DNA of 64,000 nucleotides from Clostridia bacterium (GCA_050951325.1 JBMNIW010000001.1:96001-160000); one strand, 5' to 3'; positions 1-64,000 are shown, counted from the first letter of the stretch. Numbers and translations are program-made. Notes: generated from the sequence alone by a model not told the origin.

Positions 1-658
1 GGTATCTAAGAACCGTTACGGCTCTGGCTGTGGACAACTCCCAGTTGGATGGAAACTGCCATGTGTTTATTGGCCTGTTGTCAGTATGTCCTTCTATTCT
101 TATCATCTCGATTTCTTCTTCAAACCTGTCAAGTATGTTTGCAAATGCACTTAAAACTCCATGGAACTCCGGTTTCAAATCAGCTTTTCCTGATTCAAAC
201 ATGACATTGTCAGTAAACCTGATTATTATCTCAAAATCCGTCTTGTTCACCTCAACCTTGGTTTCCAGCTCAAAGTCCTTTACAAATCCAATTATCCCGT
301 TATATATCTCATCAATATTATCAGGAAACCTTACAGTTGGTGTAGGTTTGGGAGTTTGAGTTGGAGTAGGACTTTTGCTTTCTATCGGAGTTTCCGAAGG
401 CGTAGTTTTTGGAGTTGGTGTAGGCAGCGGTGGAGGAGTGAAATCCTCGTTTCCGTTTCCATTGGTGGGAATTATTTTCCCACCTGCAGTACTTCCTGTA
501 AAAGCAAACACCAATTCCTTCCATTTGGCCTCATTTATGGTCGAAAAGGAGAACAGGAGGACGAAGAAGGTAAGCAGGAGTGTAACCATGTCCCCGTATG
601 TAGTCTGCCAGTTGTCAGAGCTGCCTGATCTTTTTCTTCTCGACTTTCTATCACCCAT
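1..658 (-). CDS. motB: Flagellar stator protein MotB (3' end runs off window)
   Basis: Not in ORF track. Manual translation from ATG at 658: MGDRKSRRKRSGSSDNWQTTYGDMVTLLLTFFVLLFSFS (MotB TM with conserved Asp) ... IEGHTDNRPINTWQFPSNWELSTARA (OmpA-like PG-binding motif). Overlaps motA stop. Confidence 0.93.
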   Translation of the reverse strand, partial: MGDRKSRRKRSGSSDNWQTTYGDMVTLLLTFFVLLFSFSTINEAKWKELVFAFTGSTAGGKIIPTNGNGNEDFTPPPLPTPTPKTTPSETPIESKSPTPTQTPKPTPTVRFPDNIDEIYNGIIGFVKDFELETKVEVNKTDFEIIIRFTDNVMFESGKADLKPEFHGVLSAFANILDRFEEEIEMIRIEGHTDNRPINTWQFPSNWELSTARAVTVLRY

Positions 659-1454
659 CCTGCATCTCCCCCGCTACATTAAACCTTTTATTAACTTCCA
701 CGTTTTCCTGCTCCTCCTGGGATAAGAACGCCTTTAGTTTCTCTTCGATTATTCTCGGGTTTTCTCCAGCCTGTATTGATAAAACCCCTTCAATAATCAT
801 TTCCTTGTGGCTTATCTCGATTATTGTCTTGTCCTCAAGCCTTCTTGCAAGAGGCATAAACCACAAGTTGGCGAGAAGCACTCCATAGAAAGTAGTAATA
901 AGTGCCACAGCCATCGCAGGTCCCAACGTCTCTGGCTTGTCCAATTCCTGAAGCATGTTGATAAGCCCTATAAGGGTACCTGCCATACCGAAAGCAGGAG
1001 CATAGGACGCCATGCTCTTGAACATGGACTGTCCTTGTTCATGCCTTTCTTCAATAAAGTTTATTTCAGTCTGTAGAATATTCTTTACAAGCTCAGGATC
1101 TGAACCGTCCACTACCAAAAGCAAACCTTTCTTAAGAAAGTTGTCTTCAAGGTTTTCCGCCTCCCCTTCAAGGGCGAGTACGCCATCCTTTCGGGCAATA
1201 TTGGCCAGATGAATAAGGGTTTGGATACTGCCTGTAAAATCCGTGTCATCCCTTCTAAGAGCGATTCCAACCAGTTTGAAAAGGTTTTTAAACGTATCGA
1301 AGCGCACACTTGCCATGGCAGCAAAAATAGTGCCGCCCAATGTTATGAAAATAGAGGCAGAGTCCCAATATGAGCCAAGCGTTCCGTTTATCATTATTCC
1401 TATTGCCATGCATAGAAAACCTAAAATAATGCCTAGTATACCCATTATGTCCAT
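651..1454 (-). CDS. motA: Flagellar stator protein MotA
   Basis: APAFGMAGTLIGLI, MAVALITTFYG and IQAGENPR motifs; directly upstream of motB. Confidence 0.95.
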   Translation of the reverse strand: MDIMGILGIILGFLCMAIGIMINGTLGSYWDSASIFITLGGTIFAAMASVRFDTFKNLFKLVGIALRRDDTDFTGSIQTLIHLANIARKDGVLALEGEAENLEDNFLKKGLLLVVDGSDPELVKNILQTEINFIEERHEQGQSMFKSMASYAPAFGMAGTLIGLINMLQELDKPETLGPAMAVALITTFYGVLLANLWFMPLARRLEDKTIIEISHKEMIIEGVLSIQAGENPRIIEEKLKAFLSQEEQENVEVNKRFNVAGEMQDG

Positions 1455-1467
1455 AAAATCACCATTC

Positions 1468-1674
1468 CTACCTTGTCACTTTCTTAGGGAGGCCTGCATA
1501 AACTTCCTTTCTGTATGCAATAATTCTTTCCTGCAGTTCATCAACGGATTCCAATACCATCAGTTTCTTGCCTGTAGTCATTGTTATGACAGTATCGGGA
1601 GTTTCCTCAAAAAACTCAATCAAATCCGGATTTACATACAAGACAGTGTTGTTTATTCTTGTAACCTTAATCAT
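1468..1674 (-). CDS. flbD: Flagellar FlbD family protein
   Basis: MIKVTRIN...VNPDLIEFFEETPDTVITMTTGKK; canonical position between flgE and motA. Confidence 0.9.
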   Translation of the reverse strand: MIKVTRINNTVLYVNPDLIEFFEETPDTVITMTTGKKLMVLESVDELQERIIAYRKEVYAGLPKKVTR

Positions 1675-1686
1675 TTTCTATTAACT

Positions 1687-2505
1687 TTAGCGCTTGAGAT
1701 TTACAAGTTCTTCAAGCAACGAGTCAGCTACAGTTATGACCCTTGCGTTCGCCTGGTAACCCCTCTGAGTTATAATCATATCAGTGAACTCATTGGATAA
1801 ATCCACATTGGACATCTCCAAAGTTCCTGGATTCAATGCACCTGCACCGTCAAAACCAGCCTGCTTGTAAACGGATGTGCTTCCTGGAAGTGGAGAGCCC
1901 GAGCTGGCAGTTTCAATATATGTATTGTTGCCTGCCTTTTGCAGTCCGGATGTATTTGTAAAGGTGGCAATACCAAGTACGGCAATAACCTGGGATGTGC
2001 TTGAACCGCTGGGGATACCCATCATTCTTCCCATATAGTCTATGGAAATGTCATGGTATTGTACTCCACCCAGGTTTATTGCGTTTCCGTCAACATCAAG
2101 AACAAACATACCATTGGCATTCACAAGATTTCCCTGGTCGTCAAGTCTGAAGTTGCCCGCTCTTGTGTAGAAGGTCTCTCCTGCTCCGTTTTGTACAACA
2201 AAGAAACCATCGCCTTCAATAGAAAGGTCAAGGGCATAGTCGGTTCTCTGCGCACCTGCGGAGGTAAACATTGTATCTATTGTTCCAATACTTACACCAA
2301 GACCTACCTGCTGTGGATTTATTCCACCAAGGTTGACATCTGCTCCGCTGGCAGGTTTCAAAGTCTGGTTGAATATGTCCTGAAATGTAACCCTTCCCGA
2401 TTTGTATGCCACCGTATTTACATTAGCTATGTTATTACCTATTACGTCCATTTTAACCTGATGGTTCTTTAGTCCGGAAACTGCTGAAAACATTGATCTC
2501 ATCAT
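1687..2505 (-). CDS. flgE: Flagellar hook protein (short Firmicutes-type FlgE)
   Basis: MDVIGNNIANVNT, YTRAGNF, LEMSNVDLSNEFTDMIITQRGYQANAR; follows flgD. Confidence 0.88.
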   Translation of the reverse strand: MMRSMFSAVSGLKNHQVKMDVIGNNIANVNTVAYKSGRVTFQDIFNQTLKPASGADVNLGGINPQQVGLGVSIGTIDTMFTSAGAQRTDYALDLSIEGDGFFVVQNGAGETFYTRAGNFRLDDQGNLVNANGMFVLDVDGNAINLGGVQYHDISIDYMGRMMGIPSGSSTSQVIAVLGIATFTNTSGLQKAGNNTYIETASSGSPLPGSTSVYKQAGFDGAGALNPGTLEMSNVDLSNEFTDMIITQRGYQANARVITVADSLLEELVNLKR

Positions 2506-2519
2506 AATGAATTCCTCCT

Positions 2520-2909
2520 TTAATTGTTATCGTATACAACTTCCACCACATCGGAAAGTTGGAACATATATTCTCCTACAGTAAGCCAGCTTTGACCGCT
2601 TTGTACCGAGACTCTTTCAACAACACCCTGAATCAGGTCATTGCCGTATTTTGCTATTACTTCCTTGCCAATCAGGGAAACGCTGCTTCCAAACTCAAAC
2701 GATTTGTTCAATGCACTCATTTCCTCAAGGGCGCTGAACTGAGCCATTTGTGCTATGAAATCGGTATCCTCCATGGGACTTAAAGGATCCTGATTCTGCA
2801 GCTGGGTCACAAGAAGCTTTAAAAAGTCATCCTTTCCAAGATCCTTTCTTGCTTCCCTGACATTATTATTCTGTAAAGTCATTTGACTTGCCACATTGTC
2901 AACCTTCAT
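2520..2909 (-). CDS. flgD: Flagellar hook capping protein
   Basis: LGKDDFLKLLVTQLQNQDPLSPM...QMAQFSALE. Confidence 0.95.
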   Translation of the reverse strand: MKVDNVASQMTLQNNNVREARKDLGKDDFLKLLVTQLQNQDPLSPMEDTDFIAQMAQFSALEEMSALNKSFEFGSSVSLIGKEVIAKYGNDLIQGVVERVSVQSGQSWLTVGEYMFQLSDVVEVVYDNN

Positions 2910-2920
2910 TTTCCTACCTC

Positions 2921-4069
2921 CTACACCAAGTAATTGATTCGTCCGCTGGCATGGAAGACATTGGACTCTTCATCAAGGGCATCCTTCCTCTCAGCATGAT
3001 AACCAAAAGAAGGTTGTTTGTAACTGCCCTGCCTTCCCTGTCCGCCTGTGCTTTCAGTATCAAACTGGAACGCAAACGAACCAAATTCAATCTTGTCCAT
3101 CTCAATTCCCTGATTTCTCAAAGCTGTTTCTATCTCCACAACTCTTTGGTTCAAGGCATCCCGCAGATCCTCGTTGGATATCTTGAGAAAAGCCTTTACC
3201 TTGCCATTTGATTCCTCCAGTGTGATTTCCACTTCTCCAAGAAACTCGGGTTTCAGTTTGATTGTAAGTTCAACGTTATCTTCCGTCTCCCTCCGGCTTA
3301 TGGACTCCACAATTGTCTCCGTTATTCTATTCATGCTCTCTACAACATGACTTCTTGATACAGACAAATTCTCATTTTCCACCTCAAGGGCGTTTTGTGG
3401 AATTCCAATATCAAACCTCTCAACATTTGGATACTCTTTGTCCCTTTGAAGCCTGATTTCCTTTGGTCTTTCAATACTTAACTTATTGACGGCTTTAAGT
3501 GCAGAATACGTTTCAGTATCATTCTTTTCCACACCTTTATTCGATATATCCAACTTTTCTTCAATTGTATGTGACTCTGTCACATTCCATCTGCCCTCCC
3601 TGATGTCAACTGCGAAAACTTCTTTTGGTTCCTGCCTGACATCCAGGGCTTCGGTCTTCATGTCAAAAACTTCTGTCTCATTGTCTTCAATAAATAACAA
3701 GTCATCAAAAGTTTTATCTTTTGTACTTACTTCAACGTCAAAATCCTGCACCTTTACATCCCTAGGGAAAATATCAAGTTCTACTGTATTGACATTGACT
3801 TCTTCCAGTTCACCCCATTGCCTTTCCGGTTGTCCCTCTGTCATCACAGGTATTTGGTTTTCATGATTGACAGGAACAAACATGGGCACCATGTACTTTG
3901 CCAACTCCTCTTCGTCTTTTGTGTCTGCTATTTCCCCGGCAATACCTTCCAACGCAAGCATAAATACATTGAAAAAGGAATCATGAGATTTTGTTTCATT
4001 TTCATTGCCGATTAGCATTCCAACTTCATTCTTTACATATGTACTTGCTCCAATTTCATTTACTGTCAC
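2921..4069 (-). CDS. fliK: Flagellar hook-length control protein
   Basis: C-terminal LKPEFLGEVEI domain; position between ylxF-like gene and flgD; GTG start at 4069 after AGGAGGTG RBS. Confidence 0.82.
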   Translation of the reverse strand: MTVNEIGASTYVKNEVGMLIGNENETKSHDSFFNVFMLALEGIAGEIADTKDEEELAKYMVPMFVPVNHENQIPVMTEGQPERQWGELEEVNVNTVELDIFPRDVKVQDFDVEVSTKDKTFDDLLFIEDNETEVFDMKTEALDVRQEPKEVFAVDIREGRWNVTESHTIEEKLDISNKGVEKNDTETYSALKAVNKLSIERPKEIRLQRDKEYPNVERFDIGIPQNALEVENENLSVSRSHVVESMNRITETIVESISRRETEDNVELTIKLKPEFLGEVEITLEESNGKVKAFLKISNEDLRDALNQRVVEIETALRNQGIEMDKIEFGSFAFQFDTESTGGQGRQGSYKQPSFGYHAERKDALDEESNVFHASGRINYLV

Positions 4070-4104
4070 CCTCTCACCTCCCTTTACTGCAATCAATTAC
4101 GGGA

Positions 4105-4695
4105 TTAATAGTCGTGTATTCTTTCAAGTATGGCCGCTGCCTTGTCAGGACTCATCTTGCTGAGCACCTGAGATGCAAAACTTACATCCAAAGCTTTGAT
4201 TATCCTGACCTTCAAAGCCATATTGTCCTGTTTTTCAAGCAGCTCCGCCACTTTGGCAGCATCCATCGCCCTGTATATTTCAGCAACTTCCTGTATGTTA
4301 TTGAACTCGGGCATGAGGTCATTTACCAAATCCTCATATTTCTTTTTTTCCTTAATCAACTGAGCTTCCTCTTGAGCTATTTCTTCCCAGCCCTTTTCAA
4401 GCTCCTCTTCCCTTTTTGCAAGATCCTCCTGCATTTTTTCAACCTCAAGCTTAAGCTCCTCAATATTCTTTTTTTCCTGCTCCATAGCCTTTTGCTCATC
4501 CAGAGCAATCGCCTCGTTTTTTCTCAACGTGTTAATTACATCAAGGCCCAAACCACCCACATTGAAATATGCCAGCATACAAAACAAAATTACTAGAAAC
4601 ACGCATATGGCAAACACAGATACTCCTGCCAGAACGGGGGGAATTTCATTATTCTTTTTCTTCTTCAGATTCACATTTTTATCCTGCATCTTCAT
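4105..4695 (-). CDS. MotE/YlxF-like flagellar protein (TM, coiled coil, MgtE_N-like)
   Basis: N-terminal TM, coiled coil, YRAMDAAKVAELL...LSKMSPDKAAAIL; follows fliJ. Confidence 0.7.
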   Translation of the reverse strand: MKMQDKNVNLKKKKNNEIPPVLAGVSVFAICVFLVILFCMLAYFNVGGLGLDVINTLRKNEAIALDEQKAMEQEKKNIEELKLEVEKMQEDLAKREEELEKGWEEIAQEEAQLIKEKKKYEDLVNDLMPEFNNIQEVAEIYRAMDAAKVAELLEKQDNMALKVRIIKALDVSFASQVLSKMSPDKAAAILERIHDY

Positions 4696-4703
4696 ACCCT
4701 CAC

Positions 4704-5129
4704 TTAAGCTATTGTGATTTTGTAAGTCATCATGTCATCTACAAGCTTGTCCTGCTCTTTTCCAAGTTCCACGAGATACTCTTCATACTGCTTTTCCCTC
4801 AGTTTTTCAAGTACCTTTCTCTCCTGCATAATGGTTACCAGTTCCTGTCTTATCTCTTCGATCTCCTTCTCAATTGCTTCAAGTTCGCAAGTCTTGCTTT
4901 TCCTCATTCTCTCCAAATCGGAGTAGTATCTTGAAAACATCAAATATTCGTGGGCTGTAAAGCTTTTGTTGTTTGTTCTCGCCAGCTCCTTACGTCTTTC
5001 AATTTCCTCAATCTCCTCCTGGCATTTATCCCTTCTCGAAACAGCCTCCGCCATTTTCTGTTTTGCCTGTCTCTCCAGGGAGTTTTTAATCCTAAGCAAG
5101 CTGTTTAGAGTAAATTCAAACTTCTTCAT
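4704..5129 (-). CDS. fliJ: Flagellar export chaperone FliJ
   Basis: MKKFEFTLNSLL...LEKLREK...EQDKLVDD; after fliI. Confidence 0.88.
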   Translation of the reverse strand: MKKFEFTLNSLLRIKNSLERQAKQKMAEAVSRRDKCQEEIEEIERRKELARTNNKSFTAHEYLMFSRYYSDLERMRKSKTCELEAIEKEIEEIRQELVTIMQERKVLEKLREKQYEEYLVELGKEQDKLVDDMMTYKITIA

Positions 5130-5131
5130 AC

Positions 5132-6466
5132 CTAACTACCTGCCCCAATCCTGAGTATCTCTCTCATCATGTCTACCGTTTTGTCAAAACCATGTGCTTC
5201 CTCAATCCGCTGACGCAGGAAACCTTCAATGGGCTTGTTTAAAAGAATCGCCTCGTCAATATCCTGGTTTGCACCTTTCTTGTATGCGCCAATGTTTATG
5301 AGGTCTTCCGCATCCTTGTACACAGCCATTTTGCTCTTTATGGTATTTGCTATGTCATAGTGTTCTCTTGTTACTATGTCCGGCATTACCCTGCTGACGC
5401 TGGCAAGAACATCTATGGCAGGATAGTGGTTTCTGTTGGCAAGCTTCCTTGAAAGAACAATATGTCCGTCGAGTATACCTCTTACTGTATCCGATATGGG
5501 CTCATTCATGTCGTCTCCATCAACCAGAACGGTGTACAACCCGGTGATTGAGCCTTTGCTGGAATTGCCCGTTCTTTCAAGAAGTCTTGGCAGCATGGCG
5601 TATACGGAGGGCGTATATCCTCTTGAAACAGGAGGCTCTCCTGACGCCATCCCCACTTCCCTTTGCGCCATTGCAAACCTTGTCAATGAGTCCATGAGGA
5701 ACAATACATTCTTTCCCTTGTCTCTAAAATATTCAGCTATCGATGTTCCAAGCATTGCCGCCTTTACTCTAACCAATGCAGGCTGGTCGCTGGTGGCAAT
5801 AATTAGCACTGATTTCCTAAGTCCTTCTTCCTTCAAGTCTTTTTCTATAAAATCCCTTACTTCCCTTCCTCTCTCGCCCACCAGGGTTATGACGTTTAGA
5901 TCCGCCACTGCGTTTCTGGCAATCATACCAAGCAGTGTACTCTTGCCAACACCGCTGCCTGCAAAGATGCCAAGCCTTTGACCTTGACCGCAAGTCAGAA
6001 GTCCGTCAATCGCTTTTATGCCCAAAGGTAGAACCTTGGTTATTCTTTCTCTCATAAGAGGGTCGGGAGGGTCATTGTCTATTCCATAATATTCTGTTGG
6101 TGTAACTGGTCCCTTGTTGTCTATTGGCTGACCAAGTCCGTCTAAAATTCTTCCCACTAATTCTTCCGCAACAGGAACACGGAATGTGTGATTTGTTGCA
6201 ACTACGGTACAACCCTGAGCTATACCATTCACATGACCAAGAGGCATCAGAACCAGTTTGTTATCGGAAAAACCTACCACTTCCGTCCTGATGGGCTTGC
6301 CATCACCCTCGCTGGGATAGATGAGGCAAACCTCGCCCATCTTGGCAATTGGTCCTTCCGATTCTATCATCAGTCCCGTTACCTCGCTGACACTGCCGGT
6401 ATATGTGTATAAGTCACTGTTTTTGATTTTTCTCTCCACAATGGACAAATCAATTACCTTGGTCAA
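5132..6466 (-). CDS. fliI: Flagellar export ATPase
   Basis: Walker A GSGVGKS, DSLTRFAMAQRE, GILDGHIVLSR. Confidence 0.96.
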   Translation of the reverse strand: MTKVIDLSIVERKIKNSDLYTYTGSVSEVTGLMIESEGPIAKMGEVCLIYPSEGDGKPIRTEVVGFSDNKLVLMPLGHVNGIAQGCTVVATNHTFRVPVAEELVGRILDGLGQPIDNKGPVTPTEYYGIDNDPPDPLMRERITKVLPLGIKAIDGLLTCGQGQRLGIFAGSGVGKSTLLGMIARNAVADLNVITLVGERGREVRDFIEKDLKEEGLRKSVLIIATSDQPALVRVKAAMLGTSIAEYFRDKGKNVLFLMDSLTRFAMAQREVGMASGEPPVSRGYTPSVYAMLPRLLERTGNSSKGSITGLYTVLVDGDDMNEPISDTVRGILDGHIVLSRKLANRNHYPAIDVLASVSRVMPDIVTREHYDIANTIKSKMAVYKDAEDLINIGAYKKGANQDIDEAILLNKPIEGFLRQRIEEAHGFDKTVDMMREILRIGAGS

Positions 6467-7158
6467 TTTCTTTCTCCTGCTGCAATTTTTGCCTTCTCAA
6501 GCTGTTTGTCTAAACTGGCATCCACAATTCCCTTTTTGGAGATTACCTTTATCTCACCTTTCTTAAGACTGTCATCAGGTTCAACTCTGTCGTCCTCACT
6601 TAAAACCTGCTGGTGATTCATGTAGTCTTCAGCACTTACAAGTATCTTTGCATTATCGTCTTCCGTTTTTGACGCCGCACTGTTTATGAGTGACATAAAC
6701 GCCTTTGTATTTCTCTCCAGCTCATAATTCAAAACCTTCTCTGCGATACTGAAGGATAAATCCAGAATCTCGCTACTCATGGAGCTTATTATCTTCTCCC
6801 TAATCTCATACGCTTCCTTTATAATCTCCTTGGCCTTCTTGTCGCTTTCCTCAATCAGCTTTTCCGCTTCCTTCCGTCCTGCTGCATAGCCTTCCTCTTT
6901 TGCCTTTTTGTGAACTGCATCATACATCTCCTGGGACTTCTCGGCAGTCTGCGCAAGGAGGATATTTGCATTTTCCTCAGCCGTATCGAGGATTTCCTTT
7001 GCACGAAGTTGTGCCTTTAAAAGTATTTCCTCTGCCTGCCGTTCCTTCTCCTCAATGGACACCATTCTGTCGCTTAGCGTTGTTTTTACCTCACGCCCGA
7101 TTTGTCCGGATACCGCCTTCTCATACTTTACTTCCTGCGCCTTGTATATTCTAATCAA
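6463..7158 (-). CDS. fliH: Flagellar assembly protein FliH
   Basis: AKEEGYAAG motif, C-terminal GIVDASLDKQL; between fliG and fliI. Confidence 0.85.
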   Translation of the reverse strand: MIRIYKAQEVKYEKAVSGQIGREVKTTLSDRMVSIEEKERQAEEILLKAQLRAKEILDTAEENANILLAQTAEKSQEMYDAVHKKAKEEGYAAGRKEAEKLIEESDKKAKEIIKEAYEIREKIISSMSSEILDLSFSIAEKVLNYELERNTKAFMSLINSAASKTEDDNAKILVSAEDYMNHQQVLSEDDRVEPDDSLKKGEIKVISKKGIVDASLDKQLEKAKIAAGERN

Positions 7159-8152
7159 TTAGGACATCCTCCTTTCCTCTTACTATTACGATTTCTCCTG
7201 CCTCTTCAAGCTTTCTGATTACATTAACAATCTTTTGCTGGGCTTCTTCAACATCCCTTACCCTGACAGGGCCCATGTATTCCATGTCTTCCTGAATAAT
7301 CTGTCTGAGACGGGAGGAGATGTTGTCGAAGATAACCTTGTGAACATCCTGGGTTGCACCTTTCAATGCAATGGCAAGAGTATTCACATCCGTATCGCTG
7401 ATAACCTTCTGTACGGAGCGTGAATCCAGCTTGACAATGTCTTCAAATACAAACATCTTCTTCCTGATTTTATCTGCTAGATCGTTGTTAATCTTGGACA
7501 AGGTTTCAAGTATGAATTTCTCGGTACCTCTGTCTACACCATTCAATATGTCTACCACCGACTGCAGTCCGCCGGTTACTGTTAAGTCATCCATGGCAGA
7601 AGCAGACATCTTTCTTTCAATAATTCTTTCAATTTCCTTTATGTACTCGGGAGATGTCCTGTCCATTGTCGCTATTTTCTCTATTACTGATATCTGCTTG
7701 TCTTTTGGCAGCATGCCGAGTAATAGACCAGCCTGCTGCGGATGCAGATATGAAAAGATAATGGCAATTGTCTGAGGCGCTTCATTTTGTATGAGGCTGA
7801 ACAATTGTGAAGGATCAGCCTTTCTGGCAAATCCAAAGGGTCTTACCTGCAGAGTGGAACTGAGTTTTTCTATGATTTCATAAGCCTTCTGGCTGCCTAT
7901 TGCCTTTTCAAGCACTTCCTTTGCATAGGCAATACCTCCTTGGGATATGTAACTTTGGGCAACATACATGTCATAGAACTCGGAGTAAACCTGTTTTTTG
8001 ACCTCCGAATCCACCCTTCGTATGTTTGTAATCTCCAGGGTTATCTGCTCTATCTCCTCTTCCGTAAGGTGTTTGAAAACCTCTGCAGATACATCCTGGC
8101 CCAAAGCTATCATCAATATTGCCGCCTTTTCACTGCCTCTTAATCTATCCAT
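7151..8152 (-). CDS. fliG: Flagellar motor switch protein FliG
   Basis: EKAAILMIALG, MFVFEDI, MGPVRVRDVEEAQQKIV; ATG at 8152 after GAGGAG. Confidence 0.96.
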   Translation of the reverse strand: MDRLRGSEKAAILMIALGQDVSAEVFKHLTEEEIEQITLEITNIRRVDSEVKKQVYSEFYDMYVAQSYISQGGIAYAKEVLEKAIGSQKAYEIIEKLSSTLQVRPFGFARKADPSQLFSLIQNEAPQTIAIIFSYLHPQQAGLLLGMLPKDKQISVIEKIATMDRTSPEYIKEIERIIERKMSASAMDDLTVTGGLQSVVDILNGVDRGTEKFILETLSKINNDLADKIRKKMFVFEDIVKLDSRSVQKVISDTDVNTLAIALKGATQDVHKVIFDNISSRLRQIIQEDMEYMGPVRVRDVEEAQQKIVNVIRKLEEAGEIVIVRGKEDVLID

Positions 8153-8156
8153 TAAC

Positions 8157-9731
8157 TCACTCCTCATTTAGCCAGTTTCTTATGAGCTGGACGAATACTT
8201 CTGGATTCTTTCTGAAAAATTTCGAGATTGCATCCCTGTAATCAGTTCTTTGCCCATCAATCATGTCAAAATTCAGGTTGTCGTCCTCTTCCATTTGCCT
8301 GCGTGCCTGCTCTTCATAGAACCTCATAAGTTCCTCTTGCTGCAGCCTTCTTCTTTCACTTGCCCTGCGCGCAGCCATGGATATGAAAACTATCAGTGCA
8401 AGTAGTACAATTGCACTTGCTATAACAATTACAATAGTTGTTGTTCTTTCTCTTTGTTTTCTAAACAGTTCCTCCTGCATTTTTCTTGATTCTTCAAACA
8501 TGGCCTCAAAGGATTTTTGTCCTGCAAACTCCATGGTGGTCACTTCAACATACTTTGCGTCCACACCAACAGCGTTTGCAACAATCTGCCTTACATTAGT
8601 CAAAACCTCCTCATTTGCATCATCATTATCAATAACTACGGAGACTGTAAGGTCTTCAATCTGCCCCTGCGCCTTTTCTATAAGTTCAATAATCTGGTTA
8701 ACTTCATAATTGACGGTTCTACTAATCTTGTGATAATCAATGTTTTCATCATCCGGGTCCACATAGCCGGGAGCTCCTCCGTTAGGATCCTGTCCCACAT
8801 CGCCGCCATCTTCACCTAGTCTTCTCCTTATTTCAATAAGTTCTGTCAAGCTTACAATTATACCGTCCTCGCCAATGACAGGCTCGAAACGAATACTTTC
8901 TGTGGTCTGCTTGTCAAAGTTGAGCCTTACATTCACACCTGTTACAACCTTGCCAAAACCGAAGATAGGTTCGAGAATATTCAAAATCTGCTCTTCCAAA
9001 TCGGTGGCTACCTGTTTCTGAAGCTCGAACTGGGTGCCGGGGAAAATGGGGTCGCTTGAATTGCTCTTGTTGAGTATTGTCATGTTCTGGTCAATAACTG
9101 TGACATTTTCCTCTTCAAGACCTTCAACACTCTTTGAAACAAGCGCTACTATTGCATCTACCTGTTCTCTTGCTAGCTTTACATTCTTCTTTGTTTTTAT
9201 CAAAACCGATGCGGTGGTGGGTTTCTTGTCACCCTTGAGAACAACGGAGTCATTGTCAGGTATGTTCAAAGTGACCACAGCATCACTTATCAAATCAATT
9301 GATTTGATGGTGTCCTGCAGCCTGTCCTGAAGTTGAAACTGCATGTATTTTTTCTTTTCATACTGGGTCGTGCCAAAACCTGAACTTTTTGAGAATATAT
9401 CGTAGTTCAAGCCGCTCTTTGGATAGCCTTCCGCAGCCAATTCCAGTCTTATTTTGTTCTCAAACTTTTTGGGCACATAAAGAACGCCGTTGTCTCCTAC
9501 TTTTACATCATAGTCGTCTTCAGTCAGCTTTCTGTATATTTCACCAGCCTCGCTGTCTGAAAGACCTGAATACAAAACGGCGTATTCCGGTTTATTTATT
9601 AAGTATATGGTAACTGCGCAAAGTAATATAACCGCAGCAAACAATACTATTGTCATCGTTTTTTTCTTCTTTGATTGCTTTGACCAGTACTCCTTAAGTT
9701 TCTCAGGAATATTCTTTATCAACTCAGCCAT
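8157..9731 (-). CDS. fliF: Flagellar MS-ring protein
   Basis: Two TMs, LYSGLS, PTTASV, C-terminal NPEVFVQLIRNWLNE. Confidence 0.94.
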   Translation of the reverse strand: MAELIKNIPEKLKEYWSKQSKKKKTMTIVLFAAVILLCAVTIYLINKPEYAVLYSGLSDSEAGEIYRKLTEDDYDVKVGDNGVLYVPKKFENKIRLELAAEGYPKSGLNYDIFSKSSGFGTTQYEKKKYMQFQLQDRLQDTIKSIDLISDAVVTLNIPDNDSVVLKGDKKPTTASVLIKTKKNVKLAREQVDAIVALVSKSVEGLEEENVTVIDQNMTILNKSNSSDPIFPGTQFELQKQVATDLEEQILNILEPIFGFGKVVTGVNVRLNFDKQTTESIRFEPVIGEDGIIVSLTELIEIRRRLGEDGGDVGQDPNGGAPGYVDPDDENIDYHKISRTVNYEVNQIIELIEKAQGQIEDLTVSVVIDNDDANEEVLTNVRQIVANAVGVDAKYVEVTTMEFAGQKSFEAMFEESRKMQEELFRKQRERTTTIVIVIASAIVLLALIVFISMAARRASERRRLQQEELMRFYEEQARRQMEEDDNLNFDMIDGQRTDYRDAISKFFRKNPEVFVQLIRNWLNEE

Positions 9732-9793
9732 TTCCTACTCTGTTTCCTATCCGTTATTTTTGATAATTAATATAACTAACTATTTGGGGAAAA

Positions 9794-10096
9794 TTATATT
9801 TGCATTCTCATAATTTCGTTATACGCATCAATTACCCTGTTTCTAATCTGAACTGCCAGACCCAGGGTCAGCTGCGCCTTCTCCGCATCAATAATGACGG
9901 AGTGCAAATCCTCCACGGTCATATCAAGAAGTTCCGTACCAGACTCTTTGCTGACCTGATCTGCTTCAGCCGCCATTTTAAGAGCGTCTTCAAAGATTTT
10001 AATAAAATTCGAATTTGTGTTGATGGAATTGTTTGTGTTGATACCATTTGTTTGTCCTATGTTCTGAATACCCGCAACCTGCCCAATCATGTTCAT
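9794..10096 (-). CDS. fliE: Flagellar hook-basal body protein FliE
   Basis: C-terminal QIRNRVIDAYNEIMRMQI. Confidence 0.94.
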   Translation of the reverse strand: MNMIGQVAGIQNIGQTNGINTNNSINTNSNFIKIFEDALKMAAEADQVSKESGTELLDMTVEDLHSVIIDAEKAQLTLGLAVQIRNRVIDAYNEIMRMQI

Positions 10097-10108
10097 TTAA
10101 TTAACCTC

Positions 10109-10534
10109 CTACTTGCCGATTTCCAGTGCTCTCATCGCTATATTCTTGTATGCGTTCAATGCGGTCACATTCGCCTCATATGCCCTGCTGGCAGATATCA
10201 TATCAATCATTTCAGTGACAATATCCACATTGGGCATTTCAACATAGCCTTCCTCATTTGCATCCGGATGATTCGGATCATATACCAGCTTGAAGGGACT
10301 TGGATCTTCATGCACAGCACTTACTCTTACCCCGTTTCCTCTAAAAGAAGTGTCCAGATATTCGGAAAAAGGCTTTTGAATCTGCTCAAAAGATACTGTT
10401 TTACGTCTATACGGACCGCCCTCGGCCGTCCTGGTAGTATTCATGTTGGCTATGTTTTCAGCAATTACATCCAATCTGAAACGTTCCGCTGTAAGTGCTG
10501 AGGCACTAATATCCATTGATCTGAAAAAACCCAT
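10109..10534 (-). CDS. flgC: Flagellar basal-body rod protein FlgC
   Basis: ISASALTAER, ENIANMNTT, YDPNHPDAN, SASRAYEAN; start after GGAGG. Confidence 0.96.
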   Translation of the reverse strand: MGFFRSMDISASALTAERFRLDVIAENIANMNTTRTAEGGPYRRKTVSFEQIQKPFSEYLDTSFRGNGVRVSAVHEDPSPFKLVYDPNHPDANEEGYVEMPNVDIVTEMIDMISASRAYEANVTALNAYKNIAMRALEIGK

Positions 10535-10535
10535 G

Positions 10536-10922
10536 CTATCTACCTCCATTAATCGCCAAGTCTAACAGTTTTATTTCCTTGGTCACCATATGGGTTAAAT
10601 AGTTGTACCAAATGGCGTTTTTTGCAAGCTCATTCATCTCCCGTTCAATGTCCACATTATTTCCATCCATGCGCACATTGGTGTTGCTGTCCTCGTAAAC
10701 TTCAACTGAATAATTTGACGAGGAAGCGGGATTTATATGCTTGTCTCTTGTAGTTTTCATGCTTATTGAATCTTCAAGAATTTTAGAAAACCTGACGTCT
10801 GATCTCTTGAAATTGGGCGTATCAACATTGGCTATGTTGTTAGCCAATATTTCGTTTCTCAGCCATGAGGCATCGAGCCCAACCTTAAATTTGTCGATGT
10901 GACTGAATATATTGTTTGCCAT
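10536..10922 (-). CDS. flgB: Flagellar basal-body rod protein FlgB
   Basis: ANNIANVDTPNFKRSDV, RMDGNNVDIERE. Confidence 0.96.
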   Translation of the reverse strand: MANNIFSHIDKFKVGLDASWLRNEILANNIANVDTPNFKRSDVRFSKILEDSISMKTTRDKHINPASSSNYSVEVYEDSNTNVRMDGNNVDIEREMNELAKNAIWYNYLTHMVTKEIKLLDLAINGGR

Positions 10923-11007
10923 TTCCCCTACCCCTTACATTACTACATATTTTTCACATATTGTTAACCAATTTAAGCTATATTATAGTAACACTATTAC
11001 AGATATT

Positions 11008-11036
11008 ACTATACAGGCATATACCATGTCAATCAA
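11008..11036 (-). promoter_or_regulatory. Putative sigmaA promoter proximal to flgB
   Basis: TTGATT-17 nt-TATAGT on minus strand. Confidence 0.45.
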
Positions 11037-11278
11037 TTTATCTTGGTTTGTTCCAAACTGCAATATACTGACAGTCAGCTGGTAATCCTTATATTATTTT
11101 CATTCTTTTCCATTTTCTGGAACCCATTTTTAATAGTTTTCACCTTTCAAATAAAAATACAATTAATAATTTATTCACATCATGATTAAGAGAATGTATT
11201 ACCGCAAGTGTGTGTATAAAAATATTTCACATATTTTGGCCGCAACTAAAGTTGCAGCCTGTTTTTTAATTTCTAAAG

Positions 11279-11307
11279 AATATATCACATAAATCTACCA
11301 ATGTCAA
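11279..11307 (-). promoter_or_regulatory. Putative strong sigmaA promoter (distal) for flgB operon
   Basis: TTGACA-17 nt-TATATT with extended TG on minus strand. Confidence 0.6.
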
Positions 11308-11330
11308 AATGTTTTTATTTGTTCACAATT

Positions 11331-11377
11331 AAAAAAAGTACAGAGCCATTATTAATAATTGGCTCTGTTCCTTTTTT
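11331..11377. terminator. Intrinsic terminator downstream of cheR
   Basis: ACAGAGCCA...TGGCTCTGT stem flanked by A and T tracts. Confidence 0.7.
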
Positions 11378-11399
11378 ATGAAAATATATTATTTTTATC

Positions 11400-12206
11400 C
11401 TAAATCTTCCGATATATTGCAGGTTTTACATATTTAAAATCCTCCGATATCCCGTTTAGCGATTCCGAGTGCCCTATAAACAAATATCCGCCCTTTTCAA
11501 GATGATCATAAAATCTGCTTACAAGACTTATTCTAGCTTCCCTGTTGAAATAAATCATGACATTCCTGCAGAAGATTACGTGAAACTTTCTTTTAAAAGG
11601 GAACTCATCCTGAAGATTGAATAATCTGAAAATGACTTCGTTTTTTATATTCTCCTTTATCTCATAAGTTTCTTCATCCAACTTTTTGAAATACTTTCTC
11701 TTCCACTCCTCAGGCATCTTCTCAAGCCTGCTTTCATCATACACTCCCTTTATTGCTGCACTCAACATGGTGCTGGATATGTCGGTGGCAAGGACTTTGG
11801 CATCCCAGAAGAACTTTTCGGCCCCGAAATATTCGTCAATCGTCATTGCAATCGAATACGCTTCTTCTCCCGATGAACAGCCCGCACTCCAAATCCTAAT
11901 GTCCTTGTCCTCAAGCTTGTTCTCAAGATAAGGCAACACGCTCTCCTTCAAGAAATCAAAATGCTCCTTTTCTCTCATAAAAAAGGTGTAGTTTGTGGTA
12001 AGCTTTGTTGTAAGCAAATTCACAGCCTTGCCCGAATTGTCGCTTATGGCATAGTCAACAAAAGTGCTGAAGGAATCAAAACCCATCTTTTTGACGGGTA
12101 TTGACAGTCTACTTTCTATAAGGGTACGTTTCTTGCTCAAGTCAATGCCGTAGTTGTCCAGCATGTACTGTACAAGTTTCAAAAAATCCTGATCAGATAT
12201 TTTCAT
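11400..12206 (-). CDS. cheR: Chemotaxis methyltransferase CheR
   Basis: TTNYTFFMRE, RIWSAGCSSGEEAYS, IFCRNVMIYF, GHSES; likely start MKISDQDF at 12206. Confidence 0.95.
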   Translation of the reverse strand: MKISDQDFLKLVQYMLDNYGIDLSKKRTLIESRLSIPVKKMGFDSFSTFVDYAISDNSGKAVNLLTTKLTTNYTFFMREKEHFDFLKESVLPYLENKLEDKDIRIWSAGCSSGEEAYSIAMTIDEYFGAEKFFWDAKVLATDISSTMLSAAIKGVYDESRLEKMPEEWKRKYFKKLDEETYEIKENIKNEVIFRLFNLQDEFPFKRKFHVIFCRNVMIYFNREARISLVSRFYDHLEKGGYLFIGHSESLNGISEDFKYVKPAIYRKI

Positions 12207-12615
12207 TTGCCTGCTCCATGAAATCCAGCATATACAATTCCTCTTTTCCTTCAAGGTAGTATCCCTTGAAGAAATCATTATCCCTGACCTCCACCCTCTT
12301 TACCTTGGAAAGGTCCAGCTCCCTTTTAATGCCTTCCAGTTCATCCACCACAAGGCCCAGATCGCCGTGACTGGTTTCAACGATAACTATGCTTCTTTTC
12401 CGATTATCATTGGAGATAAGGGACAACCTCCTGGCAATATCACAGACTGGAACAATCTGTCCCCTTACATTAGTAACTCCCAACATGTACTCTGGAAGAC
12501 CTGGAACGCGTGTAAAATCACGCATTCCAATAATCTCCTTTACATGCCTTAACCTTATTAATGCTCTTTTGCTTCCTATAACCAATATCAGATATCCATC
12601 AATATCGATATTCAT
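12193..12615 (-). CDS. cheW: CheW-like coupling protein (second copy)
   Basis: TRVPGLPEYMLGVTNVRGQIVPV, GLVVD. Confidence 0.85.
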   Translation of the reverse strand: MNIDIDGYLILVIGSKRALIRLRHVKEIIGMRDFTRVPGLPEYMLGVTNVRGQIVPVCDIARRLSLISNDNRKRSIVIVETSHGDLGLVVDELEGIKRELDLSKVKRVEVRDNDFFKGYYLEGKEELYMLDFMEQANENI

Positions 12616-12628
12616 AATTCTCTCCATC

Positions 12629-14734
12629 TTAATATTTTCCAAAGTCATCTGCATTCTCTATAAGATCGCAGCGGTCAGCCTTGTATACTTCCTTCAATTT
12701 AAACTGGTTTTTAACAAGCTCTGTAAGGGCGCCTGCCTGGCTTGCCATCTCTTCGCTGGCTGCAGCACTTTCTTCTGCTGTAGCGGCATTCGTCTGTACA
12801 ACCTTTGAAACCGCATCTGCTCCCTTTGTTGCAGCTTCTGTTGCAATGGTCTGCTGTTTTGAGGCTTCGTCTATCATTGCGATAAGGCCCTCTATCTTGT
12901 TTACACCGCGCGCAATAACGGAAAAGGTGTCTGATGTCTTTGTGGCAATTTCCCTTCCCTGCTTTGCCTTGCTTATGGAAGCCTCTATCATCTCGCTGGT
13001 TTCTTTTGCAGCCTTTGCACTCTTCTCTGCAAGGTTTCTTACCTCGTCCGCCACTACTGCAAATCCTCTTCCATTTTCTCCAGCCCTTGCAGCTTCAACC
13101 GCAGCGTTCAAAGATAATATGTTGGTCTGGAATGCAATATCGTCTATCACTCTTATTACCTTCGAGATATTTGTAGACGACTCTTCTATCTCCTCGACGC
13201 TCGAAAGCATTTCGCTCATGTACACAGTACCTTGATCTGCATGCTCCGCAACAACTTTTATAAGCTTGTTTGCATTGTTTACGCTTTCTTCGTTCTTCTT
13301 CGCCTTTTCTGCGATATCCTGTACCGAGCTGGTAAGTTCCTCCACCGCAGCGGCCTGCTCTGTAGTACCCTGGGACAATTCCTGACTTCCGTCCGCAATC
13401 TGCTTTGCTGCTACCGCCACCTGCTCGGAGGTGGAGATAATTTCGCTGAACACATGGTTGTTTGAGTCTACCATTCTCTTCAGTGAGTAGCTCAAAAGAT
13501 CCTTGTCAGATGCAGGAACTATGTCCAAACTCAAATCTCCTGAGGATATCTGCTCTATAAGTGCGGACTGCCTCTTTATATTCTCAGACATCTTCTTGAA
13601 GGAATCTATCAGCAAACCTATTTCGTCATTTGCTTTCACATCAGCAATCTCAAAGGACACATCTCCAATCGCCAGCGCATTGGCTGCTTCCACCACACTG
13701 ACTATTGGAGTAATCATCCTTGAATTTATAATCCTTAATAAAAACAGGATGAATACAAAAACAACCAGAGATACTGCAATAATGATTACGTACATTATGG
13801 TAAGATCTGCAACAGGAACCGCAGCGCCCAGTACTCCTGCCAGCTGAGTGTCGTTGTACAGTGGAAGGTAAACACCGATGGACCTCTTGCCGAACAGATT
13901 AACTTCGTTTATATAGTTTTTCTCTCCATTAAGCAGTGCCTGGTAGATCTCGTCATCCAGCATAGTATCTGTTCTTCTCTTGTTTTCGTCATCCTTGAGA
14001 GTTGTCACTATTCTTCTATTTTCAAGGAAAAAGGATACGTCCATATCCTTGTCGCCTTTTATGTCATCCACATACTTGACATTGTCAAGACGGTATCCCA
14101 AGGAAACAGTTCCTACAATAATGTCTTCAGTAGCGTCTTCTGTAGAGGAGGAGAAGAAAACAGGTTTTGCTGTATTGAAGTACATGTCCGCCATCGAGTT
14201 GTGTCCATAGGCCGATGTGGTATAACCCTGCAGCGCCTGGTTTATCTCCAGTGTTGCCATGACTGACGTGTCAGGTTTTACGGACTGGAACAATACATCA
14301 CCGCTCTTTGTTCTGGCCAGCAGCGAAATTATTACTCCCTCATCGTCAGTGATGGTAATGAAGTCGGGTATGTATTGGGATTGTCTTGACCAGATTCTAT
14401 CCGCTGTTTCCAAGGTCACGACTTCGAGGTTGATTGAATCCTTCTCCTTCACAGCTTCCTGAAAGCTGTCATTGCTTGCGAAATAGTCGCATCCGTGAGT
14501 TGCCTCGGTTTTCAAAGTCTCAAGGTAGTTTTCAATCAGCTGCAGTTCCAGGTATGCATTGTCCTCCTTTATGTTGTTTACAAGCTTTGGAACCATTATA
14601 CTGACCGTTATTGCAATGGTCACAAACGTAATAATTACAGGTATTACAACCATCAAAATGATTTTCCCTTTCAGCTTTACATTCAGATTGATTTTCTTAG
14701 CTGATTTGATGTTATTGCTTAACTTCTTCAACAT
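12629..14734 (-). CDS. Methyl-accepting chemotaxis protein (Cache-like sensor, HAMP, C-terminal pentapeptide)
   Basis: Two TMs, [37 protein letters not shown], ends DFGKY. Confidence 0.95.
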
Positions 14735-15278
14735 CTGATTTACCTCCATTTACTGATTCAGGCTCTAGTTCATTTATTTCCATAATGTATTCTTTTTCCG
14801 TTACAAACAAGGCATCGCAATCTATGATGTATGCGAGATTGTCATTTTCGATGTGGAAGAATCCTTTTACGAACCTGTTAAAAAATCCTGTTTTCTCCTC
14901 AGGTACGTCCAGTATCTTGTTGTCATCAACCGTCTTTATGTCGACAATGTCGTCAACTATGATTCCCATGTTAAGATTCTCGTCTGAAGTAATGAGTATT
15001 ACGGGAGTCCTTTCACCGTATTCAACCTTACTCATATTAAATCTCTTTCTCGTATCCATAACAGGATAAATTCTGCTTAAGTAGTTTGTCAGCCCGGATA
15101 TGTAAGGGGGCATATCGGGGATTGTGACCAACTCGGGCCTTTGTATGATCACATTGACATTAATAATTGGTAGGGCTAATATCTTGTCACTTACTGTAAA
15201 AAGAAGATAGCTGGTATTGATTATCTCCTCTTCCTTTTTTGCCAGTTCTCCTGCATCGTCTTTGAAATATCTGCTCAT
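14712..15278 (-). CDS. cheW: CheW coupling protein
   Basis: [25 protein letters not shown]; follows cheA. Confidence 0.88.
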
Positions 15279-15291
15279 TTAATCACCCCTG

Positions 15292-17154
15292 TTATGTAAA
15301 TGCATTGACATCCAGTATCAACCTAATATTCCCGTCGCCCATTATCGTGCATGCGGAGAAGCCTTTCAAAAGGGGAAATTCTGTCAACAAATATTCAGGT
15401 ATCGGTTTTACAACTATCTTGCTCTTGTTCAAAACCCGGTCTACACAAATGCAAATCTGTCCCCTGTCATTATTGACAAGACACAACTGAGATTTATAGA
15501 TATCGGTCTCGTATCCTTTCGTTTCAAAAACCTCTCCCAGAAAAACAAGAGGATAAAGCTCATCCCTAAGCCTAATCATCCGCCTTCCGCCAGAGACCAT
15601 AAGTGATGCATCCTTCATTGTAAATATTTCCAGAACATTCAGAGCAGGAATTATGTACATTTCACTGCCTACACTGACACTCACTCCGTCAATTATGGCC
15701 AAAGTCAGCGGAAACCTCATAATGATGGCTGTACCCTGGTCTTTGCGGCTTTCAATGGCAAGCTTGCCACCCGCCTTCTTGATTTCCTGATAGACAACGT
15801 CCATTCCAACGCCTCTTCCCGACAATTCCGTTACATTCTCCGTTGTGGAAAAACCAGGATGGGTGATCAGATTAAAGACTTCATTGTCAGGAATGTCTGG
15901 AGTAGATATAAGTCCCAAAGAAAGGGCTTTTTCTACTATTCTGTTCCTGTCAAGACCTCTTCCGTCGTCAAAAACCGCAATTACAACTTCTCCACCTTCA
16001 TTATACGCTTCAAGCAGTATGGCTCCAGAAGCATCCTTTCCCTTCGTTTTCCTTTCATTAGCATCCTCTATACCATGGTCGACTGCATTTCTTATTATAT
16101 GTATCAAAGGTTCGGACAAATTGTCGATAATCTTCTTATCAACCTCCGTCTGCTCCCCCTTTATCACCAGATCAATATCTTTGCCAATCTTTCTTGCAAG
16201 GTCTCTGACCACTCTCTGCATCTTGTGGAATATGCCGGATACGGGCACCATCCTAATACTCATGACAATATTCTGAAGCTCGTCCGTCATTCTCTGCAGA
16301 TTGTTGTATGCTTTCTCATACTCATCACCAAGATCGGTCCTTCCAAGCATGGATTCGGCTATAACCAATTCCCCCACTATGTCCAGCAAGGTATCCAGCT
16401 TACCAACTTCCACACTGACAAAGTTTCTCGCACTATCACTAATTATTGTCGTGTCAATATTAACTTTTCTCTTTCTTGATGTTTTTTCAACTTCGGTTAC
16501 CTGGAGCGACTTCAGGAACATTGTATCCTGCAAAATGCTCTTAATCTTGTTTTCATCCGCATCAGATTTGATTATAAAGATAAAGCCGTTTGCCTGGATT
16601 TCTTCCGTACTTTTTTCATCATCCAGATCCATAGGCTCCGTACTTACAATGTCTGCCATATTTTCAATGGTATTCAATACGCCAAATGCGCGTATGTTTT
16701 CCATCTGAGCGCCCTCATCAAAATATATGTGAACCTTGAAGGTCTTCTGTTTTTTACCTTCCTTCACACTCTCGGTATATTCCTTTATCTCCTCAACAAG
16801 GTAGCGGGCATCTCCCTGCTCATAATCTTCATTTCGCATTGCATTCAGTTCGTGTTTTATAAAATCAACAACACGGAGGATGAGGTCGGTCACTTCTCCT
16901 CCGTCAATTTCCACATTCGGATTATCCCTGATAAATGCAAAGAAGTCTTCGGCTGCATGCGTAAGATTGGATATTGAATCAAGACCCATCATGCCTGATG
17001 AGCCTTTTATCGTATGCATGCTGCGGAACACTTCATTTATGTCGTCCTCTGAAAATCCAGTATTTTCTGTTTTTAAAAGAATTTCTTCCAGTCCGTCAAT
17101 AAGTTCGTTTGTTTCGTAAAGAAACAAATCCAACATGGAATCCGTATTGCTCAA
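15292..17154 (-). CDS. cheA: Chemotaxis histidine kinase CheA
   Basis: FRSMHTIKGSSG (HPt His), HIIRNAVDHGIE, SGRGVGMDVV, PLTLAII. Confidence 0.96.
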   Translation of the reverse strand: MSNTDSMLDLFLYETNELIDGLEEILLKTENTGFSEDDINEVFRSMHTIKGSSGMMGLDSISNLTHAAEDFFAFIRDNPNVEIDGGEVTDLILRVVDFIKHELNAMRNEDYEQGDARYLVEEIKEYTESVKEGKKQKTFKVHIYFDEGAQMENIRAFGVLNTIENMADIVSTEPMDLDDEKSTEEIQANGFIFIIKSDADENKIKSILQDTMFLKSLQVTEVEKTSRKRKVNIDTTIISDSARNFVSVEVGKLDTLLDIVGELVIAESMLGRTDLGDEYEKAYNNLQRMTDELQNIVMSIRMVPVSGIFHKMQRVVRDLARKIGKDIDLVIKGEQTEVDKKIIDNLSEPLIHIIRNAVDHGIEDANERKTKGKDASGAILLEAYNEGGEVVIAVFDDGRGLDRNRIVEKALSLGLISTPDIPDNEVFNLITHPGFSTTENVTELSGRGVGMDVVYQEIKKAGGKLAIESRKDQGTAIIMRFPLTLAIIDGVSVSVGSEMYIIPALNVLEIFTMKDASLMVSGGRRMIRLRDELYPLVFLGEVFETKGYETDIYKSQLCLVNNDRGQICICVDRVLNKSKIVVKPIPEYLLTEFPLLKGFSACTIMGDGNIRLILDVNAFT

Positions 17155-17170
17155 TATGTTTCACCACACT

Positions 17171-17524
17171 TTAGAATTTCTCCAGGGCCTTAATAAGGGT
17201 CTCTTCCTTGAATGGCTTTACAATGAATCCTTTGGCTCCTGAAAGAACCGCATCTTTTACCATAGCCTCCTGTCCCATTGCTGATACCATTATGATATTT
17301 GCATTTTTATCTCTTTCCATTATTGCCTTTAACGCCTCAAGACCGTTCATGTCTTTCATGGTAATATCCATTGTTACAATATCGGGTTGCAATTCCATAT
17401 ACTTTTCTACGGCTACCAAGCCGTTTTCTGCTTCTCCTACAACTTCATAACCATTTTTCTCAAGCATTTTTCTAATAGATAGTCTCATAAATGCAGCATC
17501 ATCCACTATCAAAACAGTTTTCAT
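17171..17524 (-). CDS. cheY: Chemotaxis response regulator CheY
   Basis: VDDAAFMR, MDITM, SAMGQ, FIVKPF. Confidence 0.93.
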   Translation of the reverse strand: MKTVLIVDDAAFMRLSIRKMLEKNGYEVVGEAENGLVAVEKYMELQPDIVTMDITMKDMNGLEALKAIMERDKNANIIMVSAMGQEAMVKDAVLSGAKGFIVKPFKEETLIKALEKF

Positions 17525-17565
17525 TCCATACCTCCGATAAACCTTGAATTTCGGTTACATATATG

Positions 17566-17592
17566 TAATCGATAAGTTAAGAAAAATATTTA
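17566..17592 (-). promoter_or_regulatory. Possible sigma28 promoter upstream of cheY
   Basis: TAAA-15 nt-ATCGATTA, weak match to TAAA-N15-GCCGATAA. Confidence 0.3.
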
Positions 17593-17593
17593 A

Positions 17594-18082
17594 TCAAATT
17601 TTCCTGGATTCCCTATTCACATAACGGACTTCCACTTCTCCGGTATCCGTATGTAATAACATTGTTCTACCAACACTGCCACCCACATCTTCCGCCAAAA
17701 TCCTAATCCCCAAATCATTCAAAGACTTTTTCGCAGCAATTACATTCTTCTCCCCGATTCTAAATACATCGTGCGACAACGAAAACATTGAAGCTCCTCC
17801 AACCAGTTTTGCCACAATATTCTCCTTCCTTGCAGCAAGTTTTTGCATGTCGCTCAATAGATTTGCCACAGCTGTGTCCGCATATTTTCCTCTAAGCTCG
17901 TTTGAGCTGCCGTTGCTTTCAGGCATCATCACATGAGCAAGACCACCCACTTTTGCAATTGGGTCGTACAAAGCGACACCAACACAAGAGCCAAGTCCCA
18001 GAGCCTGCAGTTTGGTAGGAGAAGTTGTTGCAAACAACTCACCAATTCCGACAATGATTATACCGCCACTTACAATAGTCAT
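17594..18082 (-). CDS. cheD: Chemoreceptor glutamine deamidase CheD
   Basis: LGLGSCVGV, GLAHVMMP, GGASMF, EDVGG. Confidence 0.94.
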   Translation of the reverse strand: MTIVSGGIIIVGIGELFATTSPTKLQALGLGSCVGVALYDPIAKVGGLAHVMMPESNGSSNELRGKYADTAVANLLSDMQKLAARKENIVAKLVGGASMFSLSHDVFRIGEKNVIAAKKSLNDLGIRILAEDVGGSVGRTMLLHTDTGEVEVRYVNRESRKI

Positions 18083-18696
18083 TTTTCTCCGTTCCTTAAT
18101 GACTTGAGCAGTGTTTTGTATGAGCTGACATCGGGAATCAGCATGAAGCGTCCTATGACAAGATCGTCTCCGCTTTTAAACTGGGTTTCAATTAAAAGAA
18201 CGGAATCGCCAACCCGTCCATAGAAGCTTATGGGAACATTCAGTATTGCTCCTGCCATGTCAATTGCAAAGGATGGGACTGTTGCGTTAATGGCAAGACC
18301 GGTCAGGTCGCACACGGCGGTAAGATATGTACCCGTAAGTATGTTGGTTATCTCTGTCAAAGTGGACATCTCAAGTTCTGACAAGGAGAAAACATCCTTG
18401 CCATACTCCATGCCCACCAGTCTTAATAATGTCAAGGCACATTCCGTTTCCAAGGCAAAAAGGATGAAACCATCCAAATCACCGCTGACTTCAACCAAAA
18501 TGGCCACAATAATATTCTCAGGGCCATTAAGCTCGTTAATCAGCTCCTTGAATTTTAAAATACCCACCTTGGGAACACTCATATCCACCCGCCCCTGGAG
18601 TATTTCGGATAAGGCGGTGGCTGCGTTTCCTGCGCCAATGTTTCCTATTTCAGTAAGTATGTCAATGTCATTCGAATCAAATTTGTTAATTACCAC
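18079..18696 (-). CDS. cheC: CheY-P phosphatase CheC
   Basis: EIGNIGAGNAATALS, EITNIL, DMAGAIL; GTG start at 18696 after GGAGG. Confidence 0.93.
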   Translation of the reverse strand: MVINKFDSNDIDILTEIGNIGAGNAATALSEILQGRVDMSVPKVGILKFKELINELNGPENIIVAILVEVSGDLDGFILFALETECALTLLRLVGMEYGKDVFSLSELEMSTLTEITNILTGTYLTAVCDLTGLAINATVPSFAIDMAGAILNVPISFYGRVGDSVLLIETQFKSGDDLVIGRFMLIPDVSSYKTLLKSLRNGEK

Positions 18697-18749
18697 CTGT
18701 TTTCCTCCAAGTATTACTGAAGCTTGCATAAAACAAGCTTATTAATCTA

Positions 18750-18778
18750 TTATCGAACACTGTCACTAAATACTTTAG
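18750..18778 (-). promoter_or_regulatory. Putative sigma28 (SigD/FliA) promoter for cheC-cheD
   Basis: CTAAA-16 nt-TTCGATAA upstream of cheC. Confidence 0.5.
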
Positions 18779-18903
18779 CGGAAATTTCATGTTGGATAAC
18801 TTTTATTTACTAGCAGACAAGAAACGGTATATACATAACCTGCCATAATCACTGGTGGAAAAGAATACAGATACCCTGAAAACACATTTTTAAGCAAAAT
18901 CAA

Positions 18904-18942
18904 GCGTCATGACTTGAACATGACGCTTTTTGTTATCACCCC
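18904..18942 (+). repeat. Terminator-like hairpin, copy 1 of a pair flanking the 19050-20269 gene
   Basis: GCGTCATG-acttgaa-CATGACGC-TTTTTGTTATCACCCC. Confidence 0.6.
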
Positions 18943-19049
18943 TTAGAATTCAACAAACTATTTGTTGGTATCAATTCCCAAAACCGGTATCATCATATAT
19001 ATAAATATGAAATAATATTAATGATTATTTCGAAGAACGGAGTGATTAT

Positions 19050-20269
19050 ATGAGACAACTGGTTTATTTATCGTTGATCGCAATTGCTTTTGTCTGTATT
19101 TTCAATTCATCCGTTATGGCAGAACAAGGCATGATTGATGAATCCGACATCGAAAGCCTAATAAGACGTGCATTTGAAGTTTATGCAAATCTGTACAAAG
19201 ACCCACGGAATGTGATTGATTTTAATGCAGAACCAATAAAGCCTGAATATTATCCTGGAAAAGGTGACTATGCGACCGCTGAATCACTGGAGCGTCTTTT
19301 GAACTCAGTTTTCACGGAAAACATGTTGGAAATGCTTGAAAGAGACTTTGACGCTTATTACAAAATTGAGGAAGGCAACGTAATTTTTCGAAATAATTAT
19401 GACAGAAAATATTCATATGCACTGCCTGAATCAGTTCTGGATAATACCCAAATAGTTTACAATCGGGAAAATGAGGCATATGTAATTACAACATATATCC
19501 AGCATTCCAGGTTTTTTACTGAAACAAGACCTGGCATATTGGTCTGTACATAACGAACGATGGAAGCGAGTCCAAAATCAACGATGTTAACTACGTACCA
19601 AAATTCTTCAGCGTACTCCCTGGTCTGGGGGATGAAAAAATAACCTTGGAAGAAGTAAAAATACTGGCAGGTAACACGTATGCCCTTTACTATTTTCTCA
19701 CACATGGATGCAATCCTTGGCATGAAGAATTCAGTTTGTCAGGTCTTATGGGGAATATCAACACACCTCCGGAATTGTCCGATTTATTTGATGAATATTA
19801 TTTGGTACCTTGCAGAGGTTTGCAGGATTACCAGGATTGGTTGGAAATTGGTTCCGGTATATTTAACGAAGACAAGGCAGAAACTGTGTTTTCATATGCA
19901 GATTCCAACTACTGGGTAACAAAAGAGGGAAAGGTGTATGTAAAATTAAGTGTTCCTCAACATGTGCATATAAAGTTTGACCCTGCAAACTGCAGGATAC
20001 TGACAACAGAAAACGGCAAAGCAACTGCGGAAATATCACTCAAGTATCATCATGACCCGCTTGGCATAGACGTGGATGATATTAAACTGATTGCCGAGTT
20101 TGAGAAAACGGAAAAAGGGTGGAGAATGAGCGGAGGAGAATATTTTGATTATCTCTTCGCAGGCAAATCTAATACTAATCCTGAAACGCACGATCCTTAC
20201 TGTATGCTACTGGTACTGACTGCATTAATGATTCTGACAGTTGTGCGAAAGAGGAATATCGTACTGTAG
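19050..20269 (+). pseudogene. Frameshifted secreted cell-surface protein (about 406 aa if restored; two IseA-like repeats, tentative) with NPETHD-TM-basic tail
   Basis: ORF 19050-19553 has a signal peptide. The frame of ORF 19646-20269 is open back to 19523 (GLYITNDGSESKINDV...). Span 1220 nt = 3n-1. Confidence 0.65.
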
Positions 20270-20323
20270 TTAGTTTAGGAGCGCTTTCTTTATACTTGCA
20301 AACAGTGCAACTCAGATTACAAC

Positions 20324-20363
20324 AGTGTCATGACTAGTGCATGACACTTTTTGTTATTACCCC
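20324..20363 (+). terminator. Terminator hairpin, copy 2
   Basis: AGTGTCATG-actagtg-CATGACACT-TTTTGTTATTACCCC. Confidence 0.65.
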
Positions 20364-20380
20364 ATACAACGTATAAGAGG

Positions 20381-21616
20381 TTAAACCTCCCTGTTGTATA
20401 TTGGCGCAATATGTTTTTTACCGGACAAAACCACCGTAAAGACACCAACAAGATTGATTGCCGAAGCGATTATGATTACTGTCCTGAAGGGTAGTATGTC
20501 CGCTGCTGCACCTGCTGCCAGCTGTCCGATTATTGTGCCAAAGGTGCACAGCATCTGGAAGCTGCTGTTGAATCGGGCACGATGGGAGTTTGGCACATAG
20601 CTCTGGGTTGCAGATATCCTTATGTTATATGATGTAACTGAAATGGCACCGTTAATAAATGAAAGCAGCAGCATGAATACAAATGGCAGGAACAGATAGG
20701 AGCCTTCTATCAGTGAAATTGATATGTATACGCAGAACGCTATTGCAAATTTGCGATGTGCAGGGTATTTAAAGATATAGTGGATAAGACCTCCTGACAG
20801 TCGACCTATTACACCAGCTCCCATAACAAAGGTATAGAGTATTTCCCCCAGATCCGCGCGGCTTTTAAAGAAAGGTAGTATAAGGGTTCCGCTTCCTGCA
20901 AAAGCAATGGAGTTAATGAAGAAATATATAGTTATGAAAAGGAGTCCCTTTTCAGAAACAATATATGATATGCCTTCCTTGAAGGTCTGATTAAAGCCCT
21001 TTATGCCCTTGGGTAAAACAGATGCCTCCTTTATATGTGTCTCATCTACATCAATTCTGGTTTCAAATGTTGCAGCTATGAAGAAGGTGATGGCGTTGAA
21101 CAGGAACAAAGGCTCAAGTCCGTACACTCTGTTGAAAAAAGCAGCAACGGGAACCATAATGGCGGCAAGGGGATAAATCATGCTGGATATGGAATATGCT
21201 TTTCTGTAGTTTCCCTCAGATATTAATGTGGGATAAAGACTGTCGTAGGCCACCTGGTATATACTGTCTATCGAACCTATTATAATTGACAGTATGAGAA
21301 ACAGCATATAGTTGAAGCTGCCGAACTTCAGAATGAAGAAAATAAGCAGGTATAGTCCGGATGAAAGATAATCAAGCCCCCAGATCATGTTTTTTCTGGA
21401 GTAACGATCCAGATATGGTCCTGCAGCAATGGGCAGTAATATTCTCGGCAGACTGTAAACTACCATAAACAGGGCATAAAGAAAGGTTGATGCGCTGTAA
21501 TCCAGAACCAGTATGGATATGGCAAAGCCGGAGACTGAGTTTCCAAGCATCGAAACAATTGTGCCGAGAGTGATGATTGTAAAGTTTCTATTCCATAGTT
21601 TGTTGTTTGCTGTCAT
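20381..21616 (-). CDS. MFS transporter (DHA3/macrolide-efflux-like)
   Basis: LWNRNF N-terminus, AGPYLDRYSRK motif A, about 12 TMs; ATG at 21616 after GGAGG. Confidence 0.88.
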   Translation of the reverse strand: MTANNKLWNRNFTIITLGTIVSMLGNSVSGFAISILVLDYSASTFLYALFMVVYSLPRILLPIAAGPYLDRYSRKNMIWGLDYLSSGLYLLIFFILKFGSFNYMLFLILSIIIGSIDSIYQVAYDSLYPTLISEGNYRKAYSISSMIYPLAAIMVPVAAFFNRVYGLEPLFLFNAITFFIAATFETRIDVDETHIKEASVLPKGIKGFNQTFKEGISYIVSEKGLLFITIYFFINSIAFAGSGTLILPFFKSRADLGEILYTFVMGAGVIGRLSGGLIHYIFKYPAHRKFAIAFCVYISISLIEGSYLFLPFVFMLLLSFINGAISVTSYNIRISATQSYVPNSHRARFNSSFQMLCTFGTIIGQLAAGAAADILPFRTVIIIASAINLVGVFTVVLSGKKHIAPIYNREV

Positions 21617-21807
21617 ATGTTCCTCCATAAAATATACGTATGCAATTATACACCTAATAAACGATAAAGCAATATAAAGTTTAACTGTAATTTTTTCCTG
21701 ATTTTTAAACATAAGACAGCATAATTAAAAGCTTGTATCATGCCAAGGCTTTGTAAATTTAATCAAGCAATTGATAAGGGGAAGTATTTAACTTCCCCTG
21801 TATCACC

Positions 21808-22191
21808 TCATAATCTCCATGCCTTGTTTGAAATTTCCTTGTACTCTTCTTCCAGCTTGGAAAACCCATCCTTAATCTTATTGTACACAACGTTAACAAA
21901 CTCTTCCGATTGGGCAGATGTGTTCGTTGTCAGAAATCTGAACGGTCCTTTCACACTGCCTTTGAAAGGTATTGCAGCACATAATCTAAGGGAAGCAAGA
22001 ACCCCCTTGTCAAGAGAAACCCAAGCATTGTCATTTACGTAGATATCATAACGCAAAAGCTCATCCCTGATTGCTATATTCTCAATCCTGACCATCTTTC
22101 TCTTGTCAATGCCGTACTTTTCCTTCAACTTGATTATATCCTCGATAAGATTGTAAAAATCCATCAGACGGAACATTTCTTTTGAAAACAT
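21808..22191 (-). CDS. Hypothetical protein
   Basis: ORF with GGAGG RBS, followed by hairpin AGGGGAAGT...ACTTCCCCT. Confidence 0.65.
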   Translation of the reverse strand: MFSKEMFRLMDFYNLIEDIIKLKEKYGIDKRKMVRIENIAIRDELLRYDIYVNDNAWVSLDKGVLASLRLCAAIPFKGSVKGPFRFLTTNTSAQSEEFVNVVYNKIKDGFSKLEEEYKEISNKAWRL

Positions 22192-22301
22192 GGTAACCCT
22201 CCACACACTACCTTTGTTACATGATATTCCGTCTAAATAAAGTATGTTCCAGGCAATGCCAGGAACATACCTTACACCTCTTATTCAATTATTTACACAC
22301 C

Positions 22302-24916
22302 TTATGCTTTCTTGTTCCTTTTCCTGTTGATAACAAACACACCTGCTATTGCAGCAATTGCTGCTACAGCCAGTGAAGCGATTATGCCAATAACAGCGGC
22401 CATGCTGGAGGGCCTTTTGCTTGTGCCCTCAAACAGTTTTTCAGAGAACATGAACTTGAATCTTCCACCAGGAGCCACATCTCCGTTCAAGTAGAAGTCC
22501 ATGATGTCACCGTCTGCCTGCATGTTGTCAGACCACTTGAAATTTAACTCAGGACTATCCTTTCCATCCTGTCCAATCATCTTTCTTGGAATCTTGAGCT
22601 GCAGAACATTGTCCACCACCTCATACTCCACTTCACCAACAAGCTCCCAGTTCCATCCACCGGTGCTTCTTTCCAGATATGCAACCTTGTCGGTTGGATT
22701 TAGCCTGTTGACCACATACTCAAACGACTCCCAACTCTGCTCGCTTTCCTCTGTATCTATGAAAAGTCTCATCCATGCCGGATCTGTATGCGGAGTAAGT
22801 TTGTCAACTGTCTTGACCATGAAGTAGACATTGTCGTCATCATAAGCAAGCTTAGACTGAATTATATCGTTCCTCATGGTGTAGTTTTCATAAACTATGT
22901 CATAATTCACACCATTTATATTTCTTTCCTTGGTGCTCTCCTTGTAGTGGTTGTATTCAGGCAAAACATCATCCCACTGCTTGATTCCCTTGCCAAGCAC
23001 TATGGTCTTTCTTGCATTTACCTTAACTGGTTTTTCCAGTCCCTTGAACTTTCTAACGTTGGCTACCAGTTGATAATAGTAGTGGTCTTTAAGATCGCCT
23101 GTGGTAGGCTCTATGTCTCTGGAGAACTCGTCATTGAACTGATCAGGGAAAGCATTCGTAACTCCACCCCACTCTTCATACCTGCCCACGGTTCTCTCAT
23201 TCCAGCCGGTAATCCATACAAACTTGGGGTCATTATCATGGGCATAGTCCCACTGCTGCTGGAAGTTGAGGCCATACAATTTTGTATTAGGAATATTCTT
23301 GTCAACAACAATCTCTTTGCCCATATAGGTGTATGTATATGAGTAATCGCCCTTTGTATAGGCTCTTCCGTATACCCCTACACCATTCATGGCGGTAAGA
23401 CCATTATCATTGGCGTTTTGTGAAACACCCACGCAGATTTGCTCAATATTGCCATCTTTGTCGACACCAAACTTTGTTTGGGGATATACACTGAGCCAGC
23501 CCCATACGTCTTGCGCTGCAGGCTCTTTGGTATAGTAGGAAGGATCTCCTGGTCTGAAGGTAAAGAAGTCAAGTATTTCCTTATGCAACCTGTTTTCCGG
23601 GTCAAGGTCTTCGTATCTTGCCATTAAAAGAGGCTTGCCTTCCCAGTAGAACCAGAGTTCCCGATATTTTCTCGGTCTGAACATAAGCTGATACAGAAGT
23701 TCAAGCTGCGTGACGGTATTCCTCCTGTTTGCATCCCCACCATGGAAGTTCATAAGGAATGAAATCTTTGGCGCCCTTACTCCGTCTTCCATAGCCTCTA
23801 TCCAGGCCTCGCACAAGTGCCTCATACTGTTCAATCCATACATGAGTACCGTTTGTAGCATCAAAGAATACTACGTCCACTCCAGCGTCCGCAAGAAGCT
23901 CCGCATGCTTTCTTAAAACATATTTGTCCGTTGCCAGATAGTATCCGTAAATAGGTTCCTCCCAATAGTATATTGGGTTTTCAACTTCGTACCAGACTTT
24001 GTGATTGTAATCGTTTTGAGCTTCAGGATACTGCTTCATAATCTTCGTTATGTCTCTGGGAACCAACGTGGTTGGAGTTGCCTTGTGCCATGTCCAGTAG
24101 AACATTCCGACATACTTGTCTTTTTTATCTCCAACGTCCTTGTATGTAGGCATAGTTCTTCCAAGACCATCGGTTGCAGTCCACAAATCCGGACGGACAT
24201 TTAAGCTTGTTGATTGGATGATCCTTATCCAACACCAACTCGTCCGGCACCTCGCTGGAACCTTCAAGCCACCATACATTCGGCGAAAGCACTGCAGTGG
24301 TAACATCCGTTGAATGCATGTAGTCAAGTTCCGCCTCAATAGAACCTTTGATTTCAATACCTCTCTGGTACAGTCTTGTTCCAAAAAAAGGAGTTGTATA
24401 GGCCCATACTCCTACATCCTCTTCAACACCTTCAATTAGAACCAGATACTCGCCTTCAGGCAGCGGGTCAAAGAAGAAATCAAGCCAGGAATTGTCGCGG
24501 AAATCCTTGTATTCCTGCGTTGCCAAGGCTTCTCCCTTGATTGTCTTCTGGTATGAGATGTCCCATTCATAAATGGTAAACCTTATGGTTCCTTTGTGAT
24601 TTGAATAGCTGGGACATGAGAATCTTAAACCCCTAAAGTCCGTAACCGCATAGAACTGAAGAGCCAGCTCGGATCCAGGCAAAGTTTGCATAGCCAAGCG
24701 GTAATCCGTATCTTTGGGGTCATACAAACTGATTCTTTTCTTTCTGTTCATTTGAATTTCATTGTAATACGGTCTGTTTTCCCTAGGCATGGCTGTTGGT
24801 TGAACCTCCTCTGTTGGTATTGGTTCTTTGTCGCCGCCACCTTCCTTGGTGCAGCCAACAAAGAGAACAAGTAGAACAAGTGACAATACAACAAAACATT
24901 TCCCTATGTTTTTCAC
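22302..24916 (-). pseudogene. Twice-frameshifted GH99/GH71-like lipoprotein (about 870 aa restored), paralog of 32305-34752
   Basis: Three overlapping ORFs align end to end with the intact paralog (WTATDGLGR, YVGMFYWTWH, EPIYGYY, AGVDVVFFDATN, ITGWNE, DEFSRDIEP, NGDVAPGGRF). Extra bases near 24201 and 23815; span 2615 = 3n+2. Confidence 0.85.
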
Positions 24917-25047
24917 CCAAAAAACCTCCTGACATTTATTTCTGCCTAATTATATCACACATTAGACATGAAATTTAAGCATATGCCAGTTCTTTTCACA
25001 AAAAAAGGAGTGTATTTTATACACCCCTTCTTGAAAATCAACTTCCT

Positions 25048-27549
25048 TTATACCGTATCTTTCTTCTTTATAAACACTATATAAACCACAACTCCCAGAA
25101 CAACAAGCAAAACACCAAGTACGGCCGCTACAACGTAAATAATCATTGAAGAATCAAAGATATCAGTATTTGTCTTAAATGTATCTTCCAACTGAAACTC
25201 AGGCCAGGTGAAAGGCCCTTTCGGCAGATTTGAACCTGCAGCATACACAGCGGCAATTTCCGTTCTCTTCGTTGGACCAAACTCAACTATTGCCCATTTG
25301 CTGTCTCCTGATTCGAAAAGTTCGCAATCAACTTCCTTGCCGTTTACTTGAATCTTGCATACTGTTGTGTCAATTGGGAAGGGACCAAAACGCATCCTGG
25401 CCTTCTCAACGGCATCTTCATCAGAGAACTGCAGAACCGCCAGCTGCACTCCATCTTTTGGATATGTCACATTTAATGCCAGACGAGCATTTGTAGCCTC
25501 AATCGGCATCTGTGCAATTTCCATACCCCACTCATTTGGCAGTCTGGGGAATATTTTCAACACTCCTTCATCGTTGAAAGATACACCAATTGCTGTATGA
25601 TAGCTTCTCAAAGTCTCTACCATTTGATAAAGGTTGCCCAGGTCCCCGCTCTTAACATACAGTCTATTAACAGGGTCATAGGTGAATTTTTCCGGCGCCA
25701 TATATGGGTTGTCCCTTTTTGGAGCATAGCAAACTTTAGTAAGGTTTTCTAAAAACTTTGTTGCATCCTCCATATGGTCAGTCAAAAGGGCATTTTGAGT
25801 CATGATGCAATGGTTGTATCCAAGGCCACCCAATCCACCATGGTAGTCAACTAATGCAACAGACTTGACACCATCGGGATACGTGTTGTATGAATACTCG
25901 AGCCAATCCTGTTGTGGTATGTCATCTCTGTCAAAACCGTACACGTCTGTAAGCATTGAAATGACAGGATCATGCAGAAAACCAATGCTGAAGGACCACT
26001 TGTTGTTTTTTAGCATGTATCCCTCTATTCCCTTTTTCATAAAATCTGCTGTTTCTTTCCAAGCTTTAGCCTCGTCATGCTTTCCTATTGCTTCTGCCAT
26101 TTCAGCATAACAAAGCAGTCCCAAATAGCAGGGTGCATTGCAGTACAATGTATACTCCTGCATTCCGCCTTCAGACTCAGCGTATAAAAGACCTTTTGTA
26201 GCAAAGGAGAGCTTGGGATGCTCAAAACACCACAAAATCCACTCACATGCTTCGTTTATGTAAACCCAGTTCTTTTCTACCCAGTCTTTTGGTTTGCCCA
26301 TGGATTTCCATACTCTGTAGTTTCCTATCATCATAAGTCCATGGCCGTCGGTTTCCTGGTTTCCAATATTCTTGTACTCGTCACCAAAAGCTTTTTTTGT
26401 ATAGGCGGTAGGCCATCCTCTAGGAACAAGTACTTCAGAGTAATTGAGCGGGTCATTTATTTTTACAGTAAAATGTCCAGGTATTTGAACTCCACCTATA
26501 GTAAGATTGTTTTCTCTGAAAAACATCATCTTTTTGTTGGCATAGCTTACAGCCCTGTCGGCAAGATCCTTGTAGCCAAAGGATGTAAGTACTGTAAAAC
26601 TTCTGTTACGTGTAAAAAAGCTTCCATGAAACGGACCACCTTCGGGCTTCCATGTTCCAAAACTATCATGGAAAAGAGGCGCATTTTTATAAGATTCATG
26701 AAGTAGTCCCTCTTCATCCACTCTTTCAGACAAACTTTTTAAGTTGTAATAAAATACACCGTTTGCAATTTTAGCAAGATTGTTTCCATAAAAACGGACT
26801 TTCACACCGGAGTGATTCTTTCCATACTCAAAAGGAACAGGTTCTTTTGTATAATCTTCTTCAAAGGTATAAAGCTCTTTTCTGATATCATCTATTGCCT
26901 TTTTTACATCGTCGGGATATGGATTTTGAGAATCAACCACATATTTCTCATAAAACTCTTCCTTTGTATAGACGGTCTCTGCTCCACCTCTCAGCTGATT
27001 AACTTCACCCGACACCACATATGCACCTTTAATTACAGGATGACCAGACTTTTCCGCATTGTCTATCATCTCAATTTTTTTGACCTTCTCATTTCTAAGC
27101 TTTATCTTCAGAACGCAATTTTCTTGACCATCAAACGCACCGTTAAGATGCAAAGCCTCCTTTAGAAGGTTTGCCATTTTTTCATCCTTCTCTTCGCCAT
27201 CAAAAGGAGCTTTGTATTCCTTCCAATTGTTGTAATACCAAAGGGTGTAGCCAAAAATTAAAGGAACCTTGTCCACCGTTCCACTTTCATAAGTAATTGC
27301 AATATCACCCATTCGATCTCCAATAAGCCTTATTTCGCTGTAACTGGCAGTACCCCAGATATCTGTTCCGCTGTCAATGGAGTGATAACCACCTACCACA
27401 TACAGATACTCAATATCTCCTTCGTTTCCTTGTGCGACATATGGCAGGCTTACCCATCTACTATCTGATGAATCAGCATTAGCCATGAGAATCCCCAGAC
27501 CAAATGCCAGCAAGCACACGAATAATAACAACAACTTCCTTTTACTCAT
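25048..27549 (-). CDS. Secreted, C-terminally anchored putative glycoside hydrolase (six-hairpin-like, unassigned)
   Basis: Signal peptide; helical region with QETDGHG, AESEGG, TLYCN motifs; C-terminal TM plus KKK. Confidence 0.6.
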   Translation of the reverse strand: MSKRKLLLLFVCLLAFGLGILMANADSSDSRWVSLPYVAQGNEGDIEYLYVVGGYHSIDSGTDIWGTASYSEIRLIGDRMGDIAITYESGTVDKVPLIFGYTLWYYNNWKEYKAPFDGEEKDEKMANLLKEALHLNGAFDGQENCVLKIKLRNEKVKKIEMIDNAEKSGHPVIKGAYVVSGEVNQLRGGAETVYTKEEFYEKYVVDSQNPYPDDVKKAIDDIRKELYTFEEDYTKEPVPFEYGKNHSGVKVRFYGNNLAKIANGVFYYNLKSLSERVDEEGLLHESYKNAPLFHDSFGTWKPEGGPFHGSFFTRNRSFTVLTSFGYKDLADRAVSYANKKMMFFRENNLTIGGVQIPGHFTVKINDPLNYSEVLVPRGWPTAYTKKAFGDEYKNIGNQETDGHGLMMIGNYRVWKSMGKPKDWVEKNWVYINEACEWILWCFEHPKLSFATKGLLYAESEGGMQEYTLYCNAPCYLGLLCYAEMAEAIGKHDEAKAWKETADFMKKGIEGYMLKNNKWSFSIGFLHDPVISMLTDVYGFDRDDIPQQDWLEYSYNTYPDGVKSVALVDYHGGLGGLGYNHCIMTQNALLTDHMEDATKFLENLTKVCYAPKRDNPYMAPEKFTYDPVNRLYVKSGDLGNLYQMVETLRSYHTAIGVSFNDEGVLKIFPRLPNEWGMEIAQMPIEATNARLALNVTYPKDGVQLAVLQFSDEDAVEKARMRFGPFPIDTTVCKIQVNGKEVDCELFESGDSKWAIVEFGPTKRTEIAAVYAAGSNLPKGPFTWPEFQLEDTFKTNTDIFDSSMIIYVVAAVLGVLLVVLGVVVYIVFIKKKDTV

Positions 27550-27710
27550 ATTCTCCTCCCTATTTTACATGTCGATTATATTATATCTACCCTAATAAAT
27601 AATTCCAGTTCATTATGTATAATTACATATACAATTCAGACATATTTTATTACATTCTATTAACAGACAATATGAAAAATCAGGGGTGCAATCATTGCAC
27701 CCCCAACCTT

Positions 27711-28100
27711 TTATTCTAATTTAAAGCCTTTAGGAAGCAGGTCTTTTAATTTGTATACTTCGTAGTTTTCCTCATCCTTTGCAACAATAATTTCAAACTC
27801 ATTCTCATCACAAAACTCCTGCATTACCTGCCGACAAACACCGCAAGGATAACAAAGTTCATTATTCCCACCTACTACAACAATCCTTTTAAAATCATAA
27901 ACTCCTTCTGAAACCGCTTTAAAAAAAGCAGTCCTTTCAGCACAATTCGTGGGTGTATACGCTGCATTTTCAATATTGCAGCCCGTATAAACCACATCAT
28001 TTCCTGCTACAAGGGCCGCTCCCACTTTAAAATTTGAATAGGGAGAATAGGCATATTCCTTTGCATTGAAGGCAAGCTTAATCAAATCACGCACACTCAT
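27711..28100 (-). CDS. cdd: Cytidine deaminase (homotetrameric type)
   Basis: AYSPYSNFKVGAA, NIENAAY, CAERTA, PCGVCRQ. Confidence 0.95.
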   Translation of the reverse strand: MSVRDLIKLAFNAKEYAYSPYSNFKVGAALVAGNDVVYTGCNIENAAYTPTNCAERTAFFKAVSEGVYDFKRIVVVGGNNELCYPCGVCRQVMQEFCDENEFEIIVAKDEENYEVYKLKDLLPKGFKLE

Positions 28101-28103
28101 AAC

Positions 28104-28709
28104 TCAAAACTCCTTTTTCTCATAAATCCTTATGGATACAAGTATGGATACAAGGTTCGCTGTAATAGCCACAGGTATAATATACGCAAGTAAGTCATAA
28201 GGGTCAAGCATCAAGCCCTTTGAAATCTTGTCAGAAAGATACATTAAGCCAAAAACCACAACAGCAGTCAGTGCAAGAAAAACCAGTCTTCCCTTTTCAA
28301 CTCCGAACTTGTACATAAACGGCAAATGAACAGCCAGATAAAAAAGAGCAATGCACACAAGCACGCCAATTTCATAAAAATATCCAAGCTCAGGCACACT
28401 ACCTTTAATGTTGGCATAGACAACATGAGCAGTTACTGTCAGTAAAGAAGCCAGGATCAGCCCCGCATAACCCATAATGTATTTACTAAGTACAATACTT
28501 TTCTTTGTATATGGAAGCATTGCTGCATATCTGTCCCATTTGGCTCTTTCATCATATCCCAGAATCGATACAGGCAGCATTACTGCATACAAAATGACAA
28601 ATGGAGCCATTGATGTTCCAGGAAGCAGTGCCATAAACAAAAGCACTAACAGAAAGAATCTGACTTGTTTAATCAAAGTATAAAAATCTTTTAAAAGCAA
28701 CCCTTTCAC
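28104..28709 (-). CDS. ABC-2 transporter permease
   Basis: MKGLLLKDFY, LP..KKSIVLSKY, KFGVEKGR; about 6 TMs. Confidence 0.88.
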   Translation of the reverse strand: MKGLLLKDFYTLIKQVRFFLLVLLFMALLPGTSMAPFVILYAVMLPVSILGYDERAKWDRYAAMLPYTKKSIVLSKYIMGYAGLILASLLTVTAHVVYANIKGSVPELGYFYEIGVLVCIALFYLAVHLPFMYKFGVEKGRLVFLALTAVVVFGLMYLSDKISKGLMLDPYDLLAYIIPVAITANLVSILVSIRIYEKKEF

Positions 28710-29563
28710 TTGTAATTCTCCTCCCTGTATTTGTGCATAAATACAAATATGTCCTCAATCGTAGGTTTTTCAATCTTGACTGTCTTGGGGGTTTTCTCCC
28801 TAAACACAAGAGCATCAATCCCATATGGAGTCTCCCTTTTACTTACAATCGCATTCTTAGGTACAACCCCGAACTCGCTTCTTGTTGCGTGTACAATCCC
28901 ATATTTGTATAAAAGCGTATCCTTTTCTTCACATAAAACAAGTTTGCCTTTGTGGAGAAAAGCCACATAGTCACAAATCTTCTCCAAGTCACCGGTTATG
29001 TGGGAAGATATTACAATACTGTTTTCCTCATCCCTTGTAAACTCATTTAAAATATCGAGTATCTCGTCTCTTACGATAGGATCAAGGCCACTGGTTGGCT
29101 CGTCGAGTACCAAAAGCCTGCTCTTATGTGATAAGGCCACGCTAATTGACAGCTTCATCTTCATACCTCTGGAGTAATCCTTGAAAACTTTGTCAGGAGG
29201 CAGCGAAAATCTATCCATATAACCGAAGAATCTATCCTCTTCCCAATTCATGTAGGTACGTTTCATAATATTATTTACCTGTTTTGCATTCAAGACTTCC
29301 GGAAATAACGCCTCATCAAGGACAACGCCAATCTCTTCCTTGACTTTTACAAAGCTTTTGCTTGTATTATCACAACCCAAAACCTTAACAACTCCCGAGT
29401 CTCTTTTAATTGAATTCATTATGAGTTTCATGGTAGTACTCTTTCCTGCACCGTTGTCTCCAACAAGGCCCATGATATAGCCTTTCGGCAGCTGGAAAGA
29501 TACATTGTCCAGTTTAAAACCCGGATATTTTTTCACCAAATTTCTAACCTCAATGGCATTCAT
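28706..29563 (-). CDS. ABC transporter ATP-binding protein
   Basis: GDNGAGKST, YSRGM, LVLDEPTSGLD, SSH. Confidence 0.95.
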   Translation of the reverse strand: MNAIEVRNLVKKYPGFKLDNVSFQLPKGYIMGLVGDNGAGKSTTMKLIMNSIKRDSGVVKVLGCDNTSKSFVKVKEEIGVVLDEALFPEVLNAKQVNNIMKRTYMNWEEDRFFGYMDRFSLPPDKVFKDYSRGMKMKLSISVALSHKSRLLVLDEPTSGLDPIVRDEILDILNEFTRDEENSIVISSHITGDLEKICDYVAFLHKGKLVLCEEKDTLLYKYGIVHATRSEFGVVPKNAIVSKRETPYGIDALVFREKTPKTVKIEKPTIEDIFVFMHKYREENYK

Positions 29564-29940
29564 TCCTTATCCACCTCGTACAGAATATTAAACATTTCAA
29601 TTATCTCCTCCTTTGTCAAATCAATTACGGAGGCAAGATCAATTATCTTTTTCATAAACTCCTCTATTTCCTTCAAATGTGCTTCACGAATAAGTTCCAC
29701 ATTCCTTTTCGATACAAAGCAGCCTTTGCCAAGAACCGTGTAAATAAAGCCGTCTTTTTCAAGTTCATCATACGCCCGCTTCGTAGTAATAACACTTATG
29801 CGCAAATCCTTGGCCAGGGAGCGGATGGACGGCAAAGCCTCCCCTTCAAGAAGTCTGCCCTGCATTATCTGTGCCTTTATTTGGTTGTATATCTGCTCAT
29901 ATATGGGCATTTCACTAGTATTACTTATTGATATGTCCAT
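29560..29940 (-). CDS. GntR-family (YtrA subfamily) regulator
   Basis: PIYEQI, LPSIRSLAKDLRISVITTKRAYDELE, GKGCFV; ATG at 29940 after GGAGG. Confidence 0.93.
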   Translation of the reverse strand: MDISISNTSEMPIYEQIYNQIKAQIMQGRLLEGEALPSIRSLAKDLRISVITTKRAYDELEKDGFIYTVLGKGCFVSKRNVELIREAHLKEIEEFMKKIIDLASVIDLTKEEIIEMFNILYEVDKE

Positions 29941-29954
29941 TTCTTCCCTCCTCA

Positions 29955-30014
29955 ACTGTATATACCGTATATATACAGTATAATCAGTATATACAACTAT
30001 AAAAAACATGTCAA
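29955..30014 (-). promoter_or_regulatory. sigmaA promoter plus YtrA-type operator
   Basis: TTGACA-17-TATACT (30014-29986); perfect 10-bp inverted repeat ACTGTATATA-N5-TATATACAGT (29955-29979). Confidence 0.75.
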
Positions 30015-30081
30015 GCATAAAATTCAACTTTCCTGAATAAAAGACATATAAATAGAACAGGCAAGGCTGTGGGGGATAAAA

Positions 30082-30591
30082 ATGAAGAAGTCAAAATATT
30101 TTCAAAGAAAGCCCGACCATCCAGTTATCAAGGTCTGCAAGCCAAACTCATATTATGCGAGTCTATTACGAGACAGCTATGCGGGCAGAGACAGTGAAAT
30201 GACAAAGACATGCCAGTATCTTTACCACCATTTTCTCATGTCCGAAATAAACAAGGAGATAGCCGACATATTGTACAATATAGCAAAAGTAGAAATGAAG
30301 CACCTGGAGATGCTTGCAAAACTAATACTTCAGCTGGACGGAGATCCTGTTTTTAAAGGCGGCGAGGAAGGCAAATCCTATTGGAATGCCAGTTATGTCT
30401 ACTACGGCATAAATATTTATGACATGTTGAGAAAGAATCTGGCCAGCGAATACAAGGCACTGAAAAACTACGAAGAGCACTTCCTTATCATACAGGACGA
30501 TTATATAAAAGATGTATTAAAAAGCATAATGGAAGATGAAAATATTCATATAGAACTGCTTAATTCAATTATCAAAGACTACTTCAGATAA
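30082..30591 (+). CDS. Ferritin-like / Mn-catalase (CotJC-like) family protein
   Basis: YAGRDSEM..QYLY; di-metal motifs EMKH and DENIH. Confidence 0.8.
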   Translation: MKKSKYFQRKPDHPVIKVCKPNSYYASLLRDSYAGRDSEMTKTCQYLYHHFLMSEINKEIADILYNIAKVEMKHLEMLAKLILQLDGDPVFKGGEEGKSYWNASYVYYGINIYDMLRKNLASEYKALKNYEEHFLIIQDDYIKDVLKSIMEDENIHIELLNSIIKDYFR

Positions 30592-30597
30592 ACAATC

Positions 30598-30626
30598 TTG
30601 ACACAAGCCCTCATTCAATGTAGATT
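30598..30626 (+). promoter_or_regulatory. Putative sigmaA promoter of AraC gene
   Basis: TTGACA-17-TAGATT. Confidence 0.55.
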
Positions 30627-30656
30627 AATAACAGCATAATGAAGAGACGGAGTGTC

Positions 30657-31712
30657 ATGAACAAGTACGATACATTTCTGAGCAAATACGAAGAACTGAA
30701 CGAAGAAGAGTTATTCTACAAACAATACCATATAGCAAAGCAAGACCCGTATAGCCTGAAAGAGTTTCTTCTTACGGTGGACAGAAAGGAAATGGACAAA
30801 CATGGGTACTGGCTTCCCGAGCTTGAATACAAATCATCGGATTACCTCAATGAGCAAATTATTGACAAGAAAGAGGACAATATCAGAGTTTTAATGCACA
30901 ACCGCTACACCCCCATGTTCGTCCACAAGCATGCCTTCTTTGAAATGGTATACATTTACAAGGGTAGTTGTGAAAACATAGTAGGAAACTACAACCTGGC
31001 AATGAAAGAAGGCGACATATGCATAATCGCACCTGATGTTGACCACAAGCTATCTGTATTCAATGACAGCTGCATTGCTTTCAATATTATTATTCGAAGG
31101 AGCACATTCACATCCACTTTCATGGACCTTTTCAATGACGATGCGCTGCTTTCCCTCTTTTTCAACAGAATATTGTGCTCAAAAAATGCAAACAGCTACA
31201 TCATGTTCTCAATAAAAAACGACAAGTACCTTAAGTACCTTTTGAACATGCTGATTGTGGAAGGAATGAAAAAGGACAAGAATTACAAAATTGTCACAGA
31301 AAATCTTTTAAGAAGCGCATTCTGCCTTATGCTTAGAAAAAACAGCGAAACAATCCTTTCAAACACAACACAGGTTTACACACCCATTGTAGTAGACATG
31401 ATAAATTACATACAGGAAAACTTCAGAACAGTATCTTTAAAGGAACTTGCAAACACCTTCAATTACTCACCGGATTATGTGGGAAAACTGATTAAAAACC
31501 ATACAGGAGTTTCATTCATGCAAATCCTGCAGGATGTAAGGTTCAAAAAGGCCTGCAGTCTTCTGGTTTCGACAAACCTGAGAGTAATAGACATATGCTG
31601 TCAGATAGGATATGAATCCGTGGAATTCTTCACACGCAGATTCAAGGAGCTATACGGCAAGACCCCCGCAGAGTACAGAAATCAATCTATTTCTTCTTCC
31701 TTTTCATCCTGA
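30657..31712 (+). CDS. AraC-family transcriptional regulator
   Basis: Cupin HKHAFFEMVY...GDICIIAPDVDH; C-terminal HTH GYESVEFFTRRFK..YGKTPAEYR. Confidence 0.93.
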   Translation: MNKYDTFLSKYEELNEEELFYKQYHIAKQDPYSLKEFLLTVDRKEMDKHGYWLPELEYKSSDYLNEQIIDKKEDNIRVLMHNRYTPMFVHKHAFFEMVYIYKGSCENIVGNYNLAMKEGDICIIAPDVDHKLSVFNDSCIAFNIIIRRSTFTSTFMDLFNDDALLSLFFNRILCSKNANSYIMFSIKNDKYLKYLLNMLIVEGMKKDKNYKIVTENLLRSAFCLMLRKNSETILSNTTQVYTPIVVDMINYIQENFRTVSLKELANTFNYSPDYVGKLIKNHTGVSFMQILQDVRFKKACSLLVSTNLRVIDICCQIGYESVEFFTRRFKELYGKTPAEYRNQSISSSFSS

Positions 31713-32211
31713 AATAGTCTTCAGGATAACCATAAACGAAATTACCTTCGTCAAACAGCATGTTTTCCTTGTTTATCTTAATCTGTACCCTCATGAGTAA
31801 TTTCTGAATATTGGCCCTTTCGTGCTCATTAACATCAAACTCTGCACCGTACTCATACAAGCCATTGCCCTCCATCTCATTCATCCAAACAACATAAGCC
31901 AGCGCTGATATCTTTTCTTCCATAATCTCACTTGAAAATACGTAAAAAATGTCCTTACCCACAGGCAGATTCAAATCAGATACAAAACAGAATCCACCAG
32001 GCCCCATATTCCTCACCAAAACATGGGTTTTGCTGGCAGTAACCTCTTTGCCTTTGACATAAACAGGAGTCATCTCCGTTTCAAGGAGATATGGGAATTT
32101 GACTCTAAAGTACTTTCTACTTATTTCATACGGAGCAAACACCGTTTTCTTTATGTAACGGCTGTATCCTCTATCCTCTTCTACATTTTTGTCCTTTCTG
32201 TCAAAGGTCAT
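31687..32211 (-). CDS. PilZ-domain protein
   Basis: RKYFR and NMGPGG motifs, YGAEF; own promoter TTGACA-17-TAATAT at 32277-32249. Confidence 0.75.
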   Translation of the reverse strand: MTFDRKDKNVEEDRGYSRYIKKTVFAPYEISRKYFRVKFPYLLETEMTPVYVKGKEVTASKTHVLVRNMGPGGFCFVSDLNLPVGKDIFYVFSSEIMEEKISALAYVVWMNEMEGNGLYEYGAEFDVNEHERANIQKLLMRVQIKINKENMLFDEGNFVYGYPEDYFRMKRKKK

Positions 32212-32304
32212 ACCCACCACCCTTATTCTGCAGACATCTTCTATCCCAATATTACATAACAATGGAAATATTGTCAATCTCATATAAAGAAAAACGCCAG
32301 AGAT

Positions 32305-34752
32305 TTATTTCTCTGGCATTCTTCTATTCATAAATGGATTTTTTAATATGACTGTCGCCATAACAATCGAGGCAAGAACTAAAGTTGCAATCCTAGTTAG
32401 AGGACTCTTCTCATAAGAATACGTTGCATACTGGTATTTGAATCTGCCATTTGGAGCAACATCACCATTTATGTAAAAATCCATAATATCTCCATCAACT
32501 TGCATGTTGTCGGACCATTTGAAGTTAATAACGAACTTGTCGCCCTTAATGCCCAGCATGAATTTGGGCACCTTTATTTGCAGTCTTTTCCCCTTCAACG
32601 AATACTCAACAAGCCCAACTTCTTCCCAGTTCCAACCTCCTGTGGATTTTTCCAGCACTGCCGTTCCATTTGAAGTTTTCTGCCTGTTTACAACATAATG
32701 AAAGCTCTCCCAATTGGCATCCTGACGTCCGCCAATTTCAATAAACAGACGCATCCAAGACTTGTCGCCCTCTCCAACTATATTCTCAGTACATTCCACC
32801 ATGAAGTATACAAACTCATTATCTCTTGCCACCTTGGCTGATACTAAATCATTTCTGCCTGTCCTGTTTTCATAGCTGATGGGTTTGTTTGTCTTTTTAT
32901 CCACATATCCATTAAAATCCCTGTCAAATGTGTTTCCCTTGTATGCAAAGAAATTAGGGGATACATCCTTCCACATATCCTCATCAGAATATATGTCAAT
33001 AGTCTTTTTACCGGATGCTTTTGGAACAGGCTTTGTTCCCTTGAACCTTCTAATATTACTAACCATCTGGTAATAGTAGTGGTCTTTCAAATCTCCTTTG
33101 GAAGGTTCTATATCCCTGGAATATTCGTCACTGAACTGGTCGGGAAAAGCATTCTTTACTCCTCCCCATTCCTCAAATCTTCCTGCAACCCATTCATTCC
33201 ACCCAGTTATAAATATAATCTCCGGATCTATTTCAATGGCATAATCCCACTGTTCCTGAAAATTGACACCGTAGAGCTTTGCATTCTTTCTCGTATCATA
33301 CTTCCCTTCCTTGACGGAGTAATGCCTGCCATAGACATTCTCGCCATTCATGGCGGTAAGTCCTCTTTTTGCATTCCAGTTCTGGGCAACAGATACGGTG
33401 ACCTGTTCAGGCGTTCCATCCGGATTTCTTGCGATTAACTGAGGATATATCGAAATCCAGTTCCAGATTATGTAGTTTTTCTTAATCTCCGGTTGAATCG
33501 CTCCGTAAATCAAAGGATTTCCGTTTTCGTCCCTTACCTGCACATTGTCCCACGTATGGCTGTGGTTTGGCGGTCTGAAATTGAAAAACTCCATAATCTC
33601 TGCATCAACCAAATCGGTTTGTGGATTCAACTTCCCAGGGTAGCACATAATCAAAGGTTTTCCCTTCCAATAGAACCATAAATCCTTGTACCTTCCCTGA
33701 GAATAGATTTCCCTGTATAGTTCTCTTAGTTGTGTTGCCACAAAATCATAGTCAAATATAGGAAGGATAAAGGAAATCTGCGGGGTCTTGACTCCATCCA
33801 ATCGTGCCTTTGCAAAGACTTCAAGAAGAACAAGAACCTCATCCACAAAGGTTAACTCATTGTTTGTGTTGTCAAAAAAGATGGCATCCACACCTGCATT
33901 GGCCAGCATCTCTGCTTGTTTTCTTAATACCCATCTGTCATCCGTCCTGTAATATCCGTAAATCGGCTCATTCCAGAAGAAAACTCCTCCTGTTCCCCAA
34001 TGCTCACTGTCCCAGTCATGAACAATTTCAGGATGTTCCTTCAGTATTTCCGTAATATTTCTCATTCCTTTGGCATGGTTGTGGGTATGCCAGGTATGGA
34101 AAAACAATCCCACATATTTGTCATTTCGCACCTTGCCTGAAATTTGCGTTGATGGTACTTCCCTTCCCAAGCCATCCGTCGCCACCCATGTGTCAAACCC
34201 GTCGAACAACTCAATGGAATTGTCCGACAGTTTGTCAAGACCTTTTGTGTTTATACGCATCTTAAGACTTCCAAAACGCTCGCTAAAATTCTCATACAGC
34301 CTTACATTTTCCTTCTCTGGATACATGATATTTACATCAAGAAAACCATTACCACCCATCTTCTCCATAACAAACAGATACTCACCTTTTTTAGGCATAA
34401 CGGAAGATAAATCCCATGTATAGTATGTATTCCTGGGAAAAAACTCGTCCCTTTTCTCACAATGGACAGGCTTGCCGTTTACGGTCTTTGCAATATTTTC
34501 ATCCCATTTATACAGTTTGAACTCAACAATGCAATTTCGATTAACAGACGCATTGGCTATAAATATATCAATTTTTGAAAAACTTGAAGTTGCATTGAAT
34601 TGAACGCACAACCCAGTAAGCCTGGTTTGGACCACCTTTTCAGGCTCTATGAACAAATCCATATCCTCACCAACTTCCTCAGCATTAAACCCGATAATTG
34701 TAAATATCGCACCAACAAGAATAACCGTTAAAGCAAAACATAACTTTTTCAT
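32305..34752 (-). CDS. Secreted GH99/GH71-like protein with C-terminal beta-domain and membrane anchor
   Basis: Signal peptide; YVGLFFHTWH, EPIYGYY, AGVDAIFFDNTN, ITGWNEW, YSRDIEP; C-terminal hydrophobic helix. Confidence 0.7.
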   Translation of the reverse strand: MKKLCFALTVILVGAIFTIIGFNAEEVGEDMDLFIEPEKVVQTRLTGLCVQFNATSSFSKIDIFIANASVNRNCIVEFKLYKWDENIAKTVNGKPVHCEKRDEFFPRNTYYTWDLSSVMPKKGEYLFVMEKMGGNGFLDVNIMYPEKENVRLYENFSERFGSLKMRINTKGLDKLSDNSIELFDGFDTWVATDGLGREVPSTQISGKVRNDKYVGLFFHTWHTHNHAKGMRNITEILKEHPEIVHDWDSEHWGTGGVFFWNEPIYGYYRTDDRWVLRKQAEMLANAGVDAIFFDNTNNELTFVDEVLVLLEVFAKARLDGVKTPQISFILPIFDYDFVATQLRELYREIYSQGRYKDLWFYWKGKPLIMCYPGKLNPQTDLVDAEIMEFFNFRPPNHSHTWDNVQVRDENGNPLIYGAIQPEIKKNYIIWNWISIYPQLIARNPDGTPEQVTVSVAQNWNAKRGLTAMNGENVYGRHYSVKEGKYDTRKNAKLYGVNFQEQWDYAIEIDPEIIFITGWNEWVAGRFEEWGGVKNAFPDQFSDEYSRDIEPSKGDLKDHYYYQMVSNIRRFKGTKPVPKASGKKTIDIYSDEDMWKDVSPNFFAYKGNTFDRDFNGYVDKKTNKPISYENRTGRNDLVSAKVARDNEFVYFMVECTENIVGEGDKSWMRLFIEIGGRQDANWESFHYVVNRQKTSNGTAVLEKSTGGWNWEEVGLVEYSLKGKRLQIKVPKFMLGIKGDKFVINFKWSDNMQVDGDIMDFYINGDVAPNGRFKYQYATYSYEKSPLTRIATLVLASIVMATVILKNPFMNRRMPEK

Positions 34753-35579
34753 GACTCTTTATCCCGTTTGCTTCTTACAAAGAAAACGCCCACCATCACA
34801 ACCACTATTACCGCCAGAATAATGAAAAGAATATACAGGTCGTTTCCTTTTGCATCCTTTTCCTTCCCGGTATTCTCAGTTGGCTGTGGCACAGGAGTTC
34901 TGGTATCAAGTCTTGAATAGGCATCCGCTTCTTCCCTGGTTTTAAAGAAACCAATATACTTGTACGCCATTGTATCCTTGTCGCTGATTGTCCCACTCCT
35001 GTATGTACCAATTCTAAGTTGTGTTATGACACCTGCATACTCCCAGGCAAGCACGCCATTCATGTCAAGGGTAATCTCTTGCCACTCATTATTCGCAGTA
35101 ATACTATACAAATATGCATTGCCATCGTCATAAGCTGGAACATTGGTGCTGATCCAGTGGAATGCGGAAGTGCTGGCAGTATCAGAATTTGCCTTGTACA
35201 TGACTTTTATGTATTTGTACTTGCTTGTATCAACATGATACTTCTCAGGCATGTCAGTCCCTGTATTCGTACCTGGTTTAGCTGCAACTATATACGGATC
35301 CATTACCCCGGTCTGGGTATGGGCGGTGAAGACGCATGCCTTCTCATTCTTGTCATATGAAAAGGAAACCCTGGTAAGATTATATTTCCCTAGAAAACTC
35401 AGACCATCATCCCAATATATGTTCCAATTGTCTCCTTGTTCTGGATCAGTTGCAACAATCTCATAGTTGGGCTCAATAGAAAAATCAAAAATTATTGCCT
35501 CTGATGCCATAACACTAAACGAACCGATAAAAGAACACAAAACAACAAAAAACATGGATAAAACTATGAATCGTTTCAT
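34749..35579 (-). CDS. Secreted CBM-like beta-sandwich protein with C-terminal TM
   Basis: Signal peptide; DPYI..YKYIKV..WQEITLDM..W..GVITQLR; TM plus RSKR. Confidence 0.6.
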   Translation of the reverse strand: MKRFIVLSMFFVVLCSFIGSFSVMASEAIIFDFSIEPNYEIVATDPEQGDNWNIYWDDGLSFLGKYNLTRVSFSYDKNEKACVFTAHTQTGVMDPYIVAAKPGTNTGTDMPEKYHVDTSKYKYIKVMYKANSDTASTSAFHWISTNVPAYDDGNAYLYSITANNEWQEITLDMNGVLAWEYAGVITQLRIGTYRSGTISDKDTMAYKYIGFFKTREEADAYSRLDTRTPVPQPTENTGKEKDAKGNDLYILFIILAVIVVVMVGVFFVRSKRDKES

Positions 35580-35584
35580 GAAAC

Positions 35585-36475
35585 CTACCTCTCAAAATCA
35601 ACATGGCAATTTATAAAAAGATTGGCGATATCCTTCATTATCTCCTCGCTTGGTTCTTTCAAATCAGACAAGGAATAATCCTCACACAAAGCAAAATACT
35701 TGGAAATTCCCAAATTGTGATATGGCAGCAAAGAAACCTTCTCAACACCTGTTACACCAAGCATTTTTTCCACTTCCTTAATTACATCGACCCTGTCATT
35801 AATTCCCGGTATGATTGGTATCCTTACCACCACATCGCATCCCGACTGTACAAGCTTATGCAAATTGCTGCATACAAGCTCATAATCTCCCTTAAGCATA
35901 TCATACACTTCATTGTTGCCTTTTATGTCGAAATAAAAGGTGTTGGTAAAGGGAATCACCTTCTCAAAAAGAGAAAACGGCACATTACCAGCCGTATCTA
36001 TAATCACATGAATATTATTTTTACTTAACTTTTCTGCCAATGCGGATACAAAAGACGCCTGAAGCAAAGGCTCTCCACCCGATATTGTAACTCCACCACC
36101 GGACTCCTGCATGTATTCATAATCCTTGTAGAGAGTATCAAACACTTCATCCACGGTCATGTATCTGCCTGAAAGTTTCAAAGCTTTTGTTGTACATGTC
36201 TTTTCACACATGCCACAAAAGTCACACTTGTCAACTTCCACAACATGTTCACCATCCTTAATAGAGTGAACACCTCTTGTGCAGACAATTTCACAAAGCC
36301 TACATTTTGCACATAGATTTTTATGAAACATCAGCCTTGGCTTTTGGGATATGGTCTCGGGATTATGACACCAGGGGCACAAAAGATTGCACCCCTGCAT
36401 AAACACAGTTGTCCTTATGCCCGGACCGTCTCCTAATGAAAAATGCTGTATATTGCTTATCAAACCCTTATCCAT
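35585..36475 (-). CDS. Glycyl-radical enzyme activating enzyme (radical SAM, ferredoxin insert)
   Basis: DGPGIRTTVF, CNLLCPWC-HNPE, two CxxCxxCxxxC, SGGEPL. Confidence 0.95.
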   Translation of the reverse strand: MDKGLISNIQHFSLGDGPGIRTTVFMQGCNLLCPWCHNPETISQKPRLMFHKNLCAKCRLCEIVCTRGVHSIKDGEHVVEVDKCDFCGMCEKTCTTKALKLSGRYMTVDEVFDTLYKDYEYMQESGGGVTISGGEPLLQASFVSALAEKLSKNNIHVIIDTAGNVPFSLFEKVIPFTNTFYFDIKGNNEVYDMLKGDYELVCSNLHKLVQSGCDVVVRIPIIPGINDRVDVIKEVEKMLGVTGVEKVSLLPYHNLGISKYFALCEDYSLSDLKEPSEEIMKDIANLFINCHVDFER

Positions 36476-38636
36476 GTTCAGTCCTTCTTAATATGTCAAG
36501 CTTTACTTCGTTCGACAAAGAATTGTAGTATGCACTGAATCCCGACACCCTTACCACCAGATCAGTATAATTCTCAGGATTCTTCATTGCATCAATAAGT
36601 ATTTCTTTTGATACCGCATTTATCTGAATCTCCTGACCGCCATTCTTTAAATACACCTTTATCATGTCAAGCAGTTTCTTCCTTTTCACCGGATCCGTGA
36701 ACATATTCCTTGTGTACTTCTGATTAACAACCGTTCCACAGGACACTTTGGTGTAATCCGGCTTGGTAAGGGACTTTAGAGCCAATGTAGGACCATGCAC
36801 ATCTCTTCCATATACGGGAGAGGCAGCATCACTAAGAGGTTCTCCATCCCTTCTTCCATCGGGAGTAGCTGCAATCTCCATACCAGCATATATATTACTA
36901 ATATTTGCAGCAATGGCAATATAGAAGGCACCGCCATCATGGGTTTTGTATTTGGAGAATATCTCATAATGCACATTTACGAACCACTTGGCGTATTTGT
37001 CTACAAAATCATCATCGTTTCCATATTTGGGAGCTGACAAAACCTTTGCCAAAACTTCTTCATATCCTTCAAAATTATTCAGTATTGCTTCTTTAAGAAG
37101 CGAAAGGTCAATCTCCCTTTTGTTGTAAACAAACATCTCAACAGCGGCCAAAGAGTCTGCAAAGGTTCCAATGCCCATGCATGCAGCACCATGGACAGAC
37201 GGATACAAAGCTCCGCCATCATTTATGTCAAGACCTCTTTCAATACACGGATAGCAGAAACAGGACAAAAACGGCTGCATGTAGTTGTATGTATTGTATC
37301 TTTCATTTTCATTCTTGAACATTCTGACATACATGGCCGCACCGTGTTCCAACTGCTTTCTCAATGCATGAAGAAAATCATCCATGGTCTTCAACTCGGA
37401 AACATCCCCCGTTGAAGGCCCAAGGCGCACGCCCGTATGCATGCACACCCCATTGTTAAGAACAAGCTCTATATACTTGGGTGAGTTGAATCTTCCATCC
37501 GACCAGGGCGGTTGTTTGCCTGGGATGAAGTTTTCTATGCAGCCTACCATGCAGTAGTTTCTAGCATCCTCTATACTGTAACCATGTCTTAGAAGGGCTG
37601 GCACATTCACATCGTCATTCATAAGCGCTGGATATCCCAAACCCGTTCCAATAACCTTAAGGCATTCATCAAGAAAACCCTCCGGTATGCCGGAATATAT
37701 TCTGGCAGAAAGATTCGGTCCTGGCACATTGCATATCTCCACCGCCTTGAGTATGAGGTAGGAAAGCTCATTGACACCACCCAATCCATTGGGCAAAACT
37801 CCGCCAATGGCAATATTCACCACATCATCTCCACCAAAATAGCGACATTCGTAGATTTTATACAATGTGCAGCTTAAGAGGTCCAAGGCTTCCTTGTCAT
37901 TTATCCTGCCTTCTTCAATATCTTTTTTGTAGTATGGGTAAAGATACTGATCCAGCCTTCCCAAAGCCATTGCATATCTGCCCTCATACAAAAAAGCCGT
38001 GTGAACAAACCATACAAGCTGAAGAGCCTCACGAAAAGTTTCGGGTTTGAAATATGAGACCTTTTTACAGGTTTCGTAAACCTTCATAAGGTTTTCATAC
38101 TCGCAGCTTCCTTTTTCAAAAGCTTCTGCTCTTTCCAAAGCCTTGTCCGAATACCCTCTTACCATGTCGGAAAAAGCCTGCATGGAAATCTCGCACGCTT
38201 CAAGAAACACTTGCTTCTTTTTATCGCCTTTATGTACCAGTTTTGATTTCTCTATCTTCTCCAATGTGCCTTTTATACCATCACTCAAAAACGTCTCATA
38301 ATCAGGTGCATAATGGTCAAAATTCGTACCAAAATGCCTCGAGCCGTAATTTGCACACACATTCTGTGCATGCTGAAGCGCCGTATTTGATATGACACTT
38401 TCATCTTCAATGGCGCCTCTTATGCTGCCTGCAATCATGTCATTATCATATACGTGTTTTCTGTGTTTTCTGAACACAGAGGCAACTGCATACGCTCTTG
38501 CAATCGGCACCTCGGAATCAAAATGCTCCGCATAGCCTTCAAACATGTAATAAGGGGTTACCCGCCTTGCAGCCTGCGGCCATTTCTCGTTAATTTCTTT
38601 TTTCAACCTCTCAAGAGGCGTGAGCATATAAATCAC
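36468..38636 (-). CDS. Glycyl-radical enzyme, non-PFL, unassigned substrate
   Basis: Gly loop RVSGFSAY, single-Cys loop VGCIE, GRLDQY, PKYGNDD, ATPDGR; adjacent activase. Confidence 0.93.
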   Translation of the reverse strand: MIYMLTPLERLKKEINEKWPQAARRVTPYYMFEGYAEHFDSEVPIARAYAVASVFRKHRKHVYDNDMIAGSIRGAIEDESVISNTALQHAQNVCANYGSRHFGTNFDHYAPDYETFLSDGIKGTLEKIEKSKLVHKGDKKKQVFLEACEISMQAFSDMVRGYSDKALERAEAFEKGSCEYENLMKVYETCKKVSYFKPETFREALQLVWFVHTAFLYEGRYAMALGRLDQYLYPYYKKDIEEGRINDKEALDLLSCTLYKIYECRYFGGDDVVNIAIGGVLPNGLGGVNELSYLILKAVEICNVPGPNLSARIYSGIPEGFLDECLKVIGTGLGYPALMNDDVNVPALLRHGYSIEDARNYCMVGCIENFIPGKQPPWSDGRFNSPKYIELVLNNGVCMHTGVRLGPSTGDVSELKTMDDFLHALRKQLEHGAAMYVRMFKNENERYNTYNYMQPFLSCFCYPCIERGLDINDGGALYPSVHGAACMGIGTFADSLAAVEMFVYNKREIDLSLLKEAILNNFEGYEEVLAKVLSAPKYGNDDDFVDKYAKWFVNVHYEIFSKYKTHDGGAFYIAIAANISNIYAGMEIAATPDGRRDGEPLSDAASPVYGRDVHGPTLALKSLTKPDYTKVSCGTVVNQKYTRNMFTDPVKRKKLLDMIKVYLKNGGQEIQINAVSKEILIDAMKNPENYTDLVVRVSGFSAYYNSLSNEVKLDILRRTEHG

Positions 38637-39718
38637 CCGCCAACCAGTATCGTCTTCACATTTTTGCCCTGTTTTGCATTCTCAAAAGCCTTGTTGATAT
38701 CGGAAAGCAGATATTCCGTAATCATTGAATCAATAACAGGGTGCAAATCTCTGTTTTCTTCAAGGAATTTTACATACTCTTCAATATCCACAGCAGAATA
38801 CTGGGACGAACCAATAATATGCAGTGCCTTGAAAGTTATAACCTGGGGTGGAAGCGGTATTGTTCCTGAGTTGGAATACTGCCCTGGAACCAGGTAAACT
38901 CCTCTGTTTCTTAACATGTCAATACCTTGCAAAAAGGCATCCTTGTTGCCGCTGGCTTCCACAGCCAAATCAGCACCAAGACCACCGCTTACACTTTTAA
39001 TATATCCATCTATCTCTTCAAAGGTATTCTTCTCAAGACTGAAAATCTTTGTAGATCCAAAGCTTTTTGCCAGCTCTTCTCTTTTTTTATTCTCCCTGCC
39101 TGTTATAGCAATTACATTTTCCACCTTCAAACTGGCAAGGTAAGCAACTGCAAACATTCCAACAGGCCCCAATCCCTGAACCACGCAAGTTTTCAAGTTC
39201 TCCAAATCCACATTCGCCCTTTTTGCCAGTGAAAACGCATGTATTACAGTAGAGCCTGCACAGGCAAAAACACTGGCAGTCTTGGGATTAATGCTTTTTG
39301 GTATCTTTACAAGATTCTTTATAGGTGAATAGTTGTATTCTCCAAAACCGCCCCAGAAATGAGGTTCATCGTAAGGATTTCCACCATTTGTCACACCCAT
39401 GTTTACACAGTTGGCATCATCTCCCGTCTTGCAGAGAAGGCACTCTTCGCATGGTACTGCAATGGTGGCAATTACATTATCACCTACATTTAGAGTATCA
39501 CTTTCCGAGCCCAGTTCCACCACTTCTCCCACAAACTCATGCCCAATTACTTTAGGCGGCTCTATTCCAAGCTTTCCGTTTAATATATGCAAATCCGTTC
39601 CACAAACACCGCTGGCCACAAGGCGCAAAAGCGCCATGTCCTTCTGTGGTTTTGTCAGTGGAAACTCTCTAATTTCAAACTCCTTGTTCGCTCCTTGATA
39701 TACTGCCGCTTTTGGCAC
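38633..39718 (-). CDS. Zn-dependent medium-chain alcohol dehydrogenase
   Basis: GVCGTDLH, GHE, structural Zn CEECLLC..C, GLGPVG. Confidence 0.92.
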   Translation of the reverse strand: MPKAAVYQGANKEFEIREFPLTKPQKDMALLRLVASGVCGTDLHILNGKLGIEPPKVIGHEFVGEVVELGSESDTLNVGDNVIATIAVPCEECLLCKTGDDANCVNMGVTNGGNPYDEPHFWGGFGEYNYSPIKNLVKIPKSINPKTASVFACAGSTVIHAFSLAKRANVDLENLKTCVVQGLGPVGMFAVAYLASLKVENVIAITGRENKKREELAKSFGSTKIFSLEKNTFEEIDGYIKSVSGGLGADLAVEASGNKDAFLQGIDMLRNRGVYLVPGQYSNSGTIPLPPQVITFKALHIIGSSQYSAVDIEEYVKFLEENRDLHPVIDSMITEYLLSDINKAFENAKQGKNVKTILVGG

Positions 39719-39733
39719 TTAAAACACCTCCAA

Positions 39734-40123
39734 TTACATTACCTTTACATAAAAATTCCTTGTTCTGGGTCCGTCAAACTCACAGAAATATATACCCTGC
39801 CATGTGCCAAGCACAAGTTTTCCCTTTTCCACAATAACAGTAACCGAGGAACCCATGCAGCTTGCTTTAAGATGCGCACTGGAATTCCCCTCAAAATGCC
39901 TGAACTCCCTTCTGTCGGGAAAAGCCTTGTCAAGTCCGTATAAAATATCATGCACCACATCAGGATCCGCATTCTCGTTAATTGTAATTCCGGCAGTGGT
40001 GTGGGGACAGAAAACAACACATATGCCATTTTCAACACCGCTTTCTGCCACTGCGCTTCTTACACGCGATGTAATGTTGTAAAAGTTTTCTTTCTCTGTC
40101 TCAATAGTAAACTTTTTTAACAT
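39734..40123 (-). CDS. yjbQ: YjbQ/UPF0047 family protein
   Basis: PHTTAGITINENADPDV, HFEGNSSAHLK, LGTWQGIYFCEFDGPR. Confidence 0.93.
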   Translation of the reverse strand: MLKKFTIETEKENFYNITSRVRSAVAESGVENGICVVFCPHTTAGITINENADPDVVHDILYGLDKAFPDRREFRHFEGNSSAHLKASCMGSSVTVIVEKGKLVLGTWQGIYFCEFDGPRTRNFYVKVM

Positions 40124-40134
40124 ACGAATCTCCT

Positions 40135-42396
40135 TCAACCCACATTTCTGTCCGATTTATATACTTCAAACTCAGCCAATTGGAACAAATAACCGGTTGT
40201 AGCATACGTCATCTTCATCATTTCCTTCGATACAATCCTCACAAAAGATGCGTCCACCTTATCAAAAACAAAAACCCTTGGTCTTTTGTCTTCCTTGCCA
40301 GAACCTTCATAAAAGTGTACTACATCCCAGTCCGCTCCATTTGTGGAAACCTGCACTTCCAGTTTCTTTGGAAAATATGCGCCGTTATGTGCAGGATAAA
40401 GACAAACCGCATCAATATTATAAACATCTCCAAGTTCAACCACCACCCACTCTTCCGCATAAGGGTCATCCATGTGCAGTTCGTGTTCGGAAGACCATCC
40501 GGAATGCTTTGAGTTGTGCTCCGTTATCCCATCGGTTAGATGCATTTTTGTAAATCCTACCAGTTCATTCTCGTAGGAAGAAGACACTAGTACATTTTTG
40601 CCCAGTGCCACATTATGCTCTTTTGTCATGTTCTTTTCCTTTGCCTTGAAAAGCTCATACGGCATAATGGATCCATCATCATTGTATATCTCAATCTCCC
40701 CTATTTCCACAACATGTTTGCCATCCACAAAAGCCGTTCCATCCATCCTTATCTTTACGTACCTTGCGGATACCGTATCAAAAATGTGGCTGGGGATTGT
40801 ATTTTCATCTTCCACCTTTACAATCTCCTCCCACTCTTTCTTGTCGTCCGAGCACAAGATTGTATAAGTTTTTAGAAACAATTCCCTGTCATCCTCAACA
40901 GGATACAAATCTATTCTATTTATATCCACCTTCCTCTTCAAATCCACCATAAAATATATTTCACTATCAGCATCTCCTTCATACCTCCACCCTTTTGAGC
41001 CTTGCGACGGTATCCTTATACCATCCACCGCATTGCGGACATAGTATCCGCCTTCTCCAAGAGAAGAGGTGGCAAACACTGGTTTGTTGTATGCAAGATT
41101 CTTTTCATCATCATCCTTGTATGGCTTTGTCAAATCCACGCCTTCTTCAAGGGCATACAGTCTGAAGCCCCCCGCAGCAATCTCACACTTGATTCTGCCC
41201 TTGTTTATCTTCGCTTCCTTTGCTTTTCCGCTGGTAACATCGTAAAGTTTGTCTATACCATTCAATTTTAATGTTATTTTCTCATCATCCTTGAAGTTCT
41301 TGTTTACAATCATGATATAGTTTCTGCCGTCAAATCTGTCTTTCATAAGAGAGACTATAAAGTCCTTGTCGTCGACAGCCTCAACATGCCAGCCTTTTTC
41401 CAGCATTGTGGTCTCCAAATCCTGTCTGCCATTATGATATATCTCTAGAGCATCCACTCTTCCAAGAATCTTTGATACCTTTTTAATATCCTTGTTTATC
41501 CTGGCAATACCATCAAAGGTTTTACCTTTCTTTCCGTCCGGCGTTACAATTGCTTCAGTAAACTCCTCACTTCTTTCAGTAGGAGTAAACCAGGTAAAAT
41601 ACTTTAAATTCTTAAAACCATAAGCCAAAGCAGCAGATGTATGGTATCTAGTTTCTGCAACTGTAGGCCTTCTAAAACCACCAATTACACCAATTGACTG
41701 TATGTACAAGGCGGTATCCACATTGTATTTAAGACCCGTTTCCCAAATCAGTTTGAAGTTTGGAAACATCTGTGGGACGGAACCTTCCTGAAGGTCAAAA
41801 GGATATTGGTCAAAAGACAGGTACCTCAAATTCTCAGCACCTACAGAATTTATCCAGTCCTCTGCATGTCCTCTTGGGTCTTCAAGAGCAAACGCAGGCA
41901 GCATGTTAAGCTGGGTTATGCAGCCAGGATGCTCCTCTACCATGATTCTGGCCACCCTGCCAAAAGGATTTGCATTGCGGGGCTCATCAAGAACATAGTA
42001 ACCAACAACGCTATCATGATCCTTATACCTTCTTACCAGCTCCCTTATCTCTTCGTCACTCTTGGCAGGAAGATTAATAAAATCCTTGTCGCATATGGTA
42101 ATTTTTATACCCTTATCCTTGCATAATCTTAGTGTATTCTCAAGCGTTTCCTCGTCTGTGAATATTGGGTCGGTTCCCCATTCCAAAAGATCAATTCCAG
42201 CCTCCACCAGCAAATCATACTGCTCTTCCGTGGCATAGCCTTTCATGGGCGGCCAGAATACAGAAATTATTATCTCGCCGTCCCCGTATCCTCTGTATGT
42301 ATCCATTTCTCCCATCACCAACTCCTTTTCTTTTGTGCAAGATGTCAATAAAACGCATACAAGCATCAATAGTATTACTAGAATTCTTCTTGTCAT
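40135..42396 (-). CDS. Lipoprotein: putative clan GH-A-like barrel plus two F5/8 type C (CBM32-like) modules
   Basis: Lipobox LTSC; YYVLDEP, SFDQYP; repeats NLAYNKPVFATSS..VEIGEIEIY and NVALGKNVLVSSS..QLAEFEVY. Confidence 0.7.
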   Translation of the reverse strand: MTRRILVILLMLVCVLLTSCTKEKELVMGEMDTYRGYGDGEIIISVFWPPMKGYATEEQYDLLVEAGIDLLEWGTDPIFTDEETLENTLRLCKDKGIKITICDKDFINLPAKSDEEIRELVRRYKDHDSVVGYYVLDEPRNANPFGRVARIMVEEHPGCITQLNMLPAFALEDPRGHAEDWINSVGAENLRYLSFDQYPFDLQEGSVPQMFPNFKLIWETGLKYNVDTALYIQSIGVIGGFRRPTVAETRYHTSAALAYGFKNLKYFTWFTPTERSEEFTEAIVTPDGKKGKTFDGIARINKDIKKVSKILGRVDALEIYHNGRQDLETTMLEKGWHVEAVDDKDFIVSLMKDRFDGRNYIMIVNKNFKDDEKITLKLNGIDKLYDVTSGKAKEAKINKGRIKCEIAAGGFRLYALEEGVDLTKPYKDDDEKNLAYNKPVFATSSLGEGGYYVRNAVDGIRIPSQGSKGWRYEGDADSEIYFMVDLKRKVDINRIDLYPVEDDRELFLKTYTILCSDDKKEWEEIVKVEDENTIPSHIFDTVSARYVKIRMDGTAFVDGKHVVEIGEIEIYNDDGSIMPYELFKAKEKNMTKEHNVALGKNVLVSSSYENELVGFTKMHLTDGITEHNSKHSGWSSEHELHMDDPYAEEWVVVELGDVYNIDAVCLYPAHNGAYFPKKLEVQVSTNGADWDVVHFYEGSGKEDKRPRVFVFDKVDASFVRIVSKEMMKMTYATTGYLFQLAEFEVYKSDRNVG

Positions 42397-42444
42397 TTTA
42401 CATGCACCTGCTTTTTGTATACTAATGATTAGTATACCATATTT

Positions 42445-43572
42445 TTATCTCAGCATCTTCTGAAGTTTCTTGACGGAGTAAACAACTATTGCCACAACAA
42501 CCACGCCAACTGATATTAAGACTATAGTTAGAACTTGTTTGGTACGTGAAGGTTCTACAAGGTCATCAATTACTTCTGAAACAATTATTCTGTCAATTCC
42601 CATGAAGAGCTGATCCGCTATGTAAATCCTTCCGTTTGCAACAGCAACACCTGAGTAATTTACACATCCTGGCATCCAACCAACAACCTCAATCACTTTC
42701 AGATTTTTGTCCAGTATATACACATTGGATTCGCCTTCGCCATATCTTGAAACAAATACATAATCCTTGTGCAAATGTATTCCATATGCATCGTCAAGGG
42801 CAAATATCCTCTGAACCTTTTTCCAATCCTTATCAATTTTAAGAACCGTATCCCCTTTTGGGCGAAACATGTTCATGTTTGCAGTTAAGTATATGCTGCC
42901 GTCCTCATCAATCTTCAGGTAATTTGCCTGCGCAATAGGACTTCCCAAAAACTTGTCGAGATAAATCACACCATTTATTCCAACATCCTTTGCCGGAGAA
43001 ATATTGCCAGGGTCTGTTACATCATAGCATCTAACGGTATTCACATCGTAGTTGGTTATGAAGTACATGTAATATCTCTCGCCCTTTTTGGCAACTTCCA
43101 CACCGTTAATGCCTACCTTGCCATCAATCTCTATGACCTCATAGGACAACTCATTCAAATCCTTGTCAAGACAGGCAATGCTGACACTTCCTTCTGCAGT
43201 TTCACTGGTTATTCCTATGTACACATAACCTCTGTCATCTGTAGCAATGCCTTTTATCATTCCGTTGTCCTTGTCATAGTAACTTATGCCGTCAAAACTT
43301 CCATCAGAAGTGTTCAAACGGAACAAGCCATTTTCTCCATGGACAAGACCTACATAAAGGTATTTGCCATCTTTAGAAACGGCAAACCCCCTCATGTACA
43401 TGGCTCCCATTCTTTCCATGCCGTAAGTTTCAAGGACTGAAAACTGTGCGTTGGAAAAAGTTACTTTTCTGTTGGTTTCTTCTTCGCGCTCTTCCTCCTG
43501 GGCTGATATGCCAACAAGACTTGTCAGAACAAGTATGATTAAAAATATGCATGTAGCTCTTTTATGTACCAC
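42445..43572 (-). CDS. Secreted beta-propeller-like protein with C-terminal TM
   Basis: Signal peptide; repeated G(F/I)A.s.dG.YlYv blades; TM plus KK tail. Confidence 0.6.
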   Translation of the reverse strand: MVHKRATCIFLIILVLTSLVGISAQEEEREEETNRKVTFSNAQFSVLETYGMERMGAMYMRGFAVSKDGKYLYVGLVHGENGLFRLNTSDGSFDGISYYDKDNGMIKGIATDDRGYVYIGITSETAEGSVSIACLDKDLNELSYEVIEIDGKVGINGVEVAKKGERYYMYFITNYDVNTVRCYDVTDPGNISPAKDVGINGVIYLDKFLGSPIAQANYLKIDEDGSIYLTANMNMFRPKGDTVLKIDKDWKKVQRIFALDDAYGIHLHKDYVFVSRYGEGESNVYILDKNLKVIEVVGWMPGCVNYSGVAVANGRIYIADQLFMGIDRIIVSEVIDDLVEPSRTKQVLTIVLISVGVVVVAIVVYSVKKLQKMLR

Positions 43573-43727
43573 GATAATACCTCTCTTTTGATAATCTAAC
43601 ACGGGTATTATAATACGTCCTGACAGGTTTTTCAATCAATTCGGTCTGCAAGCACATATAAATAAAGTTGCATAACCTGTATTCCTAATGTTATCATATC
43701 TTTATACATTGCTTATGGAGGGATAAA

Positions 43728-44444
43728 ATGAAATCAACCAAAGGATGTTCATACTGCAATCACACAAGCTGTGTAAGCAAGGTACCCATCTTTTCCTCTC
43801 TTGATGAAAGGGATGCAAGAGACATCGCAGCATTGATAGAACACAAAAACTATAAAAAAGGCGACATTCTAATCAATGAGGGCGACAAGGTAAACTCCAT
43901 AACCATCATTAACACCGGTAGTGTAAAGGCATATAAATATACTCCAGACGGGAGGGAACAGATACTTTACGTACTGACTGAAGGTGACTTTTTCGGAGAA
44001 CGCAGCCTGTTAAGCTCTGAAAATGCCGATTTTTACATAGAAGCTCTTGATGATGTGGGAGTATGCGTGATAACAAAGGAAAGGTTCCACAGCCTACTTT
44101 ACACCCATCCAGACATCGCCATAAACATAATAGATGAACTGGGTAAAAGGATTGCAACAATGGAAAACGCATTCCAAAGCATTAGTGTGAGAAACCTCGA
44201 TGCACGCATTGCAGCACTTTTATTGGATTACGCAAACAGGTACGGCATAATGACAAAAGACGGGGTTAAAATAAATCTTCCCATAAGCAGAGAAGGCATG
44301 GCTAATCAGCTTGGTATTGCAAGAGAAACAATGAGCAGGAAGCTGAGCCAGCTTGAGAAAAAAGGTATAATTCTTTCAGAAAATAATAAAACTTTGATAA
44401 TTTACAACATGGATATGCTGGATGAAATGGCGGGGATAAAATAA
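43728..44444 (+). CDS. Crp/Fnr-family regulator with N-terminal Cys cluster
   Basis: CSYCNHTSC, GDFFGE, HTH GIARETMSRKL. Confidence 0.92.
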   Translation: MKSTKGCSYCNHTSCVSKVPIFSSLDERDARDIAALIEHKNYKKGDILINEGDKVNSITIINTGSVKAYKYTPDGREQILYVLTEGDFFGERSLLSSENADFYIEALDDVGVCVITKERFHSLLYTHPDIAINIIDELGKRIATMENAFQSISVRNLDARIAALLLDYANRYGIMTKDGVKINLPISREGMANQLGIARETMSRKLSQLEKKGIILSENNKTLIIYNMDMLDEMAGIK

Positions 44445-44561
44445 TGCTCCGCTGATTTATTTTTAATTAATATAATCACAAATTTATTTTAACATTCCTC
44501 ATTGTACATGACAAATTATTTAATAAATTAATGGTATACTTCACCCCACAAGTTAACGCCA

Positions 44562-44604
44562 GGTGATTCAAATCACATACAGGTTTCGTTTTACCGGGTA
44601 GAAT
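44562..44604 (+). promoter_or_regulatory. Crp/Fnr-type operator plus -10 element
   Basis: GGTGA-N6-TCACA (44562-44577) centred about -41.5 relative to a start implied by TAGAAT (44599-44604). Confidence 0.65.
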
Positions 44605-44635
44605 AAAACTGTAGAAAATGTAAAGGGGATGGAGC

Positions 44636-45106
44636 ATGACAACTTCGTACAATGACATGACCAAACAGGAACTTGCAAAACATATTGAAGAGAAATACCA
44701 CGCATACCTTAGGGAGAACCTCCCCAGGACATCGGAACTTCTTTACACTGTCCTAAGCAGCCACGGCAGTGATTACCATGTACTGTTTGAAGTATACAGC
44801 CTGTTTGGTCAATTGAGAGCAATCCTTGAGCAGCATTTGCTGAAAGAGGAAACACTGCTCTTCAGCAAGCTGGGCCATGGGAACAATGCTTTTGCAAAGA
44901 AAGAAATTGCAATAGACCTCATGAAAGAACACGACAGAACAAGGCATATTCTCAACAGGCTCAAGGATATAACCAATGGCTATGATACTACCAACATACT
45001 ATGTTCTGACTTCAAGCAGGCATATGTAATGTTGAACACAATAACGCAGGATTTGTTAAATCATTATTACCTTGAAGAAACCATGCTGTTAAAGGAGTTT
45101 GTTTAA
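44636..45106 (+). CDS. Hemerythrin-like di-iron protein (Ric/YtfE C-terminal-like)
   Basis: YHAYLRENLP, HLLKEETLLF, EHD, HYYLEE. Confidence 0.8.
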   Translation: MTTSYNDMTKQELAKHIEEKYHAYLRENLPRTSELLYTVLSSHGSDYHVLFEVYSLFGQLRAILEQHLLKEETLLFSKLGHGNNAFAKKEIAIDLMKEHDRTRHILNRLKDITNGYDTTNILCSDFKQAYVMLNTITQDLLNHYYLEETMLLKEFV

Positions 45107-45107
45107 A

Positions 45108-45332
45108 ATGGAAAAAGTTATTGATTTGAATAAAACCGTATTTGAATTATGCAATGAGGATCCTGCAATAAAAGACATACTGGCGGATTCAGGTTTTACC
45201 GACATAACAAAACCGGGAATGCTTCAAACCGCCGGCAGGTTCATGACAATACCAAAAGGAGCAAAGCTTAAGAAAATAGACTTGGAGACCATCAAAAAGA
45301 AATTTATTGATTTGGGATATGTAGTAAAATAA
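45108..45332 (+). CDS. DUF1858-domain protein
   Basis: IDLNKTVFEL..DP.IKDIL..GFTDI..PGMLQTAGRFMTIPKG. Confidence 0.8.
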   Translation: MEKVIDLNKTVFELCNEDPAIKDILADSGFTDITKPGMLQTAGRFMTIPKGAKLKKIDLETIKKKFIDLGYVVK

Positions 45333-45359
45333 TTCGCCCCTTCGGGGGTGAATTATTTT
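45326..45359. terminator. Bidirectional terminator
   Basis: AAAATAATTCGCCCC-TTCG-GGGGTGAATTATTTT between convergent genes. Confidence 0.75.
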
Positions 45360-46047
45360 ATGAATCTATCCTTATCTTTACAAAGAAATACGAAAGAAAA
45401 ACAAACGCAATCAGACATATGACAAGAAAGTCATCCCTAGTCTTGGGATTCCTGGGATTCATCGTATACACATTTATATTATCAACAGTCATCAATCCGT
45501 TTTCGCTGTAAAAACCCACACTCCCCTTTTCTGTCGCATACCGTTCTTTCAAATCAATACTGTATAAATGAGTATCATTTACAAATATGGAGACAGTAGA
45601 CCCATCGTCATAAATGGAATACTTGTTTAATATGGATAAATCAAAACCTTCGGGAAAACCTGCACTTTGTTCATGACCTTTTACACTCACTGTAAACTTG
45701 TCATAATCCCCAATCACAAAAGTTACACTAACATCTCCACCCCTTGTCACAACACCAAAGACTTCTGCGTCTTTTGGTGCCATATGAAACTCCAGCTTGT
45801 ATTGACAAAATTCTTTTTCTGAATAAAACTCTCCCGACAACTCAAACCTGCCCTGGCTTGTTATTTTTGATATATTTAAATCATCCATCACCCAGTCCTT
45901 TATCAAATCCTTTTCATCTTTTAACGAGCCGTCTTCAGTCTGGAAAGTCTCTTCAAACACAAGCGTATAGGAGTATTGTTTTAAATATTCATTTACATTG
46001 GCAACCAGCAGTATGCTAAGAAGAAATATGATAAAACCGTTTTTCAC
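45358..46047 (-). CDS. Secreted jelly-roll/ConA-like protein with NPKTRD-TM tail
   Basis: N-terminal hydrophobic helix; GSVGFYS..TVDNINV; C-terminal NPKTRD plus TM. Confidence 0.55.
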   Translation of the reverse strand: MKNGFIIFLLSILLVANVNEYLKQYSYTLVFEETFQTEDGSLKDEKDLIKDWVMDDLNISKITSQGRFELSGEFYSEKEFCQYKLEFHMAPKDAEVFGVVTRGGDVSVTFVIGDYDKFTVSVKGHEQSAGFPEGFDLSILNKYSIYDDGSTVSIFVNDTHLYSIDLKERYATEKGSVGFYSENGLMTVDNINVYTMNPRNPKTRDDFLVICLIAFVFLSYFFVKIRIDS

Positions 46048-46162
46048 GCCAATCTCCTTTTCCATTGTATAACTATACTAAATATGGACGGTTTGACTGA
46101 AAAATATTTTGTTATTTTTTCACAAGCAAAAACCCCGTTTACAACGGGGCTTTCACATGTGA

Positions 46163-46474
46163 TTAAAGCTTGTTACGTTTTAGTTGTTCGCTTGTTGGCA
46201 ATACATTTTTCAAATCCTTGATATAATTGCCACCTCTGTTCCAACGTTTCATAAAGGCAGGTGTAAATGTAATACCTTGTTGTTTGATATGTACTCCGGA
46301 AATCCAAAATTGTGGTACGTTATTTACTATAAATTTTTCATCGTTCAGTTCTAAAACTCGTACTCTGTCAAAACATATTACCCTGTACCCGCCATAATCC
46401 CTAATACGTACCGTGCCAGTACCTTCGCCATACTTGTTGCAGGTATCATCCATCGTCAATATCTTCCTCTCCAT
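46163..46474 (-). CDS. Hypothetical protein (start may be 46453)
   Basis: ORF with own extended -10 (TGGTATAAT, 46533-46525) and downstream hairpin CCCCGTT..AACGGGG. Confidence 0.5.
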   Translation of the reverse strand: MERKILTMDDTCNKYGEGTGTVRIRDYGGYRVICFDRVRVLELNDEKFIVNNVPQFWISGVHIKQQGITFTPAFMKRWNRGGNYIKDLKNVLPTSEQLKRNKL

Positions 46475-46586
46475 AAATAATGCGCATTCTGTTTTAACAG
46501 GATATGTTTACCACACGATTATGGATTATACCACAACATCTTGTTGTTTACCATGTTGTTTATGATAAATTTATACTGTTTACATT

Positions 46587-49259
46587 TCATTTAAAATTTG
46601 TTTTCTTTACAACCTCCAAAAACACTGGAACAAGGCCCGGATCAAAATATCTGCCAGACTCGAATTCAATTTCTCTAATAATTTCCTCAAAGGACATTTT
46701 GTCCAGCATCCTGTCAAAAGCCTCTGCAATTGCAACTATCCTTGATATGATGGGTATTTCTTCGCCCTTCAAACCTTTAGGATAGCCTGAACCGTCCCAC
46801 TTCTCGTGGTGACTAAGTACACTGTCTGCATAATCAACCGTATACTCAAACAGATTGAGGATTCTATAACCAATAAACGAGTGCTGCTGCATGGTTTGCA
46901 TTTCGTCTTCTGTTAAAGTTGATTTTGTAAGGAGATTCTTGTCAACTCCAATCTTTCCAATGTCATGCAAATATCCTATCTCTTTGAGTTTTCTGACATC
47001 AGGACGCTCAAAACCAAGAGCTTTTGCCATCTCTTCGCAAAGCAGACTTACCCTCCTGGAATGTATCTTCTCCCTTTCAGCTCTCTCATGCAAAAGTTTC
47101 ATAAAAGAACTTATGGCTTCTCTGCTGAACTTGCCACTCATTCTTCCCTTGTTCTTGTACATTTCACTCTCGGCATTCGTAAGTATAAGTCTAATATCCT
47201 GAAACCTGCTGTTCTTGATGCTGTAACCCATCGCAATAGTACATCGAACAGCATGCACGTATTCATCAGAAACATCCTTGTTTATTGAATCTATAATCTC
47301 TTTTACAGCATCTTCATCCGTATTCGGCATAAGAACGACAAACTCGTCTCCTCCAACCCTTGCAGTCACACTGTCTTCCTTTACATTCTTCCTTATGCAA
47401 TTAGCCGCCTTTACAATAAGTTCATCGCCTGCATCATGTCCAAATATATCGTTTGTAAGTTTAAGACCATTCAAATCCGCATAAATTATAGCAAGGGGCA
47501 AGTTCTCTCTATTATCGTATTCATCCAACAGTTGTTCAAAATATCTCTTGTTGACAAAACCCGTAAGGGAGTCGTGGTTCGAAAGATACATGATTCTCCT
47601 CTCTTCTTCCTTCCTACTTGTAATATCTACAAAAGTAACCACTGCACCAATTATTTTGCCATCCTTGAACTGGGGATACGAGTAATATGAGACATTGATT
47701 TGAGTACCATCCTTCCTAACAAAGGTTTCATCATCAGAGAAATATCCAATACCGTCAATTATGCTTTTGACAACCTTGCAATCGCTTCTCTTTACCTTGT
47801 TTCCCTGCATGTCATAACCGTGCACAAGCTCATGCACGTCCTGCCCCAAAAGCTCTTCCTCGCTGTCATATCCCATCACCTGTATACAGCTTTTATTGCA
47901 GAACACACAAACTCCGTTTACATCAACACCGAAAATACATTCCGCTGCGGAATCAAGAATAATTCTAAGCTGCTCTTCCTTCTCTTTAATTTGGATATTC
48001 AAATCCTCCAGTGCAGAAGTCCTCTCCTTGACCTTTTTCTCCAAATCATTTACAAGAGAATCGATGGTTTCTGCCATTTCATTGAATGCTCTTGTAATCT
48101 TTCCAAGCTCGTCGTTTCTTGAAACATCAACTCTTGTTGACAAGTCTCCTCTTGCAAATTTCTCAGTGGATTCTATAAGATGGTTTACCGGTCTTACCAA
48201 TTTGTTGGTTATACCGTAGTATATGATAATTGATGATATGAGAAAAAGAATTACCAAAACCGATGTAAGTGCAATGTTGATTCTTACGTCCTTCATTAGA
48301 TAGCTTTCGGGAACAGCAGTACACACAATCCAATCCATACCGCTTTCACTGTGAACGAAATTGAAATACATGCCTTTGTACTTAAACTGGCTTATGCCTG
48401 TTTTATTGAACTTGTCGTATGCCTCATCAAAAACATTATTTCCAATGTCGTAAATGTTTCTTCTTATCCTCTCTCCGTCCATTTCAACGTAATTTTCAAG
48501 ACCAAGAGAGTTTGCTACAAGCAATCCCGTGTTCCTTTCAGCTATGAAAGCATATCCCTTCTTGCCTTTGACCGTTTCCGTCAAAAAATTATCAAGGTCT
48601 GAAAGAACAATGTGGACGCCCAACACACCCAGAAAATCTCCGTTTTTTGTTAAAATGGACTTTGAAACAGAAACTGTAAATGCAGGCCTTACAAAATGAT
48701 AATAGAGGTCTGAAAAAACAACGCTGCGTGTTGTCTGGGCCTTTTGGTACCAATCCCTCGTTCTTACATCAAACTTTCCAAACTTGCCTGTTAGCCGGCC
48801 AATTGTCAGATCATCATTTATAGAATAGTACCATGATTCACCATTGGTTTCCTTATTGTTTCTCATTATCTCAATAACGTCATTCTCATTTCTTCTAGCC
48901 CCGTAATACTCTCCATCCGGTGTGCCGATACTGAAACTGTATATATTTTTGTCAAGAGACTTCAGGTTGCTAACAAAAAAATAATATAGCGCATCTTCGT
49001 CCTGAATATCGATTAGCTGGTTTTCAAAATGTCTGCTGTTCACTTCGATGGTCATTATGGATATATCGAGAACTTGCTCAATCTTGTCGCAGATGGTGTG
49101 ATGCAGGTCATAGGCCTGACTCTTCATAGTGTTCCGGGCTGAAAGGCTCCAGTTAACAAACACCACCGTAAGCGCAATAAACACTGCTACTATCATGGCT
49201 ATTACGAATATTAGTACAATTATACCTCTAATAGACAGAACCTTCTTCATAGATGACAC
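46587..49259 (-). CDS. Membrane Cache-HAMP-PAS-GGDEF-HD-GYP c-di-GMP enzyme
   Basis: RTRDWY (Cache), DELG (HAMP), PAS, RVGGDEF, LHDIGK, HHEKWDGSGYP. Confidence 0.92.
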   Translation of the reverse strand: MSSMKKVLSIRGIIVLIFVIAMIVAVFIALTVVFVNWSLSARNTMKSQAYDLHHTICDKIEQVLDISIMTIEVNSRHFENQLIDIQDEDALYYFFVSNLKSLDKNIYSFSIGTPDGEYYGARRNENDVIEIMRNNKETNGESWYYSINDDLTIGRLTGKFGKFDVRTRDWYQKAQTTRSVVFSDLYYHFVRPAFTVSVSKSILTKNGDFLGVLGVHIVLSDLDNFLTETVKGKKGYAFIAERNTGLLVANSLGLENYVEMDGERIRRNIYDIGNNVFDEAYDKFNKTGISQFKYKGMYFNFVHSESGMDWIVCTAVPESYLMKDVRINIALTSVLVILFLISSIIIYYGITNKLVRPVNHLIESTEKFARGDLSTRVDVSRNDELGKITRAFNEMAETIDSLVNDLEKKVKERTSALEDLNIQIKEKEEQLRIILDSAAECIFGVDVNGVCVFCNKSCIQVMGYDSEEELLGQDVHELVHGYDMQGNKVKRSDCKVVKSIIDGIGYFSDDETFVRKDGTQINVSYYSYPQFKDGKIIGAVVTFVDITSRKEEERRIMYLSNHDSLTGFVNKRYFEQLLDEYDNRENLPLAIIYADLNGLKLTNDIFGHDAGDELIVKAANCIRKNVKEDSVTARVGGDEFVVLMPNTDEDAVKEIIDSINKDVSDEYVHAVRCTIAMGYSIKNSRFQDIRLILTNAESEMYKNKGRMSGKFSREAISSFMKLLHERAEREKIHSRRVSLLCEEMAKALGFERPDVRKLKEIGYLHDIGKIGVDKNLLTKSTLTEDEMQTMQQHSFIGYRILNLFEYTVDYADSVLSHHEKWDGSGYPKGLKGEEIPIISRIVAIAEAFDRMLDKMSFEEIIREIEFESGRYFDPGLVPVFLEVVKKTNFK

Positions 49260-49346
49260 CCTGCAACAAATTCAAGCAATAAAATTTTATATTTTAAAAC
49301 ATTCAACCCATTGTACCTTATTTTAATAATATTTACAATTATTTTT

Positions 49347-49703
49347 TTAGCTTCCCAGATGAGACCAATTAGCCCTCATCTCATAAAGTGCATCGACACT
49401 CCCTGATACATCTTCAATCTTAATGCATCCCTTTAGCTTGTACAGATTTATTATCAAGTTGTTCATTTCTTTTCTTTCTATGGCAAACTGCATCCAACGA
49501 AACTTTTTTTGTGCCAATTCTTTGTAAAGAGCATCCGTCTTCTCGGATGCCTTGTCCCAGTCACCATTAAGAGCGCTGTTTTCTATGTCGTCAAAAAGTT
49601 CAGGTATGCTTTTAATAAACGGATGAAAGATAAAGGCCGTATTCATAACAAAAACAAACACAGCAATCAAAGCAATAGGAATTAAAGCCTTTACTATCTT
49701 CAT
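49347..49703 (-). CDS. DUF4363-family protein
   Basis: N-terminal TM, DWDKA..QFAIER; typical partner of DUF421. Confidence 0.7.
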   Translation of the reverse strand: MKIVKALIPIALIAVFVFVMNTAFIFHPFIKSIPELFDDIENSALNGDWDKASEKTDALYKELAQKKFRWMQFAIERKEMNNLIINLYKLKGCIKIEDVSGSVDALYEMRANWSHLGS

Positions 49704-49714
49704 ATTAAACCTCC

Positions 49715-50434
49715 TTAGTCGGTTATGTCAGTAACATTATCCCTGTTAATATGATCTTTGTACAAATCAACGTACAAAGTACCATCCTGTTTTCTTGACA
49801 TGTACATGACCTCACCCGGTGAATCTATATTCATCTTTTTAAGCTCTCCATAAAGCCACTTTGTGTCCAGTTTCAGCTGCCTTAAATTTGAGTATATAAC
49901 AACACCATCATAAATTATTTCTGTTGCCACGCTCTCAGGCTGCACCGCCACATTCATGTCCTTTCGTGTAACACTTTGATGCTCAGCCTTTTTGAGAACG
50001 GAAAGCCTTCCATCCTTCTCAATTATCGCAAACTCCACCTGGGTTATGTCATATACGTCCTTCTGCCTAAGCTGCTCAACCAAATCATCAATCCTGTATC
50101 TTAGTTTCTTCATGGCATCTTCCATTATCTTTCCGTTCATGATAACTATCGTAGGCTCACCATCAAGATATATGGAAAGCTTTCTTGATTTAGTGGTGAT
50201 CCACTGGATTAACCAAACCAGCAAGGTCCACATAAAAAGACCAGCCCAATGAGGCCATGCTCTTGAATCCAGATCGGTGGTCAAAGATGCAGCCACAGAA
50301 CCAATCGTTATCCCAAGAATGTAATCAAAGAAGGTAAGCTGACTAATCTGCTGCTTGCCAAGAACTCTTGTAAAAATCAGAAGTGTGAAAAAGGCAATAA
50401 TACTCCTGACAATAACTACAATCGGTTCATTCAT
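49715..50434 (-). CDS. DUF421/YetF-family membrane protein
   Basis: GKQQISQLTFFDY..GITIGS, GEPTIVI.NG, AIIEKDGRLSV. Confidence 0.9.
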   Translation of the reverse strand: MNEPIVVIVRSIIAFFTLLIFTRVLGKQQISQLTFFDYILGITIGSVAASLTTDLDSRAWPHWAGLFMWTLLVWLIQWITTKSRKLSIYLDGEPTIVIMNGKIMEDAMKKLRYRIDDLVEQLRQKDVYDITQVEFAIIEKDGRLSVLKKAEHQSVTRKDMNVAVQPESVATEIIYDGVVIYSNLRQLKLDTKWLYGELKKMNIDSPGEVMYMSRKQDGTLYVDLYKDHINRDNVTDITD

Positions 50435-50593
50435 GCTTCTTCCCCCTTTTTTAGCTATTATCTCCAACCAGAGGAAAAAACATGCCTTAATCAACCAATT
50501 ATGTCTTTTGAATTATACACTTGATAATTCCCCTCTTCTCCATTTTCGCATCATATTGCACACTCTTTTCAAATGCCAGCACAATTTGTTACT

Positions 50594-51296
50594 TTACAAC
50601 TTTGTAGAAGTTCTTGCCATTACCCTATAATTCACCGGACATATGCCAAGTTTCTGCTTGAAAAGCCTTGAAAAATAGAAAGGATCAGAATATCCGCACA
50701 AATATGCTATCTCACTTACCGACATGTCAGAATACTGTAGTTTTTCACAAGCAATCTCGAGTTTCCTTTGAATAATGAAAAACATAGGACTTTTTCCAAA
50801 GGTTTTAGTAAAACTGCGCCTGAAGGTGGATAACGACATATTCATTACAGCTGCAAGTTCACTTACACTAATGCTCCTTGCAATATTCCTATTTATATAC
50901 TCAATTGCAGGCATCATGTATTCAGTATTATCAGGATAATTTATATCACTTGCACTGTCTTTTAGTGCTTCATACAGCATATCAAGCGCAAGACTCTGCA
51001 CCTTTATTTGCAATGCCAAAGATTCGTCTTTTGAAAAATCCGCAAGTTTGGCACATATTTCACCTAAGATTTTCGCTTTTTCATCTTTGTATTTAAAGGG
51101 AATACTGCACAAGGACAGAAAATCAAAAAACTTGTTGTAAGTATATGAGATATGCGCCCAGCTCAATTTGCTCCACTCCGTCACCTTTATATGATGCTTG
51201 ACATAAGGTTTGATCCAGAAAGCATCTGTCCTTTATCCCATGCTCCCCTATTTCCTCTCCATTTTTTCCAATTATCCACCGTGGTTCCAATCCCAT
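50594..51296 (-). pseudogene. AraC-family regulator, N-terminus truncated or frameshifted
   Basis: HTH GYSDPFYFSRLFKQ. The frame extends upstream of 51184 as DAFWIKPYVKH (cupin) and then hits TAA; an ATG at 51296 lies one base out of frame. Confidence 0.55.
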
Positions 51297-51301
51297 CGTA
51301 T

Positions 51302-54300
51302 TCAGCTTCCTTCTCTCTTCTTTCTCCTGATATAATGCACAGCTGTGCCGGCCACCACCAAAAGTCCCAAAGCAAGAAGCAAAGGCAAAGTGAAAAACTT
51401 ATCTTTGACATCAGGATTAACAAGTTCCTCCTGTGCAATTTCTTCTCTGAACAACAAGGATACAACCTGATATTTTGCATGATTCCACGTTTTTACGCCA
51501 TCCACTTCAACAGGCTCAATTGTTATCCTGATTCTGTCCTTTCCCTTTGTATACTTTTCTGGAATCTGAAAGGAATCATCAAGCCACTGGTAATATGGGT
51601 TGTTGTCTGCATAGTACCACTTCGCCTCTTCAACCAAAACATCATCCACATATATATTGGCACAGTGTCTTCCAACTTGCTGGGAGGACGTCCTGTTTAA
51701 AATAACACCTCTATTGTTTTTATCAATGTTTACATAAAAAGATATCCTGCCGTTGAAATCAACATGTATCAACCCTTCTTTGCTATCCGTGTTTATACCG
51801 TTGGCATAGGCGGAATAAACAGTTTTAGTGTCATAGCTTCCTGTAACAGTATAATCATGCTTGTCAAGGGATTCTTTGTCCGAAACATCGATTTCGTCCG
51901 TAACCACATATGCCTCCATGCTTTCAGGCAACATGTATAAAAAGATTTGTCCTGAATGACAGCCAAGCCCCTCGTTGGCACCCCCGTGTTCCAGTTCAAA
52001 TCTAATGGACTGTTTGAAGTAGTATGAATCTCCCAGCATGAGCCTCACCATGGACCAATAGGAGTTGGAGTTGTATGCTCCATTGTATCCGCTGAAGGGA
52101 TTTGCTTGCGGTGGTGTTACGAATCCCCACCCGTAGGAAGCCCAGCTTTCAGAGCCGTCACTTTCAATTTCGGGAGACTTGCGTCCATCAATGAATACCC
52201 TAACATCACCTTCGCACCCATTCATGATACCGTACCCGGACATAACACCATAAACCATGTGCCCCGAGCCTTCCACATTTGCAATTACACTGTTTTTTCC
52301 CTGTACATTCTCTGTTTTGGGATAGTACTCAGAGGAGACAAAATAGCCAGTTTTCTGTTTGTCATACCGGCATACCGAACTGGGAGTAAAACCAATCTCA
52401 GCCCAATGTATATCAATATCCCTCATACTGCTGTTATTGAGCTCCACCACCGCCCTTTCCCAAAAAGGCATTGGGAAGTAATTGTAACACTTAAGATATT
52501 CCCCTAGTTTAAGACTCATTCCAAGCATGAGGTGATGGTTTTCACAACCAGACAGGTTGTATTGATTGCCAAAGAAAGTTCCAATTGGAGCTGACACATC
52601 ACTTTCCTCATGTCCATCCCAATATATTCTAATCCAAAGATCTTTAAGAACACTGTGAGTTACATTCTCACCTGCAAGGTACAATTTAATAGAAGCAATT
52701 GAACCTTCAGCTTTTTTGTCAAAAATCTTTACAGACTCACCCGCATTAATGGTCAAGCCCTTTATTTCCCTGTATTCATTTTTCTCTGAATACTTTGGAT
52801 CGTGTGTATGGTTTTCAGCCATGTTTTTAAGCTTTTCAACACCTATCTCCCTTTTATATACGTTATATGTATCATATTTCACATATGTTATATGACCCCA
52901 GCCACCTTCACCTTTGGCTTTATCATGCCCTTCAAGCTTGATATCCGATGTTACCTTGCAATACTTCTTGAACTCCATAGGTATAAAGCTTCTGACAACC
53001 CAGATGGGTCCTCTTCCTCCGTCTTCCGGCCCCTCATAAATATCTGCAAGCGGCTTGACAAACGGCTCTTTCCTACCAAACTCACTCAGCTTTATCTCAT
53101 ACCTGGGCTCTTTTTCATCATCGAAATAGAATCTGAAAGTAGGTTCCGGACTTGTAGGGTATCTATGCTGTGTGAAATTGTACAAGCAGCCAGGTCCATA
53201 CGTCTCCATAAGAACCCATTCTCCCTTTTCGTCCTGATACATGCCCCAGTCCCAGTCTGCATTATCGCCTGCTTTGGAAATACTGCCTTCATAATTCACC
53301 ATTGCTGAAAAATCCACAAGAGGCAAGGCCTGTGGATATACAAGTCTTGAAATCCCCCTCAACGGTACTGTTGGTTGAAACTCGTCAGGCTTGCAACCAT
53401 TTCCTTCAACATGAAACTCCTCAGGCAACAAAATCTCAACTTCAATATCCTTCGGCAATATTTTCCGTATCTCGGAAACATCAAGTGGATAATTGTATAT
53501 AGTTAAATCTTCAATATAGCCTTCATAAGGAAAAGTTCCATCAATCAAAGCACCAATACTGGCATCCATTACAGAATCGCTGACATGTCCCGAGACAAAG
53601 GATCCGGACTTGACTTTTCCATCCACATAAAACATTAAAATTTCTCCATCATAAACAACAGCAAAATGATGCTTCTTTCCATCGGCAATGTTAACACCTG
53701 AATAGACGGAGGAATTGAAGTTCATCTCAGGAGCGTAAAAAGCAAGCTCTCCGTTATTGAGCCAGACTTCATAATGCCCGTTTATTTTATCTCCTTTTGC
53801 AAATATAACGGCTATACCGTCTTTTTGACTCGTTCTAACAACTCCCGTTATTGAAAAGGAAGAACCAATATTGACATCAAAATTGCTGACAATATGTCTT
53901 CCATTATCAGTCCTCTTTAAATCAAGGCCTTCATCTGCCAAAGTAACAAGCATAGTATTCATACCCTCCTCCTGCCATTCCTGTTTCCTTAAATTATACA
54001 ACTCATCAATCTGGCTTTCTGTCAAAACCTCATTGTAAAAGGCCAGATTTCTTAATTTTCCATTGTACTGATAAGTTCCATCATTAAGCCGTTTGAATGT
54101 AAGTTTTGCTGGAATATTCGATATTGTCCCCGATACTTGTAATTCTTTTAAGACTTCACCATTGTCATAAAACTTGAATATGCCATCACCATACACAACG
54201 GTAATATTATGCCATTTTCCATCGTTGACATAATGACCTGAGTATATGGCATCACCATTATTCAACTCCGGTGCATAGAATGCAAGCTCACCGTTATAAA

Positions 54301-54571
54301 GCCAAACCTCAAAATGGCCTTCCGCTTTATCATTCTTGGCAAACAGCACCTGGCAGTAATTATCCTGCGGACTTCCTGCCGATGTAGTCTGCATGTCAAA
54401 ATTAATGGAAAACCTGTCGCCTGGTGTATAAACAAAGTCTTCAACATCTTCCAGGCGTTCTTTAAAGAAAAAAGATGTATCAGGCAGAGTTAATGCAACA
54501 AACAGTAGTATAAAACACAGTCTTTTTATGCAAATGTAAATATGGTCTAAAAACATGGACAAATCGCTCAA
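51302..54571 (-). CDS. Surface protein: two LamG/ConA-like domains plus DUF2961 (GH172-like) and C-terminal TM
   Basis: Duplicated AK.DK..GH.EVWL.NGELAFYAPE; IRIYWDG..SDVSAPIGTFFG, YFPMPF, CEGDVRVFIDG, GSE; start uncertain. Confidence 0.75.
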   Translation of the reverse strand: MSDLSMFLDHIYICIKRLCFILLFVALTLPDTSFFFKERLEDVEDFVYTPGDRFSINFDMQTTSAGSPQDNYCQVLFAKNDKAEGHFEVWLYNGELAFYAPELNNGDAIYSGHYVNDGKWHNITVVYGDGIFKFYDNGEVLKELQVSGTISNIPAKLTFKRLNDGTYQYNGKLRNLAFYNEVLTESQIDELYNLRKQEWQEEGMNTMLVTLADEGLDLKRTDNGRHIVSNFDVNIGSSFSITGVVRTSQKDGIAVIFAKGDKINGHYEVWLNNGELAFYAPEMNFNSSVYSGVNIADGKKHHFAVVYDGEILMFYVDGKVKSGSFVSGHVSDSVMDASIGALIDGTFPYEGYIEDLTIYNYPLDVSEIRKILPKDIEVEILLPEEFHVEGNGCKPDEFQPTVPLRGISRLVYPQALPLVDFSAMVNYEGSISKAGDNADWDWGMYQDEKGEWVLMETYGPGCLYNFTQHRYPTSPEPTFRFYFDDEKEPRYEIKLSEFGRKEPFVKPLADIYEGPEDGGRGPIWVVRSFIPMEFKKYCKVTSDIKLEGHDKAKGEGGWGHITYVKYDTYNVYKREIGVEKLKNMAENHTHDPKYSEKNEYREIKGLTINAGESVKIFDKKAEGSIASIKLYLAGENVTHSVLKDLWIRIYWDGHEESDVSAPIGTFFGNQYNLSGCENHHLMLGMSLKLGEYLKCYNYFPMPFWERAVVELNNSSMRDIDIHWAEIGFTPSSVCRYDKQKTGYFVSSEYYPKTENVQGKNSVIANVEGSGHMVYGVMSGYGIMNGCEGDVRVFIDGRKSPEIESDGSESWASYGWGFVTPPQANPFSGYNGAYNSNSYWSMVRLMLGDSYYFKQSIRFELEHGGANEGLGCHSGQIFLYMLPESMEAYVVTDEIDVSDKESLDKHDYTVTGSYDTKTVYSAYANGINTDSKEGLIHVDFNGRISFYVNIDKNNRGVILNRTSSQQVGRHCANIYVDDVLVEEAKWYYADNNPYYQWLDDSFQIPEKYTKGKDRIRITIEPVEVDGVKTWNHAKYQVVSLLFREEIAQEELVNPDVKDKFFTLPLLLALGLLVVAGTAVHYIRRKKREGS

Positions 54572-54574
54572 GTA

Positions 54575-56524
54575 CTACTCTTTGGATATGAATAGGACCG
54601 CAGCCATTCTCTTTTCAGGGAGAGTGATTGTAAAGCCTTCTGCCAAGTCGCTTCCCTTGACACTTTTGGCAGAATTCCTGCCATCCATATCAATAACGGT
54701 GTAATATTTGTCCATTTCAACACCTCTAACCCTTATCGTTACTGATTCGTCTTCACACCTTTCCTGTCTGAAGGCCTGAATTACACCTTCCTGGGTAGTC
54801 GGATTAATGAACATATATACTGTCCACTTGTCGGTTTCATGCTCTGGATGCCATGGTGTAAGCACATAAAAATCATCGTAGAAATACTTTTTAACCTGCA
54901 GCCATTCATTTTGCGCCTGCCTTAACGTATCATAATCCAGGTCCTTGTCCTGTGTATATTCAAATCCGTAGTTGAGTATGGGGAGGTAGGAAGCCCTTAA
55001 AACATAAATATCAGGCTTTCCGGCGGTCAATTGCTCTGTAGTTTCCTTGGTTGAAGCTCCACAGCAGGGTATCCACTGCATGAAGGACGTGGTCATGGCA
55101 AGTCTCAAACCTGTACTTGTTCTGTCGCTGTCGCTTCTTAGAAAAGGCACTGCCCTTCTCATGGACTCAAGATCATTGCGGCCTCCTCCACTGGCACAGG
55201 AGTCAATGAAAGGAAGCTTGTTTGCTCTTTTGCAGTAAGTGATAATATTGTCCCACAACCTGTAGTGACCTTGTATGTATAGATTTTCGGTAATTCCGTG
55301 TCTTTGTCCTTCTTCTTTGCCATCTCCCACAGCCCACAGGCCTGCAGGATCGCAGTTGAAGTCCTCTCTGTACATATGCACGCCATGCTCATCCATCGTG
55401 CCAGTTATTCTGTCTGTCAAATATTCAACACATTCCGGCAATGCAAGGTTTGCCAACATAACAGGGCCGCCGTTTGCCAATATCCATTCCTTTTTGAATC
55501 CATGATTCTTTGAAAGAGCTTCCACATTCGTTACCCTTTCAGGCTCGAACCACATCATGGTCTTTGCTCCTCGTTCATCTGCGTATTCAATGGACTCTCT
55601 GAAACTATCTCCCGGCCATTTTTCCCTATCAAGAATCCAGGTACCCACAGTACCCCACCAGTCCGTTGGCACCGAATTATTCTCAGGGTCTACGTACCAG
55701 CCCGCATCCACCCATCTAATATCCATATGCAGTCCTTCTGCGTAATATTTTTCCATGGAGGGTTTCCAGCTGCCGTAATATTCGGATATGCTGCCATCAC
55801 TGTTCGGCCTTCCCGTATCAAGAGCAAGCCAGTTCGTAATCATAGGCTTTACAGGCGGCATATTGTATTTTACAAACCATCTGCGCCACAAATTCATTGC
55901 CTTTTCCGTATCTCTAACGATATCCGACGACATTGTCAAAACAAGAGGAGTCCTTATCTTCTCACCTGGTTTTAGATATGTACAAAGGTTGTTAACTCCC
56001 TTGGCAATGAATCTTGCTCCTTCGTCTTCATATCGAAAACTTGCCGACCAGGTGCCTGCCCAACCAAGAGCCATGAAGTTCGAACCATTATCCGTCTCCA
56101 GCAAAAAGTATGGAAAGACAACATGGGTGGCTCTCCCCGTTTCCTGTTTGAAACTTGCCTCTTCCTCTTTAAGATTGATTTTATATGGTTTGTACTGGTG
56201 TATATGGTCTCCCAGTATTCCTTTCAATACAGGATTTCCACCCTGTATTTTCATGTCAGCACAGAAAAGTTCGGAGAACACTTTTGTATTTGCATCACCC
56301 TTGTTCTCAAACCAGACAGTGTAGCCAAAAGCATTGAATTCCTTGTTGTATTCTGTTTGCACAACAATATCGATGTTGTCCAAAAACCTAAATACATACT
56401 CTTCATATACAACATTGTCAACAATACTTCCTTTTTCCGAAATCAAATCAAAGTCATCAACTCCAAAATATTGATTGCCATCATATTTAAAGCTTGTCTT
56501 GACATCCGAAAGTCCCTTTTTCAT
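54575..56524 (-). CDS. GH36-like alpha-galactosidase (cytoplasmic)
   Basis: WVDAGWY, WFEPERV, YREDFN, DSCASGGGRND, RSD; ATG at 56524 after GGAGG. Confidence 0.85.
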   Translation of the reverse strand: MKKGLSDVKTSFKYDGNQYFGVDDFDLISEKGSIVDNVVYEEYVFRFLDNIDIVVQTEYNKEFNAFGYTVWFENKGDANTKVFSELFCADMKIQGGNPVLKGILGDHIHQYKPYKINLKEEEASFKQETGRATHVVFPYFLLETDNGSNFMALGWAGTWSASFRYEDEGARFIAKGVNNLCTYLKPGEKIRTPLVLTMSSDIVRDTEKAMNLWRRWFVKYNMPPVKPMITNWLALDTGRPNSDGSISEYYGSWKPSMEKYYAEGLHMDIRWVDAGWYVDPENNSVPTDWWGTVGTWILDREKWPGDSFRESIEYADERGAKTMMWFEPERVTNVEALSKNHGFKKEWILANGGPVMLANLALPECVEYLTDRITGTMDEHGVHMYREDFNCDPAGLWAVGDGKEEGQRHGITENLYIQGHYRLWDNIITYCKRANKLPFIDSCASGGGRNDLESMRRAVPFLRSDSDRTSTGLRLAMTTSFMQWIPCCGASTKETTEQLTAGKPDIYVLRASYLPILNYGFEYTQDKDLDYDTLRQAQNEWLQVKKYFYDDFYVLTPWHPEHETDKWTVYMFINPTTQEGVIQAFRQERCEDESVTIRVRGVEMDKYYTVIDMDGRNSAKSVKGSDLAEGFTITLPEKRMAAVLFISKE

Positions 56525-56722
56525 TTTTCTTCCTCCTACATTTTGCTGCAGTAATTGTACCATACATGTTCCGAAAAGTATAACGAATATTATGTCCTTT
56601 CCAAAATTTATAATGAAATAAAAAGAGGGGTATGTATAATGTAAATACTGTGATAAAATAAACACAATGGATTAAGTTGCACTGAAAACTGATTTTGATA
56701 ACCAGAATTATGGAGGGAAACC

Positions 56723-58987
56723 ATGATAAGAATAATAATTAGACTTACCAGCCTGTTTCTTTTGTCCGCTTGTCTTGCTTCCTTCATTGGGTGCGGGAAG
56801 ATAACAAGCCCGATAGATAAAAGGAGTATTGCATTAATTGACAACAATGTAAAGTATGATCCAGAGGTGATACCAATAGATTGGAGCAAGTTTGATATTA
56901 AACCATTGACAGAAGAGCTGGCGGATGGAACAATATATCTAATCAGAAATGGAACCAAGTACATAGTTAATGACTGGTGGAACAGAGTTTGGAGATTCAG
57001 CCTGCAGGATTCAAAAGAATACCTTGCAATGACCGGCAGAAACGAACATGACATAAGGCCTTTGACGCATATGGCGCTTACCTTGTCTTCCAGCATTGCC
57101 TTAGGAATATATGATGAATCTGTGACAGGAGTTTCAAAGGAAAATGCCAAAAACATGGCGATGAAACTTACAAAATCCGTTGCAAAAGCTCACTACTCAA
57201 ATACAGAGGGCGGTTGGGGCAATGCCTGGCAGAGTGCTTTATGGGCATTCGATGTTGCCCTGGCAGGTTGGCTGTTTTGGGAGGAATTTAGCGAAAAGGA
57301 TCGTGAATATATTCAAAACTGCGTAGTAACGGAAGCAAACAGATTTATTGAATATACAGTGCCCTACTACAGGGATAAAAGTGGGAAAATAAGATTTCCT
57401 GGCGACTCAAAGGCTGAAGAAAACGCATGGAATTCAAATATTTTGTCAATTGCCTGCGCCATGATGCCAAACCATGAAAACTACAACGCCTGGATGTACA
57501 AGAATGTGGAACTTATGCTTTCAGCCTTCGCAAGGCCAAGTGACGCAGACTCATCAAAAACCGTGAGCGGTTTTGTTCTTAAGTACCTGCTGGAAGGTTC
57601 AAATGTAAATGAAGATGGAACTGTAATCAACCACAACATAGTGCATCCGGATTACCAGGCCACGGTAGCTCTCAATCTTTTGAACGGGATTAGCTTTGCG
57701 CTGGCAAATACAAAAATACCTGAAGCTGTTGTCTTCAATGGAGATGTGATCTATGAGACCTTTGTAAACCTTGACCTTAAAGATATAAACAATAGCATGG
57801 CAAGTCAGTACATATACAAAAGGAAGAATGACGGAAGCGCATCCCATGAAATAAACTATCCGAATGGAACAGACTGGGGTACAGACAGGCAGATATGTTT
57901 CTTCCTGGTGGATGTCTTTGCCGATGCACTGAATCTTGACAAAAACTGTAAGATCAAGGCCAAAGACTTTGCACTGGCAAGACTTCCTGTTATGAAGGCA
58001 ATGCAGGACAGAAATGACAACGGCCAATACTACACCGCCTCAGACAGCGACAAGTACAAGAGTCGTGAGGAATGGGTCATGTGGCATGCTACCTTGTCCT
58101 ACATGGCATTGTGGGTAAAAGAAAACAATCTGTTTGTTTTTGACAAGGAACTGCCCTTAAAACCCGCACCGCTTAATGAAGTTAAGCTTGAGATACCGCA
58201 TGTCCTGCAATCTGGCACCACAAGCAAGGCAACTTATTCACTGAATCCAGGATTGGTTATTCTTCCTGATGATTTGAAAATAGCATACTCATCCAGCGAC
58301 AAGGATATAGTATCCATAACGAATACTGGTACTGTATATGTAAAAAAGGAAGGAAAGGTCACAATTTCAATAACTGTCACATACAAGGACATAGTTGTTT
58401 CAGACAGCGTCGAAATAGAGGTGGTCAAAGACAAGAAACCCATTTACGACTTTGAGGACCTGCCGCTTGGCAACACCCTTCCTTTGGACTTTAGGTGGAA
58501 CAATGTGGGCAATGCGGAAGTTGTTCAGGAAGATAACGGAAACAAAGCACTAAGACTTTCAGGTGCTGGATACAACTACATTTTCATAGGTGATGATTTT
58601 GAAGAAGACTTTACTGTAACTTTTAGATTTAAGATGGAATCCCACCAGCAAAAAGGAGGGGCGCATCTTCTTTTCCGGGAAGATGACCTTTTGTTTACTG
58701 GACGTAATGGATACCAGTTCTGCATAGGCGACACAATGAATGGAGAATACGGACTTGAGCTTAGAAAACGCGATACCAGTCTTTCCGACAACAAGTATGC
58801 CGCCTGCGAGCTTGACTATGAGTGGCACGACTTTGAGATAAGCATGGTTGGAAACAAGGTAACATTAAAAATGGATGGAGAGGAAGCCATGACCCATACT
58901 CTGACAGGATTTGATAAAGGCTGCATTGCCATTGCATCTTATCTGGATACCGTACTGTTTGACGATATATTGATAACTCTGCATTAA
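56723..58987 (+). CDS. Lipoprotein: unknown helical catalytic-like domain, Ig-like (Big_2) and jelly-roll domain
   Basis: Lipobox FIGC; WQSALW, GDSKAEENAWN, NHNIVHPDY; YSSSDKDIVSI..G.V (Big_2). Confidence 0.65.
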   Translation: MIRIIIRLTSLFLLSACLASFIGCGKITSPIDKRSIALIDNNVKYDPEVIPIDWSKFDIKPLTEELADGTIYLIRNGTKYIVNDWWNRVWRFSLQDSKEYLAMTGRNEHDIRPLTHMALTLSSSIALGIYDESVTGVSKENAKNMAMKLTKSVAKAHYSNTEGGWGNAWQSALWAFDVALAGWLFWEEFSEKDREYIQNCVVTEANRFIEYTVPYYRDKSGKIRFPGDSKAEENAWNSNILSIACAMMPNHENYNAWMYKNVELMLSAFARPSDADSSKTVSGFVLKYLLEGSNVNEDGTVINHNIVHPDYQATVALNLLNGISFALANTKIPEAVVFNGDVIYETFVNLDLKDINNSMASQYIYKRKNDGSASHEINYPNGTDWGTDRQICFFLVDVFADALNLDKNCKIKAKDFALARLPVMKAMQDRNDNGQYYTASDSDKYKSREEWVMWHATLSYMALWVKENNLFVFDKELPLKPAPLNEVKLEIPHVLQSGTTSKATYSLNPGLVILPDDLKIAYSSSDKDIVSITNTGTVYVKKEGKVTISITVTYKDIVVSDSVEIEVVKDKKPIYDFEDLPLGNTLPLDFRWNNVGNAEVVQEDNGNKALRLSGAGYNYIFIGDDFEEDFTVTFRFKMESHQQKGGAHLLFREDDLLFTGRNGYQFCIGDTMNGEYGLELRKRDTSLSDNKYAACELDYEWHDFEISMVGNKVTLKMDGEEAMTHTLTGFDKGCIAIASYLDTVLFDDILITLH

Positions 58988-58990
58988 TAA

Positions 58991-59018
58991 AGCGGTGGGA
59001 AACCCACCGCCTTTTTTA
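58991..59018. terminator. Terminator between convergent genes
   Basis: GCGGTGG-GAAAC-CCACCGC-CTTTTTT. Confidence 0.75.
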
Positions 59019-59020
59019 TG

Positions 59021-59788
59021 TCATATTGCAGTCCATCCTCCATCTATAGACAGAAGCTGACCTGTTGTGTAGCTTGATGCATCGGAAGCAAAGTAAACAA
59101 TTGCACCATCAAGTTCTCCATCTCTTCCTGGCCTTCCCATGGGACAATACGTTTTTACAACCTGTGCAAAGCCTTCATCATTAAGAACATCATCCGTCAT
59201 TTCACTGGGGAAGTATGCAGGTCCTATCGCATTAACCGTGATGTTGTACTTTGCCCACTCATTTGCAAGAGCCTTTGTCATCATTTCAACTCCACCCTTT
59301 GAGGTGCAGTATGCACTGATTGGCAGCCCCGGCATGGCTACAGTGCTGTGTATCGATCCAACATTTATAATCTTTCCATACTTCTTCTCAATCATAACCT
59401 TGCCAACCTCGCGGGCAAAATAATATACGCCGTTTACATTGACATTCATTACCCACTCCCAAGTATCATCGGACTGGGTTTCCGCAGGTTCCGCAGCGCC
59501 AACACCAGCATTGTTCACAAGAATATCTATTGTTCCAAAGTAATCAACTATCTCTTTAACCGCAGCCTTGATTTCCTCTACATTGGAGACATCGCATTTT
59601 ACCGCCAGGCTTTTTACTCCCAATGCTTCTATCTCCTTCTTCACATCGTTCAGCCTTTCAACTCTCCTTGCAACCAAGGCAACATTTGCGCCCTGTCTTG
59701 CCAATGCTTTTGCAAACTGGACTCCCAGACCCGAAGAAGCTCCTGTAACGACTGCAACCTTGTTTGTCAAATCAAATAATCCTGCCAT
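59021..59788 (-). CDS. SDR-family oxidoreductase (gluconate 5-DH/glucose 1-DH-like)
   Basis: TGASSGLG, NNAG, YCTSK, DGG. Confidence 0.92.
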   Translation of the reverse strand: MAGLFDLTNKVAVVTGASSGLGVQFAKALARQGANVALVARRVERLNDVKKEIEALGVKSLAVKCDVSNVEEIKAAVKEIVDYFGTIDILVNNAGVGAAEPAETQSDDTWEWVMNVNVNGVYYFAREVGKVMIEKKYGKIINVGSIHSTVAMPGLPISAYCTSKGGVEMMTKALANEWAKYNITVNAIGPAYFPSEMTDDVLNDEGFAQVVKTYCPMGRPGRDGELDGAIVYFASDASSYTTGQLLSIDGGWTAI

Positions 59789-60052
59789 ATTATACTCTCC
59801 TTTTCATAAATATTACTTATATAATTTGTCCTAACTCCCTAATTTATGCCATCTCCTACAATTGTTATAGGAAATGACTTTGACAACATTTTAACAAAAT
59901 AATATATCCAGTGCAAATATTTTTAGTGAAGTTTTTATGAATTCAAAAAGAGTTCCGATTATTACACCCAAATTAATAAATATGGTTTAAAATTGGAAGA
60001 GTAACCACTTAATATAGTGTAAAATATTCGAAACAGCTTATGAGGTGAAACA

Positions 60053-61420
60053 ATGAACAAAAATTCATGTCTGTTATCATTAAAAAATTCAAATGTAGTT
60101 CCTATTGACTGGAGCAACTTGAACACCAAACCTTTAACCGGCGAGATGACAGAAGGAATAATAAATATTATTAACAATGGAAATAAATTTATTGTGAATG
60201 ACTGGTGGAACAAGGTCTGGAATTTTAATGACGATAACCATAAAGAATACCTGACAATGAAAGGTAACAAAGAACATAGCATAAGACCACTAACCCATAT
60301 GTCACTGGCATTATCCGCAAGCATTGCACTAAACATATATGATGAAAATACAACCGGAGTATCAGTAAAAGATGCTAAAGATATGGCTGTAAAGCTGATA
60401 AAATCCGTCGCAAAAGCCCATTACTCAAACACTCCTGAAGGTTGGGGAAATGCATGGCAAAGTGCGTATTGGGCAGCAGATGTAGCTCTTGCTAGTTGGT
60501 TTTTTTGGGATAATTTTAGCAAAGAAGATCAAAAATACATTCAAAACTGCATAGTAACCGAAGCCAATAGATTTATTGATTACATTGTCCCCTATTATAT
60601 GGACAGAAAAGGAAATATACTGTTTCCAGGCGACTCAAAAGCGGAAGAAAACGCCTGGAATTCCAACATACTTTCTGCAGCTTGCGCCATGATGCCCAAT
60701 CACGAAAACTATAACTTATGGATGTATAAGAACATGGAGCTTATACTTTCGGCCTTTGCAAGACCAAGCGATACGTTAAGGGATATCGAAATAAACGGCT
60801 TTAGGCTTAATGAATTTCTTAAAGGTTCCAACATCAATGAAGATGGCACCGTGGTCAACCACAACATCATTCACCCGGATTACCAGGCAACCATGGCCGT
60901 AAAACTTCTAAATGGTGTCTACTTTGCCTTCGGAAAGCAGAAAGTACCGCAAGCAGTCGTTTTCAACGGAGATGTTATATACGAAAGCTTTGTCAACCTT
61001 GATTTGAAAGACCTGAACAAGGACATGGCAGGACAGTATATTTACAAAAGAAAGCATGACGGGAGCGCTTCCCACGAAATAAATTACCCAAATGGTACCG
61101 ACTGGGGAACCGACAGACAAATATGTTTCTTCCTTATGGATGTGTATGCAGATATGCTGAAGCTGGATAAAAACTTGCCGGTAAAAGCAAAAGACTTTGC
61201 TCTTGCAAGACTGCCCGTGATGAAAGCCATGCAAAGCAGAACGGAAAATGGACAGTACTACCTGTCTACAGATAGCGACAGATACAGAAGCCGGGAGGAA
61301 TGGGTTATGTGGCATGCAATTCACTCCTACATGGCTTTATGGGTAGGAGAAAACGGCATGTATAACATTACCAACGAAAGTCCTTTCAAACCAGATATGC
61401 CATCACAGGATACACCTTAG
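60053..61420 (+). CDS. Paralog of the 56723 core domain lacking lipoprotein signal and C-terminal modules
   Basis: Long colinear identity with 56723 protein (IRPLTHM, GDSKAEENAWNSNILS, NGTDWGTDRQICFF, SREEWVMWHA). Confidence 0.8.
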   Translation: MNKNSCLLSLKNSNVVPIDWSNLNTKPLTGEMTEGIINIINNGNKFIVNDWWNKVWNFNDDNHKEYLTMKGNKEHSIRPLTHMSLALSASIALNIYDENTTGVSVKDAKDMAVKLIKSVAKAHYSNTPEGWGNAWQSAYWAADVALASWFFWDNFSKEDQKYIQNCIVTEANRFIDYIVPYYMDRKGNILFPGDSKAEENAWNSNILSAACAMMPNHENYNLWMYKNMELILSAFARPSDTLRDIEINGFRLNEFLKGSNINEDGTVVNHNIIHPDYQATMAVKLLNGVYFAFGKQKVPQAVVFNGDVIYESFVNLDLKDLNKDMAGQYIYKRKHDGSASHEINYPNGTDWGTDRQICFFLMDVYADMLKLDKNLPVKAKDFALARLPVMKAMQSRTENGQYYLSTDSDRYRSREEWVMWHAIHSYMALWVGENGMYNITNESPFKPDMPSQDTP

Positions 61421-61462
61421 CTTAACTTAACTTCACCTCCTGTGTATATTATACCTACAGTT

Positions 61463-61501
61463 GGTTAAAGCGATGGGAAAATTTCTCCCATCGCTTTAAC
61501 C
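61463..61501. terminator. Long hairpin between convergent genes
   Basis: 16-bp perfect IR GGTTAAAGCGATGGGA...TCCCATCGCTTTAACC. Confidence 0.75.
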
Positions 61502-61567
61502 TGCAGCTCTACACGATATTTTAATAATTTGTAGTTATTTGTTGAACACTTCAATCTCACCAAGCTC

Positions 61568-61736
61568 CTGAAACTCTGCGTGGCTAAAGCCAGCAGGTTC
61601 TAACGTACTTTCCAACTTCTGCACTAACCCGAAAGTATAGTGCCACTAATTGGTTTCCGTTAGACTTTTACCACCAATTGTTCCTACGAACAAATTAACG
61701 GTAGTTTAGGCTCGTTTCAAAACCCATTATATAAAC
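61568..61736 (-). ncRNA. Predicted omegaRNA (reRNA) scaffold of TnpB; 5' end may lie within tnpB
   Basis: About 170 nt between tnpB stop and RE with nested stems (TCTAACG/CGTTAGA, GCACTA/TAGTGC); established TnpB omegaRNA location. Confidence 0.7.
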
Positions 61737-63194
61737 TCATATTACATTCTTTAATGCTTGTCTTACTTCACTATTATTTAATCTTTCAATTTCTTTATCA
61801 TGTAGTATTTTAAACCTCTCAAAATCTCGTTTACATTCTTCTTGATTAATATTGCATAAATCATCGTTAACGTGCTGTATTAAAAATGCACTATATAAAT
61901 CCCTTTGTATTTTAATGCCGTTTAAATCATTCCAACGTTGACTTAATTTTTTCTTATTATATCTGCAATTCAAATGATTATATTGGCTTGCTTTTACTTC
62001 TTTAGTATTAACTTTTATAAGTTTTTCACCAAAATATTTTAATTTATTGTCTAGTATGGTTAATAATTTTGCTGGTGCTTTATTGGCTAAACTTTTACCA
62101 AACCGTTTCTTACGTTTAAATTTACCTTTATCGTTCTTTTCAGTTTTCTTGTTTCGTTTCTGCAATCCTTTAAAATTCATTTCTTCAACTTTTATCTTAT
62201 TACCGAGAGATAATATATAATTACTTAATAATTGGTGTTGATATTCTCTTACGTCTGCTTGTTTTCTATATAATTCTCTTAGTTTGTTCTGTGCTTTAAT
62301 ATATCTATTAGATTTGACCCATTTAAGTTTACCTTTTTTTATTGTACCATCTTCATTAAAATTATCAGGATTATTAGCACGTCTGCTTCTATCCATATAC
62401 CTCAAAATTCTACGCTTTTCTTTTTCAATATTATTTACTCTATCGGCTAATTCTAATAATTTTACATCTACATTTGATACTATTGCTATTGTTTGAGTAC
62501 CAATATCTAACCCCACTGTACCATTTCCTATATGTCTTTTAACCTCACCATCTTTATTTATCTTCATAGGAGGTACACCTTTGAATACTATTTGAAGATA
62601 ATATTTGTATTTACCTTTTATAAATCTACGTTTAATTCTACAATAGCATATTTCATCTTTTAGTGCTTGGTACTCATAAGGATTATTATAATCTATTTTT
62701 ACAGATATTTTTAACCCATTCCATATAAGAAAACCATCTTTAAATCTTATGCCTGTTTTATTGCTTTTACCTTCAAGAGAATCTAATTCTCCATATTTTT
62801 TGAAGTGTACTATTTCACCATCTCCAAACAATAAATCTTCAAATGCACTCCATACTCTTGTTGCTATTTTTTGTGCTGTGAAACTATCTATATTTTCCGA
62901 GAAATGATGTTGCATTTCTTGTATATCTTCATGTAGTGAATATTCATTGAGCCTATATTGCTTATACATTTCATTTAATTGCTTATATAATAGTTTCTTC
63001 TCTTTTTCATTTGCATTATTAATTTGCTCCTTTAACTGCCTATATTTTTTAGTTTCAATCATAGATTTATAACGTTTATATGCTTTAGATAATACAGCAT
63101 TGTATAATTGTCTGCTAATTTCAAAACGCTTATTTAAAATAGTTTCTTGATACTTTTCAGTTATTAATGGAAATGTTACACAATATCGACTCAT
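61737..63194 (-). CDS. tnpB: RNA-guided endonuclease TnpB (long, 485 aa)
   Basis: RuvC-I GLDIG, RuvC-II KVEEM, RuvC-III QRDLYSA; YYLQIV wedge strand. Confidence 0.88.
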   Translation of the reverse strand: MSRYCVTFPLITEKYQETILNKRFEISRQLYNAVLSKAYKRYKSMIETKKYRQLKEQINNANEKEKKLLYKQLNEMYKQYRLNEYSLHEDIQEMQHHFSENIDSFTAQKIATRVWSAFEDLLFGDGEIVHFKKYGELDSLEGKSNKTGIRFKDGFLIWNGLKISVKIDYNNPYEYQALKDEICYCRIKRRFIKGKYKYYLQIVFKGVPPMKINKDGEVKRHIGNGTVGLDIGTQTIAIVSNVDVKLLELADRVNNIEKEKRRILRYMDRSRRANNPDNFNEDGTIKKGKLKWVKSNRYIKAQNKLRELYRKQADVREYQHQLLSNYILSLGNKIKVEEMNFKGLQKRNKKTEKNDKGKFKRKKRFGKSLANKAPAKLLTILDNKLKYFGEKLIKVNTKEVKASQYNHLNCRYNKKKLSQRWNDLNGIKIQRDLYSAFLIQHVNDDLCNINQEECKRDFERFKILHDKEIERLNNSEVRQALKNVI

Positions 63195-63211
63195 AAATAT
63201 TCACCACCTTT

Positions 63212-63610
63212 CTATACGTTTTTTTGATTTTCTATATATTTTTGTATTGTTTCTTCTGAAATATATCCTATAGTGCAACAAAAATAACTTCGTGTCCAAA
63301 GAGAAGGTATTCTACTTCTTAACTCTGGATATTTATTTCTTAATATCCTACTACTTGTTCCTTTAAAATATCTTATTAATTCATGCAGTGGTTGTCGTGG
63401 GTCAAAACTTATAAACATATGAACATGGTCGGGCATTATTTCTAATGCTTTTATTTCAACATTCTTTTCTTTTGCAATATCATAAAATATTTGTCTTAAA
63501 TCTTTTTCAATATTACCAACCAATACTTTCCTTCTATATTTAGGACAAAACACTATATGATATTGGTTAAGATATACAATACCTTCTTTGTGTATATATT
63601 TATCATTCAT
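63212..63610 (-). CDS. tnpA: IS200/IS605 HUH (Y1) transposase
   Basis: YHIVFCPKYRR, DHVH, KGTSSR, LWTRSYF, YIENQ. Confidence 0.96.
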   Translation of the reverse strand: MNDKYIHKEGIVYLNQYHIVFCPKYRRKVLVGNIEKDLRQIFYDIAKEKNVEIKALEIMPDHVHMFISFDPRQPLHELIRYFKGTSSRILRNKYPELRSRIPSLWTRSYFCCTIGYISEETIQKYIENQKNV

Positions 63611-64000
63611 TAGATATTCACCACCTATCTAATTATAATATAGCATAATATTAGATGGGTGTCAAGTATCTAATAAGCCTTCATCCCAACGACTAAAGTC
63701 GTGGGCTTTCGGCTAAGTTTTCTGTAAACCCAGCCATACTTGTTTCGTATGAGTTTTGGAACAACAAACTTTATATACCTGGCTTTTGTTTTTTCAATAT
63801 TAATCTTTAACTCCTTTTCAACAGGCAGTGCAACCTGCTCATTGGCTATTTCTACCCAGTTATCGTTGCCATCTGACACCAATATCTTAAACCTCTGTGG
63901 AAACACGGTACCATCAGCAGGATGTAATACAATCTCGTTAAACTCCTTTTGGGTTCTAAAATCAAACAAAACAAACTGCTCCGTACTTTCCTTTGCTATA

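Follow-up and report, generated by a model that had tools for sequence, protein, structure and literature searches.

Here, we describe a three-gene module, encoding a glycyl radical enzyme (GRE), an activase and a Zn-dependent alcohol dehydrogenase (ADH), that usually lies under a divergent AraC gene. With moderate confidence we consider these three proteins to be the functional unit, in which the GRE would act as a C–O lyase on a polyhydroxy carboxylate and the ADH would reduce the product. That the module is real and its GRE unassigned is very likely. The DNA in which we found it is a stretch of 64,000 nucleotides from a Clostridia bacterium (GCA_050951325.1 JBMNIW010000001.1:96001-160000), hereafter the window. 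In this genome the module is rearranged, with the ADH gene first, and the surface glycan-type genes among which it stands are not conserved with it.

Layout of the operon

A preliminary description of this DNA had listed seven nearly abutting minus-strand genes, and all seven open reading frames are found at the coordinates it gave. Together with an eighth gene and candidate signals for start and end, the features are, in the direction of reading:

43607..43635, minus strand: sigma-70-like promoter, candidate operon start, 11 of 12 consensus positions matched (consensus match only)
42445..43635, minus strand: eighth gene, read most likely from GTG 43572, for a secreted protein anchored at its C-terminus; separated by a 48-nt gap from the run, upstream of which it lies
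40135..42396, minus strand: lipoprotein of 753 aa, GH42-like barrel and two F5/8 (CBM32-type) domains, from profile matches
39734..40138, minus strand: YjbQ/UPF0047 protein; likely start ATG 40123; 160 bits against TIGR00149 (cut-off 68)
38633..39718, minus strand: Zn-dependent medium-chain ADH, TM0436-like, core module; best PDB match 1VJ0 (Thermotoga)
36468..38636, minus strand: GRE of a ~715-aa clade, core module; likely start ATG 38627
35585..36475, minus strand: GRE activating enzyme with the radical SAM CxxxCxxC motif and two ferredoxin motifs, core module
34749..35579, minus strand: secreted, membrane-anchored protein of 276 aa with a galactose-binding-like domain (lead only)
32305..34752, minus strand: secreted, membrane-anchored protein of 815 aa with a GH99/GH71-like barrel (residues ~185-573), from the predicted fold
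32280..32325, minus strand: hairpin and U-tract over the last stop codon, likely a bidirectional intrinsic terminator (-23.3 kcal/mol)

The earlier annotations hold for YjbQ, the Zn-ADH, the GRE, the activase, the GH99-like protein (by its fold) and the GH-like/CBM32 lipoprotein, and the supposed CBM-like anchor is a lead only. With the longest starts, the junction gaps in gene order are -4, 15, -4, -8, 5 and -4 nt. Ribosome-binding sites prefer internal starts for two of the genes, ATG 40123 for yjbQ and ATG 38627 for the GRE, the latter in agreement with the 719-aa database protein P0001. Two of the overlaps are therefore probably short gaps of +5 (GRE) and +11 nt (yjbQ), and all gaps are below 20 nt.

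The candidate promoter (43635-43607) is the top sigma-70-like match in a 16-kb scan, which found 49 sites where 43 are expected by chance. The hairpin at 32280-32325 has a z of -7.3, was equalled in 0 of 200 shuffles and is also listed in the plus-strand reading. Given that the gene order is real, that an eighth gene precedes the seven and that the run has a good promoter at its head and a terminator at its end, a single transcript of all eight genes is plausible from the sequence. In GC and GC3 the genes of the operon are like their neighbours and show no sign of a recent foreign insertion. As the preliminary description had noted, the operon contains no gene for a microcompartment shell or a transporter; an Rfam search of 30000-46000 found nothing.

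Two regulatory leads were rejected. A link to the divergent Crp/Fnr gene through Fnr-type boxes fails on their number, 53 against 74 by chance, i.e. fewer. The window's convergent AraC gene (30639-31712) was dropped as regulator of the module, as the resemblance of its product to the AraC family of the module is confined to the DNA-binding domain.

A GRE clade outside the characterised families

The GRE, numbered here from ATG 38627, has the features of its superfamily: the Gly loop, the Cys loop, the 10-stranded barrel and an adjoining radical-SAM activase. Of the 12 NCBIfam models that it matched, it reaches the cut-off of none. The scores are 457 bits against a cut-off of 678 for TIGR01774 (glycerol/propanediol dehydratase), 420 against 1100 for HypD, 399 against 1050 for CutC, 361 and 354 against 1000 for the sulfonate GREs HpfG and HpsG, and 329 against 1109 for NF007437 (YbiW/PflD). 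The decarboxylase models are no closer, with 270 against 1150 bits for HPAD and 266 against 1100 for IAD, and the PAD model is absent among the NCBIfam matches; in a PDB search arylacetate decarboxylase (AAD) scored 331 bits. By sequence and by fold the closest solved GRE is the glycerol dehydratase (GD) of C. butyricum (1R8W), at 36% identity, and full-length scores place GD-type eliminases above PFL and the decarboxylases.

Identity to six reference GREs ranges from 31 to 36%, and all 120 matches listed in the homology search are at least 56% identical to the GRE. Most of the matches listed are 700-725 aa long, ~70 aa shorter than the references. In a tree with the six references, the window GRE and the GREs of homologous loci group together with a support of 1.0; this tree left out 10 of 80 loci, which have no GRE of at least 640 aa, and took in a paralogue from locus L034 whose branch lies apart from the main group and which was dropped from later counts. 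The scores, the identity of at most 36% to the references and the clade support bear out the earlier proposal that this GRE lies outside the characterised families.

Our literature search, within mostly non-subscription coverage that excludes supplements, found no description of the clade, and an earlier one may exist. The accessible parts of a recent review (PMC13450708, 2026) list no enzyme matching it, and those of PMC11528403 hold nothing on it. Two further leads came to nothing. Second GREs next to the module, considered as a partner subfamily, were found three times and are ~29% identical to one another and to the clade. Inositol dehydration, considered as a possible function of the GRE, has no literature support and goes unmentioned in the accessible parts of PMC13450708.

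An active site that points to an anionic hydroxy acid

The residues on which a functional reading of the GRE depends are:

38313..38315, minus strand: His105, equivalent of GD His164; 120/120 listed matches and 69/69 locus GREs
37533..37541, minus strand: Cys363-Ile-Glu365, the CxE motif; 120/120 listed matches
37491..37499, minus strand: Asp377 (GD Asp447) and Arg379, predicted carboxylate site, from the alignment
36540..36542, minus strand: Gly696 in the RVSGF radical loop; 120/120 listed matches

All residue equivalences are those of sequence alignment, as opposed to model coordinates or docking. His105, Cys363, Glu365 and Asp377, each present in 120 of 120 listed matches, align with His164, Cys433, Glu435 and Asp447 of GD, where Glu435 and His164 serve in deprotonation and water loss (PMC13450708, section 5.6). 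The sequence GCIE, found in every one of the 120 listed matches, contains the CxE by which sections 5.6-5.7 of that review define GRE 1,2-eliminases and isomerases; CxE is present too in the decarboxylase HPAD and in isomerases. At the His164 position, where the clade has its invariant His105, CutC has an Asp.

The GD pocket itself is changed. His281, Ser282, Tyr339 and Tyr640, which we take to be the GD pocket residues and whose positions were checked on the GD sequence, are replaced across the clade by Tyr, Ala, Val and Ala, and GD Ser642 by Asn. The pocket for the C3-OH is therefore lost and opened.

What could take its place is suggested by Arg379, found in 119 of 120 listed matches and in all 69 locus GREs. 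A gapless alignment sets it against Arg435 of E. coli PFL, which binds pyruvate (PMC13450708, section 5.3). It also lies 16 residues past the catalytic Cys, the same offset as Tyr450 on strand 6 of HypD. According to PMC7077986, HypD binds the Hyp carboxylate through Tyr450 and Thr645, while Asp339 acts via water; Asn575 and Asp268 of the GRE align with HypD Thr645 and Asp339, so that Asp268, Arg379 and Asn575 all fall on the amine/carboxylate region of HypD. The strand equivalent to that of Arg379 faces the substrate in HypD and CutC (PMC8473560). Relative to GD the register of Asp377/Arg379 is ambiguous by one residue, and the ligand of Arg379 could be a phosphate or sulfonate rather than a carboxylate. 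HypD further shares CxE and the His with the clade. However, besides its low score against the HypD model, the clade does not keep Asp278 and Phe340 of the set Asp278/Ser334/Phe340 used as a criterion for HypD. The partner of HypD is presumably P5C reductase, where the module has a Zn-ADH.

The active site thus points to an anionic hydroxy acid and away from a neutral molecule of the kind proposed in the preliminary description, which had an unusual sugar or polyol as substrate. We regard the GRE as a probable C–O lyase and, with somewhat less assurance, predict from the alignment that its substrate is a carboxylate. In the mechanism that we propose, the activase would install the radical on Gly696, and the Cys363 thiyl would take a hydrogen from a carbinol carbon held by Glu365. 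His105 and Asp377 would aid the departure of the neighbouring OH or OR, with the carboxylate anchored by Arg379, Asn575 and Asp268. The ADH would reduce the resulting aldehyde or ketone, as an electron sink or a detoxifying branch, similar to the route from glycerol to 1,3-propanediol. Given these putative residue roles and Arg379 as carboxylate anchor, a small polyhydroxy carboxylate would be the most likely substrate; the leading candidates suggested by the sequence are tetronates, sugar acids of other kinds and hydroxy amino acids.

The dehydrogenase and the activase

The Zn-binding residues Cys40, His61 and Cys154 of the ADH are conserved, and the third Zn ligand is a Cys, as in the alcohol dehydrogenase 6IQD. 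Such a Cys is presumably more in keeping with a reductase of aldehydes or ketones than with a polyol dehydrogenase. The acidic residue after the second Rossmann strand is missing, which we take as a hint at NADPH. The activase exceeds the cut-off of TIGR02494 and stays below that of every specific activase model.

The AraC-GRE-activase-ADH layout is shared with dhaB1-dhaB2-dhaT of C. butyricum, where the stretch compared contains no shell genes. The ADH of C. butyricum is of the iron type, in contrast to the Zn-type enzyme of the module. The module is comparable to the glycerol electron-sink branch, but its GRE lies outside the glycerol dehydratase family.

The module in related genomes

Is this arrangement conserved? 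A GTDB scan gave 325 relatives, and neighbourhoods were taken from the best 80 of them, all Bacillota and nearly all Clostridia; the closest relatives (81-87% identity) were left out of the synteny comparison. Among these best 80 of 325, an orthologous Zn-ADH (47-61% identity) stands beside the GRE in 55 loci, and in 54 loci it lies on the same strand within 3.5 kb downstream. Of the 60 loci whose flank is long enough to show it, 50 have the ADH and 10 lack it; when the 69 full-length GREs are clustered at 70% identity, 27 of the 37 clusters include it. Among the same 80 loci 47 have an activase, two of these activases belonging to another adjoining GRE, and 20 of the 80 have GRE and ADH with no activase in the examined flank. 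Where there is upstream room, 30 of 68 loci have a divergent AraC gene. With identical contig size as a proxy for a shared contig, 15 of the 120 top ADH matches pair with a top GRE match; for the GH99-like matches there are 2 such pairs, both on very long contigs. In none of the homologous loci among the best 80 of 325 does the ADH gene precede that of the GRE, and the order in the window differs from all 55 ADH-bearing loci, so the arrangement in this genome is derived.

The other genes of the operon behave differently from the ADH that the preliminary description had named with them as partners of the GRE. YjbQ, the 276-aa anchor and the 396-aa propeller-like product of the eighth gene occur in 0 of the best 80 of 325 loci. 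In profile searches of the same 80, the GH99-like family appears in 4 loci, in-operon in 1, and the GH42-like family in 4, in-operon in 2. The recurrent linkage once expected of YjbQ and the glycosidases, and the conserved link of the GRE with the surface proteins as a whole, are therefore not borne out; the link of the module to these surface glycosidases and to YjbQ is mostly local. What remains is a loose carbohydrate context, with an in-chain glycosidase-type gene, from eight families in all, in 12 of the best 80 of 325 loci, a raw count that depends on a rough definition of a chain (same strand, gaps below 200 nt).

Within these best 80 of 325, SGNH esterase genes occur in 15 loci, Eis-like acetyltransferase genes in 10 and genes for a solute-binding lipoprotein in 7. 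In the same loci no gene for a transporter, an aldehyde dehydrogenase or an upstream enzyme recurs consistently with the module, and the context therefore does not name the substrate. Neighbouring GH10, lipase and uxuA genes each occur in one related group and for that reason were not counted as independent evidence. There is no recurrent small-gene cluster in the best 80 of 325 loci, no shell gene among the ~170 of ~1000 ORFs scanned in them, and no recurrent aldolase or PTS gene beside the module in the clusters examined.

Surface proteins of the operon

Sequence searches placed neither large surface protein fully. A single-sequence search of the PDB gave no match for the 815-aa protein and only the F5/8 domains for the 753-aa protein, and a profile search with the 815-aa family returned chance matches only. 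Sequence and profile searches having failed to place the 815-aa protein, a fold prediction was needed. The model (pLDDT 93.6) superposes on GH99 (6HMH) with a Z of 20.3 and an rmsd of 4.1 over 275 aligned residues and on GH71 with a Z of 15.1, so that the protein is predicted to have the GH99 barrel fold, which it shares with GH99 endo-alpha-mannosidase and GH71 at 17-18% identity. It differs from GH99 in its extra domains and membrane anchor. In GH99 the members of the catalytic Glu pair are three residues apart (E333/E336), which would put the second Glu at Ala523 of the 815-aa protein, in the sequence Asn-Glu-Trp-x-Ala. Glu520 is found in 98 of 98 family members and Ala523 in 94 of 98, the placement of the pair by this motif being tentative. 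Asp538, Asp547 and Glu549 are invariant too and could be the catalytic acids.

The GH42 profile matches the family of the 753-aa lipoprotein weakly, in 26 of its 39 members. Asp137-Glu138 and Gln233 are invariant, the Asp-Glu pair occurring in 39 of 39 members. At the position that we take to be that of the GH42 nucleophile on the 753-aa protein, on strand 7, the family lacks the Glu of GH42 beta-galactosidases, and the profile places a hydrophobic residue or the invariant Gln there. The Asp-Glu pair resembles the substrate-assisted motif of N-acetylhexosaminidases and GH123; GH123-type beta-N-acetylgalactosaminidases combine it with a DUF4091 domain (PMC11087588), but no match to DUF4091 was found in the 753-aa protein or its family. 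Since neither protein appears to have a complete known catalytic pair, the activity of both is only putative. The product of the eighth gene (396 aa) has no family match and looks beta-propeller-like by eye.

Elsewhere in the window, outside the operon, surface glycan-type genes are abundant and include a frameshifted GH99-like paralogue 8 kb away. Both the GH42-like and the GH99-like family are multi-copy within the window.

Alternative explanations

What, then, connects the module with the surface genes around it? A speculative extension of the carboxylate reading, to which we give a small but real chance, is that the clade dehydrates a sugar acid, or cleaves an ether bond in it, by radical chemistry, joining the catalytic residues of GD to the carboxylate-binding Arg of PFL. 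Here it would have been recruited into an operon with two non-canonical surface glycosidase families that would supply an acidic sugar, for instance a uronate with an O-methyl or O-acetyl group, or a sugar of the muramate type. Among the characterised GREs that the accessible parts of PMC13450708 (2026) list, none has a sugar acid as its substrate. If true, gut and digester Clostridia would have a new anaerobic way to process acids derived from glycans.

In the model of the preliminary description, the surface glycosidases free an unusual sugar, which after its uptake is a substrate for GRE and ADH, all within a single dedicated pathway; we consider this unlikely. The plausible single transcript with promoter and terminator is consistent with it, as are a GH42-like gene that comes after the module within the operon in L055 and L067 and flanks it in L036, a fragmented GH99-like gene after the module in L077, and the 12 loci with an in-chain glycosidase. 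However, the smaller surface proteins and YjbQ do not recur, the glycosidase partners span eight families, no transporter is present, both GH-like families occur in several copies in the window, the gene order is unlike that of every ADH-bearing relative, and in neither GH-like protein does a known catalytic pair appear complete. Support for a dedicated pathway from surface glycans to the radical enzyme is weak.

Cleavage of a C–C bond in a hydroxy or keto acid, by a decarboxylase or formate-lyase-like enzyme whose released carbonyl goes to the ADH, we rate as quite unlikely. The clade shares with PFL the Arg435 equivalent, the RVSG loop and a gapless segment from the Cys loop to the strand; the Cys-loop fragment scores highest with the arylacetate decarboxylase 7E7L, and the occurrence of CxE in HPAD agrees. 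Yet the GRE is only 27% identical to PFL, has CxE and a single Cys in a loop for which PFL needs two (Cys 418, 419), and has a His at the position of PFL Arg176, as judged from flanking motifs. The full-length scores favour GD-type eliminases, and a CoA-transfer or small-subunit gene is absent nearby.

More improbable still is an acidic amino sugar as substrate, either N-acetylmuramate or one of its relatives in the wall or capsule, in which the GRE would cut an ether or anhydro bond like YbiW/PflD. Carbohydrate C–O cleavage by YbiW/PflD is the nearest sugar precedent (PMC13450708, section 5.7), and these enzymes share CxE with the clade. They are only 31% and 34% identical to the GRE and lie outside the clade in the tree, and the clade is without their ~10-residue loop before strand 3. 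A lactyl carboxylate would suit Arg379, a true MurQ (above the cut-off) adjoins the module in L070 and L072, NagK-like kinases occur in L027, L057, L070 and L072, and the SGNH esterases, the Eis-like acetyltransferases and the N-acetylhexosaminidase-like Asp-Glu pair of the GH42-like family fit as well. MurQ, however, is present in only 2 of the best 80 of 325 loci and nowhere in the window, cleavage at a free C4-OH would be expected to yield a deoxy-keto sugar unsuited to MurQ, and the missing DUF4091 domain weakens the likeness to GH123.

Least probable of all is that the GRE is a glycerol or 1,2-diol dehydratase which has diverged and performs a known reaction with a different ADH: GD is the top match in sequence and fold, the genes are arranged as in the C. 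butyricum dha locus and one subclade has in-chain lipase genes, but an identity of only 36%, the clade-wide replacement of the five GD residues and a buried invariant Arg, unexpected with a neutral diol, argue against it.

Outlook

Whole GRE clades remain to be explored by experiment (PMC13450708, section 7), and recent GRE assignments have each brought out new anaerobic microbiome chemistry. The clade described here is widespread in Clostridia of gut, rumen and digester assemblies. For a GRE that would act on a polyhydroxy carboxylate, the active-site clue narrows the substrates to hydroxy acids and the dedicated ADH provides a ready coupled assay. The two surface proteins are of interest in themselves as members of large glycosidase-like families with non-standard catalytic residues. 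Because the module occurs in two named isolates, Hydrogeniiclostridium mannosilyticum ASD2818 (L020) and Fumia xinanensis NSJ-33 (L036), it is open to direct testing.

Conservation of the module in related loci

Across the best 80 of 325 relatives, the Zn-ADH is linked to the GRE more tightly than the activase is: in 20 of these 80 loci the GRE and the ADH are adjacent and the activase is absent from the fetched flank, as in L012, L013, L054 and L067. In L039 and L071 the GRE occupies two ORFs as assembled, either through a real break or an assembly error.

Within the same best 80 of 325 relatives, the module also accommodates an SGNH esterase from a dedicated family in 15 loci, L036:13080-14066 among them, and an Eis-like acetyltransferase in 10 loci, the two occurring together only in L057. 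Further genes adjoin the module:

L070:17900-19849 and L072:6529-8508, HTH-fused NagK-like kinase and MurQ
L030:2324-4444, short GRE
L034:1724-3856, short GRE
L070:4145-6130, short GRE

These three additional GREs are mutually unrelated (about 29% identity); the catalytic His is missing in one of them and the CxE motif differs in each. These Clostridia therefore contain further unassigned GREs.

Surroundings of the operon

The window holds relatives of both glycosidase-like genes of the operon, and a pair of genes lies divergent from the operon promoter:

22302-24916 (-), paralogue of the operon's GH99-like gene (815 aa), spread by frameshifts over three reading frames
63673-63999 (-), truncated second member of the GH42-like family, at the window edge
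43728-45332 (+), Crp/Fnr regulator and hemerythrin-like gene

The frameshifted paralogue is 27-46% identical to the 815-aa protein, and the truncated gene matches the GH42-like profile. In the related locus L077, the GH99-like gene is in four pieces as assembled (a real break or an assembly error). A search for Fnr-type boxes found no enrichment. Secreted or membrane-anchored glycan-type proteins are abundant in this genome, as five further regions of the window encode them (DUF2961 with LamG, melibiase-like and unassigned types):

25048-27549
45358-46065
51302-54571
54575-56665
56723-58987
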